A model generated the notes under the pieces. The model had not been told where the DNA came from and made no database searches. It saw only the letters and a program-made list of their open reading frames with translations. Source: Alphaproteobacteria bacterium bin98 (GTDB lineage: Bacteria > Pseudomonadota > Alphaproteobacteria > Bin98). From it: a stretch of 64,000 bases of DNA. How positions within the stretch are numbered: position 1 is the first letter of the stretch; each line of letters starts with the position of its first letter. Position numbers and translations under genes: made by a program. Positions 1 to 64,000 of the stretch are shown here, piece after piece. The DNA lies in assembly GCA_002238905.1 (NCBI GenBank), contig MPNG01000001.1, forward strand, positions 12,599 through 76,598, read 5' to 3'.

Positions 1-574
1 AATACTGATAGTATAACTCGGCGAATAAAGAATTATCATTATCACAGAATTCGTAGCATGAAGATAGAAGGTAATGGTAAGCTTTCATATATTTTACTTT
101 CCACTTTGAATGCTCCGCATTCCCGTTTGAATGAAGTTCCCACGAATATATTTCTTTCAAAAAACAAAAAGCTTGCATAAAAAGTGATGGATTAAGATGA
201 AAATCATCACTTAACATATTCTCAGCTTCCTTTTCTATTATTGCCTGATCTGCTGTAGGGTTTGTTTTTCTGTCGCATTGCGTAAGAATATCGAGTATTG
301 GTTCTGCAAATACTTGTAACTTCGAAGGATCTTTTATGTTCATAAATGGTTCCCTCTTCAACTGAGCTAGCAAAGCGTATCGGTGATCAAGGGCGATATC
401 AGCTTGAGCGCGTCGCCAACAAGAAACACGCACAGCTGTTGTTTTATGTGGCTTATCAGATAAGTAAGACTGTCTCGCGTCACTCGCCTCTTTAAGTAGC
501 GCATTATTCCAAAGGATATCAAAATCACTGCCATGCGCGTGCCAACAAATTAAGAATAATAGTAGTAAGTTCAT
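1..574 (-). CDS. Secreted paralog-family protein, partial. The leader starts at 574 and the C-terminus runs off the window start. Subfamily B.
   Basis: Reverse-strand ATG at 572-574 gives MNLLLLFLICWHAHGSDFDILWNN...NMLSDDFHLNPSLFMQAF...YLLSSCYEFCDND, open to position 1. It resembles 3596..4201 and 4689..5288. Confidence 0.6.
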   Translation of the reverse strand, partial: MNLLLLFLICWHAHGSDFDILWNNALLKEASDARQSYLSDKPHKTTAVRVSCWRRAQADIALDHRYALLAQLKREPFMNIKDPSKLQVFAEPILDILTQCDRKTNPTADQAIIEKEAENMLSDDFHLNPSLFMQAFCFLKEIYSWELHSNGNAEHSKWKVKYMKAYHYLLSSCYEFCDNDNSLFAELYYQY

Positions 575-818
575 AGTTTCCTCTCTTGTTTGTAATTTAT
601 CATATCTGAATCATAAATGTAACATCATAGTTGTCTGAAAAAAGCAATTAAATACCTTTGGGGCATAATACTTCATAGAGCTACTGAGCAGTAATAATCG
701 TAGTAGACGAGAGTATATTGCATTAAATGCATCTTGATAGTCATGAATCAATATTTGCAAGACACAAGATTATGCAGGGGTGCTCTTGATCTTCAACAAT
801 AAATAGATAGTATGAATG

Positions 819-1015
819 AGAATGCCCTATGATTATATTTACTCTCTGCATACGCATATAGCGCGCTAACACCAGAAGCAAGCGAAGTGCTCACTCCTTT
901 CAGAGGAGCATGGTCCTCCAGTTGCGCTCGATTGTTGATGATCAGTGAGGAGAATAGTGCCCTATCTGATTTAACACGCGAAACTTCTGTGTCCCATAAA
1001 TTAAAAATCCAAAAT
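819..1015 (+). pseudogene. Degraded, internally deleted remnant of an 11378..12193-type gene (5' leader fused to a 3' end) plus its 3' flanking repeat
   Basis: DNA 830-900 aligns to 11395-11470 (ctgcatacgcatatagcgcgc). A frameshift gives MIIFTLCIRI*. The 3' part (cctatctgatttaa...gcgaaacttctgtg) aligns to 11575-11600 and 12165-12200. Confidence 0.45.
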
Positions 1016-1050
1016 AGCAAAGCTGTTTTTTAGAATAAATATCAGACAAT
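960..1050 (+). repeat. Copy 1 of a 3'-flank repeat (GCGAAACTTCTGTGyCCCATAAATTAAAAAATCCAAATAG...CAAAGCTGTTTTTTAGAATAAAT)
   Basis: Near-identical copies lie at 12165..12290 and 15735..15860, each after the 3' end of an 11378-type gene or gene fragment. Confidence 0.6.
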
Positions 1051-1195
1051 TTCTGAATTGATATCAGGATTTTGTCAAAGATATACTGCTGTTTGCCCTC
1101 TATCGAATTTTCGCAGCTTGCAAGTTAAACAATAAAAAGCAAAAAATTGTACTGTGGCTCTAATGACGATCTACTCAATCCCATGGCACTCTAAG

Positions 1196-1774
1196 TCAAG
1201 TCTGATTTAGAGATTGGAGCTCTGAATGATAAATGATCTTCTTGGTTTCATCAAGAGCCGCCTGTAACTGATCCACTCCGTCCCAAAGCTCACTGTTCGC
1301 ACAAAAATCTTCTAAAGATGATAATACGTTTCGGTATGCCTTACGGTATCCATATCGTAGCAATAATTTATGTACTACATCTCTATCCTGAACTAAAGAG
1401 AACAAGCAGTGTGAATGGCATAATGCATCAAAATAAAACAAGAAGGTTTCTAAATTGGCCCCACCCTCTTTTTTATTCAGAATATATTCTTGATCTGCAA
1501 TTATCTGGATAGAAGTCAGGTGATGATGTTTCTCTAAGGTTTTTCCAATATCATCCTGTACTCCTCGCGCAAAGGTAGCTAATTCATCACACTTCATACT
1601 CGCATAATTACTATTCCTGAGGGTATCTAGCAGATTTTTTTTGTGCGTCTCCAACAATTCTTGATCGTTTTCCCAACCTTTCAGAGCAAAAGATGGGCTG
1701 GGGTAGTCCTCATAGATCTTTTCTGCGCCACAAGCCTGCAAACAGGTTAAAAATAATAATACTAATAACATCAA
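1196..1774 (-). CDS. Secreted paralog-family protein (subfamily C, paralog of 22496..23095)
   Basis: 192-aa ORF with leader MMLLVLLFLTCLQACGA, KHHHLTS motif and C-terminal NVLSSLEDFCANSE. About 55% identical to 22496..23095. There is an SD-like GAGGA 7 nt before the ATG. Confidence 0.7.
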   Translation of the reverse strand: MMLLVLLFLTCLQACGAEKIYEDYPSPSFALKGWENDQELLETHKKNLLDTLRNSNYASMKCDELATFARGVQDDIGKTLEKHHHLTSIQIIADQEYILNKKEGGANLETFLFYFDALCHSHCLFSLVQDRDVVHKLLLRYGYRKAYRNVLSSLEDFCANSELWDGVDQLQAALDETKKIIYHSELQSLNQT

Positions 1775-1794
1775 TATATCCTCATACTTTTAAA

Positions 1795-1823
1795 GTATAC
1801 TGCAATACTGCATATTTTAGCAA
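1795..1823 (-). promoter_or_regulatory. Candidate sigma70 promoter for 1196..1774 (TTGCTA-17nt-TATACT on the minus strand)
   Basis: On the reverse strand there is a -35 TTGCTA (1818-1823), a 17-nt spacer and a -10 TATACT (1795-1800), about 20 nt upstream of GAGGA-ATG. The upstream region is conserved with that of paralog 22496..23095. Confidence 0.3.
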
Positions 1824-2384
1824 AAATTGAATGCGTATCGATACGAAGCTGTTTTTGATTTTCAGAAAAAGTCTGTATAACAATAAGAGGCGTTGTTTAT
1901 TAATCATAATACTATTGCATAAAAGTGCGTGCTGTCCTCGCATATCATGCCACAACACAACAATTGGCACATCTTTATAAATATGATGAGGACTCACAAG
2001 AGCGATCAAATTTTTTTCCACACTTCACAAATACCTTCTTTCATCGCAACTGTTTATAGTGCTACTTGCAAGTATGCATGATGCATTAAACCAGGTTTTT
2101 GTGAGAATATTAACATTATCTAACCAGCCTGAGTGAAACTGAGAGCACAAAAAGCATGCATGCTGCACGTTTTGTATAGAGGTGTAGTTGCGTTAATTCT
2201 GGTATCTGTCAGATTTTTTATAGTAGCGCAAATCCTATACGCAGATTATGTATTTATAGCCGTTATGCAAATAATCCTTTATGTATGATGATGTATGATG
2301 CCAGCATCTAGCAACGTTGTGCTCTAAAAAATGACTGCTTATAATGAGTAGAAAGACAATAATCAACCCCTAAAGCATTATCTC

Positions 2385-2440
2385 CACGAAATAGTATAAA
2401 TCATCGCTTTAGGCATCTATAGTATCAAAATTAATCAGTA
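2385..2440. repeat. Short intergenic repeat (ATCTCyACGrAATAGTATAAATyATCryTTTAGGCATCkAT..TATCAAAAT), copy 1 of 3
   Basis: Similar copies lie at 12455..12510 and 21915..21965, each just downstream of the stop of a minus-strand family gene or pseudogene. Confidence 0.5.
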
Positions 2441-2605
2441 AAATACCCGACTTCCAACTAGCTTTTCAAAGATCAATCACTAAAAAGAGTGTTTTTCTGT
2501 TCTTATTTAGAGCTTTTTGCATTTCTTTCGACTTAATGCAGACAAGCAAAGGTCAGAAACAATCTTCTACACTCAAGTAGTAGAGCCTTATCATCATATA
2601 TTGTT

Positions 2606-3355
2606 TCAATCTATCTCCTCCATGTAATGAAATGTCAGAATAAATTTTCTCAAGCGTTCAGAAGCCCAAATTTGTCTCCCCATACAGAAGCCTTCTAAAG
2701 ATGATAATAAGTATAGACATGCAGCATTGTATTGTGTCTCTAATGCTATTCTGCGAGGAGATACTTGGTATTTACGAAATAATTGCTTATATTCTGAATC
2801 TCTTTCAAATTCAGAAAAAAGATAAAAGAAGAGTTCTAGATCAAGTTGTTGGGCAAATCGCAGCTGTATGAAAGTCTTAAGATCATCTGGCTCAATCAAA
2901 GGGTTGCGTGAGGATATTCTTGTAGCAGTAAGAGCTAGTATCTTTTCAGAAGTCAGTTGATGATGTTCGGTCAAAGACTGTTCCATAACAGCCTTTACTT
3001 GTTTTGAAAAATTATGTAACAAGGTAAATCGCAAAGAAGAATAATGTTCCCGCGACAAGGCGTTTTGTAAGGTGGATGCCAAAATTTCTTTTTGTGTCTC
3101 TAATAACTTTTGATCTCCCCACTCTTTTAGCGATGGGTCAGCATGCCTGCGACGCAAACACTTAGATAGTCGAGAAATAGAATTAGAAAAACAGTGCAGT
3201 AGTGTGCCCCAACAGCTATTATCACTCCAGTTATTATAACTTATGCAGAGTGTCTGTATGGGGGGGGATTTTTTGTCCTTACACCGATCATCGGCGTTTT
3301 CTAAAGCTCCATGGAGATGAAAGCAGAGCAAAAATAATAATATATATGTCATCAA
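2606..3355 (-). CDS. Secreted paralog-family protein (subfamily A, HHQLTSEKILALTATRI type)
   Basis: 249-aa ORF with leader MMTYILLFLLCFHLHGA and C-terminal YNAACLYLLSSLEGFCMG. There is an SD AAGGTG before the ATG. It is a paralog of 13441..14406. Confidence 0.7.
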   Translation of the reverse strand: MMTYILLFLLCFHLHGALENADDRCKDKKSPPIQTLCISYNNWSDNSCWGTLLHCFSNSISRLSKCLRRRHADPSLKEWGDQKLLETQKEILASTLQNALSREHYSSLRFTLLHNFSKQVKAVMEQSLTEHHQLTSEKILALTATRISSRNPLIEPDDLKTFIQLRFAQQLDLELFFYLFSEFERDSEYKQLFRKYQVSPRRIALETQYNAACLYLLSSLEGFCMGRQIWASERLRKFILTFHYMEEID

Positions 3356-3520
3356 TACACCTTATTTGTCAATACTAGATTACACGAGAATGAAATTAAA
3401 ACAAAGATCTCACTTACTCGCACTAAACAAAATCAATGCACCAAATGCTTTTTAAAAAGTTGATGTTTTTAGCAAAACAATCATTATTTAAAGCAATGAA
3501 GATAAATGTGAAGGTGAGAC

Positions 3521-3556
3521 ATTCAGAGGTGCCCCCTTAACCACTCACCTCTGAAT
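3521..3556 (-). terminator. Stem-loop downstream of 3596..4201 (possible terminator)
   Basis: An 11-bp perfect inverted repeat attcagaggtg / cacctctgaat with a 14-nt loop lies about 40 bp past the stop. It is followed on the minus strand by a moderately T-rich tract. It is duplicated at 4617..4652. Confidence 0.3.
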
Positions 3557-3595
3557 ATTCTTGCAAACTGTCGTAAAGCCTCTCCAATTTTGAAC

Positions 3596-4201
3596 TCAAT
3601 CCTTTTCTGTGAGACCGGTTAGGGAACGCCAGGCTTTATAACAAGCAATAGCTTCCTTCTGGCGCTCACAGAAATGCAAACAAGATAATAGAAGAGACTT
3701 ATAAGCTTTTACATATTTTGCCAACACAAGATCTGGATTATCCTGATTACAGCCATCGGTTACAGTAAGCATACAGCTTTGTCCAGTATAAGACAGAGCA
3801 TGCATGAAGGTTTCTGGAGTAAGATGGAAGCAAGGACTTAGCATATTGCTAGCTTGCTCTTTCATTTTGTCCTCACTTATGTCAGGATGTTTTTCGGTGA
3901 AATACTCTAAAAGTATATCCCGCAGTCCGTCTGCAAAAGCTTTTACTTCCTTAATGTTTTCCATTTGACAAATTGCTTGCGTCCGCAAGTGATCCGACAC
4001 ACGTTTTCTCCAAGGATTTTTGAAAGCAGTTTGACCTACGTCCCACCAAGAACACTGTAGAGTTAGTTCTAGAGGTGACATCGCACGCAGTTGATCTATT
4101 CTTGTGATCATATATTGTTCTAACGGACTATATTCACTCACACCCTCATCAGCTCCAGACACGTGCAAACAAATCAAAAATAATAGTGGTATGAATTTCA
4201 T
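3596..4201 (-). CDS. Secreted paralog-family protein (subfamily B)
   Basis: The ORF is 3596..4234. The likely start is the internal Met at 4201, giving leader MKFIPLLFLICLHVSGA. It has an EKHPDIS motif and C-terminal LLLSCLHFCERQKEA. It is a paralog of 4689..5288. Confidence 0.7.
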   Translation of the reverse strand: MKFIPLLFLICLHVSGADEGVSEYSPLEQYMITRIDQLRAMSPLELTLQCSWWDVGQTAFKNPWRKRVSDHLRTQAICQMENIKEVKAFADGLRDILLEYFTEKHPDISEDKMKEQASNMLSPCFHLTPETFMHALSYTGQSCMLTVTDGCNQDNPDLVLAKYVKAYKSLLLSCLHFCERQKEAIACYKAWRSLTGLTEKD

Positions 4202-4247
4202 AGTTTTTTCCTCATAGTCAATATAAATATGCATTGTATATCGTATA

Positions 4248-4451
4248 TCATTTCAGCCGTGAAAGCAAATTTAAAACTATAATATTGCATTTCATGAATA
4301 TCTCCAATCTAGCGGAGTGCGTATAAAATGCTATAAATTTAGTGCGCCAAGATCCCACTTGTTTTACCAAAATCATGCACCTATCATCGGTGTTTTCTAA
4401 AGCTCGATGGAGATGAAAAAAGAGCAAAGATGATAATATATATGTCATCAA
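4248..4451 (-). pseudogene. Truncated copy of the 2606..3355-type gene (N-terminal 25 aa conserved, then diverged and stopped)
   Basis: MMTYILSSLLFFHLHRALENTDDRC compares with MMTYILLFLLCFHLHGALENADDRC. The DNA upstream, 4442..4690, is about 95% identical to 3356..3600. Confidence 0.5.
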
Positions 4452-4690
4452 TACACCTTGTTTGTCGATACTATATTACACGCAAATGAAATTAAAACAA
4501 GGATCTCACTTACTCGCACTAAACAAAATCAATGCACCAAATGCTTTTTAAAAAGTTGATGTTTTTAGCAAAACAATCATTATTTAAAGCAATGAAGATA
4601 AATGGGAAGGTGAGACATTCAGAGGTGCCCCCTTAACCACTCACCTCTGAATATTCTTGCAAACTGTCGTGCCTCTCCAATTTTGAAATC
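4442..4690. repeat. Tandem segmental duplication. The spacer 3356..3600 is re-used upstream of the second subfamily-B gene.
   Basis: A near-identical roughly 245-bp block includes the stem-loop 4617..4652. The unit gene A + spacer + gene B is duplicated as pseudo-A + spacer + gene B'. Confidence 0.75.
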
Positions 4691-5288
4691 AATCCTTTTC
4701 TGTGGGAACGATTAGGCGATGCCAGGTTTGATAATAAGAAATAGCTACCTTATTACCATCACAGAAATTTAAACAAGATAGTAGAAGATTCTTATAAGCT
4801 TGTACATATTTTGCGTTCACAGCATCTGGATTCCCCTGATTACGGATATCGCTTATATCCAGCAGATATCTTTCTTCAGAAAAACACAAAGCTTGCATGA
4901 AGATTTCTGGACTAAGATGGAAGCGAGGACTTAGCATATTGATCGCTTGCTCTTTCACTCTGGAATAACTTATGTCAGGATGCTTTTCTGTCTGATACTC
5001 TAAAAGTATCGTCAGCAATGGGTCTGCAAAACCTTTTAATTCCTTAATGTTTTCCATTTGACTAATTGCTTGCGTCTGCAAGTGATCCGACACACGTTTT
5101 CTCCAGGGATTTTTGAAATTAGCTTGATTTAGTCTCCAACAAGAACACTGTAGAGCTTGTTCTAGAGGTGGTAGCTGACGCACTGCATCTAATCTTAGGC
5201 ATAATTCTTTTAACGCACTCTGACAACACGCATCCTCATCAGATCCATACACGTGCAAACAAAGGAAAAATAGTAGTATGAATTTCAT
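4689..5288 (-). CDS. Secreted paralog-family protein (subfamily B)
   Basis: 199 aa with leader MKFILLFFLCLHVYGS, an EKHPDIS motif and LLLSCLNFCDGNK. It is about 60% identical to 3596..4201. Confidence 0.7.
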   Translation of the reverse strand: MKFILLFFLCLHVYGSDEDACCQSALKELCLRLDAVRQLPPLEQALQCSCWRLNQANFKNPWRKRVSDHLQTQAISQMENIKELKGFADPLLTILLEYQTEKHPDISYSRVKEQAINMLSPRFHLSPEIFMQALCFSEERYLLDISDIRNQGNPDAVNAKYVQAYKNLLLSCLNFCDGNKVAISYYQTWHRLIVPTEKD

Positions 5289-5690
5289 AGTTTTTATCCA
5301 TAATCAATATACAAGTGAGTACTTAGGATCATTATATATCATTTATTTGTTTCAACAATGATTGAGATTGCATGAATTTGACACAATACAGAAAAATCTT
5401 TCAATTTCTATGTACCAAATGGTTTTTAAGAGGAAGGTAGAGCACGAAAAAGCATGGTTCTGTATGGATAGATTTGGCTTAATAGAATATCAACTTATTG
5501 CCCAACTGCTTTAAGCAATAAAGGTTACTCTCTTTGTATTTTCAAATCAACTGAATCAAGATAAACGTCGACGATCAGTAGTCTTTTGAGCAAGTGGATC
5601 AATTTTTGCAGGTTTTGCCTCAATCCAGATTATTTCTCTTGGATACCCAAGGAATATTCTATCAAGTGAAAAAAAATCAAAAGTGTCTCT

Positions 5691-6398
5691 CTACGAATGA
5701 GCTCTCTTAACACGCTTTGCTACCGATCTTTCAACGTTAACTTCAATAATGTCAAGGATCTCTTCCTGCCATAAAGAATAGTGTACATCAGATCGTACTA
5801 AGAAGTTGTCACAAAAACCATCGAAAGAGCTTAGGAGGTGATAATACATTCTTTGACATTTTTGATCATCACTTGAAACATCAGATGCTGAGAATGCATA
5901 TTCTCGTTCCAATAAAGCAAAAGAATGATAGTAAAGCGTTAGATCAAGATGGAAGTTTTTCTTTTCCATCTCAGGCACCTGCTTTGCCACCAACCCATCA
6001 GATATGATGGGATGCTTTTTTGTATAAACTTTCACAAGAACCTTGAGTACTAATTGTGCGATAGGCTTGAGTTCAAATAGTTTTGACGCCTCAGACAAAT
6101 TTATTTTCTTCATAATATTTTGAAACGCTGTTCTGAGTGTCGTATCCAAACAGCCTTCAGAGTAGAATGGCTCCAGAGGAGCATCACACACCATTCTGAT
6201 TCTTTCATCCAAAGAGTTTTGAGCTACATCCCACAAAGTGGCCTGCGTAGCTTTTTCCCCAAATGTCAGGGATGCACAACAGAAAGAAAGTCTTTTCTTT
6301 TTTGCCTCTTCTATAGCTATAGCAGAAAGGCACTCTGCGCTATAGCTAGCCTGTAAACAAGTTAAGGTTGAAAATAATAATATTAATCGCAATTTCAT
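5691..6398 (-). CDS. Secreted paralog-family protein (subfamily D)
   Basis: 235 aa with leader MKLRLILLFSTLTCLQAS, a KKHPIIS motif and YHLLSSFDGFCDNF. It is a paralog of 27992..28684, and the 3' flanks are homologous too. Confidence 0.7.
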   Translation of the reverse strand: MKLRLILLFSTLTCLQASYSAECLSAIAIEEAKKKRLSFCCASLTFGEKATQATLWDVAQNSLDERIRMVCDAPLEPFYSEGCLDTTLRTAFQNIMKKINLSEASKLFELKPIAQLVLKVLVKVYTKKHPIISDGLVAKQVPEMEKKNFHLDLTLYYHSFALLEREYAFSASDVSSDDQKCQRMYYHLLSSFDGFCDNFLVRSDVHYSLWQEEILDIIEVNVERSVAKRVKRAHS

Positions 6399-6519
6399 AC
6401 ACTTATTATTTATTTTTTTTTTTTTGATGTCAATTCATAGACTCGTATTTTGCAAGCGATCATCATCCCAATAGAGCAGTGTAGATAAAACATTGCAGAA
6501 TTCCGGCAATCACCAGCAC

Positions 6520-6700
6520 TCTTAAAAGACTCACAACTCAAAGAAGAGAGTTGGCATACAACGCAAGCACATATTGCTCAAAGCGTTGCGGTGGCAAAGA
6601 CATCCAAAGGACTAGCTGCTTTTGCTGGTTGAAGTTTGTTTTTTTCAGCAATTCTTTTTACGCTTTGACCTAAAAAAAGAATGGCGACAAGGATTTTTAG
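6520..6700. pseudogene. Mosaic of gene fragments. One is a piece of a 14690-type gene and the other a 115-bp copy of the 3' part of antiporter gene 32346..33620.
   Basis: 6520-6585 aligns to 14860-14925. 6585-6700 is nearly identical to 32467-32582 (tgcggtggcaaagacatccaaag...cagcaattctttttacgctttgacct). Confidence 0.6.
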
Positions 6701-6840
6701 GGGAAGGTAGTGAATCTAGCGTTCAAATATTTAGATTTTTTCACTACCTTACACACATAGGATTGCAAGATTAAGCAAAAAACTCTAGAACAATTAAGTA
6801 TTGATCTGACATACACATAATTTTACAAAAAACAATCATT

Positions 6841-7407
6841 ATGATACAATTTTGTAATATGTTAATATTATTATTTTTCACTTGTTTACACACTTATGGA
6901 TCTTATGCTCCAGTGGCCACTGAAAAGCATCTTTGGCAACACAGTCAGGAAATATTTAAGCCGTATCGTGATGCCACTCTAGCGGCACTCCAACGCTCTC
7001 CATATACTTTGCGCACCTTAGAGTTAGTAGAAATGGAGTTTGGGGATGCCTATCCAAAATTTATGCTTAACGGTTGGAATATGACTGCATTTTCAAAGGA
7101 AGCTTTTGCTCATCAAGGCGTGTATCCCCAATTAAGATATATTCAAGATAATCCAGAAGATCCAAATTTTAATCTTGATATCCCTACCCTCTCTAAGGCT
7201 TTGACGATGGCCTCTGAGCATAACTCACTCCTTCAACTTCCACACTACACCCCCTTATTAGAAGTCGCTCTGCATGGACAGTATAGCCTCTTGTTATCTT
7301 GCAAAGCTTTCTGTGAAAACCGTCCAGGGGAGGCTTTCTCAGAGTATGAGAAATATTGGCACAATACTGCTTATACAAGCGTTTCAAAAAAAAAGAAATC
7401 GTCCTAG
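6841..7407 (+). CDS. Secreted paralog-family protein (subfamily E)
   Basis: 188 aa. An alternative start at 6859 gives MLILLFFTCLHTYGS. The C-terminus is YSLLLSCKAFCENRPGEA. It is a paralog of 19192..19725. Confidence 0.7.
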   Translation: MIQFCNMLILLFFTCLHTYGSYAPVATEKHLWQHSQEIFKPYRDATLAALQRSPYTLRTLELVEMEFGDAYPKFMLNGWNMTAFSKEAFAHQGVYPQLRYIQDNPEDPNFNLDIPTLSKALTMASEHNSLLQLPHYTPLLEVALHGQYSLLLSCKAFCENRPGEAFSEYEKYWHNTAYTSVSKKKKSS

Positions 7408-7584
7408 AAAATATTGAGGAGACGAAAAAGTCGCCAGAATCATCAAGAGTAGCGTTGGCAGAAGACTTAAAAAAGATTTCAACATCACTTTTTTCTCTTT
7501 TTGCAGAATCCCATCCCTCTTACAATGATCGCTTACGTCTTTCAGCGCTTTTCGCATATCTTCATATAAATAAGAAACACTGGA

Positions 7585-9696
7585 CTAGGCATGCAGTCGC
7601 GGCTCAATTTCCATTGCTTTGCGCCTCACTTCTTCTATTGCTTTGCGCCTCACTTCTCCTATTGATTGGCGCCTTTCGCGCCTCACTCCCCTTTCTTTTT
7701 GAATCATTTCTTCCATTTCTTTTTGAATTATTTTTTCCATTGCTTTAGCTCGAACGACTCTTATTTCTTTCATTTCTTTTTTCATATCTCGAGCAAGAAG
7801 AAACAGTGGACGGTTCTCCACAAAGGGTAAGAAATGGTCTATGTCTTCACCTCTTATATTTCTTAAAGTTTTTTTAGATTTACATAAATTGAGTATATAA
7901 TTATGGCTACGATTTGCATCTGTAAGAATCTCTCTCACAGTTTTTGCCCTGACCTCTTTTGCAGGCCACCTGACCTTGGGGGTGAAATCAGCTACAGGTA
8001 GTGCAAAAAGGTCTTGAAAGTCCAAAAATAATAGATAACCTTTTCTTAATATTGAATTTCTATAGTGTGAGTGTTCTGGACACGCCAAGGCACGCTCCAC
8101 AAGAGGCCTCGCTCTTTTTCTAAAAGGTTCTATTCTTTCCTCCATTTCTGAAGAAACGGAAGATGGTAAACACATTATGCGAGTCAAACTATCAATATCC
8201 AAACAAGGGTCCAAAAACGCTAGCGGTATTCCAGACATGATACACACGGCCTCTGCCTCATAATCCTGCTCATCAATGTACAACTTAAACATCTGTTTTT
8301 CAGAAATAGCGTCTGTATTATACAGAACACGGATACTCCTTAATTTTTCTTTTAAATTTTCCCCACTCCATTCATCACAGCAAAGACCAGAATGCATATC
8401 ATATAAGATTTTTGCATAAACAACTAATTGCATATTTAAAGCTTTATTCTCCCCTTCCCCTTGCATTAATGAGATACATTCTTTTTCCAAAACAGCCGAA
8501 GAAGGCAATCCTTGAGCCCTTTGTTTTCTTTGATTATAAGTATATACCATGATACCTAGAAGATCCTTTCTTGTTGAAAGTTTTTTCATACAGTCTTTTT
8601 GGAGCGGCCAATCCACAAAATTTAATGGAGAGAGTTTACCTTCATATTCTTTTATAAATAGATCCTTTACACGGAGCTTTATTTTTGCAAGAGCATCTTG
8701 CACATTTGGATCTTCTTCACATTTTCTCAAGTATGCAAAACCTCTCTTCTGGATGTCTGCCCCTTCTCTGAGAAACAATTCATAATTTGTATCTATGCAG
8801 CGATCTTTAGAAAATGATATTTTAGCTGCCATCGAACACACAACACTTGCATCTATAAAACCATCCACAGGAACCTTGAGGTGTAAGTGTTCGAGCGGAT
8901 GATCCATAAAACCTTCCATACATTCACTAACATAGTGCAAACCCTGTTCATGCAACATCCAAAAAAGAATATCTTTAATATGTTCAAAACAACCTCCATC
9001 TTTTTTCAGCCTTAAAGCTTCATTCCATAGTGGTCGAAATTCCTCCAAAGCTATAGCAAAAAATTTTGCAAAAGGCCCTTTTGTTATAGCATCTTGCTCC
9101 AACTGATGCAGAGCCATATCATGATGCAGAATCACAGATCCAAGGCCTTCATAAGCATCATGTACTACCACAGGAGTATTCAAATCTTTTGGTACACTCA
9201 AAAGATATTTATATTTATCGCAAAGCATTAATGTCAGAAAATCTTCCTCCGAGAATCCACCATTCTCAGTCATAACAAACACAAACTCTCTTTCTGCGAC
9301 TCTCCTCAAGCCTTCTAACTCTGCTTCATCTACAATAATTCTCAGCGCCATACAGTCACGGTAGTGTAAAGAAAGTGTAAACCTCAAAAAATCTTTAGGT
9401 ATTTTCCGCAATGATCGAGTGAAAAGTTCTTGTATACTAGCGTGGTAAACGCTACCTAATCCACAGTTCAATTCAAATGCATAGGGACTCTTCTTATATA
9501 AATCAGATTCAAGCATATCCGCTATTTTTGACATAGGGATGAATCTTTTTTCCAGTTCATTCATCGCTTCCACAAGGAAAGGTAATTTTTTCCTCTGAGC
9601 TACACTCCATTGTGGCCAGATAGCCTCACAGGATGATTCTTGGCTTGAAATTGCGCCATGCGCGCAGCAAAAAGTAAATAATAATATAAGTATCAT
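7585..9696 (-). CDS. Large secreted protein (about 703 aa) with a C-terminal charged tandem repeat. Function unknown.
   Basis: The ORF is 7585..9765. The likely start at 9696 gives leader MILILLFTFCCAHGA. The body has no recognisable domain. The C-terminus is RRKAIEEVRRKAMEIE repeats. Confidence 0.6.
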   Translation of the reverse strand: MILILLFTFCCAHGAISSQESSCEAIWPQWSVAQRKKLPFLVEAMNELEKRFIPMSKIADMLESDLYKKSPYAFELNCGLGSVYHASIQELFTRSLRKIPKDFLRFTLSLHYRDCMALRIIVDEAELEGLRRVAEREFVFVMTENGGFSEEDFLTLMLCDKYKYLLSVPKDLNTPVVVHDAYEGLGSVILHHDMALHQLEQDAITKGPFAKFFAIALEEFRPLWNEALRLKKDGGCFEHIKDILFWMLHEQGLHYVSECMEGFMDHPLEHLHLKVPVDGFIDASVVCSMAAKISFSKDRCIDTNYELFLREGADIQKRGFAYLRKCEEDPNVQDALAKIKLRVKDLFIKEYEGKLSPLNFVDWPLQKDCMKKLSTRKDLLGIMVYTYNQRKQRAQGLPSSAVLEKECISLMQGEGENKALNMQLVVYAKILYDMHSGLCCDEWSGENLKEKLRSIRVLYNTDAISEKQMFKLYIDEQDYEAEAVCIMSGIPLAFLDPCLDIDSLTRIMCLPSSVSSEMEERIEPFRKRARPLVERALACPEHSHYRNSILRKGYLLFLDFQDLFALPVADFTPKVRWPAKEVRAKTVREILTDANRSHNYILNLCKSKKTLRNIRGEDIDHFLPFVENRPLFLLARDMKKEMKEIRVVRAKAMEKIIQKEMEEMIQKERGVRRERRQSIGEVRRKAIEEVRRKAMEIEPRLHA
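7600..7700. repeat. In-frame tandem repeat of about 24 bp, 3 copies (attgctttgcgcctcacttcttct), encoding the RRKAxEEV repeats of 7585..9696
   Basis: A direct repeat is visible in the sequence at 7606-7690. Confidence 0.6.
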
Positions 9697-9948
9697 ATTC
9701 TTGTTGAAGAGTAGCATATTTGCATTACAAATGAAAATCCCAGTGTCTGCAATTATTGAGAACAAACAAGAGCTATTAAATGGATTTTTTGGATTAGTCT
9801 TCGTTTTTATTCAGCATGAAGTCAACATGCTTAAATGCAGGATCTACTCGGCAGAATGATACTGCAAGCGGAATAGTGTAAGATGCAAAACTCTAGTGAC
9901 ACTGCTTATTTAAAGAGATATATTAAATACGTGAATAAAGAGATATTT

Positions 9949-11094
9949 ATGCCATTACTGTTATTATTTATAATTTGTTTGCAGGCTTATGGATCTGAAG
10001 GAGCCTGCGATGATGATGGTGATCCATGCGAAGATATCGTAAAATTTTTTGCGCAAAAGCGTATATCTTGTCTAAGCGAATTTGATGAGGGTTGTCGTGA
10101 TTTCCGAAGCTTTGCGAAACTAAAGATGAGTCTTGATGAATGGATGACCTTTGCGAAACCAGTGCTCACGATAGTGGATGCAGCCTACAAGAGACAGCAT
10201 CCCAATCTCTCTGAAGAGATGTTTGCAAAAAAGAGAGAGGATATTATCCAACTTGCTAAGCAAGGATTCTTTCCTCTTTCGATAGAGAAATTCTGCCTTT
10301 TCTTTCATGAGTTAAAGGTAGAGTTTAAGAGAGATTTGCAGGATTTGAGAGATTTGCAATTGCTGCATCAGACACTTTTGAGAGAGAAAGAGTTGGGGCA
10401 TTTGATAGATTTTATAAATATTCCACAAGAAAGAGCCAAAATTGAGAACAAAAACATACATTTATTCTTTTCCTTGTTAGAATCTTTATATCATTTCTGT
10501 CGAAAATCAAAAACAGGTGCAAATAGTGCTTATTGGCTGCAACTGGGCACATGGGAAAGCAATCAAAGAAAATTTGATCCATACAGAAGCAAGATTTTAA
10601 GAATTTTTGACCCAAAAACAACAGATGTTTTAGAGGTCTTAAAGAAAAGAGGCTTCTGCTTTAGTAGGTGTACTCTTTATCCTCAAAGCTTTGTACAACC
10701 AAAGATGAGCATGAATGAATGGATGACGTTTGCGCAACCAATAGTAGAGATCCTGCTATCAGCCTATAGGAAAATGTATCGTGGTAGTGCTGCAGAGATA
10801 TCTCAACAAAGTCTGTTGATTGCCCAATCTGCGAAGCAAGGATTTTTTAGACTTGATCTAGAAACCTACTTTCTATCTTTGCATCAATTAAAGATAGACT
10901 ATGAGAAAGATTTTCTACAAGAAGAAAGAGCAACACTCGAGGATGTACACATACACTCGCTTCGTTCCTTGTTAGAATCTTTATATGCTTTTTGTCTGCA
11001 TCAAAAAGTGGGTGCCGAGGAATCATATAGCGCTTGTTGGAAGAAACCTATTCAAAGAAAAGAGGCGAGAATGCATGCTGCAGTATTAGTGTGA
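9949..11094 (+). CDS. Two-domain (internally duplicated) secreted paralog-family protein
   Basis: The ORF is 9883..11094. The likely start at 9949 gives MPLLLLFIICLQAYGSEG. Two homologous modules (KMSLDEWMTFAKPVL...SLLESLYHFC and KMSMNEWMTFAQPIV...SLLESLYAFC) suggest a fusion or tandem duplication of two family genes. Confidence 0.7.
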   Translation: MPLLLLFIICLQAYGSEGACDDDGDPCEDIVKFFAQKRISCLSEFDEGCRDFRSFAKLKMSLDEWMTFAKPVLTIVDAAYKRQHPNLSEEMFAKKREDIIQLAKQGFFPLSIEKFCLFFHELKVEFKRDLQDLRDLQLLHQTLLREKELGHLIDFINIPQERAKIENKNIHLFFSLLESLYHFCRKSKTGANSAYWLQLGTWESNQRKFDPYRSKILRIFDPKTTDVLEVLKKRGFCFSRCTLYPQSFVQPKMSMNEWMTFAQPIVEILLSAYRKMYRGSAAEISQQSLLIAQSAKQGFFRLDLETYFLSLHQLKIDYEKDFLQEERATLEDVHIHSLRSLLESLYAFCLHQKVGAEESYSACWKKPIQRKEARMHAAVLV

Positions 11095-11377
11095 AAAATG
11101 ATACATTGAAAAGAACCTCCTTTGTCAAAAGCAAGCATTATCTCAGCATATGCAAGACAAAAGATTATGTAGGGTTGATCTTAATCTTCAAACGATACGT
11201 GCAAATTTTACAAATTATCATAACATTACAATATATTACAATTTGCGATCAAACTATATTATTGCAAAAAGATTTTGTGCTAGCGAGATATAAGGATCGC
11301 TATATTAATCTTGCATTTCTGAGCCTCAAAATGTACAATGGGGCAGTAATCTAATCACAATTGAATCAGGATACCCT

Positions 11378-12193
11378 ATGCATTTTATATTATTATACTT
11401 AATCGCTACATACACATATAGCGCGCAAGCACCAGAGATAGATCCGGCCAACGCAACCCAATGGTTGAGGACGAAGGCCGGGCAAAGTAAACTATCTACT
11501 TTACAACAGAGGTTGAAGTGTTCCGGAGAAGGATGGTCCAGCACTGGCCAATGGTTGAGAACGAAGGCCGGGCAAAATATCCTATCTGATTTAAACAACG
11601 CGTTAAGATCAGATATTGGTTATGATTGTTTCACTTTAAGTCAAGTAGCGGATGAGATAACTAGGATGATGCGCTTAGACGATTACCATAAGAAATCAGC
11701 TAATCTGAAACAGGCTTACAAAAGATCACGAGACTCTTACTCAACACACTGCTATACAGAATCCTATCAAAGTGCTCGTCAAGCACAAAAGGACATCGAT
11801 AGCTCAAAGGCCACACTTGCCAAGACGCATCAAGAGTACATACCGCCTAGCTTGGAAGCTAAGGTTGCCGATCCCGATAGTGAATTCCATAAGATGAGTA
11901 TAGAGCTCCTCAATGCGCTTTTAAAGGACGCAAATGCAGAGGCAGACAATCCAAAACTGTACACCGATCAGCTCAGTCCTATGGGTATTGAACCCCTATC
12001 TGATTTTCCAGTTTTAGCGATACATAGAGATCTTTTAGAGACTATTAGGTATCTCTGTGAACAACAACAACATATGGCTGAAACCAGCTATCGTAATTGG
12101 TATAAGGAAAGAACATCAGATGAACAGATGGCGTTTCGTAGCTCATTATCACATCCGGCTGAACGCGCGAAACTTCTGTGCCCCATAAATTAA
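11378..12193 (+). CDS. Secreted paralog-family protein (subfamily H), with an internal QWLRTKAGQ repeat
   Basis: 271 aa with leader MHFILLYLIATYTYSAQA and C-terminal LLETIRYLCEQQQ. It ends in the 3' repeat (ERAKLLCPIN*). Confidence 0.65.
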   Translation: MHFILLYLIATYTYSAQAPEIDPANATQWLRTKAGQSKLSTLQQRLKCSGEGWSSTGQWLRTKAGQNILSDLNNALRSDIGYDCFTLSQVADEITRMMRLDDYHKKSANLKQAYKRSRDSYSTHCYTESYQSARQAQKDIDSSKATLAKTHQEYIPPSLEAKVADPDSEFHKMSIELLNALLKDANAEADNPKLYTDQLSPMGIEPLSDFPVLAIHRDLLETIRYLCEQQQHMAETSYRNWYKERTSDEQMAFRSSLSHPAERAKLLCPIN

Positions 12194-12290
12194 AAAATCC
12201 AAATAGGGCGTAGTCAAAGTTATCTTTGACTACAGCCCACATAGAAATTTTCTTTATAGCAAAGCTGTTTTTTAGAATAAATCTCGAACA
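12165..12290 (+). repeat. Copy 2 of the 3'-flank repeat seen at 960..1050 and 15735..15860
   Basis: aacttctgtgccccataaattaaaaaatccaaatagggcg...caaagctgttttttagaataaat. Confidence 0.6.
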
Positions 12291-12454
12291 ATCTTTGCCT
12301 CGATAGTTAAAAACTCATCCGCAATCTCTAGAAGATAGCCACTTATCTTACTATGAGATACCATGAACTCACATTCTTTTATGAATTATGCGGAAGAATA
12401 AGCGTGGAAGCAAATAAAACGCAATAATATTAACATTCGCAAACTCTAAAAAAG

Positions 12455-12510
12455 TATCTCTACGGAATAGTATAAATTATCATTTTAGGCATCGATGCTA
12501 TCAAAATGTA
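12455..12510. repeat. Copy 2 of the intergenic repeat seen at 2385..2440 and 21915..21965
   Basis: ctctacggaatagtataaattatcattttaggcatcgatgctatcaaaatg. Confidence 0.5.
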
Positions 12511-12546
12511 TAAGTAAAAAAATCTCATCACCCCTTCTCAGAAAGA

Positions 12547-13132
12547 TTACCGCTCACTCTCACGGACAGCCTGTTTTGTTTCTGTATGGCTATTTGGCAA
12601 AATGCGAACATTACATAAAAGTTTTAAGACCAAGTCGCCCAAAACCAAGCGTTCCGGCATGGATCTGGCAATGGATCCACCATTACAGAGAATCTTTAAA
12701 GAGACGAAGAGTTGTTGCAACACCTTTCGGGCTTCCCTTACTGCTGGATTATCTGCGTCAAAACTAGAGTATCTTATATACTGTAATTTTTCATATTCTT
12801 TCTGGATATCTAGACCATTTTCTTGAAGGCAGCAAGCTATATCTGGTTCAAGGCCGCACTCCCTATTTACTTTGCTAAAAACTTCCATCACCGCATCTCC
12901 ATACTGAAACAGTGTGCTCTTTGTCACAGGATTGTCTGTTTGTTTTTTGAAAGTCGCAATCGCACCTAAGAGCGTATCTTTGTACGGCAGGGTGGCTTGT
13001 TGAGCTGCTTCCCAATTTTTTAATTCTTCAGGACTCTGCATTAATTGCGGCACAGTTGCTTTTTGCGACGACTGCTTCTTTAGTGGCTCCGTGAGTGCAG
13101 GAAAAAATTAAAAATAATAATACGAACTTCAT
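12547..13132 (-). pseudogene. Subfamily-F family gene in which the leader peptide and the body lie in different frames (frameshift near 13040-13058)
   Basis: ATG at 13130-13132 encodes MKFVLLFLIFSCTHGATKEAVVAKSN, which stops at 13028. The body ORF 12547..13053 (…ELKNWEAAQQATLPYKDTLLGAIATFKK...) is in the +1 frame and has no Met or leader. Paralogs 18278..18844 and 35077..35577 are continuous here. Confidence 0.55.
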
Positions 13133-13440
13133 ATATCTACATCCTTTATATTACACTATCTATTAAATCACAGCATAATTTTGTGCTTTGCAAGACTCTA
13201 TTCTACCGGATTTTTCTCTATCTAACACACCTCCTTTTTCAGGGCATTGCAGTTTATTTTGTTGCTGGCACCCCTCTTTGCTTCTAAAATATTTTCTTCT
13301 ACCCATCCCCTCTCTATGAGCATGCACAGCCATGATGATTGATATAATGATCGATCATTCTCTATATTAAATCCTCTTATTATCTTATGCAATTTTTTGC
13401 ACAAGATGAAACAGCAATCACATGATTCAAGAGTCTTTTT

Positions 13441-14406
13441 CTATATCAAAATCAAAAAAGACAGCTGCTCTCTAAAGGCTCTCAATGCTTGACCATACGA
13501 GGCATTATTCGAACAAAAACCTTGCAAAGATGATAATAATTGAGAACATAAGATTATTCCCCATCTTTGATTCCATTCTCTGACCTCAATGCTAGCGCGA
13601 GATATTGCTACTTTTTTGAATTCAGAAAAAATATAAAAGAACGATTCTAGATCAAGTTTGGAAGTGTCGATATGTCTGAGGAAATTTTGCAGATTAAGCG
13701 GCTCAAGAGAAACGTCGATGTACAGTGTCTTTTCAGAAGTAAGTGACTTATTTTTCCAGAATTCCATCGCATCATCAGACATTACTCTTTTGGTCTCTAG
13801 ATCAAGAGGATATATGACGCTTCCTTCAGCATTAAAAGTAAGGGAGTCGAGAATAAAAAATCGCCTGGCACATATCTTTGTAGCAGTAAGATCAAGTATC
13901 TGCTGAGAAGTAAGTGCATGGTGTTTTGTGATCAATAATTTTTCGATAGAATCCGTTACTTTTTTTATCAAATTATATATTTGACTAAATGACAAACAGG
14001 AATAATCCAGATCTCTGGAAAGGAAGTAGGCATTTATCAAAGATTTTTTTTGTGCCTTTAATAAGAGGTCAGTTGGCTCTGACTCATCACCGGAGGCTCT
14101 TTGTAAAGCGCTATAACCATCTTCAGCATCGGCGAAAATGGCATTCTCTACTTTCCTCATGATCCTTTCCACAGCTGTGCTTATGCTCATTCTCCTGAAG
14201 CTTTCTATCACATATTGACCTCTATCGGAGGCACTTTGTGAATCGATATCCGCATCCTCATCATCAGGCAAAATAGTATTTATGGTCATGATCAAGAACC
14301 TTAACCTCCAATCACTATCATGATCGGAGGCACTGTTCGAAGCGCTATGCGCATCTAAAAAAATGAATAATAATATTAGAAATATCACAAAACTCCTATT
14401 TATCAT
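13441..14406 (-). CDS. Secreted paralog-family protein (subfamily A, long form)
   Basis: The ORF is 13441..14433. The alternative start at 14406 gives leader MINRSFVIFLILLFIFLDAHSA. It has KHHALTSQQILDLTATKI and LLSSLQGFCSNN. Confidence 0.7.
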   Translation of the reverse strand: MINRSFVIFLILLFIFLDAHSASNSASDHDSDWRLRFLIMTINTILPDDEDADIDSQSASDRGQYVIESFRRMSISTAVERIMRKVENAIFADAEDGYSALQRASGDESEPTDLLLKAQKKSLINAYFLSRDLDYSCLSFSQIYNLIKKVTDSIEKLLITKHHALTSQQILDLTATKICARRFFILDSLTFNAEGSVIYPLDLETKRVMSDDAMEFWKNKSLTSEKTLYIDVSLEPLNLQNFLRHIDTSKLDLESFFYIFSEFKKVAISRASIEVREWNQRWGIILCSQLLSSLQGFCSNNASYGQALRAFREQLSFLILI

Positions 14407-14689
14407 CTTATATGATTTTTTTTTAATAAACAAGCGTCGTATGGACTCTCATCACATAAGCTCAAACAAGCGGATAGAAGACAATAGTAAGCGCTTACAT
14501 ATTTTTGAGCCCTGCTCACTACTAGTACGACGTTGTGGATCAGGCCAATATTTTGCATTCAAAAAAGCAAAAGCATGCATGAAAAACATATGTACCTGCC
14601 AGTACACTCCACACGTTCTTTATTGCCTTTTTTTACAACACAATTCTTGATACAATGCTATTATTACACTATTTACTAAAGGGTATACT

Positions 14690-15463
14690 ATGACATCAAT
14701 AATATTGTTATTTTTAATGTCTTTTTCACAGGCAGATGCGGCTATGCCCGAAACTCTTACTGATGGAATGCAAAAAATGTGCTTACATGATTATGGAGCT
14801 GTTCAGCAGAGCGACTATGCAGAATTTCGGAAAGCAGTACTCTTAAAAGACTCAAAACTCAAAGAAGACAGTTGGCATACAGCTCAAGCATATATTGCTC
14901 AACATCTCAGTGAAATTCGCGAGTTCATCGATGTAGAACCTTCGGAGTATAATTATCACACTCTATTAACATTACGGGATATTTTTTCTGATTTCAGCCC
15001 ATATGTTAATGAAATCCAAAAGCAGCACCAAACTTCCGAAAATCTGCTGACATCCATGATGAACAGCCAGCATATCTCTCACAAAAGATCTATGGAAAGT
15101 ATGTGTCAAAGGGGTGAAGCATCTCTATTGCATATATTTCCAGCGGAGATTTCGGAGGAAGAGTGGATGATTGTTTTAAATCCTAAACTGGAAGGCTTTA
15201 TTCTTGATGCAGCCACCATATATACACTTTTAATAGAAGCGATAGAAGAGATAGATGCACTAACAGAGAATAGGTTGTTTAAGATCTTTGAAACCAAATT
15301 AGATCAATGCAGAAATACCAATATCTATGTACATCTCGTAAAAGTTTGCAAACATCTCTGTGACAACCAACCACAGATGTGCTACGAGGCATATGATCAC
15401 TTTTATCTTCTTAAAGAACAACAGAAAGACTGGCTGCGAGAGCCAGTCTTTAGCATAATCTAG
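14690..15463 (+). CDS. Secreted paralog-family protein (subfamily G), with about a 20-aa insertion inside the leader
   Basis: 257 aa. It is a paralog of 31501..32073 (VHLVKVCKHLCDNQPQMCYEAYDHFYLLKEQQK). The leader MTSIILLFLMSFSQADAAMPETLTDGMQKMCLHDYGA is split, compared with MVLILFFLIFLHAYGA. Confidence 0.65.
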   Translation: MTSIILLFLMSFSQADAAMPETLTDGMQKMCLHDYGAVQQSDYAEFRKAVLLKDSKLKEDSWHTAQAYIAQHLSEIREFIDVEPSEYNYHTLLTLRDIFSDFSPYVNEIQKQHQTSENLLTSMMNSQHISHKRSMESMCQRGEASLLHIFPAEISEEEWMIVLNPKLEGFILDAATIYTLLIEAIEEIDALTENRLFKIFETKLDQCRNTNIYVHLVKVCKHLCDNQPQMCYEAYDHFYLLKEQQKDWLREPVFSII

Positions 15464-15481
15464 ATTTGATTATGCTAAAGT

Positions 15482-15718
15482 ATGCATCTCCTCAATGCGT
15501 TTTTAACTAACGCAGAGGCAAAGGTGTGGAGTTACACACTTTACCCCCCCAACCACTCTCCTGAAGCTACCGAACTATTGTGCGAATTTGAAGTTTTGGC
15601 GATACATACAGATCTGATAGAGACTATCAAGCATCTATGTGCAAACCAAGTGCATCAGGCTTTTCGCAGCTATTGTGTTTGGTATGAGAACAGAACGCCA
15701 ACGAAACAGATTAAGTAG
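15482..15718 (+). pseudogene. C-terminal fragment of an 11378-type gene followed by the 3' repeat
   Basis: EFEVLAIHTDLIETIKHLCANQVHQAFRSYCVWYE compares with DFPVLAIHRDLLETIRYLCEQQQHMAETSYRNWYK. There is no leader. Confidence 0.55.
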
Positions 15719-15734
15719 CGTAACAGCTTAAATG

Positions 15735-15860
15735 CAGAAGAGCTTGCGCAGCTTCTGTGCCCGATTGCCTGAAAGAAAAGAAGTGATCCAAATAGGGCGT
15801 ATCAGAGCTATCTTTGACACGCCCACTTGAAACGCATCGTGGTACAAAATCTGTTTTTCA
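15735..15860 (+). repeat. Copy 3 of the 3'-flank repeat
   Basis: gcttctgtgcccgattgcct...atccaaatagggcgtatcagagctatctttgac...ctgtttttcagaataaag. Confidence 0.5.
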
Positions 15861-16246
15861 GAATAAAGTTAGCACAATTGCTGGATCAAACGTACACGTG
15901 GCTATATATATGATGTTGTTAAACTGATGCATTGCTGTCATGCTGTTCAGCGCGAAGTGGCAAAAACAACATGGTGATCTAACGCCCGCGATGAGAGCTA
16001 CTGTATGCGGTATTTCCGTACGCTGACTGCCACATCATATAGTTTAGATCAGCATTTGATTGAGAATTATGGAAGTCACAATCGTTAAAAGGCATGACGA
16101 AGTCTATAGCTCATATTATTGAGTCTTTCGCGCGCAAGCTTGCAAAATAGTGATGGATTGAGTAGAAAGTCCTTCGCTGCTTCCGAACAGGTAAAAAATA
16201 ATAATATCAATACTCTTAAGTGAAATATACCGTCAGTAAGATCGAA

Positions 16247-17104
16247 TTAGTCCATAAGGAGTGGGGCTTGGGATGGCATCCTTAGTGTGCAGTGAGTCAA
16301 TTTTCCCTTCCACAATAGTTTGAAGCAATTCCATTTTTCTTTCCACAAATTATATTGTTTCACAGCTTCCTCTAAACTATATTGTTTTGAAGCTCCCTTT
16401 TCCTCTCTCTCTGCCTCTTGATTTGTTCGACAAAAATTATCTACAGAGCATAGAAGGGTCTGACAGCACTCTCCGAATAAAGTCATCCCCGCAGCATTCA
16501 TTGCAAGCATTGTTGTCCATTCTGATGGTTGAAAAGCAGTTTCACACAATTGACAAAACGCGGCATGAAAGACGGGTAGATCAAGATTGTGAACAGTGGG
16601 CGTGTATTTTTCGTGCGCACAAAATGCTTTTTCATCAAAAATATGCCCCTTACCTCTATCTAGGAGCAATTTTATTGATAGTGTCCAATCTCTTAATTGA
16701 TTTAAATCTTGCACTTTCTCATATTGTTTCGACGCAAAAGCACTTAAAATCTCTTGTTTATACTCGTCAAGAACTCTTTCAGCACTTGTCTTCTTTTTTT
16801 GAGGTGACTGATTAGGACTAGTGTCATTTGTCTGAGGTTTACAGCAATCAAGAGGCATAGCTTGCGGACCAGCACCTCTGTCTCGATAGTCTGCATTCAA
16901 CTGACGAATAATAGGACCAAATGCATCAGGCGAAGGACCACCTGGTGCATGCAATTCACCAATCAAGGTAGCAAACATTCGAGTATACGCAGGATTGATT
17001 GCATGAGCCTGATAAATAAGATTAAGATCCTCTTCACCTGCTCCATATATCTGGAAAACAACAAAAAACAATACTATAAACATAACTGAATTCTTCACAA
17101 ACAT
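16247..17104 (-). CDS. Secreted paralog-family protein (divergent member)
   Basis: 285 aa. The alternative start at 17083 gives leader MFIVLFFVVFQIYGAG. It has a C-terminal LLCSVDNFC motif. Confidence 0.6.
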   Translation of the reverse strand: MFVKNSVMFIVLFFVVFQIYGAGEEDLNLIYQAHAINPAYTRMFATLIGELHAPGGPSPDAFGPIIRQLNADYRDRGAGPQAMPLDCCKPQTNDTSPNQSPQKKKTSAERVLDEYKQEILSAFASKQYEKVQDLNQLRDWTLSIKLLLDRGKGHIFDEKAFCAHEKYTPTVHNLDLPVFHAAFCQLCETAFQPSEWTTMLAMNAAGMTLFGECCQTLLCSVDNFCRTNQEAEREEKGASKQYSLEEAVKQYNLWKEKWNCFKLLWKGKLTHCTLRMPSQAPLLMD

Positions 17105-17159
17105 ATTGTAAATGATATTATAGAAAATTACTACTTTTTCGCACGCAAGAGAGTTTTTT

Positions 17160-17330
17160 TTTCAAATCAAAATAATTGGTAGCAAAAGCCTTCAGATCTA
17201 TAGGAGAGTTGACGTGTTTTGTATCATTAAAAGCAACGGATTCTATGATAAAAAAGTTGGAACGCATCTTTGTATAAGTAAGACCAAGTATCTGCGCTTA
17301 GTATGATGAGAGTCAATCAGAAGAGCTATC
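17160..17330 (-). pseudogene. Fragment of a subfamily-A gene (LTS...LTATKI region)
   Basis: atctttgtataagtaagaccaagtatctgcgcttagt aligns to 13880-13920 and to 22240-22290. Confidence 0.45.
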
Positions 17331-17403
17331 CAAATTTTCTGTGGCTTACAAGATAAGCAAAAAATGCTATAGTCACACAGAGTGATAAGCAAATTGACAT
17401 CAA

Positions 17404-17900
17404 TATTACATTGATGTAACTATTTTTCACTTGTTTACATGCTGATGGCGCTTCTGCTCTAATGGCCGGTGAACAACTTAGTGAAACGGCACGTTGGCAA
17501 CAAACTCAGAAAAGATTGAAACCGTATCGTAATGGCGTTCTGGCGACACTCAGACGCTATCCATATATTTTACCACCCTAGAGTTAGTAGAATTTGATTT
17601 TAAAGACGACTATCAAAATGTATCCCTGGCAACCGCCTATATCTCAGGAATAAAAGCGATTTTTGTAATAAAGATGCCTCCGCAGTAAGCGATGTACAAG
17701 CTATACTGGCTTCACTGTCATCTTTGTTGGCTAACAGGTATCCCAACTTAAAAGATATTTAAGAGAATCCTCAAGATCCAAATTGTCATCTTGATCTCCC
17801 CTCACTGAAGCTTTAAAATGAGGCAACTAGCCCATACCTTCGCCTTTCATTGCCATTTGACCCCCCCTTATCAAAAACCCCTTGTGTGATAATACATGAA
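17404..17900 (+). pseudogene. Degraded copy of a 6841..7407-type (subfamily E) gene with multiple stops
   Basis: tttttcacttgtttacatgctgatggcgct...accgtatcgtaatggcg...ttagagttagtagaa aligns to 6872-7040. TAG and TAA stops interrupt every frame. Confidence 0.6.
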
Positions 17901-39725: not shown

Positions 39726-41030
39726 TCATTTAAAAGGAGTTTCTGGAATAGCTATGATACGAAAACCAGGCAGATCGACTGTTGATAAGTCTCCTGGCAA
39801 CTCAAGCATTGTGCATCCAGGACCCTCTAATGAGTATTGCGCATAGTGAGAAAAAGGCTTATCTTCTCTGGGATCAACTCGAAAGTGACAGCCAGCAACA
39901 TACACATGTAGCTTATCACTGACATTTTCAACTTTGTAAACAAACATTTCTGTCCCTTTATAAGCGAGTATTGTGCCTGCCCTTAAATCTACTTCGTCAC
40001 CTTTCTGGCAGATCTCGAAAAGCTCTTTCTGAGTGCGGCGTACTGCAGAGTTTATAATGGTAGAGGCGAAAGAGCTTGAGTCATGAGATTGTCCTGTTAT
40101 ATAGGCTCCCAAACCTCCCATTTGAAATCCTCCGCCCAATACTTGAGGGCAGAACCAGTAGTCAAACCCAGAAACCTCATATTTTTGATAAAAAGACCCT
40201 TCCGAAGTATTGAAACCTGTCAGAATGTCTAGAGGAGTAGGCTGTCCTCGCAATCGAGATATTTGTACTGTACCTGGAAAATATTCTTCAGCAGCTTTTA
40301 TCATTCCATCCAGAGTGTTATTTCCACGTGTCATCATAATGTGAAAAAGATAGGCATGAGCAAAAGGCATAAATCCTTCATGAGGATTTGGTTTCTGCAT
40401 TTCATCTTGTTTTTGTGCTTTGGCATACCAAGCAAATCCATCCTCTGTGCAAGAGTTATATTGCCAAATATGCATCCACTCTTTTGCATAGTCGTGTACG
40501 ATTCTAGTAGCTTTGCTTAGAAGATCGGGTGCAATATTGTGATTCACTGGCAAGACATTTGGGATTTGATCGTAAAGTTTTGAGTGTTGTTGCGCTTTAT
40601 AAAGCATAGATGCTTGCACATAAAGGAAGCTTTTTTGCGCAGAAGGACTCCAACAGTTAGGAGGGCACGATTCAAAGAAACCTTGGGATTCTTGTACATC
40701 TTCTGAAGAATCACCTACTTGAATCACACCGTATGTTGCTATTTGCGCTAGGAAGAGCCTTTCAGGGTGCTTAGCAGGCATTGCCGCAAAAAATTTTGTT
40801 TGAATAATCATAGATGCTATTTCTTTTGATTTTTCTTTATCTGCATAATCCCCCCAATCTTTTACAAGTTGATCGCGACTCATGATCCTATTTTTTGCAA
40901 AATTTGCAAAATCAGGGAGATTCAAAGGAGAATCTGCAGGTAACACACACAAAGGAATTGTTTTAACTGCTGACTGCGCCGTCGGAACTAACGCAAAAAG
41001 TAATAGGAAATAAGTTATATTCATACTCAA
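39726..41030 (-). CDS. Secreted 434-aa protein of unknown function (not a family member)
   Basis: It has signal peptide MNITYFLLLFALVPTAQSA. The body is Cys- and Gly-rich (GGGFQMGGLGAYITG) with no recognisable motif. Confidence 0.55.
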   Translation of the reverse strand: MSMNITYFLLLFALVPTAQSAVKTIPLCVLPADSPLNLPDFANFAKNRIMSRDQLVKDWGDYADKEKSKEIASMIIQTKFFAAMPAKHPERLFLAQIATYGVIQVGDSSEDVQESQGFFESCPPNCWSPSAQKSFLYVQASMLYKAQQHSKLYDQIPNVLPVNHNIAPDLLSKATRIVHDYAKEWMHIWQYNSCTEDGFAWYAKAQKQDEMQKPNPHEGFMPFAHAYLFHIMMTRGNNTLDGMIKAAEEYFPGTVQISRLRGQPTPLDILTGFNTSEGSFYQKYEVSGFDYWFCPQVLGGGFQMGGLGAYITGQSHDSSSFASTIINSAVRRTQKELFEICQKGDEVDLRAGTILAYKGTEMFVYKVENVSDKLHVYVAGCHFRVDPREDKPFSHYAQYSLEGPGCTMLELPGDLSTVDLPGFRIIAIPETPFK

Positions 41031-41201
41031 AATTATAACAAAAAAACTGAAAAATCACCTCACATGCCTTAAAATGATAAAAAAGTAATCATTCTGACAA
41101 AAAATAGATCATGACTTTGACAAAAGTCACATTTTCTGTTGCAAAAAAAGGATTATTGATTTATAATGTCTACATAAAATAATAATAAAAAATAGAATAA
41201 A

Positions 41202-41339
41202 ATGCGAAAAGTCAGATTGTTAATATTGGTGCTACTGCTCATTGTGATTAAAAAGGGGATATTAGATGGAGAGAATACTGTAAAAGTGGAAGAAAACAAC
41301 ACAAATGTTGTGAAACGCATTGTCAGTTATTTTGAATAA
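41202..41339 (+). CDS. Possible small membrane-anchored ORF (45 aa) immediately upstream of alr
   Basis: It encodes MRKVRLLILVLLLIVIKKGILDGENTVKVEENNTNVVKRIVSYFE. It is below the size cutoff of the ORF track and has no SD. Confidence 0.2.
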   Translation: MRKVRLLILVLLLIVIKKGILDGENTVKVEENNTNVVKRIVSYFE

Positions 41340-41411
41340 CGCAGTATAATTTTGTCCAAAGAGCATATTTTTTCACTAAAAGATGACACAATATACTCAA
41401 GGAGATGCATT

Positions 41412-42488
41412 GTGCTAGAAGCCAATAGCCATGTTTTAATATCCAAGCAAAGTTTAAGAAGCAATTATCAATTTTTTGCTGATTATGTCTCTTCGGCTAA
41501 TGTTGCAGTGGTGTTGAAAAATAATGGATTTGGATATGGCTATGCAGAAATAACACCCGCACTCTATGCACAAGGCTGTAGGCGGTTTTACGTTGCAGAT
41601 GTAGAAGAAGCGCTCCGTATGCGGTCTTTTATGCCACATCAAGATGTTATTATAGCCCCCCTCTTTCCTCTAATTTCTCAAAACTCTCTTCACACTATGC
41701 GCAAGGCCGACCTTACCCCCTCCTTGAACAGCGTTGAAGATATTCAAACATACCTACGCTATGGGTGTGGAAAATCTTGTGTGGTGCGCGTAAGTTTTGG
41801 TCTCAATGTGGGTGTGCCTTATCAAAAAATTGCAGAATTAAAAGGTGAATTAGGCAAAATCAAGCAACTCACCGTTTTGGGGCACCTTCCTTTTGCAGAT
41901 GACAAAAATTCTTCTCATAACACAAATGCTCTAAAGGATATGATCGCACTGCGTCAACATTTGCCAGATGCGCGTTTTAGTTTGGCTTCTACAGCGGCAA
42001 TATTCCTTGGAAGTGAGTTTTTTATGGATGAAGCGCGTATAGGTGTGGGTTTGTTTGGTGCTGTTCATTTTTCTAACAACAATGCTGCAAAAAATGCGCA
42101 AGACAAAATTTCCTTTGCTTTAAAATTAAAAGCTTACACACGACATTCTTATTCTGTAAAAAAAGGTCAGATCCTTGGGTACGAAAGCATCGCAAAAGAA
42201 GATATGCAGATGGTGGTTGTGAGCTGTGGGTACGCAAATGGCCTTCCGATACAAAAAAGTAAAGAGCCACTCTCACTTCCATATCAAGGCAAATCTCTAA
42301 GATTAGTTCCAGAAACTCTCTCAATGTATAACGCATCTTTTGCTACTAACGATATTATTGCTTCTGGAGAAGAAGTCACTCTTCTAAAATCCTTTGAAGA
42401 TAGCATGCAATTTCGTCGTATAGAAAAAATCAACCACTCCGAATTGCTTCTGCGCATAAGCCGCGCCCACCAACAATTTATTCCGTAA
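41412..42488 (+). CDS. alr: Alanine racemase-like PLP enzyme (fold-type III), divergent
   Basis: The ORF is 41352..42488. The likely GTG start at 41412 lies 7 nt after an AAGGAG. Motifs are AVVLKNNGFGYG (compare AVVKANAYGHG), VKKGQILGYES (compare GExVGYG), VVVSCGYANGLP (compare PIGYADG) and LSMYNASFATND (compare VSMDMxxVD). Confidence 0.55.
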   Translation: MLEANSHVLISKQSLRSNYQFFADYVSSANVAVVLKNNGFGYGYAEITPALYAQGCRRFYVADVEEALRMRSFMPHQDVIIAPLFPLISQNSLHTMRKADLTPSLNSVEDIQTYLRYGCGKSCVVRVSFGLNVGVPYQKIAELKGELGKIKQLTVLGHLPFADDKNSSHNTNALKDMIALRQHLPDARFSLASTAAIFLGSEFFMDEARIGVGLFGAVHFSNNNAAKNAQDKISFALKLKAYTRHSYSVKKGQILGYESIAKEDMQMVVVSCGYANGLPIQKSKEPLSLPYQGKSLRLVPETLSMYNASFATNDIIASGEEVTLLKSFEDSMQFRRIEKINHSELLLRISRAHQQFIP

Positions 42489-42677
42489 ACACTATGTTTG
42501 TGTGAAGGACAGCTTCTTTGTCAATATGAGCATTTTTAATTCAACCGTGATTAATATCATGACTTTAAAAATAATGTAACGCTATCATGTCGTAATATTA
42601 TGATTTTCAATTTTCTTACATGATCATGGAGCGAAAAAAGTTTTTGAATCAGAAAATATATTAATCATATGGGTGAG

Positions 42678-43318
42678 TTAAACAAGCATAAAGATCAATT
42701 CGCTCAGCACAACATCACGAGCCTCGTATTCATACATGTGTGTGAGACGCCAAATATTATATTTTCGTTCAGCGACTTCCTTATTATCCGCACAGTAAGC
42801 TTGAAAAGCTGATAAGAGGAGCCAATACTGCTGCGTATATATTGGGTCTAGCGAAGAGAGATCTTTTTTATATCTTGCCTCTAAGAGTAGTGAGTGACCC
42901 CTCTCTCTCAATACTAAAAAAGCATAACAAAAGATCTTTGCATCAAGCTCAAAGTACACATCTAGGAGATTTTTCTCATAATTCACATCACCTGCTCTGA
43001 AGACATCCCTTTTTCAGAAGGCATCAAGTACATTTTCTATTTGCTCTGAGAAAGCCATTAATTCTTTAAGATTCCTTATATCAAAAAAATTTTGAGGGTT
43101 TAATATATCTTGACAGGTTTTCCTGCAGGTGAAACATTCTTGATTTTTTGCCACCTAATAGTGCGCATAGCTTGCTCCTGGATTATAATCCGTTCACTAA
43201 TTTTCTTGAGTCTGAGAAGATCAGCAGAATTCTCTAACGATATTGCGTCATCTGCTTCATGCGCCAGTGAATAGATTAAAAATAGTAAGATTAATTTGAT
43301 AAATGCATTTCATAGAGA
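42678..43318 (-). pseudogene. Decayed tandem copy of 43379..44029 (subfamily K)
   Basis: The C-terminal ORF 42678..42986 (…ERKYNIWRLTHMYEYE) has an upstream remnant MKCIYQINLTIFNLFTGA*. DNA 43060-43320 aligns to 43760-44020 with stops. Confidence 0.6.
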
Positions 43319-43378
43319 AACCGTATCACATCTTCATCATACCCTCAATCAATTTAAGAGTGGATGGGTTGAAAGGGC

Positions 43379-44029
43379 TTAGATTAGCTCCATGTTCTGC
43401 TGCATCACAAAATCACGAACCTTGTGTTCCTGTAGGTGTGTGAGACGCCAAATATTATATTTTCGTTCAGCGACTTCCTTATTATCATCAGAGTAAGCTT
43501 GAAAAGCTGATAAGAGGAGATGATACTGCTCCGCATATATTGGGTCTAGCGAGCAATCTTGCCTCAACATTATATAGCTTGCCTCTAATAATACTGCGCC
43601 ACACTTCTTTCTCAATACTAGAAAAGCATCATAGAAGGTCTTTGCATCAAGCTCAAAGAGCACATCTAAGAACTTTTGTGAAGAACCCACCTCCCCTGTT
43701 CTGAATATATTATTGCTTTTGCAGAAGGTGTCAAGCTTATTTTCTATGCGCTCTGAGAAAGCCATTAATGTTTCAAGATTGCTTATATCAAGAAAATTGT
43801 AAGGATTTAATATATCTTGACAGGCTTGCCTGCAAGTGAAACATTTTTGATTTTCTTTCCAGCGAACACAGCGCATATCTTGCCTCTCGATAGGCAAACA
43901 GCACTTGATTTCCCTTATTCTTTGAAAATCAGCATAATTCTCCAAATCGATTTCGGCACCTGCTCCATGCGCCAGTGAATAGATTAAAAATAATAAGATT
44001 AATGTCATGCTCATAAATGTACCTTTCAT
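43379..44029 (-). CDS. Secreted paralog-family protein (subfamily K, ERKYNIWRL type)
   Basis: 216 aa. The alternative start at 44014 gives leader MTLILLFLIYSLAHGAGAE. The C-terminus is LLLSAFQAYSDDNKEVAERKYNIWRLTHL. Confidence 0.7.
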   Translation of the reverse strand: MKGTFMSMTLILLFLIYSLAHGAGAEIDLENYADFQRIREIKCCLPIERQDMRCVRWKENQKCFTCRQACQDILNPYNFLDISNLETLMAFSERIENKLDTFCKSNNIFRTGEVGSSQKFLDVLFELDAKTFYDAFLVLRKKCGAVLLEASYIMLRQDCSLDPIYAEQYHLLLSAFQAYSDDNKEVAERKYNIWRLTHLQEHKVRDFVMQQNMELI

Positions 44030-44505
44030 AGAAAAATCATATCACATGTTCTTCATATCCTCACTTTGTCAATCAATACATTTAACAAAAGTATTATTTT
44101 TCTCATCACTCACATGATCTGTTGACAAAATGAAGTGACCAATTTGGAATTTGGATAGACAACTTCTAGCGGTTGGTGAGCCCAATCACAGTATTTTTTC
44201 TTATATTTCTCTTTATTTTTGTTTGAGAGATTTCATCAATGCCAACGAAGAATATAATGCTTTGTTAGCTCTTGTAATAGCATATAGAGATAGACCTCTA
44301 TTGCAATTTTGTACATTATTAAAAAATCAAAAATTTGAGAAGACTGTTTACACTTTTCCTCTAGAGAGAAAATCAGCTATTTCAACACACCTCCATGCCT
44401 CTTGAACGCAGTCTATGTTCGCAATCAAAAATTTATATAGTAAGGTACAGGTTTTGTGCTGACTATTTAGCGTATTCTCCCGCTTCAAGATTTTAGCCTA
44501 TTCTG

Positions 44506-45125
44506 CTAGGCATTATTAATCCACGTACTCTTCTTCCTTGAGCAAATCCTTAGTAACATTCCTTCGTGGAGGTGTATAAAACGACAAATATTAAACTTTC
44601 GTTCAGATTCATCTTGAATTTCTAAAGAGTAATTTCGAAGATCTGATAAGAGACTATGATACTCCTGAATGTATCTTAAGCCTTGCAGAGGAGGGCCGCT
44701 CTCGCATTGATATTCTCTCTCTAAGCATCGTAAATGCACATTTCCTCTCAAGAGTGAAAAAGCACAGAAGAAGGTTAATGCATTAAGTTCAAATCTCCTC
44801 TTTAGGGACTCTGACATATCAAAATACACAACATCCCAATCGCCTATTAGATCAATTTTGTGTCAGAATTCTGCAAGCATCATATTAAGAAAAACTGCAG
44901 GATCGAGATTCTTTTCAAAATATTCTCGGACAGAATCAAAACGTTGTTGATCTGAGGTCCAGTTAAAAGCGCGCATACCTCGCTCTTTAACTGTTAAACG
45001 AAGCAATGAATAAAACCTTTGTGCGTCAGCAACATCCTCAAGAGGATGGCTCTCTCTGAAAGACGGTTTGACATAAGTTAATGATGCTCCATGAGCTTTT
45101 GAATAGATAAAAATTAAAAAAACAA
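44506..45125 (-). pseudogene. Chimeric pseudogene. It joins a C-terminal fragment of a subfamily-K gene (44506..44829) to an N-terminal fragment of a 46140-type gene (44870..45125).
   Basis: 44506..44829 encodes ...ELNALTFFCAFSLLRG...ERKFNICRF. 44870-45320 is about 95% identical to 46187-46640, and a TGA separates the two parts. Confidence 0.55.
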
Positions 45126-45321
45126 TAACATAAATTTTTTTCTCAACATGAGCATTTTCAATGAAACCGTAATTAATATTATCACTTGAAAAAAATAATT
45201 TATAACGCTGACATGTCGAATATTATTATTTTTAATCTGTTTACATGCTCATGGCGCTAAAAAAGTTTTTGAACCAGATAGACTATATTAATCATCTTGA
45301 TGAATTAAGGGTCTTGGAAAC

Positions 45322-46050
45322 TCAGTGCGGCCCAGCTCTCCTCCGCATCACAGCATCACGAACATTAGGTCCCTCGAGGTATCTGAGACGCCAAATATTA
45401 TATTTTCGTTCAGCTTTTTCATGATTCTCCACACAGTAAGCTTCCATAGCTGATAAGAGGTCATGATACTGCTGGATGTATATTGGCGGAGACAAATATT
45501 GCTGAAATTCTGGCTGATCGTACAGACAGTAATTTTGAAAAGATAATAAGAGGTCGCGACACTCCGGCGTGTACGCTGAGTTTGACGGAGACAAATATTG
45601 CTGAGATAATTTTTTATATCTTTGCGCTGATAATACTGACGTAACATGGCCTCTCAACATTGCAAAAGCACAGAAGAAGCTGAATGCATTAAGCTCAAAG
45701 AGCTCATCTGTGACAATGTTCACAACAGACTTCATATCAGCATAAGCGATTAAATTATGGTGCTGGTTTTTCTTCAGAAGCTCTTCTAATTCCACTGAAA
45801 ATGCCATTAATTCTTCAAGATCGACCATCTCAATCCACTTCTGAGAATCGAGTATTTTTTTACAAGCTTCCCCGCAATTCCCAAAATGTTCTTGATTTTT
45901 TATCCTGTTGAGCTCCCGCACACCTTGCCTTTCTACTGACAGACGGTTGAGTGCAGTTATTCTTTGCGCATCAGCAAACTCCTCCAGAATGGTGGTGGGC
46001 TCTGCTCCATGCGCCAGTGAATAGATTAAAAATAATAAGATTAATGTCAT
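45322..46050 (-). CDS. Secreted paralog-family protein (subfamily K), copy 1 of the tandem pair
   Basis: The ORF is 45322..46098. The start at 46050 gives leader MTLILLFLIYSLAHGAEP. The C-terminus is LLSAMEAYCVENHEKAERKYNIWRLRYL. Confidence 0.7.
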   Translation of the reverse strand: MTLILLFLIYSLAHGAEPTTILEEFADAQRITALNRLSVERQGVRELNRIKNQEHFGNCGEACKKILDSQKWIEMVDLEELMAFSVELEELLKKNQHHNLIAYADMKSVVNIVTDELFELNAFSFFCAFAMLRGHVTSVLSAQRYKKLSQQYLSPSNSAYTPECRDLLLSFQNYCLYDQPEFQQYLSPPIYIQQYHDLLSAMEAYCVENHEKAERKYNIWRLRYLEGPNVRDAVMRRRAGPH

Positions 46051-46139
46051 GAATAAACCTCTAATACAAAGTTTATATCCTATTCTCAGCTTTATCAATG
46101 AAGAAATTTAAAAAAATGATTGTTCCCCTCATGTTCACA

Positions 46140-46499
46140 TCATACCAACATTGGTTGTGAGAATTCCATTAATTTTTTAATACACTTTATATTAAGAAAA
46201 ACTGCAGGATCGAGATTCTTTTCAAAATATTCTCGGACAGAATCAAAACGTTGTTGATCTGAGGTCCAGTTAAAAGCGCGCATACCTCGCTCTTTAACTG
46301 TTAAACGAAGCAATGAATAAACCCTTTGTGCGTCAGCAACATCCTCAAGAGGATGGCGCTCTCTGATAAAACGGTTTGACATGACATAAGTTAATGATGC
46401 TCCATGAGCTTTTGAATAGATAAAAATTAAAAAAAACAATAACATAAACTTTTTTCTCAACATGAGCATTTTCAATGAAACCGTAATCAATATTATCAC
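46140..46499 (-). pseudogene. N-terminal gene fragment (leader plus about 90 aa) lacking the C-terminal family domain
   Basis: MLLFFLIFIYSKAHGASLTYVMSNRFIRERHPLEDVADAQRVYSLLRLTVKERGMRAFNWTSDQQRF..., then a stop. The same fragment is present in the other repeat unit at 44870..45125. Confidence 0.45.
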
Positions 46500-46638
46500 T
46501 TGAAAAAAAATAATTTATAATGCTGACATGTCGTTAATATTATTATTTTTAATCTGTTTACATGCGCATGGAGCTAAAACAGTTTTTGAACCAGATAGAT
46601 TATATTAATCATCTTGATGAATTAAGGATCTTGGAAAC

Positions 46639-47367
46639 TCAGTACGGCGCTCTCTCCTTCACAGCAGCACAAACATTAGGTCCATTGAGGTATGTAAGAC
46701 GCCAAATATTATATTTTCGTTCAGCTTTTTCATGATTCCCCACACAGTAAGCTTCCATAGCTGATAAGAGGTCATGATACTGCTGGATGAGCATTTCTGG
46801 CGGAGACAAAGATTTCTTAGATTTTGGCCGCTCGTACAGACAGTAATTTTGAAAAGATAATAAGAGGTCGCGACACTCCGGCGTGTACACTGACTCTGAC
46901 GGAGACAAATATTGCAGAGATAATTTTTTATATCTTTGCGCTGATAATACTGACGTAACCTGGCCTCTCAACATTGCAAAAGCACAGAAGAATTTGAATA
47001 CATCAAGCTCAAAGTACTCATCTGTGACATTGATAACAACAGCCTTCATATCAGGACGAGTGATTAAATCAGTCTGCTGGTTTTGCTTCAGAAGCTCTTC
47101 TAATTCCACTGAAAATGCCATTAATTCTTCAAGATCGACCATCTCAATCCACTTCTGAGAATCGAGTATTTTTTTACAAGCTTCCCCGCAATTCCCAAAA
47201 TGTTCTTGATTTTTTATCCTGTTGAGCTCCCGCACACCTTGCCTTTCTCCTGACAGATGGTTGATTTCATTTATTCTTTGCGCATCAGCAAACTCCTCCA
47301 GAATGGTGGTGGGGGGCTCTGCTCCATGCGCCAGTGAATAGATTAAAAATAATAAGATTAATGTCAT
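46639..47367 (-). CDS. Secreted paralog-family protein (subfamily K), copy 2 of the tandem pair
   Basis: The ORF is 46639..47415. The start at 47367 gives leader MTLILLFLIYSLAHGAEPP. It is about 90% identical to 45322..46050. Confidence 0.7.
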   Translation of the reverse strand: MTLILLFLIYSLAHGAEPPTTILEEFADAQRINEINHLSGERQGVRELNRIKNQEHFGNCGEACKKILDSQKWIEMVDLEELMAFSVELEELLKQNQQTDLITRPDMKAVVINVTDEYFELDVFKFFCAFAMLRGQVTSVLSAQRYKKLSLQYLSPSESVYTPECRDLLLSFQNYCLYERPKSKKSLSPPEMLIQQYHDLLSAMEAYCVGNHEKAERKYNIWRLTYLNGPNVCAAVKERAPY

Positions 47368-47695
47368 GAATAAACCTCTAATACAAAGTTTATATCCTAT
47401 TCTCAGCTTTATCAACGAAGAAATTTAAAAAAATGATTGTTCCCCTCATGTTCACATCATACCAACAAAGGTAGTAAGCACTCGGAATTTGATATCTTAT
47501 AAGGGCTGTTGAAACAAAGCATGACAAGTTGCATTGTGAGACGTTGCGCAATCTAAGAAGTCATAATAGAGAAATCTTAAAAAAAAGCGTGTGAGAATAT
47601 TGACAGATTCATATTATGTGAATGAGTTGTGTTGGTCCAAATTTGCTCTGCAAACACCATTTTTTCGTGCAAAGTACAATGATATAATACAAAAG

Positions 47696-50600
47696 ATGAT
47701 CACACCTGAAAACAATCGCCCTTTTTTTATCCATCTGCGCATGTCATCCTCTTACTCCTTAGCACAAAGCGCCATTAGCATTCAATCTGCTATTCATTAT
47801 GCAAAAGATCATAATATTCCAGCGTTGGCGATCACAGATGCGCAAAATCTTTTTGGAGCTTTTGAATTTTCATTAAAATGCTTAGAGCATGGCGTGCAGC
47901 CTATTTTAGGAGCCACCATAGAAATTTTCATGAGTGAGACAGAAGAAAACGCGCAGCTTCTGTTGTTGGCACAATCTGAAGAAGGTTTCAAAAACATCTC
48001 TTCTTTGGTGAGTCAATATCATCTGACAAATACACCCTGCTCTTGGGAGGATTTGCGCGCAAAAAATACTGGTGTCATCTGTCTTTCTGGTGGCATACAT
48101 GGCCCAATAGGTCGTCATATATTGGCCAATGATACCGACCAAGCCCTTCGTGTTGCAAAAAAAACTAAAAATATCTTTCAAGACAGATTTTATTTAGAGA
48201 TTATGCGCCATCACCGCGAAGAAGAAGTGAAAACAGAAGAGATATTTTTAAAAATTGCTATAGATGAGCATATTCCTATTGTGGCAACTAATGAGTGTTT
48301 TTACACACAAAAAAATATGTTTGATGCACATAATGTTCTTTTATGTTTAAATGCAGGTGCTTATATTCACTCAGCAGATAGACCACACAGCAATCCATAC
48401 TTTTATTTACGAACTCCACAAGAAATGGCCGAGCTGTTCTTGGATCTACCTGAAGCCCTTGCTAACACTGTCCATATTGCACAAAGATGTCACTTTTACT
48501 TAACACCTATGAAGCCAGAGCTTCCTCACTTCCCTAAAGTGGGTGATGAAACCGAAAACGCTATGATTATGCGTGTTGCTAAGCAAGGGTTAGCAACACA
48601 CATCAAGAATCATAGAGTGTGTGAGCATATTGCCCAAAATATTTACGAAGAGCGCATTGATTATGAGCTTGAGGTTATTACAAAAATGGACTTTTCTGGC
48701 TATTTCCTTATTATGTCGGATATTATTTTATGGGCCAAAAACCAAGGCATACCCGTTGGCCCAGGCCGTGGTTCAGCAGCAGGATCTCTTGTCGCATGGA
48801 CCATGGGTATTACCAATGTGGATTCGTTAGCATTTGATCTTCCTTTTGAGAGATTTTTGAATCCTGACCGTATTTCTATGCCAGATTTTGATGTAGATTT
48901 TTGTCAAGAGCGGCGTGAAGAAGTGATACATTATGTGCGTGATCTCTACGGAGAAGACTGCGTTGCACAAATAATTACCTTTGGAACATTGCAGGCGCGT
49001 GGTGTACTCCGAGATGTAGGTCGTGTTTACCAGCTTCCTTATATGCAAGTTGATAATTTGTGTAAGCGCATTCCTAACCAGCCCGGTCAACACGTCTCCC
49101 TTGCGGAAGCCCTTAAAGATGATCCTATTTTGCAAGATGAATTTGATAATAAGCCTGAAATAAAAAAGGTTTTTGAAATAGCTATGCAACTAGAAGGTTT
49201 GCATAGGCACGCCTCAACACATGCCGCTGGTGTTATCATCTCTAGTCGCCCAATTGCTGATATCATTCCTATTTATAAAGACGCCAATACAGATCTGCAA
49301 GTCACACAATATACAATGAAGTATGTTGAATTTGCAAGCTTAATCAAATTTGATTTTTTGGGCCTCAAAACACTTTCTGTATTAGCAAAAACAACAGAAC
49401 TTTTGAGCAACGATGGATATGATTTTAATCTTGATAGTTTAGATTTTAACGATGAACAAACATTTTCCCTTCTTGGCACAGGTATTACAGGTGGAGTTTT
49501 TCAAATGGAAGGCTCAGGCATGCAAGAACTGTTACGCCAAGCAAAGCCTGATTGTTTTGACGACATTATCGCCATTGTGGCACTTTACAGGCCTGGCCCT
49601 ATGGAAAACATTCCTAGTTTTTTGGCACGTAAACAAGGAAAAGAAAAGGTAGTCTACCTTCACCCTCTCTTAGAAGACATTTTAAAAGAAAGCTACGGCA
49701 TTCCCATTTATCAAGAACAGGTTATGCGCATTGCTCAAAAATTGGCGGGGTATTCAATGGGTGAAGCAGATTTGTTGCGTAGAGCTATGGGCAAAAAGAT
49801 TCCTAAAGAAATGGCAGCTCAAAAAAAGAGATTTCTAGATGGTTCTTCCAGAAACAATGTTTCTTTAGAGATTGCGGAAACTTTATTTGAGCAAATTGCA
49901 CGCTTTGCTGGGTATGCCTTTAATAAATGCCACGCTACATGCTACGCCTTTATTGCCTACCAAACAGCGTACATGAAGTCCCATCACCTCCCCTATTTTA
50001 TGGCTGCCTCTTTAAGCTTTGATATTAATAATGCCGCCAAAATATGGGAGCACAGCAAGAGTCTTTCTGTCTTAGGAAGCGACCTTTTGCCACCAGACAT
50101 TAACGCTTCAGATGTATGGTTTTCTGTTCAAAAATCAGGAGATAAAAAGTGTGTGAGGTTTGCATTAAGTGCTATTAAAAATGTAGGATCTCATATGGCA
50201 GAAACTATAGTAGAGGAAAGAAAAAAGAAGCGCTTTTCTTATCCTTCCGAGTGTTTTCAAAGGCTGCTTATGGCTGGTGTTAGCAAGCGCACTATTGAAC
50301 AATTAATGAAGGCAGGAGCTCTTGACTCTATAGAAAGAAATCGTGCTCTCTTGGAGTATATTTTCTCTGACACAAAAGAATGGATGCCGGATGGCAAAAA
50401 AATAGCAGATGACCAGCCTTCCTTCTTTGCTGAAGATTCTGTGAGCATCGTTGAAGACAATCGGCCTTCACTCATCCACAAAGGCATTGTGGATAAAGGA
50501 TTGCCTCAAAAAGCAGAAGATGAAAAACAAACTCTTGGTATTTATGTACAGTATCACCCTTTGGCGCCTTATAAAAAAATCATTAAAACCATGAATTTAT

Positions 50601-51109
50601 TGAGTATTGAAGGCGCTTATGGATTGTCAGACAAAGCGATGAGTTGTTCAATTATTGCCATTGTGAGCTCTATTACTGCTAGAAAAACGCAAGATGGGCG
50701 ATCATTCTCTATTCTTGAAATTGCGGATGAAAAAGCAACCATGAGCTTATTTCTTTTTAATAAAGAGCTGGAAAAAGTTTCTGCCTATAGCGCGGGCGAT
50801 ATTGTTGTGCTTCGCTGCTCAATTCGCAAATCGGATCGTGGAAGACGTTTTAATCTCGTGGACATACATGGAACAGAGGCGCTGTTGGCGGATATGAAAC
50901 GCCAAAATATTATCATTAATATTAATGCTTTTGTTAATATTCAAAAGTTGCTTGATATGATACAAGCCGCTCTTTTTGAAGGCGGCCCTCACACAATAAC
51001 AATTTGCTTGGAGGGTACGGTGGATTTGCCTCTTAAGCAAACATTTCTTTTCACAAATTATGTGTTGATGGAAATGGCAAAAATTGCTAATATTCAACGC
51101 AAAACGTAA
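47696..51109 (+). CDS. dnaE: DNA polymerase III subunit alpha (DnaE)
   Basis: The ORF is 47591..51109. The conserved start at 47696 gives MITPENNRPFFIHLRMSSSYSLAQSA (PHP domain). Polymerase motifs are PDFDVDFCQERREEVIHYV and LIKFDFLGLKTLSVL. It is about 1137 aa, typical for DnaE. Confidence 0.95.
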   Translation: MITPENNRPFFIHLRMSSSYSLAQSAISIQSAIHYAKDHNIPALAITDAQNLFGAFEFSLKCLEHGVQPILGATIEIFMSETEENAQLLLLAQSEEGFKNISSLVSQYHLTNTPCSWEDLRAKNTGVICLSGGIHGPIGRHILANDTDQALRVAKKTKNIFQDRFYLEIMRHHREEEVKTEEIFLKIAIDEHIPIVATNECFYTQKNMFDAHNVLLCLNAGAYIHSADRPHSNPYFYLRTPQEMAELFLDLPEALANTVHIAQRCHFYLTPMKPELPHFPKVGDETENAMIMRVAKQGLATHIKNHRVCEHIAQNIYEERIDYELEVITKMDFSGYFLIMSDIILWAKNQGIPVGPGRGSAAGSLVAWTMGITNVDSLAFDLPFERFLNPDRISMPDFDVDFCQERREEVIHYVRDLYGEDCVAQIITFGTLQARGVLRDVGRVYQLPYMQVDNLCKRIPNQPGQHVSLAEALKDDPILQDEFDNKPEIKKVFEIAMQLEGLHRHASTHAAGVIISSRPIADIIPIYKDANTDLQVTQYTMKYVEFASLIKFDFLGLKTLSVLAKTTELLSNDGYDFNLDSLDFNDEQTFSLLGTGITGGVFQMEGSGMQELLRQAKPDCFDDIIAIVALYRPGPMENIPSFLARKQGKEKVVYLHPLLEDILKESYGIPIYQEQVMRIAQKLAGYSMGEADLLRRAMGKKIPKEMAAQKKRFLDGSSRNNVSLEIAETLFEQIARFAGYAFNKCHATCYAFIAYQTAYMKSHHLPYFMAASLSFDINNAAKIWEHSKSLSVLGSDLLPPDINASDVWFSVQKSGDKKCVRFALSAIKNVGSHMAETIVEERKKKRFSYPSECFQRLLMAGVSKRTIEQLMKAGALDSIERNRALLEYIFSDTKEWMPDGKKIADDQPSFFAEDSVSIVEDNRPSLIHKGIVDKGLPQKAEDEKQTLGIYVQYHPLAPYKKIIKTMNLLSIEGAYGLSDKAMSCSIIAIVSSITARKTQDGRSFSILEIADEKATMSLFLFNKELEKVSAYSAGDIVVLRCSIRKSDRGRRFNLVDIHGTEALLADMKRQNIIININAFVNIQKLLDMIQAALFEGGPHTITICLEGTVDLPLKQTFLFTNYVLMEMAKIANIQRKT

Positions 51110-51182
51110 TTAAATCACTACAGTCAATCTATTATAATATTCTTATATTTTTAAAATTAAAAGAAAAAGCAATACTTTATTA

Positions 51183-51211
51183 TTGACGAGATGCTTGTAT
51201 AGCATTACAAT
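51183..51211 (+). promoter_or_regulatory. Sigma70-type promoter for the MFS transporter operon
   Basis: TTGACG (51183-51188), a 17-nt spacer and TACAAT (51206-51211), about 30 nt upstream of the ATG at 51241, with an AAGGA SD. Confidence 0.5.
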
Positions 51212-51240
51212 AGTTTGATTTACTGTTACAAGGAAAAATC

Positions 51241-52446
51241 ATGCATCATCGTCAATTTGTCATCTGGTCTGGATGGTTAGTAGTATCACTTTTTTATGCG
51301 TATCAATACATTTTACGCGTACTTCCTAACATTATTTTGCCATTTCTGACAGAGCGTTATGCCATGGACGGAGTGCTCTTTGGACAATTTTCAGGCTTAT
51401 ACTACACAGGTTATGCGCTTGCGCATGTTCCTTTAGGTATCCTATTGGATCGATTTGGTGTTAAAAAAGTTCTTCCCCTTAGTTTTGCATTAACATTTTT
51501 AGGTATTTTACCCATTATTTATGGAAGTACCTGGCATTATCCCGCCATTGGACGATTGATCACGGGCATTGGCTCATCAGCAGCTATATTGGGTGCATTT
51601 CAATATATACGTCTCGTTTTTTCTGAGGGACGATTTACGCGCGTTTTGAGCATGACTGTTACCGTTGGTTTGATGGGTGCCATTTATGGAGGACAGCCCA
51701 CACAATATCTTTGCGATACTTACGGCGTGTATACTGTTATACACTTTTTAGTTGTTGTTGGATGTTTACTTTCTCTGGCAGCATATATCATTATGCCTAC
51801 CTCTAAAAAAGAACATCAAAAAAAGATTGGTTTTAAAGAAATTTTCCAAATCCTGACAAACACACGTACCTTATTGCTCGCCATTGCTTCTGGCTTTATG
51901 GTAGGCGCATTAGAAGGGTTTCCAGACGCTTGGGGTGTGGCTTTTTTAACAAAAGTGCACAACGTTACCGCCAAAGATGCCGCACAATTAACATCCTTTA
52001 TCTTTTTCGGCATGTGTTTTGGCGGCCCTCTTTTAAGCTACATTGCTGACAGCACAAAGCGTTATGTAGAAACCATTATTGGGGCTGGATTGGTGATGAC
52101 AGCATTGTTCTTTATTATTTTATTTTGCTCAGTGCCCGTGAGCTTGCTTTACATATTCTTCGTCATTATTGGTATCTCTTGCGCTTACCAAATCCCTGCT
52201 ATTTATCAAGCATCAACATATGTTGAAAAACAATTCACTGGCCTTGCCACCGCTCTCGTCAATATGGTGATTATGGGGTTTGGACACTTGCTTCACTCAA
52301 CAATTGGTGCAACAGTGAACTCTTATGGAGGGATTGACTCTGTATCTGGTTTGCACGCCGGCGTCTTAACGGTACCGATCACTTGTGTAATGGGTGTTAT
52401 GCTGCTTTTGTTGTTTAGAAAGTCTCTAGAAAAAGGTGGCTCATGA
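51241..52446 (+). CDS. MFS-type transporter, paralog 1 of 3 in tandem
   Basis: 401 aa with 12 predicted TM segments. The conserved N-terminus is FYAYQYILRVLPNI...GQFSGLYYTGYALAHVPLGILLDRFGVKK (an MFS loop 2-3 like motif). The substrate is unknown. Confidence 0.85.
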   Translation: MHHRQFVIWSGWLVVSLFYAYQYILRVLPNIILPFLTERYAMDGVLFGQFSGLYYTGYALAHVPLGILLDRFGVKKVLPLSFALTFLGILPIIYGSTWHYPAIGRLITGIGSSAAILGAFQYIRLVFSEGRFTRVLSMTVTVGLMGAIYGGQPTQYLCDTYGVYTVIHFLVVVGCLLSLAAYIIMPTSKKEHQKKIGFKEIFQILTNTRTLLLAIASGFMVGALEGFPDAWGVAFLTKVHNVTAKDAAQLTSFIFFGMCFGGPLLSYIADSTKRYVETIIGAGLVMTALFFIILFCSVPVSLLYIFFVIIGISCAYQIPAIYQASTYVEKQFTGLATALVNMVIMGFGHLLHSTIGATVNSYGGIDSVSGLHAGVLTVPITCVMGVMLLLLFRKSLEKGGS

Positions 52447-53648
52447 GCAATAGATTAAAAGGATTACCTCTTTGGATCAGTTGGCTATTTGCCACCGCTT
52501 TTTATGCGTATCAATACATATTACGTGTACTTCCTAATATAATGTATGAACCTATTGTCAAAAAATTTTCGATTGATGCTCATATTTTTGGTCAATTTTC
52601 TGGCGTTTACTATACAGGGTACGCCTTGGCTCATATTCCTCTAGGTATTCTATTGGATCGATTTGGTGTCAGAAAAACACTCCCACCTATGATTATTATT
52701 TCTGTATGTGGGCTTCTTCCTATTCTGTATTCAGATTTATGGCTATATCCTGTCATTGGAAGATACCTCACAGGTATTGGTTCAGCAGCAGCCCCTCTTG
52801 CAGCTTTTTATATTATTAGAATTGGATTTTCTGAATCCCAAGGCCCACGTATGCTGAGCTGGTTTGTGACCTTTGGTTTACTAGGCGCCATTTATGGAGG
52901 CACTCCCACCACTTATTTTTGTCAAAAATTTGGATATGAATCTGTTCTGAAAAGCACCATTGTTTTTGGATTTTTTATGGCTTTTATTGGCTTTTTGTAC
53001 CTACCAAAAGAAGAGAGCAAAAAAAGAAAATATGCTGCGTTGCAAGGAATATGGAAAATTCTTAAAAACAAAAAAACCATTATTATTGCCTTATCTTCTG
53101 GCTTAATGGTTGGTTCATTAGAGGGATTTCCAGATGCATGGGGAGGCATTTTTCTTACGAAAGTCTACGGTCTTGATCTAAATCTAAGTGCGCACTTAAC
53201 TTCCTTAATTTTTCTAGGCATGTGTTTTGGCGGCCCATGTTTAGCTTTTATTGCCGAATATCTGAAAAAACCTATTATGACAGTCATTTTAGCAGGATGC
53301 GTTATGACAATAACATTTTGTTCAATTCTTTTATTCACCCTATCAACAATCTTGTTAAATGTTATGTTTGTGTGTGTTGGCATTTGTTGTGCCTATCAAA
53401 TGATAGCTATATACAAAGCAGCGTCTTATGTAGACCCTAACTCCGCCACCTTAGCGACAGCTATTGTTAATATGATTATTATGATTTTTGGTCATATCCT
53501 ACACACCAGCATTGGTGCGGTCGTAGCATATAACGGAGGCATGCAAAGTATCTGGGGCTTACAAATGGGCATAAGCGTTATACCTATGTTCTGCCTAATG
53601 GGTGTTGTAGTGTTAGCCTATAACTATAAAAGATTGAGGAAGGATTAA
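52443..53648 (+). CDS. MFS-type transporter, paralog 2 of 3
   Basis: 401 aa. Its start overlaps the upstream stop (ATGA) and has an AAGGTGG SD. It is about 50% identical to paralogs 1 and 3. Confidence 0.85.
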   Translation: MSNRLKGLPLWISWLFATAFYAYQYILRVLPNIMYEPIVKKFSIDAHIFGQFSGVYYTGYALAHIPLGILLDRFGVRKTLPPMIIISVCGLLPILYSDLWLYPVIGRYLTGIGSAAAPLAAFYIIRIGFSESQGPRMLSWFVTFGLLGAIYGGTPTTYFCQKFGYESVLKSTIVFGFFMAFIGFLYLPKEESKKRKYAALQGIWKILKNKKTIIIALSSGLMVGSLEGFPDAWGGIFLTKVYGLDLNLSAHLTSLIFLGMCFGGPCLAFIAEYLKKPIMTVILAGCVMTITFCSILLFTLSTILLNVMFVCVGICCAYQMIAIYKAASYVDPNSATLATAIVNMIIMIFGHILHTSIGAVVAYNGGMQSIWGLQMGISVIPMFCLMGVVVLAYNYKRLRKD

Positions 53649-53650
53649 AT

Positions 53651-54856
53651 ATGATGTCTGTAAGCTTAGCGATGTGGCGCAATTGGTCATTTATCACACT
53701 GTTTTATGCCTACCAATATATAGTGCGCGTATTACCCAATATTATCTACAAACCTATTGTAGAAACCTTTGGCATTAATGCTACTATTTTTGGACAATTT
53801 TCAGGCATTTATTATATAGGATACGCATTAGCACACATACCTGTAAGCCTATTGTTTGATCGATTTGGATTGAAAAAAGTTCTACCACTAACGCTTTTAT
53901 TAATGGTGGGAGGGCTTTTGCCTATTATTTATACAGAATCATGGATTTACCCTGTATTTGGAAGATTTTTAACCGGCATTGGCTCTGCCTCCGTAACGCT
54001 GGCGGCTTTTCACATTATTCGTGTAGGATTTCCCGTGGCAAAACATCCTATGATGCTAAGTTTAACAATAGCATTGGGATTGGTTGGGGCTGTTTATGGA
54101 GGAAGGCCTACAGCTTACCTTTGCGACCAACTTGGACATGTAGCCGTTATTCAGATTTTGGTTGCGGTAGGCAGTATTATTTCTGTAATTTCTTATATTT
54201 CACTTCCTAAGGAAAAAAATCGTTTAAAAGATGTGCAAATTTTGAAAGGCCTTAAGCATGTTTTTTGTAACAAAAACACCATGTGGATGTCTCTTACAGC
54301 GGGTTTAATGATTGGATCACTTGAAGGTTTTCCAGATGCTTGGGGCGTTATGTTTTTTACAAAAGTATACGGACTTCAGTTTGATTACTCCGCCCAATTA
54401 ACCTCTCTTATATTTTTAGGTTTAGGAGTTGGCGGCCCATTGGTTAGCTACGCAGCAGAAAAAACTGGAAAAGCCCTTTGGTTTATTATCATCGCAGGCA
54501 TTTGTATGGCTGTTCCCTTTTTATTCTTTTTGGGAATGCAGCTTTCTGACACAATGCTGATCGTTTCATTGATTACTATTGGAGTGGGATGCTCTTATCA
54601 AATGCTCTCTATTTACCATGCCTCTTACTTTGTGGAAAAAAAATATGCCACTATTTCTACAGCAGTGGTGAATATGATTTTGATGGGGTTTGGACATTTA
54701 CTACACAGCGCAATTGGATGCACCGTCAATATTTCAGGCGGATTGGATAATGTGCAAGCCTTGAAAAATGGCCTTTATGTTGTTCCATTAGCCAGCCTTT
54801 TGGGTGCTATTATTTTAATTATTCGCAGAAAATATTTTCAAAACCTCAAATCCTGA
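53651..54856 (+). CDS. MFS-type transporter, paralog 3 of 3
   Basis: 401 aa. It has a GAGGAAGGA SD and the same architecture. Its 3' end is duplicated at 57119..57379. Confidence 0.85.
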   Translation: MMSVSLAMWRNWSFITLFYAYQYIVRVLPNIIYKPIVETFGINATIFGQFSGIYYIGYALAHIPVSLLFDRFGLKKVLPLTLLLMVGGLLPIIYTESWIYPVFGRFLTGIGSASVTLAAFHIIRVGFPVAKHPMMLSLTIALGLVGAVYGGRPTAYLCDQLGHVAVIQILVAVGSIISVISYISLPKEKNRLKDVQILKGLKHVFCNKNTMWMSLTAGLMIGSLEGFPDAWGVMFFTKVYGLQFDYSAQLTSLIFLGLGVGGPLVSYAAEKTGKALWFIIIAGICMAVPFLFFLGMQLSDTMLIVSLITIGVGCSYQMLSIYHASYFVEKKYATISTAVVNMILMGFGHLLHSAIGCTVNISGGLDNVQALKNGLYVVPLASLLGAIILIIRRKYFQNLKS

Positions 54857-55070
54857 CGCATGACATTTTTGAACAAATTTTTTTCTGACAGAGCAGAAAA
54901 AGGTTAGCTATATATTTTTGACACTCTACTTTTCAATCAATTCCTGCTAAAAACATAAATGAGGTATTTTTCCATGCCTTTAAAAGGTGATATTTTTTAG
55001 ATAAAAATAAATATTTTTATTTAAACAATATTATTCTATTGATGTATAATTTTTTCATCAAAAGGTATTA

Positions 55071-55208
55071 TATGTCGCTACTGTTGTTCTTATTTTTTAT
55101 TGCTTTAGATTCCCAAGGATATCACAAGATTACAGATTTTATGGAGACTACTCTTGAGCACACTAAAGCCAAATGCGCCCCTACTCATAGAGTGATCCTG
55201 TCTAGATA
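55071..55208 (+). pseudogene. Short remnant homologous to the 5' end of 57609..61223
   Basis: It encodes MSLLLFLFFIALDSQGYHKITDF..., then a stop after 45 codons. Compare MPVVLFLFFISLESQGACKPC at 57609. Confidence 0.4.
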
Positions 55209-55528
55209 AGGCATTTCAAAATATAAGATTCTATTTCAAAAAGAGAATAACTTCAGCTTTCTTATATAATATAGATATAGATAAATGGACAATCAGGCAA
55301 TCTTAAACAACTCAATATATCTGCCCCCGACTTCCATGATCTCGCAACATCTCCTATCTAGCTTTTTTGTAAAAATCAGCTAGTATCAATAAGAAACATA
55401 AACTAGAAATTTCAATACTCTCAAGTATAATAAAAACTTTATTGAAAAAAAATTCTCTATAGTTTCATAGATTATATTACTTCTTTACATATAAAAAGCA
55501 TATAATATACAAAATAGACATTACTTTT

Positions 55529-56095
55529 ATGATATTAATATTATTATTTTCAATCGCTTTAAATATTTATGGATCTGCTCGTACCATATACTACTCTCTA
55601 ACAAACTTAACAAATTCTGGGTTATCCAAACAAGTGATGTAAGACAGTTTGTCGGTTAAAGAAGTTGAGATACCGCGTAAACTATTTGTAGAATCTTGGC
55701 AAGAAGCAAAAGAATTTTCTGAATGTGTTGTGGTATATGAAAACATAAAACTAGCTCATACACAAACGTGTAAAAATCTAGATGCAATGCGTGAACTCAA
55801 TGAAAAAAATCCGAGACCAGAGACTCAAAGCGAGTTCATGCTATATTGCGACGTAGTGGAATCACTTCCAGAAACAACACGCCAACTAGAAGAAGCAGTA
55901 GTAGAGTTAGCAAAATCATCTAAAATCGCGAAAAGACAAAAGGAAGAAAAGAAGAAAAAAATACAATCTCAACATGCGGCATTAGACACAAATGAAGGAG
56001 TTTTGAAACTACTTGAAGATAGGGGAACGGTTGAAAAGCTTTGGCAATCATTGGAGGGACGTGCTAAAGTAGCGCAAAAGAAAACAATATACTAA
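55529..56095 (+). pseudogene. Family-like gene interrupted by a single in-frame TAA after the leader
   Basis: ATG at 55529 encodes MILILLFSIALNIYGSARTIYYSLTNLTNSGLSKQVM, then TAA at 55640-55642. This is in frame with ORF 55649..56095, which has no Met or leader of its own (the ORF track starts it at TTG). Confidence 0.5.
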
Positions 56096-56868
56096 ATAGG
56101 ATGTGGGAAAAAGTATTCATAATGCTCTAAATACATTAAGCACCAGCGCGCATATTCTTGATCACTGCGGAGTCTTCTTTCATTACAGTAAAATTGAAAA
56201 GAATTTAAGAGGGCATAAAACATACTGTATATTATGCGGCGAGCCTTCTCACAGGGACCTCCTGGCCCACTATCCTGACAATTCTCCATAGCTACATCCT
56301 GTTTATAAGAGATTGATTCCATTCTAGAAAAAGCGTCGAAGAATTTTGATGGTGTAAGGTTAAATGGATGATTTGCCGTAAGCGATACGTCTTTTGTCAC
56401 ACCAGGTTCTAACGGGCTTTCACACTTTAATTGAATGGACGTCACTGGATTGGGTATAAGCGATACGTCTTTTGTCACACAAGGTTCTGACGTGCTTGTA
56501 AATTTTAATTGAGTGGGCGTCACTGGATTTGTAAGCAGCCCGTCTTCTATCTCACAAAATTCCACCGCGTATGCAAGATTTTTGTGTACAAATTTCATCC
56601 ATGTCCTGGCTGCCATATAATTAGCTGGACTATATTTCAGCATGCAATCCAAATCTACATTCCTAAAATTTTTAAATGTTATTCTGCGTGAGTCAAATTC
56701 TGCTTGATTTTTTGCCCATAAAGCACTATGGTAGTTCATCACCCTCCCTTGCATAGCACTCACGGAGTGAGCCATGTTTAAAAGAACTTTTTTCAGATAC
56801 CCATCATCTTCTTGAGATGTAGCGCCATAGACATATAAAGCACTTAAAAAAAATAGTAGAAATAACAT
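56092..56868 (-). CDS. Secreted paralog-family protein with an in-frame tandem repeat of about 80 bp
   Basis: The ORF is 56092..56886. The start at 56868 gives leader MLFLLFFLSALYVYGA. The repeat LLTNPVTPTQLKFTSTSEPCVTKDVSL / IPNPVTSIQLKCESPLEPGVTKDVSL lies at DNA 56378-56538. The C-terminus is ALLNSFQFYCNERR. Confidence 0.65.
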   Translation of the reverse strand: MLFLLFFLSALYVYGATSQEDDGYLKKVLLNMAHSVSAMQGRVMNYHSALWAKNQAEFDSRRITFKNFRNVDLDCMLKYSPANYMAARTWMKFVHKNLAYAVEFCEIEDGLLTNPVTPTQLKFTSTSEPCVTKDVSLIPNPVTSIQLKCESPLEPGVTKDVSLTANHPFNLTPSKFFDAFSRMESISYKQDVAMENCQDSGPGGPCEKARRIIYSMFYALLNSFQFYCNERRLRSDQEYARWCLMYLEHYEYFFPHPI

Positions 56869-57118
56869 AAAAATATCCGACGTCATTATATCTCACGTTA
56901 TTCAATAATTCAATACATATCTGCTTGATTCAAATAAGGAATTGTCAAAACCCCAAATCCCTACGGAATACATTTTTAGACAAGCTTTTTTGTCTGAAAA
57001 AAACTGTATATAGGCTAAAATTTTTCTTTTTTAGCTAATGCCATTCCTCTTGAGCATTGCTTCAGAACAATCTTTAGATACTCTTAAAGCTACACTAGTA
57101 ATCAGAGCCTATCCATAA

Positions 57119-57545
57119 ATGTGTATACAAATTAAAATAATACTAGCACCATTAAATGGAAAAAAATATGCCACTATTTCTACAGCAGTGGTGAATATGA
57201 TTTTGATGAGGTTTGGACATTTACTACACAGCGCAATTGGATGCACCGTCAATATTTCAGGCGGATTGGATAATGTGCAAGCCTTGAAAAATGGCCTTTA
57301 TGTTGTTCCATTAGCCAACCTTTTGGGTGCTATTATTTTAATTATTCGCAGAAAATATTTTCAAAACATCAAATCCTGACGCATGACATTTTTGAACAAA
57401 TTTTTTTCTGACAGAGCAGAAAAAGGTTAGCCATATATTTTTGACACTCTACTTTTCAATCAATTCCTGCCTAAAAACATAAATGAGGCATTTTTCCATG
57501 CCTTTAAAAGGTGATATTTTTTAGATAAAAAATATTACTATGTTG
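57119..57545 (+). pseudogene. Duplicated 3' fragment of MFS paralog 3 plus its downstream spacer (a copy of 54600..55010)
   Basis: ORF 57119..57379 encodes KKYATISTAVVNMILM(R/G)FGHLLHSAIGCTVNISGGLDNVQALKNGLYVVPLA..IRRKYFQN, nearly identical to the end of 53651..54856. The following roughly 165 bp is also near-identical. Confidence 0.7.
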
Positions 57546-57608
57546 TTTTCTTTTTTTGTTTTTCTTTTTACTATATACGATGTATAATTGAACCATTAGA
57601 GGTTTTTT

Positions 57609-60600
57609 ATGCCAGTAGTGTTGTTCTTATTTTTCATTTCTTTAGAGTCTCAAGGAGCTTGCAAGCCTTGTATGCCAATTAATGAATATCCTAGTGTCAG
57701 CTTATCCCCTACAGTCAGTCTACAGATCTGTGTTTCAAAAACATCCAAATTGGATCCAATGTATAAATATCCTGGACTCCGTCAACAAACCATATTGCAT
57801 GAAATGCAATGTGGTTTGTGGAATCCAATGTATCAATATCCTGGACTCCGTCAACAAACCACATTGCATACAGTGCAGGAAGAGACGGGTCTCCACCTTC
57901 CTCCAGTCCGTCAACAACTATTGTTTTCAAAATGCATGAAAAAATCTTTGCAATATTTGGATTTGGCATATTTAGATGTAGCAGATCAACGAAGGGTAAA
58001 AGCCAAGCAAATAGAAGGAGTATTATTTTGTGCAAAAAGATCCAAATGTCAAACTAAATTCATAAAAAAATCTGTGGAATATTTGGATGTAGTAGAGCAA
58101 CAAGGAGAGCAACGAAGGACAAAAAACCATGAACAAGCTAAAGAAACTGAAACAACACTAGTGTCTCAAACAGAAGCTGATCAACTAGCTGATGTAGAAG
58201 ATGCATGCGATATTGTACTAATGTTTGAAGAAGTTGCGCAAGCTGCTAAACTAGGTGCAGAAGATTCTGCAAGAGAGTCTGAAGCATATGCTCAATACAG
58301 TAAAAGAGCTGCTGAAGCTAAGAAATTAGCTGCTCTACATCCTCGCCAAGTTTGGTTAGAGATTCAAAGGTCTAGGAAACAATATGCTCAAGTAGTTGAG
58401 GCTCGTATTAATCAGGATACTAAAATCAGTGAAATGTTTGCTAAAGTAGTTGCGGGTCGAACTGATCAAGAGACTAGCCTTGCTGAAAAACTTGCTCTAC
58501 AAGATGCGAAAGAAGTTGAGATCGAGAGTAGAGAGACTTACGTAAATGCTCAGAATGCGGCCTTAAAAAGCTATGCCGATGCTGAACAAGCTTTAGAAAA
58601 AGGAAGACTAGCACATCAAGCATTTACGGAAGCGCAAACGCTTGCTAAAGAAGCTGCACAACAGCTAAACGATGCACAACAGGTAAACGATATTAAACAA
58701 GATGCTGAACAAGCTTCAGAAAAAAGAAAACTAGCATATCAAGCATTTACGGAAGCGCAAAATCTTGCTAAAGGAGCTGCAGAACAGGTAAAGAATAAAA
58801 AACAAGATGTTGCATGCGCAGACGAAAAGCGAAAACTAGCGGATGACGAATTTCAACGAACTCAACTTCTTCTTGAACAAGCTAATGAACAAGTACGCAT
58901 TTTGAAACAAGATGCTGAATGCGCAGATCAAAAGAGAAAACGAGCGTATCACGCACTTCAACAAGTTCAATTTCTTCTTAAAAAAACTACTAAAAAAGTA
59001 CGCCTTGAAGCATCTGCTCAACAATATCAACTAGCGCTTGCAGAATTTACGGAAGCTCAAACTCTTGCTACACACACTGAACAAGAGGTGAACAATATTA
59101 AACAAGATGCTGCATGCGCAGATAAAAAGAAAAAACTAACGGATTACGAATTGCAACACACTCAATTTCTTCTTGAACACGCTAGTGAACTAGTACGCAT
59201 TTTTAAACAAGACGCTGAACGCGCAGATCAAAAGAGAATACTAGCGTATCAGGAACTTCAACCAATGCCATGGCTTCTTACAAAAGCTACTGAACGATTA
59301 CGCCTTGAAGCATCTCGTCGACAAGATGAGGAACAACGAGCGCATCAAGAATTTATAAAACGTCATGAGCTTGCTATAGAAGCTGCACAAAAGCTGAACG
59401 ATATTAAACAAGATGCTGCATGCGCAGATAAAAAGAAAAGACTAGCGTATCACGAATTTCAACACGCTAAATGTCTTCTTGAACACGCTAGTGAACTAGT
59501 ACGCATTTTTAAACAAGACGCTGAACGCGCAGATCAAAAGAGAATACTAGCGGATGACAAGTTTCAACAAACTCAATTTCTTCTTGAAAAAGTTAGTGCG
59601 CAAGCACGCCTTGAAGCATCTGAGCAACAATATCAACTAGCGCATGAAAAATTTACGCAAGCTCAAGCGCTTGCTACAAAAGCTGCACAAAATGATATTA
59701 AAGATGCTGCAAGAGAAGCTCAAAAGAGAATACTAGAGTATAATGAATTTCAACAAGCTAAATTGCTTCTTGCAAAAGCTACTGAACGAGTACGCATTTT
59801 GAAACAAGATGCTGCACGAGAAGATCAAAAAAGAATACTAGCGTATCACAAATTTCAACAAGATAAATTGCTTCTTGCAAAAGCTACTGAACCACTACGC
59901 CTTGAAGCATCTCGTCGACAAGATGATGAACAACGAGCACATCAAGAATTTATGAAACGTAATAAGCTTGCTATGGCAGCTACTGAAAGACTTTACCAAA
60001 ATAACAAACTAACTCAGGAAACGCTAAAAAAATTGATGCAAGATGAGCAACTAACGGAAAAATATTCTAAACGAGTTGCGGTACGAGATGCTGAAGCTAA
60101 GAAAGTAACTGAACTAGATGCTAAACAACTTTCGGAGCTAGATGCTATACAGTTGGCTCAAGAGCGTCATTTGCAAAAGAAGAAATTAGTTTTGCAAGAG
60201 CGTGCACGAGATGCCGTACGAGCAATGCAATCTAAGAAACTAGCTGAAGCATGCATGAAACGAGCTGTAGAACGATCTTATGAGCTATCTTCTAAACCAG
60301 ATACGCAACGATCTGCTAAACGGATTACAGAAGATCACAAAAAACTAGAAAAATCTGCCGCACTATCTGCGCAACGATCTGCTACACGAATTGCAGAAGA
60401 TCTAAAAAAATCTGCTCAACAAGATGTATGCCCTCATACAAGTGCGGTGATTCCTTTATTGCAAGCCATCACCGGAAAAAGAAAATCTTCTGCATCTTCA
60501 GATTCACCCTCTCATACAAGTCCGATCATTGTCCGCGCTTTATCCAACAGTATTCACCAGCAACAACAATTTCAGAAAGCTGAGCGGGTACGAGCTGCGA

Positions 60601-64000: not shown

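What the first reader, a model, noticed from the sequence alone, without database searches (positions are those of the whole stretch)
2606..5288. Second tandem duplication: gene A + spacer + gene B re-duplicated with gene A truncated
3356..3600 and 4442..4690 are about 95% identical, including a perfect 11-bp stem-loop. The copy of gene A (4248..4451) keeps only 25 conserved codons of the leader before diverging and stopping. The downstream B genes (3596..4201 and 4689..5288) are about 60% identical. The near-identity of the spacer, compared with the divergence of the coding regions, suggests the spacer is functionally constrained (a promoter or terminator) or has been homogenised.
Basis: seen in the sequence. 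Interest (0 to 1): 0.5.

Follow-up and report, generated by a model that had tools for sequence, protein, structure and literature searches.

The report
Duplicated secreted-protein gene with conserved spacer
A 1.1-kb stretch carrying a secreted-protein gene and the spacer after it was duplicated in an uncultured alphaproteobacterium; the two gene copies then changed their amino acids unusually fast while about 170 bases of the spacer, including a hairpin just after the gene, stayed almost unchanged.

Summary
Window 3282-4225 and 4378-5311 are a 945-bp direct repeat, 85% identical. All genes lie on the minus strand, in the order B2, spacer2, A' (a 67-codon remnant), B1, spacer1, A.

The contrast between spacer and CDS has two causes.
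- B1 and B2 diverge mostly by amino-acid changes: dN 0.26, dS 0.12, ratio 2.1, p=0.008. Two other recent pairs in the window also exceed 1. MFS transporter controls give 0.25-0.3.
- A 168-nt spacer core (3406-3573) has 1 substitution. Synonymous sites show 11% divergence, the A' leader 9.5%, and the 50 nt next to A's start 12% (p about 4e-8).

The stop-proximal ~95 nt with the 11-bp hairpin also follows a third B paralog on another contig. That paralog is only about 33% identical in protein and 60% in CDS nucleotides. Its flank keeps 72 of 98 columns and 21 of 22 stem bases, and its one stem change (U-A to U-G) still pairs in sense RNA. That part is therefore constrained, most likely as an mRNA 3'-end element of B genes.

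For the other 94 invariant nt (A's candidate promoter and leader), I cannot separate constraint from gene conversion.

The genes belong to an orphan secreted helical-protein family that I found only in this MAG. Interest is moderate.

The parts
3282..4225 (-). Repeat copy 1: the first 25 codons of A, spacer1, all of B1, and about 24 nt upstream of B1.
   Evidence: blastn finds 945 bp at 85.2% identity to 4378-5311. See also repeat finder D1/D2 and the sliding identity profile.
4378..5311 (-). Repeat copy 2: the A' leader, spacer2, all of B2, and about 23 nt upstream of B2.
2606..3355 (-). Gene A, 249 codons (probable ATG at 3352). It is a distant member of the same secreted superfamily.
   Evidence: ORF list. 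Paralog hits at 25-31% identity. The family HMM gives E=4.4e-11 (L001_11928_12680). No Pfam or NCBIfam match.
3356..3405 (-). The 50 nt next to A's start, including the AAGGTG ribosome-binding site. It diverges at a neutral-like rate.
   Evidence: 6 substitutions in 50 nt (12%), the same as synonymous sites.
3406..3499 (-). Invariant mid-core: the candidate promoter and 5' leader of the downstream gene. It contains the 12-nt palindrome CTTTTTAAAAAG.
   Evidence: 0 substitutions in 94 nt, against 10.6 expected at the synonymous rate (p=1.3e-5). Sequence read. No counterpart downstream of P0016.
3483..3512 (-). Promoter-like site TTCACA-18-AATAAT. In copy 2 it is TTCCCA at 4579-4608.
   Evidence: Best match in the region, 10/12. 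Weak evidence, because such hits are not enriched over shuffles.
3500..3595 (-). B1 3'-flank element: from the stop codon through the hairpin to ACCTTCA.
   Evidence: 2 substitutions plus a 3-nt indel relative to copy 2. 72 of 98 columns are identical to the 3' flank of the distant paralog P0016, whose CDS is only 60% identical. The covariance model scores 110-124 bits on only 3 sites in 103 kb.
3521..3556 (-). Hairpin 1: 11-bp perfect stem (13 bp if the outer A-U and a U-G wobble pair are counted) with a 14-nt loop, starting 37-39 nt after the B1 stop.
3596..4201 (-). Gene B1, 201 codons: a signal-peptide-like N-terminus followed by an all-helical domain.
   Evidence: OXC30_00715. AlphaFold2 model with pLDDT 80.5 and 8 helices after the leader.
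4226..4377 (-). Non-repeated junction between the copies. It holds the divergent tail of A', including 'MKCNIIVLNLLSRLK*', a fragment that resembles a signal peptide.
   Evidence: 30-56% identity to the region upstream of B2. 4260-4311 resembles the 5' ends of the genes starting at 18844 and 27701. Translation.
4248..4451 (-). A': a 67-codon remnant of A, probably a pseudogene fragment.
   Evidence: No gene is called here in any of 10 assemblies. The leader carries LLFLLC>LSSLLF and G>R changes.
4452..4688 (-). Spacer2, containing the B2 3'-flank element and the duplicated mid-core.
   Evidence: 95.8% identical to 3356-3594. Covariance model score 120 bits at 4596-4693.
4617..4652 (-). Hairpin 2, identical to hairpin 1.
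4689..5288 (-). Gene B2, 199 codons.
   Evidence: OXC30_00720

Best explanation
This is a roughly 1.1-kb segmental duplication inside a large array of lineage-specific secreted-protein genes of an uncultured alphaproteobacterium. The duplicated piece carried gene B, the spacer after it, and the first 25 codons of the next gene, A. Neutral divergence since the event is about 10-12%. After duplication the two B copies were kept open and accumulated amino-acid replacements about twice as fast as silent changes (diversifying selection). This inflates the CDS divergence. The spacer has three parts. (i) About 95 nt directly after the B stop codon, including the hairpin, form a sequence-constrained element that belongs to B-type genes. 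It is most likely a 3'-UTR stem-loop that defines or protects the mRNA 3' end (inferred). (ii) The next ~94 nt have not changed at all. They most likely hold the promoter, operator or 5' leader of the downstream gene, which is A in copy 1 and the A' remnant plus B1 in copy 2 (inferred). Local gene conversion may have helped keep them identical. (iii) The last 50 nt and the duplicated A leader drift neutrally, and A' is a dead fragment. Shown here: the repeat, the rate classes, dN/dS above 1, and conservation of part (i) at a third locus. Inferred: that the element acts as RNA, and what it does.
For: Repeat and anatomy. Rate classes: A leader 7/74, A-proximal 6/50, mid-core 0/94, 3' element 2/96 plus an indel, against 14/124 synonymous and 4/36 four-fold sites. 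dN/dS for B1/B2 is 2.12 (Fisher p=0.0076), and differences by codon position are 54/41/23 (chi-square p=0.002). The same pattern appears in the pairs 45322/46639 (4.6, p=0.004) and 61687/62722 (1.5, p=0.03), while the MFS controls give 0.25-0.30. Both B ORFs remain open despite 118 differences. Third locus: the 3' flank of P0016 (OXC30_00175, another contig, next to lepB-rnc-era) matches window 3592-3509 at 78% (E=2e-12). Overall 72 of 98 columns are identical there, against 60% in the CDS, 58% at third positions and 29% beyond the hairpin. 21 of 22 stem bases are kept, and the one change turns U-A into U-G, which pairs only in sense-strand RNA. The 3' flank of another subfamily pair (5593-5686 vs 27894-27983) is also more conserved (87%) than that pair's synonymous sites (61%). 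Several other family genes have 9-12-bp hairpins without U-tracts 16-33 nt after the stop. Family context: only 41 clusters match the family profile among 1.84 billion representatives. I checked P0001, P0002, P0015, P0016 and 10 further clusters, and all carry tags of the same MAG.
Against: There are no expression data, so the RNA ends, the promoter and the function of the hairpin are inferences. The hairpin has a 14-nt loop and no U-tract, so it is not a canonical intrinsic terminator. The genome does have canonical terminators elsewhere, for example L011 779-748. The spacer as a whole shows no excess folding energy (z=0.0 and -1.25), and Rfam gives no match. The wobble argument rests on one base pair in three sequences. 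Zero changes in 94 nt is more than typical promoter or leader constraint would give, which favours some gene conversion. The one core difference (3509/4605) is absent in assembly L010, which could be a polymorphism or an assembly bubble. NG86 is an approximate method and the neutral benchmark comes from small site counts. No orthologous locus from another species was found, so branch-specific rates cannot be estimated.
Confidence: 0.65

Rival explanations
1. Homogenisation only. The core is identical because a short gene-conversion tract (about 3406-3594) was recently copied from one spacer to the other. No function is needed.
For: There is a 103-nt run without any difference, with a sharp edge at 3405/3406: 6 differences in the preceding 42 nt. 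The copies are tandem and only 1.1 kb apart. The mid-core has no counterpart at the P0016 locus. The only core difference is missing in one assembly.
Against: The stop-proximal half is conserved at an unlinked locus whose CDS is only 60% identical, and recent conversion between B1 and B2 cannot explain that. There is no gradient of dS towards the spacer: blocks from N- to C-terminus give 0.08, 0.07, 0.27, 0.10, 0.12. The sequence on both sides diverges at the synonymous rate, so a tract would have to coincide exactly with the intergenic core. This rival remains viable for 3406-3499 and is compatible with the main explanation.
Confidence: 0.25
2. The duplication is simply recent. The spacer is as diverged as neutral sites in the CDS, and the CDS only looks different because of relaxed selection.
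For: Most CDS differences are non-synonymous (104 of 118). The A' leader and the A-proximal 50 nt match the synonymous rate.
Against: The core has 1/168 differences against 14/124 synonymous (p=3.8e-5 by Fisher, 3.9e-8 by binomial). Relaxed selection gives dN/dS near 1 and equal differences at the three codon positions. Observed values are 2.1 and 54/41/23 (p=0.002), and both 200-codon ORFs are intact.
Confidence: 0.03
3. The core is a gene of its own: a small RNA (a sense 3'-UTR-derived RNA, or an antisense RNA ending at the hairpin on the plus strand) or a small peptide. It is present in two copies.
For: There is dense conservation over about 170 nt with sharp edges. On the plus strand the hairpin is followed by AUAUUCUUG, and a similar UUCUUG follows it at P0016. 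Short ORFs exist, for example a 26-27-codon plus-strand ORF (about 3470-3550, read by eye) that ends in the hairpin loop (sequence).
Against: No Rfam match even at E up to 10 beyond noise. Folding z-scores are 0.0 and -1.25. At P0016 only the stop-proximal part is kept, tied to the end of the CDS, and its stem change would be a C-A mismatch in the antisense orientation. The one core substitution is non-synonymous in the plus-strand ORF. The putative plus-strand promoter region (3356-3405) drifts neutrally.
Confidence: 0.1
4. The hairpin region is a mobile or recombination element (REP/BIME-like repeat, MITE, or integron attC-like site) that moved with the B cassette or caused its duplication.
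For: A hairpin sits at the 3' end of a small gene in a same-orientation array. The same element follows three related genes at two loci.
Against: Only 3 copies were found in 103 kb of this genome, always after B-type genes. No integrase, transposase or reverse transcriptase was found among the ORFs scanned. The loop's GTTAAGG does not fit the attC R' consensus GTTRRRY, and no R'' site is evident (read). There are no terminal inverted repeats or target duplications around the unit. Exact-pattern hits in 185,579 genomes are chance palindromes scoring 26 bits or less, against 110-124 bits for the true sites.
Confidence: 0.04

Closest known systems
Paralogous surface or secreted gene families with conserved non-coding flanks and divergent coding regions. 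From my own knowledge: the Borrelia burgdorferi erp/ospE-F 'upstream homology box' loci, and the Mycoplasma hyorhinis vlp genes with a conserved 5' region and signal peptide.
   Same: Many tandem or clustered paralogs share a conserved leader peptide. Their mature coding sequence diverges quickly, and the flanking non-coding DNA is far better conserved than the CDS.
   Different: Here the best-documented conserved flank lies 3' of the gene (a hairpin element), not 5'. The proteins are an orphan all-helical family with no lipobox in most members. No recombination or phase-variation mechanism has been demonstrated, and the organism is known only from metagenomes.
mRNA 3' stabiliser stem-loops. 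From my own knowledge: REP sequences in the E. coli malE-malF intergenic region, and the Bacillus thuringiensis cry 'positive retroregulator'.
   Same: A stable stem-loop a few tens of nt after the stop codon, without an obligatory U-tract, lying between co-oriented genes.
   Different: REP elements occur in hundreds of dispersed copies with their own consensus. This element has 3 known copies, all tied to one gene subfamily. Its conservation also extends over about 40 nt of unpaired sequence upstream of the stem and 7 nt after it. A stabilising effect has not been tested.
Rho-independent (intrinsic) transcription terminator
   Same: Position after a stop codon, and a stem with 6 G-C pairs out of 11.
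   Different: The loop is 14 nt, against a typical 3-8. No U-tract follows on the sense strand (GUCUCACCUUCA). The consensus scan did not call it.
Concerted evolution or gene conversion between tandem duplicates
   Same: A sharply bounded block of near-identity inside otherwise diverged tandem copies.
   Different: The block coincides with intergenic DNA rather than coding DNA. Half of it is also conserved at an unlinked, anciently diverged paralog.

Membership tests
Tandem segmental duplication | Two adjacent, same-orientation copies with significant similarity over gene-scale length. | tested here: met
   945 bp at 85.2% identity with 1093-1096 bp spacing.
Tandem segmental duplication | The copies abut directly, so the end of one unit joins the start of the next. 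| tested here: not met
   152 bp (4226-4377) between the copies is only 30-56% identical to the region upstream of B2 and contains an unrelated signal-peptide-like fragment. The junction was remodelled, or the event was not a simple unequal crossover.
Intrinsic terminator | G+C-rich stem with a short (3-8 nt) loop. | tested here: not met
   The stem is 11 bp with 6 G-C pairs, but the loop is 14 nt.
Intrinsic terminator | A U-tract immediately 3' of the stem on the transcribed strand. | tested here: not met
   The sense strand continues GUCUCACCUUCA, and the site is not reported by the terminator scan.
Conserved cis-acting RNA element (3'-UTR stem-loop) | Sequence conservation above the neutral rate in independent gene copies. 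| tested here: met
   72 of 98 columns match at P0016, against 58% at third codon positions. Between B1 and B2 there are 2/96 differences, against 11% at synonymous sites.
Conserved cis-acting RNA element (3'-UTR stem-loop) | Base pairing maintained by compensatory changes. | tested here: inconclusive
   All 33 pair cells are paired. Ten of 11 pairs never vary and one changes U-A to U-G. There are no double changes and only 3 sequences. A possible upstream helix shows one G-C to A-U change and one break.
Conserved cis-acting RNA element (3'-UTR stem-loop) | The element is transcribed as part of the B mRNA. | not testable with these tools
   No transcriptome data are available.
Rfam families | A match at or above a family's gathering score. 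| tested here: not met
   Only one tRNA in the window reaches gathering score. In 3250-3700 the best hits have E about 4 and score 13-14 bits against 60-65-bit thresholds.
Integron attC / gene cassette | R''/R' core sites (RYYYAAC ... GTTRRRY) flanking an imperfect palindrome, with an integron integrase nearby. | tested here: not met
   The core sites are absent from the element (read). No recombinase domain was found in the scanned ORFs.
REP/MITE dispersed repeat | Many dispersed copies that are independent of a particular gene. | tested here: inconclusive
   Only 3 copies in 103 kb, all after B-type genes. The whole genome was not available. The metagenome scan returned nothing and apparently lacks these samples.
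Diversity-generating retroelement target | Adenine-specific differences between repeat copies, with a reverse transcriptase nearby. | tested here: not met
   All six substitution classes are present (15-27 each), with transitions to transversions at 45:73. No RT domain was found.
Positively selected paralog pair | dN/dS significantly above 1 with intact reading frames. | tested here: met
   NG86 gives 2.12 with p=0.0076. Third codon positions are the least diverged (23, against 54 and 41). Controls give 0.25-0.30. No likelihood codon model was run.
Pfam / NCBIfam / PDB protein families (for A and B) | A significant profile or fold match. | tested here: not met

The most novel reading that the evidence does not exclude
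The conserved 3' element, together with the family-wide conserved signal-peptide coding sequence at the 5' end, brackets a hypervariable cassette. The conserved blocks would then act both as shared expression signals and as homology arms for gene conversion among the dozens of paralogs. This would be an antigenic-variation-like diversification system for an orphan secreted-protein family in an uncultured, probably host-associated, alphaproteobacterium. Alternatively, the 170-nt core encodes a new family-specific regulatory RNA.
Probability: 0.1. Interest if true: 0.7.

Novelty: new member of a known kind. Interest (0 to 1): 0.35.

Why it matters
The locus shows that 'spacer more conserved than genes' can arise from two separate effects, and that they can be told apart from sequence alone. 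One effect is accelerated protein evolution. The other is a genuinely protected non-coding core. The work also exposes an orphan gene family. At least 41 sequence clusters, about 35 genes in this 64-kb window, and one 1581-residue protein with 9 copies of the domain all appear to be confined to one deep-branching alphaproteobacterial lineage. Recent duplicates in this family show dN/dS above 1, the signature expected of proteins that interact with a host or competitor. The 95-nt hairpin element is a candidate new cis-acting RNA motif. If transcript mapping confirmed it, it would help explain how expression of such a family is organised. None of this changes a general principle, so the finding has moderate rather than high importance.

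Tried and rejected
- Pfam and NCBIfam scans of A, B1, B2 and 25 other window ORFs gave nothing for the family. Only housekeeping genes were recognised: alr, dnaE, three MFS transporters, a Na/H antiporter and a SPOUT methyltransferase.
- Rfam at gathering score and at E up to 10, plus single-strand folding of the spacer on both strands, gave no family and no excess stability.
- The search for relatives outside this organism found none.
  - The search for homologous proteins with B1, and then with a four-member B profile, returned only proteins of the same MAG.
  - The search for related loci in genome contigs failed first for lack of conserved columns, then found no relative.
  - The hairpin pattern in metagenome contigs gave 0 hits, even though JGI contigs carrying it exist, so that collection evidently lacks these samples.
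  - The hairpin pattern in genome contigs gave 15 chance palindromes in unrelated taxa, which the covariance model rejected.
All 10 assemblies are 99.94-100% identical over the stretches shared with the window, so there is no usable diversity.
- The nearest relative by DnaE (55% identity) is syntenic for alr-dnaE-MFS but carries no family gene in 23 kb, so it cannot serve as an outgroup.
- A DGR-type mutagenesis was considered and rejected from the substitution spectrum. TGA read-through or recoding of the post-stop region was considered and rejected: the frame is closed at P0016, and dnaE is intact under genetic code 11 (my reading).
- A literature search by accession numbers returned only irrelevant papers.
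Full report
**Observation.** The region holds a direct repeat. The repeat finder reports 3282-3574 vs 4378-4670 at 95% identity and 3578-3877 vs 4671-4970 at 80%. blastn joins these into one 945-bp match, 3282-4225 vs 4378-5311, 85.2% identical. The hairpin ATTCAGAGGTG-N14-CACCTCTGAAT occurs exactly twice in the window (3521-3556 and 4617-4652), against none in 100 shuffles.

All ORFs concerned are on the minus strand. The order in the direction of transcription is:
- C (6398-5691)
- B2 (5288-4689)
- spacer2 (4688-4452)
- A' (4451-4248)
- B1 (4201-3596)
- spacer1 (3595-3356)
- A (3355-2606)

A' shares 67/74 nt and 20/25 residues with the start of A, then diverges and stops after 67 codons. None of ten assemblies calls a gene there. 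The same sequence, 99.94-100% identical over the stretches shared with the window, is present in contigs from ten independent ENA, JGI and NCBI assemblies. The structure is therefore not an assembly artefact, but no strain diversity is available.

**Where the copies differ.** A sliding comparison and a per-region count show four rate classes.
- The duplicated A leader has 7 substitutions in 74 nt (9.5%).
- The 50 nt next to A's start (3356-3405, including the AAGGTG ribosome-binding site) has 6 in 50 (12%).
- The next 94 nt (3406-3499) has none.
- The 96 nt following the B stop (3500-3595) has 2, plus a 3-nt indel.

In the B coding regions, Nei-Gojobori counting gives 14 synonymous differences in 124 sites (11.3%; four-fold sites 4/36) and 104 non-synonymous differences in 473 sites (22%). 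That is dN 0.26, dS 0.12 and a ratio of 2.1 (Fisher p=0.0076). Differences by codon position are 54/41/23 (p=0.002 against equal numbers). The substitution spectrum is broad, with a transition-to-transversion count of 45:73.

Three site classes therefore agree on about 10-12% neutral divergence since the duplication: synonymous sites, the dead A' leader, and the A-proximal 50 nt. B protein sequence changes about twice as fast as that. The 168-nt core, 3406-3573, has a single change, roughly 20-fold below neutral (binomial p=3.9e-8).

**Is dN/dS above 1 believable?** The same calculation gives 0.25-0.30 for the three tandem MFS transporter genes in the window. It gives 0.6-0.95 for older family pairs. 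It gives 4.6 (p=0.004) and 1.5 (p=0.03) for two other recent family pairs, 45322/46639 and 61687/62722. Both B ORFs remain open over 200 codons despite 118 differences and only two one-codon indels. Relaxed selection would give a ratio near 1 and equal codon-position counts. A DGR-like adenine mutagenesis is excluded by the spectrum and by the absence of a reverse transcriptase. I did not run likelihood codon models.

**What the spacer contains.** Read on the sense strand, the B stop codon is followed by about 40 nt and then the 11-bp stem. The stem is 13 bp if the outer A-U and a U-G wobble pair are counted, and the loop is 14 nt. After the stem comes GUCUCACCUUCA, with no U-tract. Next is the best sigma-70-like match in the region, TTCACA-18-AATAAT at 3512-3483. 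Then follows about 120 nt, including the palindrome CTTTTTAAAAAG, up to A's ATG.

The promoter match is weak evidence, because such matches are no more frequent than in shuffled sequence, either here or elsewhere in this genome. The whole spacer has no excess folding energy on either strand. Rfam finds nothing.

**The third copy.** A profile search and a B-subfamily search found a distant B paralog, P0016 (OXC30_00175). It lies on another contig of the same MAG, next to lepB-rnc-era-recO.
- Its protein is 33-38% identical to B1 and B2.
- Its CDS is 59-60% identical in nucleotides, and 58% at third positions.
- Yet the roughly 98 nt after its stop codon align with window 3595-3500 at 72 of 98 columns. 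blastn gives 78% over 86 nt, E=2e-12.
- Similarity vanishes (29%) just beyond the hairpin.
- 21 of the 22 stem bases are unchanged. The single change converts a U-A pair to U-G, which still pairs in RNA of the sense orientation but would be a C-A mismatch in the antisense orientation.

A covariance model built from the three copies finds only these three sites in 103 kb of this genome, scoring 110-124 bits. It rejects the 15 chance palindromes that an exact-pattern scan of 185,579 genomes returned, which score 26 bits or less.

This shows that the stop-proximal half of the core is under long-term constraint and belongs to B-type genes. Recent homogenisation between B1 and B2 cannot explain it. 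The number of B1/B2 differences in this half (2 plus an indel) is roughly what is expected if about a third of its sites are free to vary, as the P0016 comparison suggests.

**The other half.** The mid-core (3406-3499) has no counterpart at P0016 or elsewhere in the window. Zero changes in 94 nt is more than ordinary promoter or leader constraint would predict. The block has a sharp edge at 3405/3406. Its only neighbouring difference (3509/4605, in the -35-like hexamer) is absent in one short assembly, L010. That could be a polymorphism, a conversion event or an assembly bubble.

There is no dS gradient in B towards the spacer. I therefore cannot decide between dense functional constraint and a short gene-conversion tract for this half. 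If it is a promoter or leader, then in copy 2 it would now drive the A' remnant and B1.

**Not a clean tandem duplication.** For a simple unequal crossover, 4226-4377 should match the region upstream of B2. It does not (30-56% identity). It also contains an in-frame fragment, 'MKCNIIVLNLLSRLK*', that resembles the 5' ends of other family genes. The junction has been remodelled.

**Context.** The window comes from an uncultured 'Alphaproteobacteria bacterium' MAG (GCA_026710745.1).
- DnaE is only 55-56% identical to its two nearest relatives and 42-45% to Rhodospirillales-like genomes.
- Roughly 35 ORFs in the 64 kb share an M.LILLFLICLHAYGA-type leader and weak but significant similarity to one another.
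- A profile of 12 members finds only 41 clusters among 1.84 billion representative proteins, including a 1581-residue protein with nine copies of the domain. I checked P0001, P0002, P0015, P0016 and ten further clusters, and all carry locus tags of the same MAG.
- The AlphaFold2 model of B1 (pLDDT 80.5) is an eight-helix domain after the leader. It has only generic helical-bundle neighbours in the PDB and no Pfam, NCBIfam or PDB sequence match.
- A syntenic contig from the nearest relative (alr-dnaE-3xMFS) has no family member in 23 kb. This genome has five between alr and dnaE.

That the proteins are secreted and host- or competitor-facing is my inference from the leader, the expansion and the dN/dS values.

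**Generality of conserved 3' flanks.** The 3' flank of gene C (5593-5686) is 87% identical to that of its paralog 22 kb away (27894-27983), although their synonymous identity is only 61%. In four other paralog pairs the flanks are at background similarity. Several family genes carry 9-12-bp hairpins without U-tracts 16-33 nt after the stop. Canonical terminators also exist, for example L011 779-748. A 3' stem-loop is thus a recurrent, though not universal, feature of these genes.

**Verdict.** The locus is a remodelled segmental duplication in a fast-evolving orphan secreted-protein family.

The spacer/CDS contrast reflects two things:
- diversifying selection on B;
- a protected 168-nt core.

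The hairpin half of that core is a constrained 3'-flank element of B-type genes, most likely an mRNA 3'-end or stability element. The other half is either A's regulatory leader or a conversion tract.

This is a new example of a known kind of arrangement: conserved non-coding flanks around rapidly diverging paralogs. The interest is moderate. The more interesting leads are the family itself and the candidate RNA element.

Noticed in passing
window 1-64000 (for example 1196-1774, 5691-6398, 22496-31019, 38986-47415, 56092-56886, 61687-63555): About 35 ORFs share an M.LILLFLICLHAYGA-type leader and belong to one orphan helical-protein superfamily. A profile finds only 41 clusters among 1.84 billion representatives. 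I checked P0001, P0002, P0015, P0016 and 10 further clusters, and all are from the same MAG. One member (P0010, OXC30_05670) is 1581 residues long with 9 copies of the domain.
   Followed up: partly
window 45016-46161 vs 46323-47478; 61687-62649 vs 62722-63555: Two further tandem pairs of family genes have dN/dS above 1: 4.6 (3 synonymous vs 49 non-synonymous differences, p=0.004) and 1.5 (p=0.03). In the first pair the flanks are about 91-95% identical, so they are not unusually conserved.
   Followed up: partly
window 5593-5686 vs 27894-27983: The 3' flanks of gene C (5691-6398) and its paralog 22 kb away (27992-28684) are 87% identical over 94 nt, while the genes' synonymous identity is only 61%. 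The motif AGAATATTC precedes a small hairpin here, as it does in the B 3' element.
   Followed up: partly
window 2340-2443, 12440-12519, 21867-21956: An intergenic repeat of about 80-90 nt occurs in three copies at 79-80% identity. It contains the inverted repeat CCTAAAGC...GCTTTAGG.
   Followed up: no
window 3260-3267, 6413-6425, and 15544, 17861, 23196, 28000, 36923: Homopolymer tracts. G8 lies inside gene A, 14 nt beyond the repeat boundary. T13 lies just upstream of gene C's start. Seven G or C runs of 7 or more occur in 64 kb of 37% G+C DNA, where I estimate about one by chance. These are possible slipped-strand sites. No length variation is seen among the assemblies at the two tracts they cover (3260-3267 and 6413-6425).
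   Followed up: partly
window 4605 (locus L010): The only substitution that distinguishes the two spacer cores (3509 T / 4605 G on the plus strand) is reverted in JGI assembly 3300027328, which makes the cores identical there. This could be a real polymorphism, a conversion event or an assembly bubble.
   Followed up: partly
window 41352-54856 vs locus L029: The nearest relative (DnaE 55% identical, Logan SRR7783622) keeps alr-dnaE-MFSx3 synteny but has no family gene in 23 kb. This genome has five family genes or fragments (42678-47415) inserted between alr and dnaE. The three tandem MFS genes (46-50% identical, dN/dS 0.25-0.3) are also present in the relative, so that triplication is old.
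   Followed up: partly
window 7609-7746 and 58724-59973: There are in-frame tandem repeats inside large orphan genes. Gene 7585-9765 has 24-nt units near its 3' end. Gene 57609-61223 has 105/300-nt units, about 4 copies at 78% identity.
   Followed up: no
window 19665-19803: A perfect 68-bp tandem duplication (2.0 copies, 100% identical) overlaps the start of gene 19192-19725.
   Followed up: no
window 1-573 (minus strand): The gene cut by the left end of the window is P0015 (OXC30_00700). It is a B-like paralog, 27-28% identical to B1. The covariance model finds no 3' element in the flank of this gene.
   Followed up: partly

What the first reader, a model, noticed from the sequence alone, without database searches (positions are those of the whole stretch)
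12547..13132. Leader peptide and mature domain in different reading frames (frameshifted family gene)
The canonical leader MKFVLLFLIFSCTHGATKEAVVAKSN is encoded from 13132 but terminates at 13028. The conserved body (paralogous to 18278 and 35077) is in the +1 frame and lacks any Met or leader. The junction sits in gcaaaaagcaactgtgcc next to an A5 run. This is either fresh pseudogenisation or a slippage-controlled on/off switch.
Basis: seen in the sequence. Interest (0 to 1): 0.5.

Follow-up and report, generated by a model that had tools for sequence, protein, structure and literature searches.

The report
Young frameshift pseudogene, secreted-protein family
One copy of a large family of small secreted proteins, found only in an uncultured sponge-associated bacterium, has a real one-base frameshift that cuts its export signal off from the rest of the protein; this is ordinary recent gene decay, not a genetic switch.

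Summary
A 34-codon ORF (13132..13028, minus strand) encodes the family's signal peptide and ends at TGA. The 168-codon body (13053..12547) is open in the +1 frame.

The frameshift is not an assembly error. Ten metagenome contigs from JGI, ENA and Logan assemblies are 100% identical across it. All traceable samples are from the sponge Aplysina aerophoba.

The gene has no orthologue and no intact allele in about 5.8 billion protein clusters. Its only relatives are two paralogues in the same window. All three belong to an orphan, all-helical superfamily with about 40 members in this window.

The extra base can only be placed within 13084..13031. The A5 run is a plausible site but is unremarkable, because A/T runs of 5 or more occur about once per 99 nt.

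Nothing supports a switch or programmed frameshift. The tract is short and invariant, the next codon is common, there is no stimulator or RNA structure, and 221 similar in-frame sites sit in intact genes.

Other family members in the window are visibly decaying, one through a T8-to-T7 change. Paralogue 35077 carries an old, compensated frameshift.

Best reading: a young pseudogene or split gene in a birth-and-death family. Interest is low.

The parts
13028..13132 (-). Leader ORF: 34 codons plus TGA. It encodes the family signal peptide MKFVLLFLIFSCTHGA, then 18 further residues, then the stop.
   Evidence: The leader matches the leaders of about 35 other genes in the window.
13142..13146 (-). 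Shine-Dalgarno-like AAGGA, 9 nt upstream of the leader ATG. The leader ORF keeps its translation signal.
   Evidence: upstream sequence agtgtaatataaaggatgtagatat ATG. Similar motifs lie upstream of several intact family genes.
13031..13084 (-). Interval in which the one extra base (or a 2-nt loss) must lie. It runs from just after the in-frame HGA motif to just before the leader-frame stop. This linker is variable and unalignable.
13060..13064 (-). A5 run (gcAAAAAgc), the most plausible but unproven site of the 1-nt insertion. Removing one A gives a continuous 194-aa ORF.
   Evidence: reconstruction. (runs of this length are common).
13102..13107 (-). T6 run inside the leader. The same tract is T5 in paralogue 35077.
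12547..13053 (-). Body ORF of 168 codons in the +1 frame (GTG 13053, ATG 13041, TAA 12549..12547). It carries the family motifs NWxxAQ, PYKDTLL, AIATF and LFVSLKILCNG.
   Evidence: The AlphaFold2 model is all-helical with mean pLDDT 70.
18278..18844 (-). Intact paralogue with leader and body in one frame, 188 aa.
35077..35577 (-). Intact paralogue, 166 aa. The end of its leader is read in a shifted frame (T5 instead of T6), which marks an old compensated frameshift.

Best explanation
This is a real one-base frameshift, fixed in all available assemblies, in one member of a lineage-specific, tandemly expanded family of small all-helical secreted proteins. The organism is an uncultured, low-GC alphaproteobacterium from the sponge Aplysina aerophoba.

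The lesion lies in the unconstrained linker between the signal peptide and the mature domain, most simply as A4 to A5. Ribosomes that start at the Shine-Dalgarno-preceded ATG at 13132 make only a 34-residue peptide. The mature domain is no longer joined to an export signal.

The gene is therefore a very young pseudogene or split gene, one step in the birth-and-death turnover of this family. Shown: the frameshift, its constancy across assemblies, the paralogy, the absence of an intact allele, and decay of sibling genes by the same kind of mutation. Inferred: loss of function, the exact base affected, and that the leader is a Sec signal.
For: The frame split was read directly.

Ten contigs from JGI, ENA and Logan assemblies are 100% identical over 950 nt that include the junction. 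Their flanks are 99.96 to 100% identical to the window.

The only proteins found in 5.8e9 clusters are the body itself (164 and 168 aa forms) and the two window paralogues, even when the query was the reconstructed full-length protein. A full HMMER scan of 1.84e9 representatives gave no further relative of this trio.

Deleting one A restores a 194-aa protein that is collinear with the paralogues.

The trio belongs to the window's superfamily (hhalign probability 97.2%, E 3.6e-11).

Sibling genes are in later stages of decay:
- 43300->42699 has a frameshift and stops.
- 45182->44548 has a frameshift and a stop. Its T-run is T7 where its paralogue has T8.
- 55529->56095 has an in-frame TAA between leader and body.
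- 45220 and 46534 are leader-only remnants.

A 513-bp deletion allele that removes the 5' part of another member is present in three contigs.
Against: There is only one lesion, and every conserved family residue of the body is intact, so loss of function is inferred rather than shown.

The body has its own ATG (13041), 12 nt upstream of the leader ORF's stop, so some leaderless protein could still be made by reinitiation.

All available sequences are nearly clonal, and several come from one sponge specimen. Fixation is therefore known only for this sampled population and only from consensus sequences.

No expression data were available.
Confidence: 0.75

Rival explanations
1. Leaderless expression. 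The frameshift uncoupled the mature domain from export, and the body is still translated from ATG 13041 (or GTG 13053) as a cytoplasmic 164 to 168 aa protein. Translation might begin by termination-reinitiation after the 34-codon leader ORF, whose TGA lies 12 nt downstream of that ATG.
For: The body ORF and all its conserved motifs are intact. The start and stop are close together. Gene callers and NCBI annotate the body as a CDS. A second member (55529/55649) also has its leader cut from an intact body, there by a TAA.
Against: No Shine-Dalgarno-like sequence precedes either start. A domain that evolved to work outside the cell has no evident cytoplasmic role. An intact body is equally expected of a very recent pseudogene. 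There are no expression data.
Confidence: 0.12
2. Phase-variable contingency locus. Slipped-strand mispairing at the A5 run (or the T6 run) switches the gene between ON (A4) and OFF (A5).
For: Losing one A restores a full ORF. Homopolymer length changes do occur in this family (T8/T7; T6/T5). Two other members carry rare C8 and C7 tracts just after their leaders.
Against: From established knowledge, contingency tracts are usually 7 or more nt. This one is 5 nt. It is identical in all 10 contigs examined and no ON-form protein exists in public data. There are 644 A/T runs of 5 or more in the window, and intact genes carry runs of 7 to 9. The T8/T7 and T6/T5 differences are between old paralogues, not between alleles.
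Confidence: 0.05
3. Programmed or tolerated +1 recoding. tRNA-Lys slips from AAA to the overlapping AAA at GCA-AAA-AGC, or RNA polymerase slips on the A run, so that some full-length secreted protein is made.
For: A-AAA-A allows perfect re-pairing in the +1 frame, and the product would be the reconstructed 194-aa protein.
Against: The following codon, AGC, is common (11 per 1000) and is not a stop. No Shine-Dalgarno-like stimulator lies upstream. AAA followed by an A-starting codon occurs in frame 221 times in intact genes of the window, 7 of them AAA-AGC. There is no Rfam match. The junction RNA is less structured than shuffled controls (z = +2.1). From established knowledge of endosymbiont poly(A) tracts, useful transcriptional slippage needs about 9 or more A residues.
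Confidence: 0.05
4. Sequencing or assembly artefact. The true genome has one continuous ORF.
For: None found.
Against: The sequence is identical in 10 contigs from separate libraries and three assembly pipelines. An independent NCBI MAG encodes the same body as a 168-aa protein starting at GTG 13053. Short A5 runs are not prone to Illumina errors (established knowledge).
Confidence: 0.01

Closest known systems
Frameshift pseudogenes and split genes in expanded paralogous families of host-associated bacteria (for example Rickettsia split genes and Borrelia plasmid paralogous families; from established knowledge)
   Same: A single indel separates the N-terminal part from the rest of a family member. 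Intact paralogues sit nearby, and siblings show graded stages of decay. The family is lineage-specific and tandemly arranged.
   Different: The family here is an orphan with no Pfam, PDB or fold match. The organism is an uncharacterised sponge-associated alphaproteobacterium. The lesion is so recent that no second defect exists.
Homopolymer-tract phase variation (contingency loci of Neisseria, Haemophilus, Campylobacter)
   Same: A mononucleotide run sits near the 5' end of a gene for a secreted protein, and a change of one base would toggle the frame.
   Different: The tract is only 5 nt. No length polymorphism was seen in any assembly, and such runs are common throughout the genome.
prfB (RF2) type programmed +1 ribosomal frameshift
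   Same: A +1 shift is needed, and a P-site codon can re-pair in the +1 frame.
   Different: There is no in-frame stop or rare codon at the site, no upstream Shine-Dalgarno-like stimulator, and no conservation to test.
Phytoplasma SVM (sequence-variable mosaic) proteins, which have a conserved signal peptide on divergent mature regions (recalled from memory as an analogy for the family, not for the frameshift)
   Same: A near-identical N-terminal signal peptide, conserved even at the DNA level, is joined to rapidly diverging small mature domains in many tandem genes.
   Different: Pfam reported no family above threshold for any of the 26 proteins scanned, so the SVM signal family did not match either. 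The host lineage is different. Here the mature domains still share detectable motifs (WxxxQ and LLxSxxxFC).

Membership tests
Window's leader-bearing secreted-protein superfamily (orphan) | N-terminal leader of the type M-x-LILLFLxC/S-x-H/Y-G-A | tested here: met
   MKFVLLFLIFSCTHGA is encoded at 13132..13085. tblastn hits the leaders of other members.
Window's leader-bearing secreted-protein superfamily (orphan) | Mature-domain motifs WxxxQ and C-terminal LLxSxxxFC, and profile similarity | tested here: met
   NWEAAQQ and LFVSLKILCNG are present. hhalign of the trio against an 18-member alignment gives probability 97.2%, E 3.6e-11. Part of that score comes from the leader.
Window's leader-bearing secreted-protein superfamily (orphan) | Leader and mature domain in one reading frame | tested here: not met
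   The body is in the +1 frame relative to the leader. This is the defect under study.
Phase-variable contingency locus | Long simple repeat (homopolymer usually 7 or more nt) in or just upstream of the ORF | tested here: not met
   The longest runs in the junction zone are A5 (13060-13064) and T6 (13102-13107).
Phase-variable contingency locus | Tract-length polymorphism among cells, strains or samples | tested here: not met
   Ten contigs are identical and no ON-form protein exists in the databases. Only consensus sequences were examined; read-level data are not available with these tools.
Phase-variable contingency locus | An alternative tract length restores the full ORF | tested here: met
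   A4 gives a 194-aa leader-plus-body protein.
Programmed +1 ribosomal frameshift (prfB type) | Slippery P-site codon followed by a stop or slowly decoded codon | tested here: not met
   AAA-AGC: AGC is used at 11 per 1000 codons. The leader-frame stop lies 11 codons downstream at UCC-UGA, where re-pairing is poor.
Programmed +1 ribosomal frameshift (prfB type) | Upstream Shine-Dalgarno-like stimulator or other RNA element | tested here: not met
   The upstream sequence GAAGCAGUCGUCGCA has no Shine-Dalgarno-like motif. There is no Rfam hit and folding is weaker than shuffles.
Programmed +1 ribosomal frameshift (prfB type) | Conservation of the two-frame layout in orthologues | not testable with these tools
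   No orthologue exists in any searched collection.
Transcriptional-slippage rescue at poly(A) tracts (endosymbionts) | Poly(A) or poly(T) tract of about 9 or more nt at the frameshift | tested here: not met
   The run is A5 only.
Frameshift pseudogene | Reading frame disrupted relative to intact homologues | tested here: met
   The paralogues 18278-18844 and 35077-35577 are continuous. tblastn splits this locus into two frames.
Frameshift pseudogene | Loss of expression or function, or relaxed constraint | not testable with these tools
   All copies are 100% identical, so dN/dS cannot be computed. No transcript or protein data were available.

The most novel reading that the evidence does not exclude
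The locus may be an intermediate in 'frameshift and compensate' evolution rather than a dead gene. Paralogue 35077 shows that a 1-nt homopolymer change at the leader/mature junction can be survived. There the canonical FSCVHGAT is still encoded but out of frame, and the new frame supplies another HGA. The family may therefore use short homopolymer indels in the unconstrained linker to remodel, silence and occasionally revive members. That would be a slow, mutation-rate switch operating over evolutionary time.
Probability: 0.12. Interest if true: 0.4.

Novelty: new member of a known kind. Interest (0 to 1): 0.15.

Why it matters
The frameshift itself matters little. It is one more young pseudogene in a fast-evolving gene family. 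Its value is as a marker of the family's dynamics. About 40 tandem genes share a near-identical export signal, have no relatives outside this lineage, and are being duplicated, deleted, frameshifted and sometimes repaired within one sponge-associated bacterial population. That pattern is expected for host-interaction or surface proteins under diversifying pressure, and the family deserves study more than this single broken copy does. For annotation, the 164/168-aa 'hypothetical protein' in public records should be flagged as the 3' part of a frameshifted gene.

Tried and rejected
- Scans of genome contigs and metagenome contigs with the body protein found nothing. An exact-pattern scan that allowed A4 to A7 at the junction also found nothing. 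Those collections do not appear to hold this organism, so they could not test for alternative alleles.
- A DnaE scan gave at most 50% identity, almost all to assorted Alphaproteobacteria among the best matches, so no close genome is available for synteny.
- Pfam returned nothing above threshold. A PDB sequence profile search found nothing. A Foldseek search of the AlphaFold2 model against PDB gave no hit with E below 1. The fold and function of the family remain unknown.
- I tried to place the lesion using the shared 'VAKS' in paralogue 18278. I rejected this because the Ser codons differ (AGC against TCA) and the best DNA alignment does not pair the two segments.
- I considered UGA recoding. 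I rejected it because TGA ends 17 of 43 ORFs and reading through gives non-homologous sequence.
- I considered a lipoprotein signal. I rejected it because the residue before the conserved Cys is usually bulky, and several members lack the Cys altogether (reading).
- Literature searches for the MAG, the sample accessions or the family found only the source of the SRA runs.
- The final homology search, with the family profile, added nothing.

Full report
**Observation.** On the minus strand, an ATG at 13132 is preceded by a Shine-Dalgarno-like AAGGA (13146..13142). It opens MKFVLLFLIFSCTHGATKEAVVAKSNCAAINAES and stops at TGA 13030..13028. The +1 frame is open from 13107 to TAA 12549..12547. From GTG 13053 it reads VPQLMQSPEELKNWEAAQQATLPYKDTLL...RESER, 168 codons.

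The body matches two genes in the window, 18278-18844 (E 3.5e-15) and 35077-35577 (E 3e-11). The leader matches the leaders of those genes and of some 35 others. The other two frames of the region have 13 stops each. From that rate I estimate that 168 open codons have a chance probability of about 1e-5.

Two details of the finding are wrong. First, the body does contain start codons, GTG 13053 and ATG 13041, and public gene calls use both. Second, the junction cannot be assigned to the A5 run. Both frames are open over 13107..13031. The in-frame family motif FSCTHGA limits the lesion only to 13084..13031. The linker there does not align with the paralogues at either protein or DNA level. A/T runs of 5 or more occur 644 times in the window, about one per 99 nt, so finding one in this interval is unremarkable.

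**Not an artefact.** The body protein exists in public data only as itself: P0001 (164 aa, recorded as seen on 8 contigs) and P0002 (168 aa, MCY4413626.1, 'MAG: Alphaproteobacteria bacterium', locus OXC30_01370). A look-up found 20 contigs that encode it. The 10 retrieved come from JGI, ENA and Logan assemblies. They are 100% identical to the window over the 950 nt tested, which include the junction (871 nt for the shortest contig). Their flanks are 99.96 to 100% identical to the window.

The SRA runs are Aplysina aerophoba metagenomes, and several come from tissue layers of one specimen. The libraries are therefore technically independent but only partly biologically independent. The population is not strictly clonal: three contigs share a 513-bp deletion (window 3013-3525) that removes the 5' part of another family gene, while 14 contigs carry the intact form.

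**No intact allele and no orthologue.** Deleting one A from the A5 run gives a continuous 194-aa protein that is collinear with the paralogues. A search with an alignment headed by this reconstruction found only P0001 and the two paralogues (P0003, P0004) among 5.8e9 clusters. A full HMMER profile scan of 1.84e9 representatives found 51 family members, but none closer to this gene than the two paralogues. Scans of GTDB genomes and JGI metagenome contigs were empty. DnaE from the window is at most 50% identical to any GTDB representative, and nearly all of the best matches are Alphaproteobacteria. The suggested check, 'look for the same indel in related strains', therefore cannot go beyond this one population, where the indel is fixed in every consensus sequence.

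**What the gene is.** The trio shares the leader, a linker of variable length, NWxxAQxxxxPYKxxxLxAIxTF, and LxxLFxSLxxLCxG. Profile comparison with 18 other leader-bearing proteins of the window gives probability 97.2%, E 3.6e-11. It aligns the leader, the WxxxQ motif and the LLxSxxxFC motif. By BLASTP, 27 of the 44 ORFs compared form one cluster.

Members found outside the window all carry the same leader. There is no Pfam, PDB-sequence or PDB-fold match. The AlphaFold2 model of the body is all-helical with mean pLDDT 70. I read the leader as a Sec-type signal peptide on the basis of its n-, h- and c-regions. No signal-peptide predictor was available, so this is an inference.

**Why decay and not a switch.**
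- The tract is 5 nt and invariant.
- AGC, the codon after AAA, is common at 11 per 1000 codons. AAA followed by an A-starting codon occurs in frame 221 times in the intact genes of the window, 7 of them AAA-AGC. TGA is an ordinary stop.
- No Shine-Dalgarno-like stimulator precedes the site. There is no Rfam match. The junction RNA folds less well than shuffled controls, z = +2.1.
- Siblings are visibly decaying:
  - 43300->42699 is split across two frames and has stops.
  - 45182->44548 is split in the leader and has an in-frame stop. Its T-run is T7 where its 97%-identical neighbour has T8.
  - 55529->55642 is a leader ended by an in-frame TAA just before an intact body at 55649..56095.
  - 45220 and 46534 are leader-only remnants.

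Homopolymer indels are therefore a demonstrated way in which members of this family are lost.

**A twist.** Paralogue 35077 has T5 where this gene and 18278 have T6. With T6 it would encode the canonical FSCVHGAT. As it stands it reads FPAFMEQLHGAEGG and continues in frame into the body. That is an old frameshift at the same junction that was compensated. A broken member is therefore not necessarily lost for good. This is the basis of the 'novel case', which I rate as unlikely for this locus.

**Remaining alternative.** ATG 13041 lies 12 nt upstream of the leader ORF's stop, so termination-reinitiation could yield some leaderless protein. No Shine-Dalgarno-like sequence supports this, and I have no expression data.

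**Verdict.** This is a real 1-nt frameshift, fixed in every available consensus sequence, that makes a very young pseudogene or split gene in an orphan, rapidly turning-over family of secreted proteins in a sponge-associated alphaproteobacterium. Confidence is 0.75. The finding itself is ordinary. The family around it is the more interesting object.

Noticed in passing
window 1-64000, e.g. 1196-1774, 2606-3355, 4689-5288, 27992-28684, 43379-44029, 62722-63555: About 40 genes in the window, mostly on the minus strand, share a near-identical N-terminal leader (M-x-LILLFLxCLHxHGA) and the motifs WxxxQ and LLxSxxxFC. A HMMER scan of 1.84e9 representatives finds only 51 clusters, all with the same leader. 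There is no Pfam, PDB or fold match. This is an orphan, lineage-specific secreted-protein superfamily.
   Followed up: partly
window 3013-3525; loci L091, L092, L093: Three contigs (JGI 3300027328, Logan SRR6214543, ENA ERZ27241797) share one junction that deletes 513 bp, removing the promoter and the first 343 nt of family gene 2606..3355. Fourteen other contigs carry the intact gene. This appears to be a structural polymorphism in the symbiont population.
   Followed up: partly
window 3260-3267, 36923-36929, 23196-23203, 28000-28006: These G/C homopolymers are rare for a 37% GC genome. C8 on the coding strand lies just after the leader of gene 2606..3355, and C7 just after the leader of gene 36864..38510. 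C8 is intergenic at 23196, and C7 sits at the 3' end of 27992..28684. The first two have the anatomy of phase-variable tracts. Only in-frame versions could be retrieved, so length variation is untested.
   Followed up: partly
window 35500-35577 (minus strand): Paralogue 35077 encodes the canonical leader end FSCVHGAT out of frame, because its T-run is T5 rather than T6. The used frame reads FPAFMEQLHGAEGG and continues into the body. This is an old frameshift at the leader/mature junction that was compensated.
   Followed up: yes
window 44548-45182 versus 46140-46510 (minus strand): The 5' regions of these tandem copies are 97% identical. The 45182 copy has T7 where the 46499 copy has T8, which shifts its frame inside the leader. 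It also has an in-frame stop further on. The 46499 copy is itself truncated at 119 aa.
   Followed up: yes
window 55529-56095 (plus strand): This is another leader separated from an intact body, here by an in-frame TAA at 55640-55642. The sequence reads MILILLFSIALNIYGS...QVM*, followed by DSLSVKEVEIPRKLFVESWQEAKEF....
   Followed up: partly
window 42699-43300 (minus strand): This is a decayed copy of gene 43379..44029. It has no start codon before the leader, a frameshift near residue 59 and an internal stop. The C-terminal part is 63% identical to the intact neighbour.
   Followed up: yes
window 45322-46098 and 46639-47415 (minus strand): These are recent tandem duplicates, 84% identical at the protein level. 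Each is followed by the same set of leader remnants on the opposite strand (45220, 46534). The whole segment is a repeat unit of about 1.3 kb.
   Followed up: no
protein P0005 (not in window): This is a 1581-aa protein with the family leader and nine tandem matches to the family domain profile. P0033 (816 aa) has 13 matches. The small domain therefore also occurs in long multi-repeat proteins.
   Followed up: no
window 47591-51109 and the whole window: DnaE is at most 50% identical to any of 185,579 GTDB species representatives, and nearly all of the best matches are Alphaproteobacteria. The window's GC is 34-41% (about 37% on average). All traceable samples are the Mediterranean sponge Aplysina aerophoba. 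The organism is a deep-branching, undescribed lineage.
   Followed up: partly
window 51241-54856 (plus strand): Three consecutive 401-aa ORFs have similar N-termini (…AYQYILRVLPNI…). They look like a tandem triplication of a membrane transporter gene and were not analysed further.
   Followed up: no
window 36477-36553 (minus strand): A lone tRNA-Ile(GAT) lies between an rlmH-like ORF (35802-36260) and a family gene. It is the only tRNA in 64 kb.
   Followed up: no

Follow-up and report, generated by a model that had tools for sequence, protein, structure and literature searches.

Secreted paralogs are well known to undergo duplication, birth-and-death evolution, gene conversion and positive selection. 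The Bep arrays of Bartonella reportedly arose by tandem duplication, which was then followed by positive selection; the Beps carry FIC and BID domains as well as a type IV secretion signal, and adjoin virB/D4. In the msp2/p44 system of Anaplasma, vlsE of Borrelia and pilE/pilS of Neisseria, a single expression site is accompanied by many silent, truncated cassettes, and variation is generated at high frequency within a clone. Ehrlichia (tandem OMP-1/p28 outer-membrane protein arrays) and Borrelia (paralogous lipoprotein families) possess clusters of same-strand paralogs whose 5' ends, coding for a signal peptide, are conserved and which are interspersed with fragments and pseudogenes. In the Parachlamydiaceae, the PEX/NEX F-box and BTB-box effector families are lineage-specific, lie mostly in tandem arrays and include both recent duplicates and pseudogenised members, a pattern interpreted as birth-and-death evolution sensu Nei and Rooney; their members bear eukaryote-like domains and evolve under purifying selection, with dN/dS of 0.29-0.63 (Domman et al. 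2014, PMC4209131).

Here we describe a tandem cluster of six members of one family, located in the alr-dnaE interval of an alphaproteobacterium that is uncultured and low in GC. The cluster lies in a stretch of 64 kb, referred to as the window. Like the PEX/NEX families, the family is lineage-specific and tandemly arranged, with young duplicates and with pseudogenes amid intact members. Nevertheless, it has no known domain, carries a putative Sec-type signal peptide, and its youngest pair, A and B, displays a dN/dS of ~4.7. The locus shares with the Beps an alphaproteobacterial setting, tandem duplicates, export (predicted here) and adaptive diversification, whereas FIC/BID domains, the type IV signal and a virB/D4 neighbourhood are all missing at the A/B locus. 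Short conversion tracts between paralogs of a predicted exported protein, together with diversifying selection, recall msp2/p44, vlsE and pilE/pilS, but both A and B are complete, and the conversion amounts to a single event between otherwise near-identical strains. With OMP-1/p28 and the Borrelia lipoprotein families, the cluster has in common same-strand paralogs, conserved 5' ends that code for a signal peptide (a putative one here), and intermixed fragments and pseudogenes. The locus is therefore a new and clear example of a known evolutionary pattern, not a new mechanism. The account we favour, with a probability of about 0.8, is that an illegitimate tandem duplication was followed by adaptive divergence of A and B and by gene conversion, the products probably being exported and facing a changing partner.

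Anatomy of the cluster between alr and dnaE

The cluster comprises three intact genes (A, B and C) and three dead members (X', X and D; Table 1), and the window as a whole carries at least 18 ORFs of the family. Gene A starts 223 bp from the start of the divergent dnaE (47591). A scan of a genome collection with dnaE returned only proteins of 36-50% identity; the organism is thus absent from that collection and can be placed no more closely than as a divergent alphaproteobacterium.

Table 1. Features of the six-member cluster, in coordinates of the window.
Feature	Position	Strand	Basis
Remnant of a third X-like 5' end, next to the end of alr and downstream of D	42487..42573	-	repeat family
D, decayed paralog of C	42678..43303	-	blastn, tblastn, reading frames
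C, intact older paralog, 211 aa	43379..44014	-	ORF, protein alignment
X, full-length paralog, now a pseudogene	44506..45185	-	tblastn, frames, alignment to X'
Repeat unit R1: counterpart of R2, carrying gene B and, from pseudogene X, the N-terminal part	44882..46161	-	blastn, alignment
Gene B, intact (242 aa; same protein as P0002)	45322..46050	-	ORF, public protein match
X', truncated paralog	46140..46499	-	ORF, tblastn, three-way comparison, translation
Duplication junction zone	46151..46188	-	three-way comparison of junction, X and dnaE-proximal flank; translation
Repeat unit R2 (dnaE-proximal): gene A with its upstream region (promoter-like site, Shine-Dalgarno sequence), the 3' intergenic region and the initial ~105 codons of X'	46189..47478	-	blastn, residue-level alignment
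Inverted relic of a family-gene 5' end (MSLILLFLICLHAHGA..., stop after 26 codons)	46528..46608	+	repeat analysis, blastn
Gene A, 242 aa, intact, putative signal peptide MTLILLFLIYSLAHG/A	46639..47367	-	ORF, ATG and AGAGG; identical to protein P0011
Internal tandem duplication of ~33 codons (LSPxxxY..LLSxxxYC twice)	46710..46908	-	alignment, shuffles
Gene-conversion tract in A	47086..47248 (minimum 47109-47195)	-	strain contig comparison
Promoter-like site TTGATA-17-TAAACT in the duplicated upstream region; twin at 46070-46098	47387..47415	-	consensus scan only

The original prediction, made from the DNA letters alone, recognised two ORFs offset by exactly 1317 bp and about 90% identical. Both ORFs exist on the minus strand (45322..46098 and 46639..47415), each encoding 258 aa when read from TTG, and the offset is exact at both ends; the coding sequences are 93.0% identical without gap columns and ~91.5% with them. 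Indels make the local offset between the units vary from 1307 to 1317, and the ORF ends lie exactly 1317 apart because the indels in the coding region (+3, +3 and -6) cancel. The likely starts are ATG codons at 47367 (A) and 46050 (B), each with AGAGG 7 nt upstream and yielding 242 aa, in agreement with public gene calls; the public A alleles P0001, P0009 and P0010 encode 243 aa. The A and B proteins are 84% identical and both contain the internal duplication, which is missing from C and whose score was reached in one of 2,000 shuffles.

The repeat extends beyond the two ORFs. In blastn, 44882-46161 aligned head-to-tail with 46189-47478 at 93.3% identity over 1,296 columns (E = 0), and the identity was 94.8% in the 5' upstream region, 95.6% in the 3' intergenic region and 96.7% in the X/X' part. 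Between the two direct copies lies a junction zone of 27-38 nt and no unrelated DNA, as in a tandem segmental duplication.

Upstream of this pair, an intact distant copy and a decayed one had been proposed, and both proposals hold. C (43379..44014, or 44029) is open and shares 39-46% amino acid identity with A and B, the range being set by the alignment method; among the three intact genes, AGAGG precedes A and B only. D has no start and contains one frameshift and one in-frame stop. The original prediction also listed two N-terminal gene fragments, 46140..46499 and 44870..45125. The former (X') is genuinely truncated, whereas the latter is the N-terminal half of X and continues into 44506..44829 as a single full-length paralog. 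X is disrupted by one TGA (TCA>TGA, 44863-44865) and by the loss of one nucleotide from a run of T near 45123; the older members X and D decay through point lesions. Besides X, X' and D, dead family material comprises three inverted 5' relics, that at 46528..46608 having homologues at 45219-45290 and 42594-42653. A module composed of gene, relic and X 5' end occurs three times, and 42514-42845 matched 45136-45486 at 73% over 352 nt (blastn). A terminator scan gave nothing above shuffled controls.

Paralog divergence is graded: dS is 0.02 between A and B and 0.4-0.5 between either of them and C, while C and D are 78% identical at the DNA level. With recent duplicates among these paralogs, and pseudogenes and fragments lying amid intact genes, the anatomy (a tandem duplication, three intact and three dead members) fits the birth-and-death evolution of Nei and Rooney, as originally suggested.

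Origin, age and copy number of the A/B duplication

At the junction between the units, X breaks off after ~110 codons, and the upstream region of B follows: X-derived coding sequence, including the LMEFS motif, reaches ~46155, and the A/B upstream region begins at ~46150. As the duplication breakpoint fell inside X, the truncated X' arose at the junction; it encodes a putative signal peptide and ~110 family-like residues, then runs across the junction into the upstream region of B and stops. The X' product is on record from 10 contigs. The founding breakpoints, inside X and 96-111 bp upstream of A, show scattered matches and microhomology of a few bases at most. Since real homology is lacking at these breakpoints, we infer that the founding event was an illegitimate recombination. 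Unequal crossing-over, to which the array had been attributed, is thus not supported as the origin, although recombination between the units does continue, as the conversion tract described below demonstrates. Only once the two units existed could they engage in homologous unequal exchange.

The same two copies and junction were found in nine other independent assemblies (ERZ27241794, -795, -796, -798 and -788; JGI 3300027532, 3300027327 and 3300027391; NCBI GCA_026710745.1), and the duplication is real. It is very unlikely that an assembler wrongly expanded a single-copy locus, or collapsed a longer array. Such an error might be read from three contigs that join dnaE to a single unit (L009, L011 and L012) and from three that break at the repeat (L004, L007 and L010), but five MEGAHIT contigs (67-116 kb), the NCBI MAG and three JGI assemblies share the identical two-copy structure with its junction. 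Moreover, with ~7% of positions and several indels setting the copies apart, short reads resolve them.

The array had been described as a recent amplification, and neither word survives. Just two copies are present, with no contig carrying three, and the A/B dS of 0.02 is ~100 times the strain diversity outside the cluster (~1e-4), the junction being present in all long assemblies. The duplication, albeit the youngest in the window, is fixed in the sampled populations and predates all sampled strains.

Copy-number polymorphism, which the original prediction proposed to check, receives a divided answer from the public contigs. All long contigs are two-copy, and the one-copy recombinant arrangement is confined to three short metagenome contigs, L009, L011 and L012 (samples ERZ27241797, 3300002147 and 3300002150), which may be deletions or assembly chimeras. 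That they are true deletion alleles, produced when R2 and R1 underwent unequal homologous exchange, is a possibility to which we give somewhat less than an even chance. Each makes a single clean switch from A to B inside an identical stretch (99 nt at 47317-47415 in L009 and L011; 43 nt at 46917-46959 in L012) and then proceeds into the unique downstream X sequence; L012 also has a private SNP (47240), and a comparable repeat-mediated deletion of 2,523 bp occurs in the 113-kb contig L014. On the other hand, the three contigs are short (1.1-3.6 kb) and stem from short-read metagenome assemblies, their switch points coincide with the very places at which a de Bruijn graph could pass from one copy to the other, and every long contig has two copies.

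Diversifying selection and gene conversion between A and B

Nei-Gojobori counts gave 3 synonymous and 49 nonsynonymous differences between the window alleles of A and B (dN/dS 4.56; binomial P = 0.002) and 3.5 and 60.5, respectively, between the unconverted alleles (dN/dS 4.88; P = 0.0003), in a comparison of the two genes alone, in which substitutions are unpolarised, dS rests on 3 synonymous changes and past gene conversion, by removing or importing differences unevenly, could distort dN/dS. The differences are distributed over codon positions 1, 2 and 3 as 24:29:11. Under the observed mutation spectrum 15.1 +/- 3.3 synonymous changes are expected, and none of 5,000 Monte Carlo trials reproduced the 3 observed. 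At 10.6%, nonsynonymous divergence is higher than the 3.9% measured in the flanking non-coding DNA (Fisher P = 2.5e-5), and all indels between the two coding sequences are multiples of 3. In bacteria, a pairwise dN/dS near 5 over a whole gene is rare; MFS transporter paralogs nearby, which served as a control, gave 0.2-0.3, and two other young orphan pairs gave 2.1 and 1.5. The comparison indicates that A and B were driven apart by strong positive, diversifying selection (dN/dS ~4.7).

The original prediction, which mentioned neither positive selection nor gene conversion, implied that the copies are drifting. That redundant copies drift under relaxed constraint toward pseudogenes, as X and D did, is favoured by the death of three of the six cluster members and by the dN/dS of ~1.0-1.25 between A or B and C. 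Relaxed constraint, however, predicts a dN/dS of ~1 for A and B as well, where 4.6-4.9 was observed with a significant synonymous deficit; nonsynonymous divergence is above the non-coding rate, and the 242-aa frames stay open, with in-frame indels only. Neutral decay of this pair is thus very improbable.

Diversifying selection on A and B is accompanied by sequence exchange between them. The window and the contig of a sister strain (L001) differ at 14 positions over 14 kb, and 13 of these fall inside 87 bp of A. In this tract (87-163 bp) the window A is identical to B, whereas 11 other contigs depart from B at 13 positions, a 3-bp indel among them; the direction is B into A. No alternative donor for the A patch was found among the sequences compared, and another paralog as donor of the unconverted patch was likewise rejected. 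The converted allele is represented by the window and by a database record of two contigs. The R1 and R2 units thus still exchange short stretches, and a B-to-A conversion sets the window strain apart. The exchange is of the kind seen in concerted evolution, but it has not homogenised the family: the A and B proteins are 16% different, and the other members share 17-46% identity. In addition, six SNPs were detected in 2.1 kb of A, B and C, all nonsynonymous, as compared with ~2-4 in ~16 kb of flanking genes.

Could A and B be mutual cassettes of a programmed system, in which frequent segmental conversion and crossover give a population mosaic proteins, surface-bound or secreted, as loci of antigenic variation do? 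Of the five known A alleles, two combine A and B sequence (P0011 contains a patch from B, and P0012 joins an A head to a B tail), and the six exclusively nonsynonymous polymorphisms and the diversifying selection are in line with this idea. Nevertheless, we consider it unlikely, as (i) neither A nor B is a silent, promoterless cassette, each being a complete gene that has a start, a Shine-Dalgarno sequence and an upstream region of its own, and an ATG and a putative signal peptide are common to A, B and C; (ii) only one conversion event is secure among at least 10 assemblies; (iii) P0012 is possibly a chimeric contig; and (iv) no recombination-site repeat, simple-sequence tract or signature of a diversity-generating retroelement was seen. 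A retroelement target was rejected because the differences hit all four bases (33 transitions and 31 transversions), and adenine occupies 17-23 of the 62 differing sites; none of the neighbours tested contains a reverse transcriptase domain. Simple-sequence phase variation was rejected too, Tandem Repeats Finder giving only three trivial 2-copy arrays.

A related idea is that A and B form a two-gene shuffling set, in which recurrent conversion or unequal exchange creates mosaics such as P0011 and P0012 that are favoured by selection from a host or competitor. We regard this as rather doubtful. If it is genuinely the case, this uncultured, symbiont-like alphaproteobacterium would possess recombinational antigenic variation in a minimal form that operates at the level of the population.

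A predicted exported orphan family and its history

The family consists of lineage-specific, small, all-alpha-helical proteins with a putative signal peptide. The N-terminal hydrophobic segment and the AHG/A-type site (MTLILLFLIYSLAHG/A) are conserved family-wide, the signal peptide being judged by eye, and the putative signal segment corresponds to helix 2-15 in an AlphaFold2 model of 10 helices (pLDDT 78, pTM 0.74). Searches of curated families (Pfam, NCBIfam, PHROGs, PDB sequences) gave no significant profile match, and protein C had no relative in 185,579 species representatives. A single-sequence query matched 3 clusters in 5.8 billion proteins, and a profile 43 clusters in 1.84 billion representatives. 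This is a family without known relatives or fold; a phage origin was rejected. The same genome also encodes a nine-domain giant of 1,581 aa belonging to it. Judging from the sequences, the A and B proteins are probably exported and may face a changing partner, most likely a molecule of a host or competitor.

Returning to the account we favour, the locus evolved as follows. A segment of ~1.3 kb, which began ~100 bp ahead of the ancestral A/B gene and ended within X, was copied, presumably by illegitimate recombination. This left two complete genes, A and B, both equipped with an upstream region, and the truncated X' at the junction. Diversifying selection on the protein has since pushed A and B apart without loss of the reading frame, and the 93%-identical units still act as substrates for homologous recombination, which gave rise to the conversion and perhaps to one-copy A/B hybrids. 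Duplication and recombination would supply variants, and a changing partner would favour the new ones.

One locus thereby orders a duplication, the truncation of a neighbour, adaptive divergence and a strain-specific conversion tract, the last against a background of ~1 difference in 10,000 bases elsewhere. It provides a compact natural case of how variants of a predicted exported protein originate in an uncultured bacterium, and the orphan family, with at least 18 copies in 64 kb, is a likely interface between this organism and its partner.

Anatomy of the tandem duplication and its array

The minus-strand order from dnaE is A, X', B, X, C and D, followed by the end of alr (see table). A and B are the paralogous genes of two tandem units (R2 and R1, respectively), X is a full-length paralog pseudogene, X' its truncated copy at the duplication junction, and C and D are older paralogs. 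The ORFs of A and B, each 777 nt in length, lie 1317 bp apart, as the original prediction had stated, and their DNA identity, put there at about 90%, was 93.0% in the coding sequence and 93.3% over the whole units (blastn; 1,296 columns, E = 0). The repeat reaches past both ORFs, with identities of 94.8% over ~100 bp of upstream sequence, 95.6% in the 3' intergenic region and 96.7% in the last ~310 bp. In a repeat search the pair broke into blocks spaced 1307-1317 bp, a variation due to small indels. The start codons are likely the ATGs at 47367 (A) and 46050 (B), each with AGAGG 7 nt upstream, and public gene calls match these starts (242-243 aa).

The sequence at 44870-45125, previously regarded as an N-terminal fragment, does belong to the family, but continues into 44506-44829 as the full-length X (tblastn). 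X', in contrast, is a genuine fragment as predicted, because the right-hand boundary of the duplication falls inside X; past the junction (~46151-46157) its reading frame enters the duplicated sequence upstream of B, where it meets a stop. The predicted intact copy (43379..44029) and decayed copy (42678..43318) were recovered as C and D, which share 78% DNA identity. An X-type 5' end comes after each of three inverted relics, so that the module of gene, relic and X 5' end is present three times, a pattern which indicates that duplication in a similar register had happened before.

Two further observations concern the array. The signal-peptide-encoding DNA at 46528-46574 matches 27655-27701 and 1719-1761 (84-87% over 43-47 nt) and is thus conserved between two otherwise unrelated-looking paralog families. 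A, B and D each have an inverted relic of it on their downstream side; paralog families may be exchanging a common 5' module. A and B, unlike C, carry an internal duplication of ~33 codons (LSPxxxY..LLSxxxYC twice), which predates the A/B duplication.

Features of the A/B locus and its surroundings (window coordinates)
Feature	Position	Strand	Remarks
Unit R2	46189-47478		dnaE-proximal, contains A
Unit R1	44882-46161		contains B
A, ORF	46639-47415	minus	internal duplication 46710-46908
B, ORF	45322-46098	minus	internal duplication 45396-45594
X	44506-45125 region	minus	TCA>TGA at 44863-44865; 1-nt deletion in T run near 45123
X'	46140-46499	minus	putative signal peptide, ~110 family-like residues including LMEFS motif
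C	43379-44014	minus	intact
D	42678-43303	minus	disabled: no start codon, one frameshift, one in-frame stop
Inverted 5' relics of another family gene (MSLILLFLICLHAHGA...)	46528, 45219, 42594	plus	downstream of A, B and D
Family ORFs, examples	3596-4234, 4689-5288, 5691-6398, 23210-26163, 27992-28684, 38986-39591, 56092-56886
Second family, six ORFs	1196-1774, 2606-3355, 13441-14433, 22496-23095, 26658-27701, 28976-30109
Three tandem MFS transporter genes	51241-54856		exactly 401 aa each

Origin, age and sequence exchange

The identical two-copy arrangement and junction were found in contigs 99.9% identical to the window, in five ENA assemblies (four with contigs of 67-116 kb), three JGI metagenome assemblies and the NCBI MAG GCA_026710745.1, and an assembly artefact was rejected on this ground. 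The copies are resolvable by short reads, as they differ by ~7% plus indels. At synonymous sites A and B have diverged by 0.02 (flank divergence ~0.04). The next-youngest pair has a dS of 0.12, so no duplication in the window is younger than this one. Beyond the cluster, only ~2-4 sites in ~16 kb separate the window from the other assemblies. The duplication is thus older than every strain sampled, by about two orders of magnitude, and it is fixed.

The founding breakpoints, one inside X and the other ~100 bp upstream of the ancestral A/B gene, share only scattered matches. This lack of homology argues against unequal crossing-over between paralogs, the origin proposed earlier, and for illegitimate or microhomology-mediated recombination, which would have created the two 1.3-kb units. 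Once formed, the units supplied identical stretches for homologous exchange; the longest is 99 nt, or 163 nt with the window's converted allele.

Exchange between the units, which had been predicted to be ongoing, was evident from the comparison with the public contig L001. The two sequences differ at 14 of 14,004 aligned bases, and 13 of these differences fall within 47109-47195 of A. There the window's A is identical to B, and the A of L001 departs from B at every one of the 13 positions; a 3-bp indel is among these differences, and 11 amino acids are changed. All 11 other contigs covering the patch carry the unconverted state, and no alternative donor was found among the window and contig sequences compared. 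The parsimonious reading is a B-to-A gene conversion, with a tract of 87-163 bp, in the lineage of the window. The conversion must have taken place very recently, since no more than two further SNPs in 20 kb (41967 and 56100) are private to that lineage.

In three short contigs only one copy is present, and the sequence passes from A to B in a single clean switch. The switch lies inside an identical stretch of 43 nt (46917-46959) in L012 (3.6 kb, ERZ27241797), which encodes the hybrid protein P0012, and inside one of 99 nt (47317-47415) in L009 and L011 (JGI 3300002150 and 3300002147, respectively). Such switches are the expected leavings of unequal exchange, and the contigs could be its products; they could also have been generated by a de Bruijn assembler, which may put out the same switches when coverage is low. 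In a parallel case, L014 (113 kb, ERZ27241798) lacks 2,523 bp between direct repeats (54637-55100 and 57160-57637; 480 bp, 90% identical), with one switch in a 108-nt identical stretch, likely a repeat-mediated deletion polymorphism. One repeat belongs to the 3' end of the third MFS gene and the other to a partial fourth copy; between them sit two genes, one of 148 aa and a family member of 264 aa.

Positive selection on A and B

A and B are diversifying under positive selection, a signal absent from the original prediction. Between the window alleles, 49 changes are nonsynonymous and 3 synonymous (dN/dS 4.56), and between the unconverted alleles the numbers are 60.5 and 3.5, respectively (dN/dS 4.88); the synonymous deficit is significant in both comparisons (binomial, P = 0.002 and 0.0003). 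The 64 differing nucleotides are distributed over codon positions 1, 2 and 3 as 24:29:11. When the observed mutation spectrum was placed randomly in Monte Carlo trials, 15.1 +/- 3.3 synonymous changes were expected against the 3 observed, and none of 5,000 trials gave a number as low. Nonsynonymous divergence (10.6%) is 2.7 times that of the non-coding flank (3.9%; Fisher's test, P = 2.5e-5). All coding indels are in frame (+3, +3, -6 and the 3-bp indel of the patch), whereas 1- and 2-nt indels occur in the non-coding parts. Relaxed constraint cannot account for such dN/dS values, the synonymous deficit or the excess over the flank. As a control, the three neighbouring MFS transporter paralogs gave dN/dS of 0.2-0.3.

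All six point polymorphisms in A, B and C (43714, 45626, 46901, 46914, 47129 and 47240) change an amino acid, and polymorphism is roughly 10-20 times denser there than in dnaE, alr and the MFS transporters on the flanks. Elsewhere in the window, two more young orphan pairs have dN/dS of 2.1 (3596-4234 / 4689-5288) and 1.5 (61687-62649 / 62722-63555); adaptive divergence following tandem duplication may be general across this region.

An orphan family and its setting

No match to the family proteins was found in Pfam, NCBIfam or PHROGs, or at a meaningful E-value among PDB sequences. A single-sequence search of 5.8 billion proteins retrieved three orthologous clusters only, and a profile search of 1.84 billion representatives retrieved 43 proteins, of which those traced belong to the same organism. 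All members share an N-terminal MxLILLFLxxxxxHG|A segment, which looks like a Sec signal peptide, and the conserved positions include W..NQ..F, F.L....F..AF, Y..LLSSF..YC and W. As the family is an orphan, function can be approached only through its evolutionary behaviour, by which its members look like exported proteins facing a changing partner. One of the 43, P0014 of the same organism (L106 665-5434, JAPOQJ010000089.1), is a 1,581-aa protein with nine tandem family domains behind one putative signal peptide, in which the same duplication process appears to act within a gene.

The entire window (1-64000) is a paralog island with at least 18 ORFs of this family, which is predicted to be all-alpha, a second family of six ORFs and several smaller paralog families, nearly all paralog ORFs being on the minus strand. 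No Pfam domain was found in most of its large ORFs (726, 403, 1204 and 548 aa). The last of these, an orphan gene at 36864-38510, bears a 6-bp in-frame indel polymorphism (37396-37401; absent from L013, L102 and L007). A 434-aa ORF (39726-41030) between the outlier member of the cluster (38986-39591) and alr is kept in all assemblies, has an N-terminal hydrophobic segment and matches nothing in Pfam or NCBIfam. The first two MFS genes overlap by 4 nt (start/stop, 52443-52446), and 2 nt separate the second from the third. The three share 46-50% identity and evolve under purifying selection; they are an old triplication and contrast with the surrounding orphan genes, which evolve fast. The window has a GC content of ~37%, no GTDB species representative has a dnaE more than 50% identical to the one found here, and the MAG goes under the NCBI label "Alphaproteobacteria bacterium".

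Tests at the A/B locus excluded DGR and simple-sequence mechanisms. Bartonella Bep arrays have FIC/BID domains and lie in a type IV secretion setting, and in cassette-type antigenic variation loci silent cassettes feed one expression site; the likeness to either is partial, since these features are missing here. Of the systems described, the nearest is the birth-and-death expansion of tandem effector families in Parachlamydiaceae; their domains are known and purifying selection acts on them (PMC4209131), whereas the present family has no known domain and its youngest pair is under positive selection. The duplication described in the original prediction is confirmed, and its interpretation is partly right: birth-and-death holds for the array and its ongoing exchange, but not for an origin by unequal crossing-over, and "recent" applies only relative to other duplications in the window. 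At the locus, a tandem duplication of two copies, now fixed, sits within an array that is older and partly decayed. This kind of evolutionary system is already known; the instance is new, and, with copies that diversify under positive selection yet still exchange sequence, it is an unusually clean case in an orphan family.
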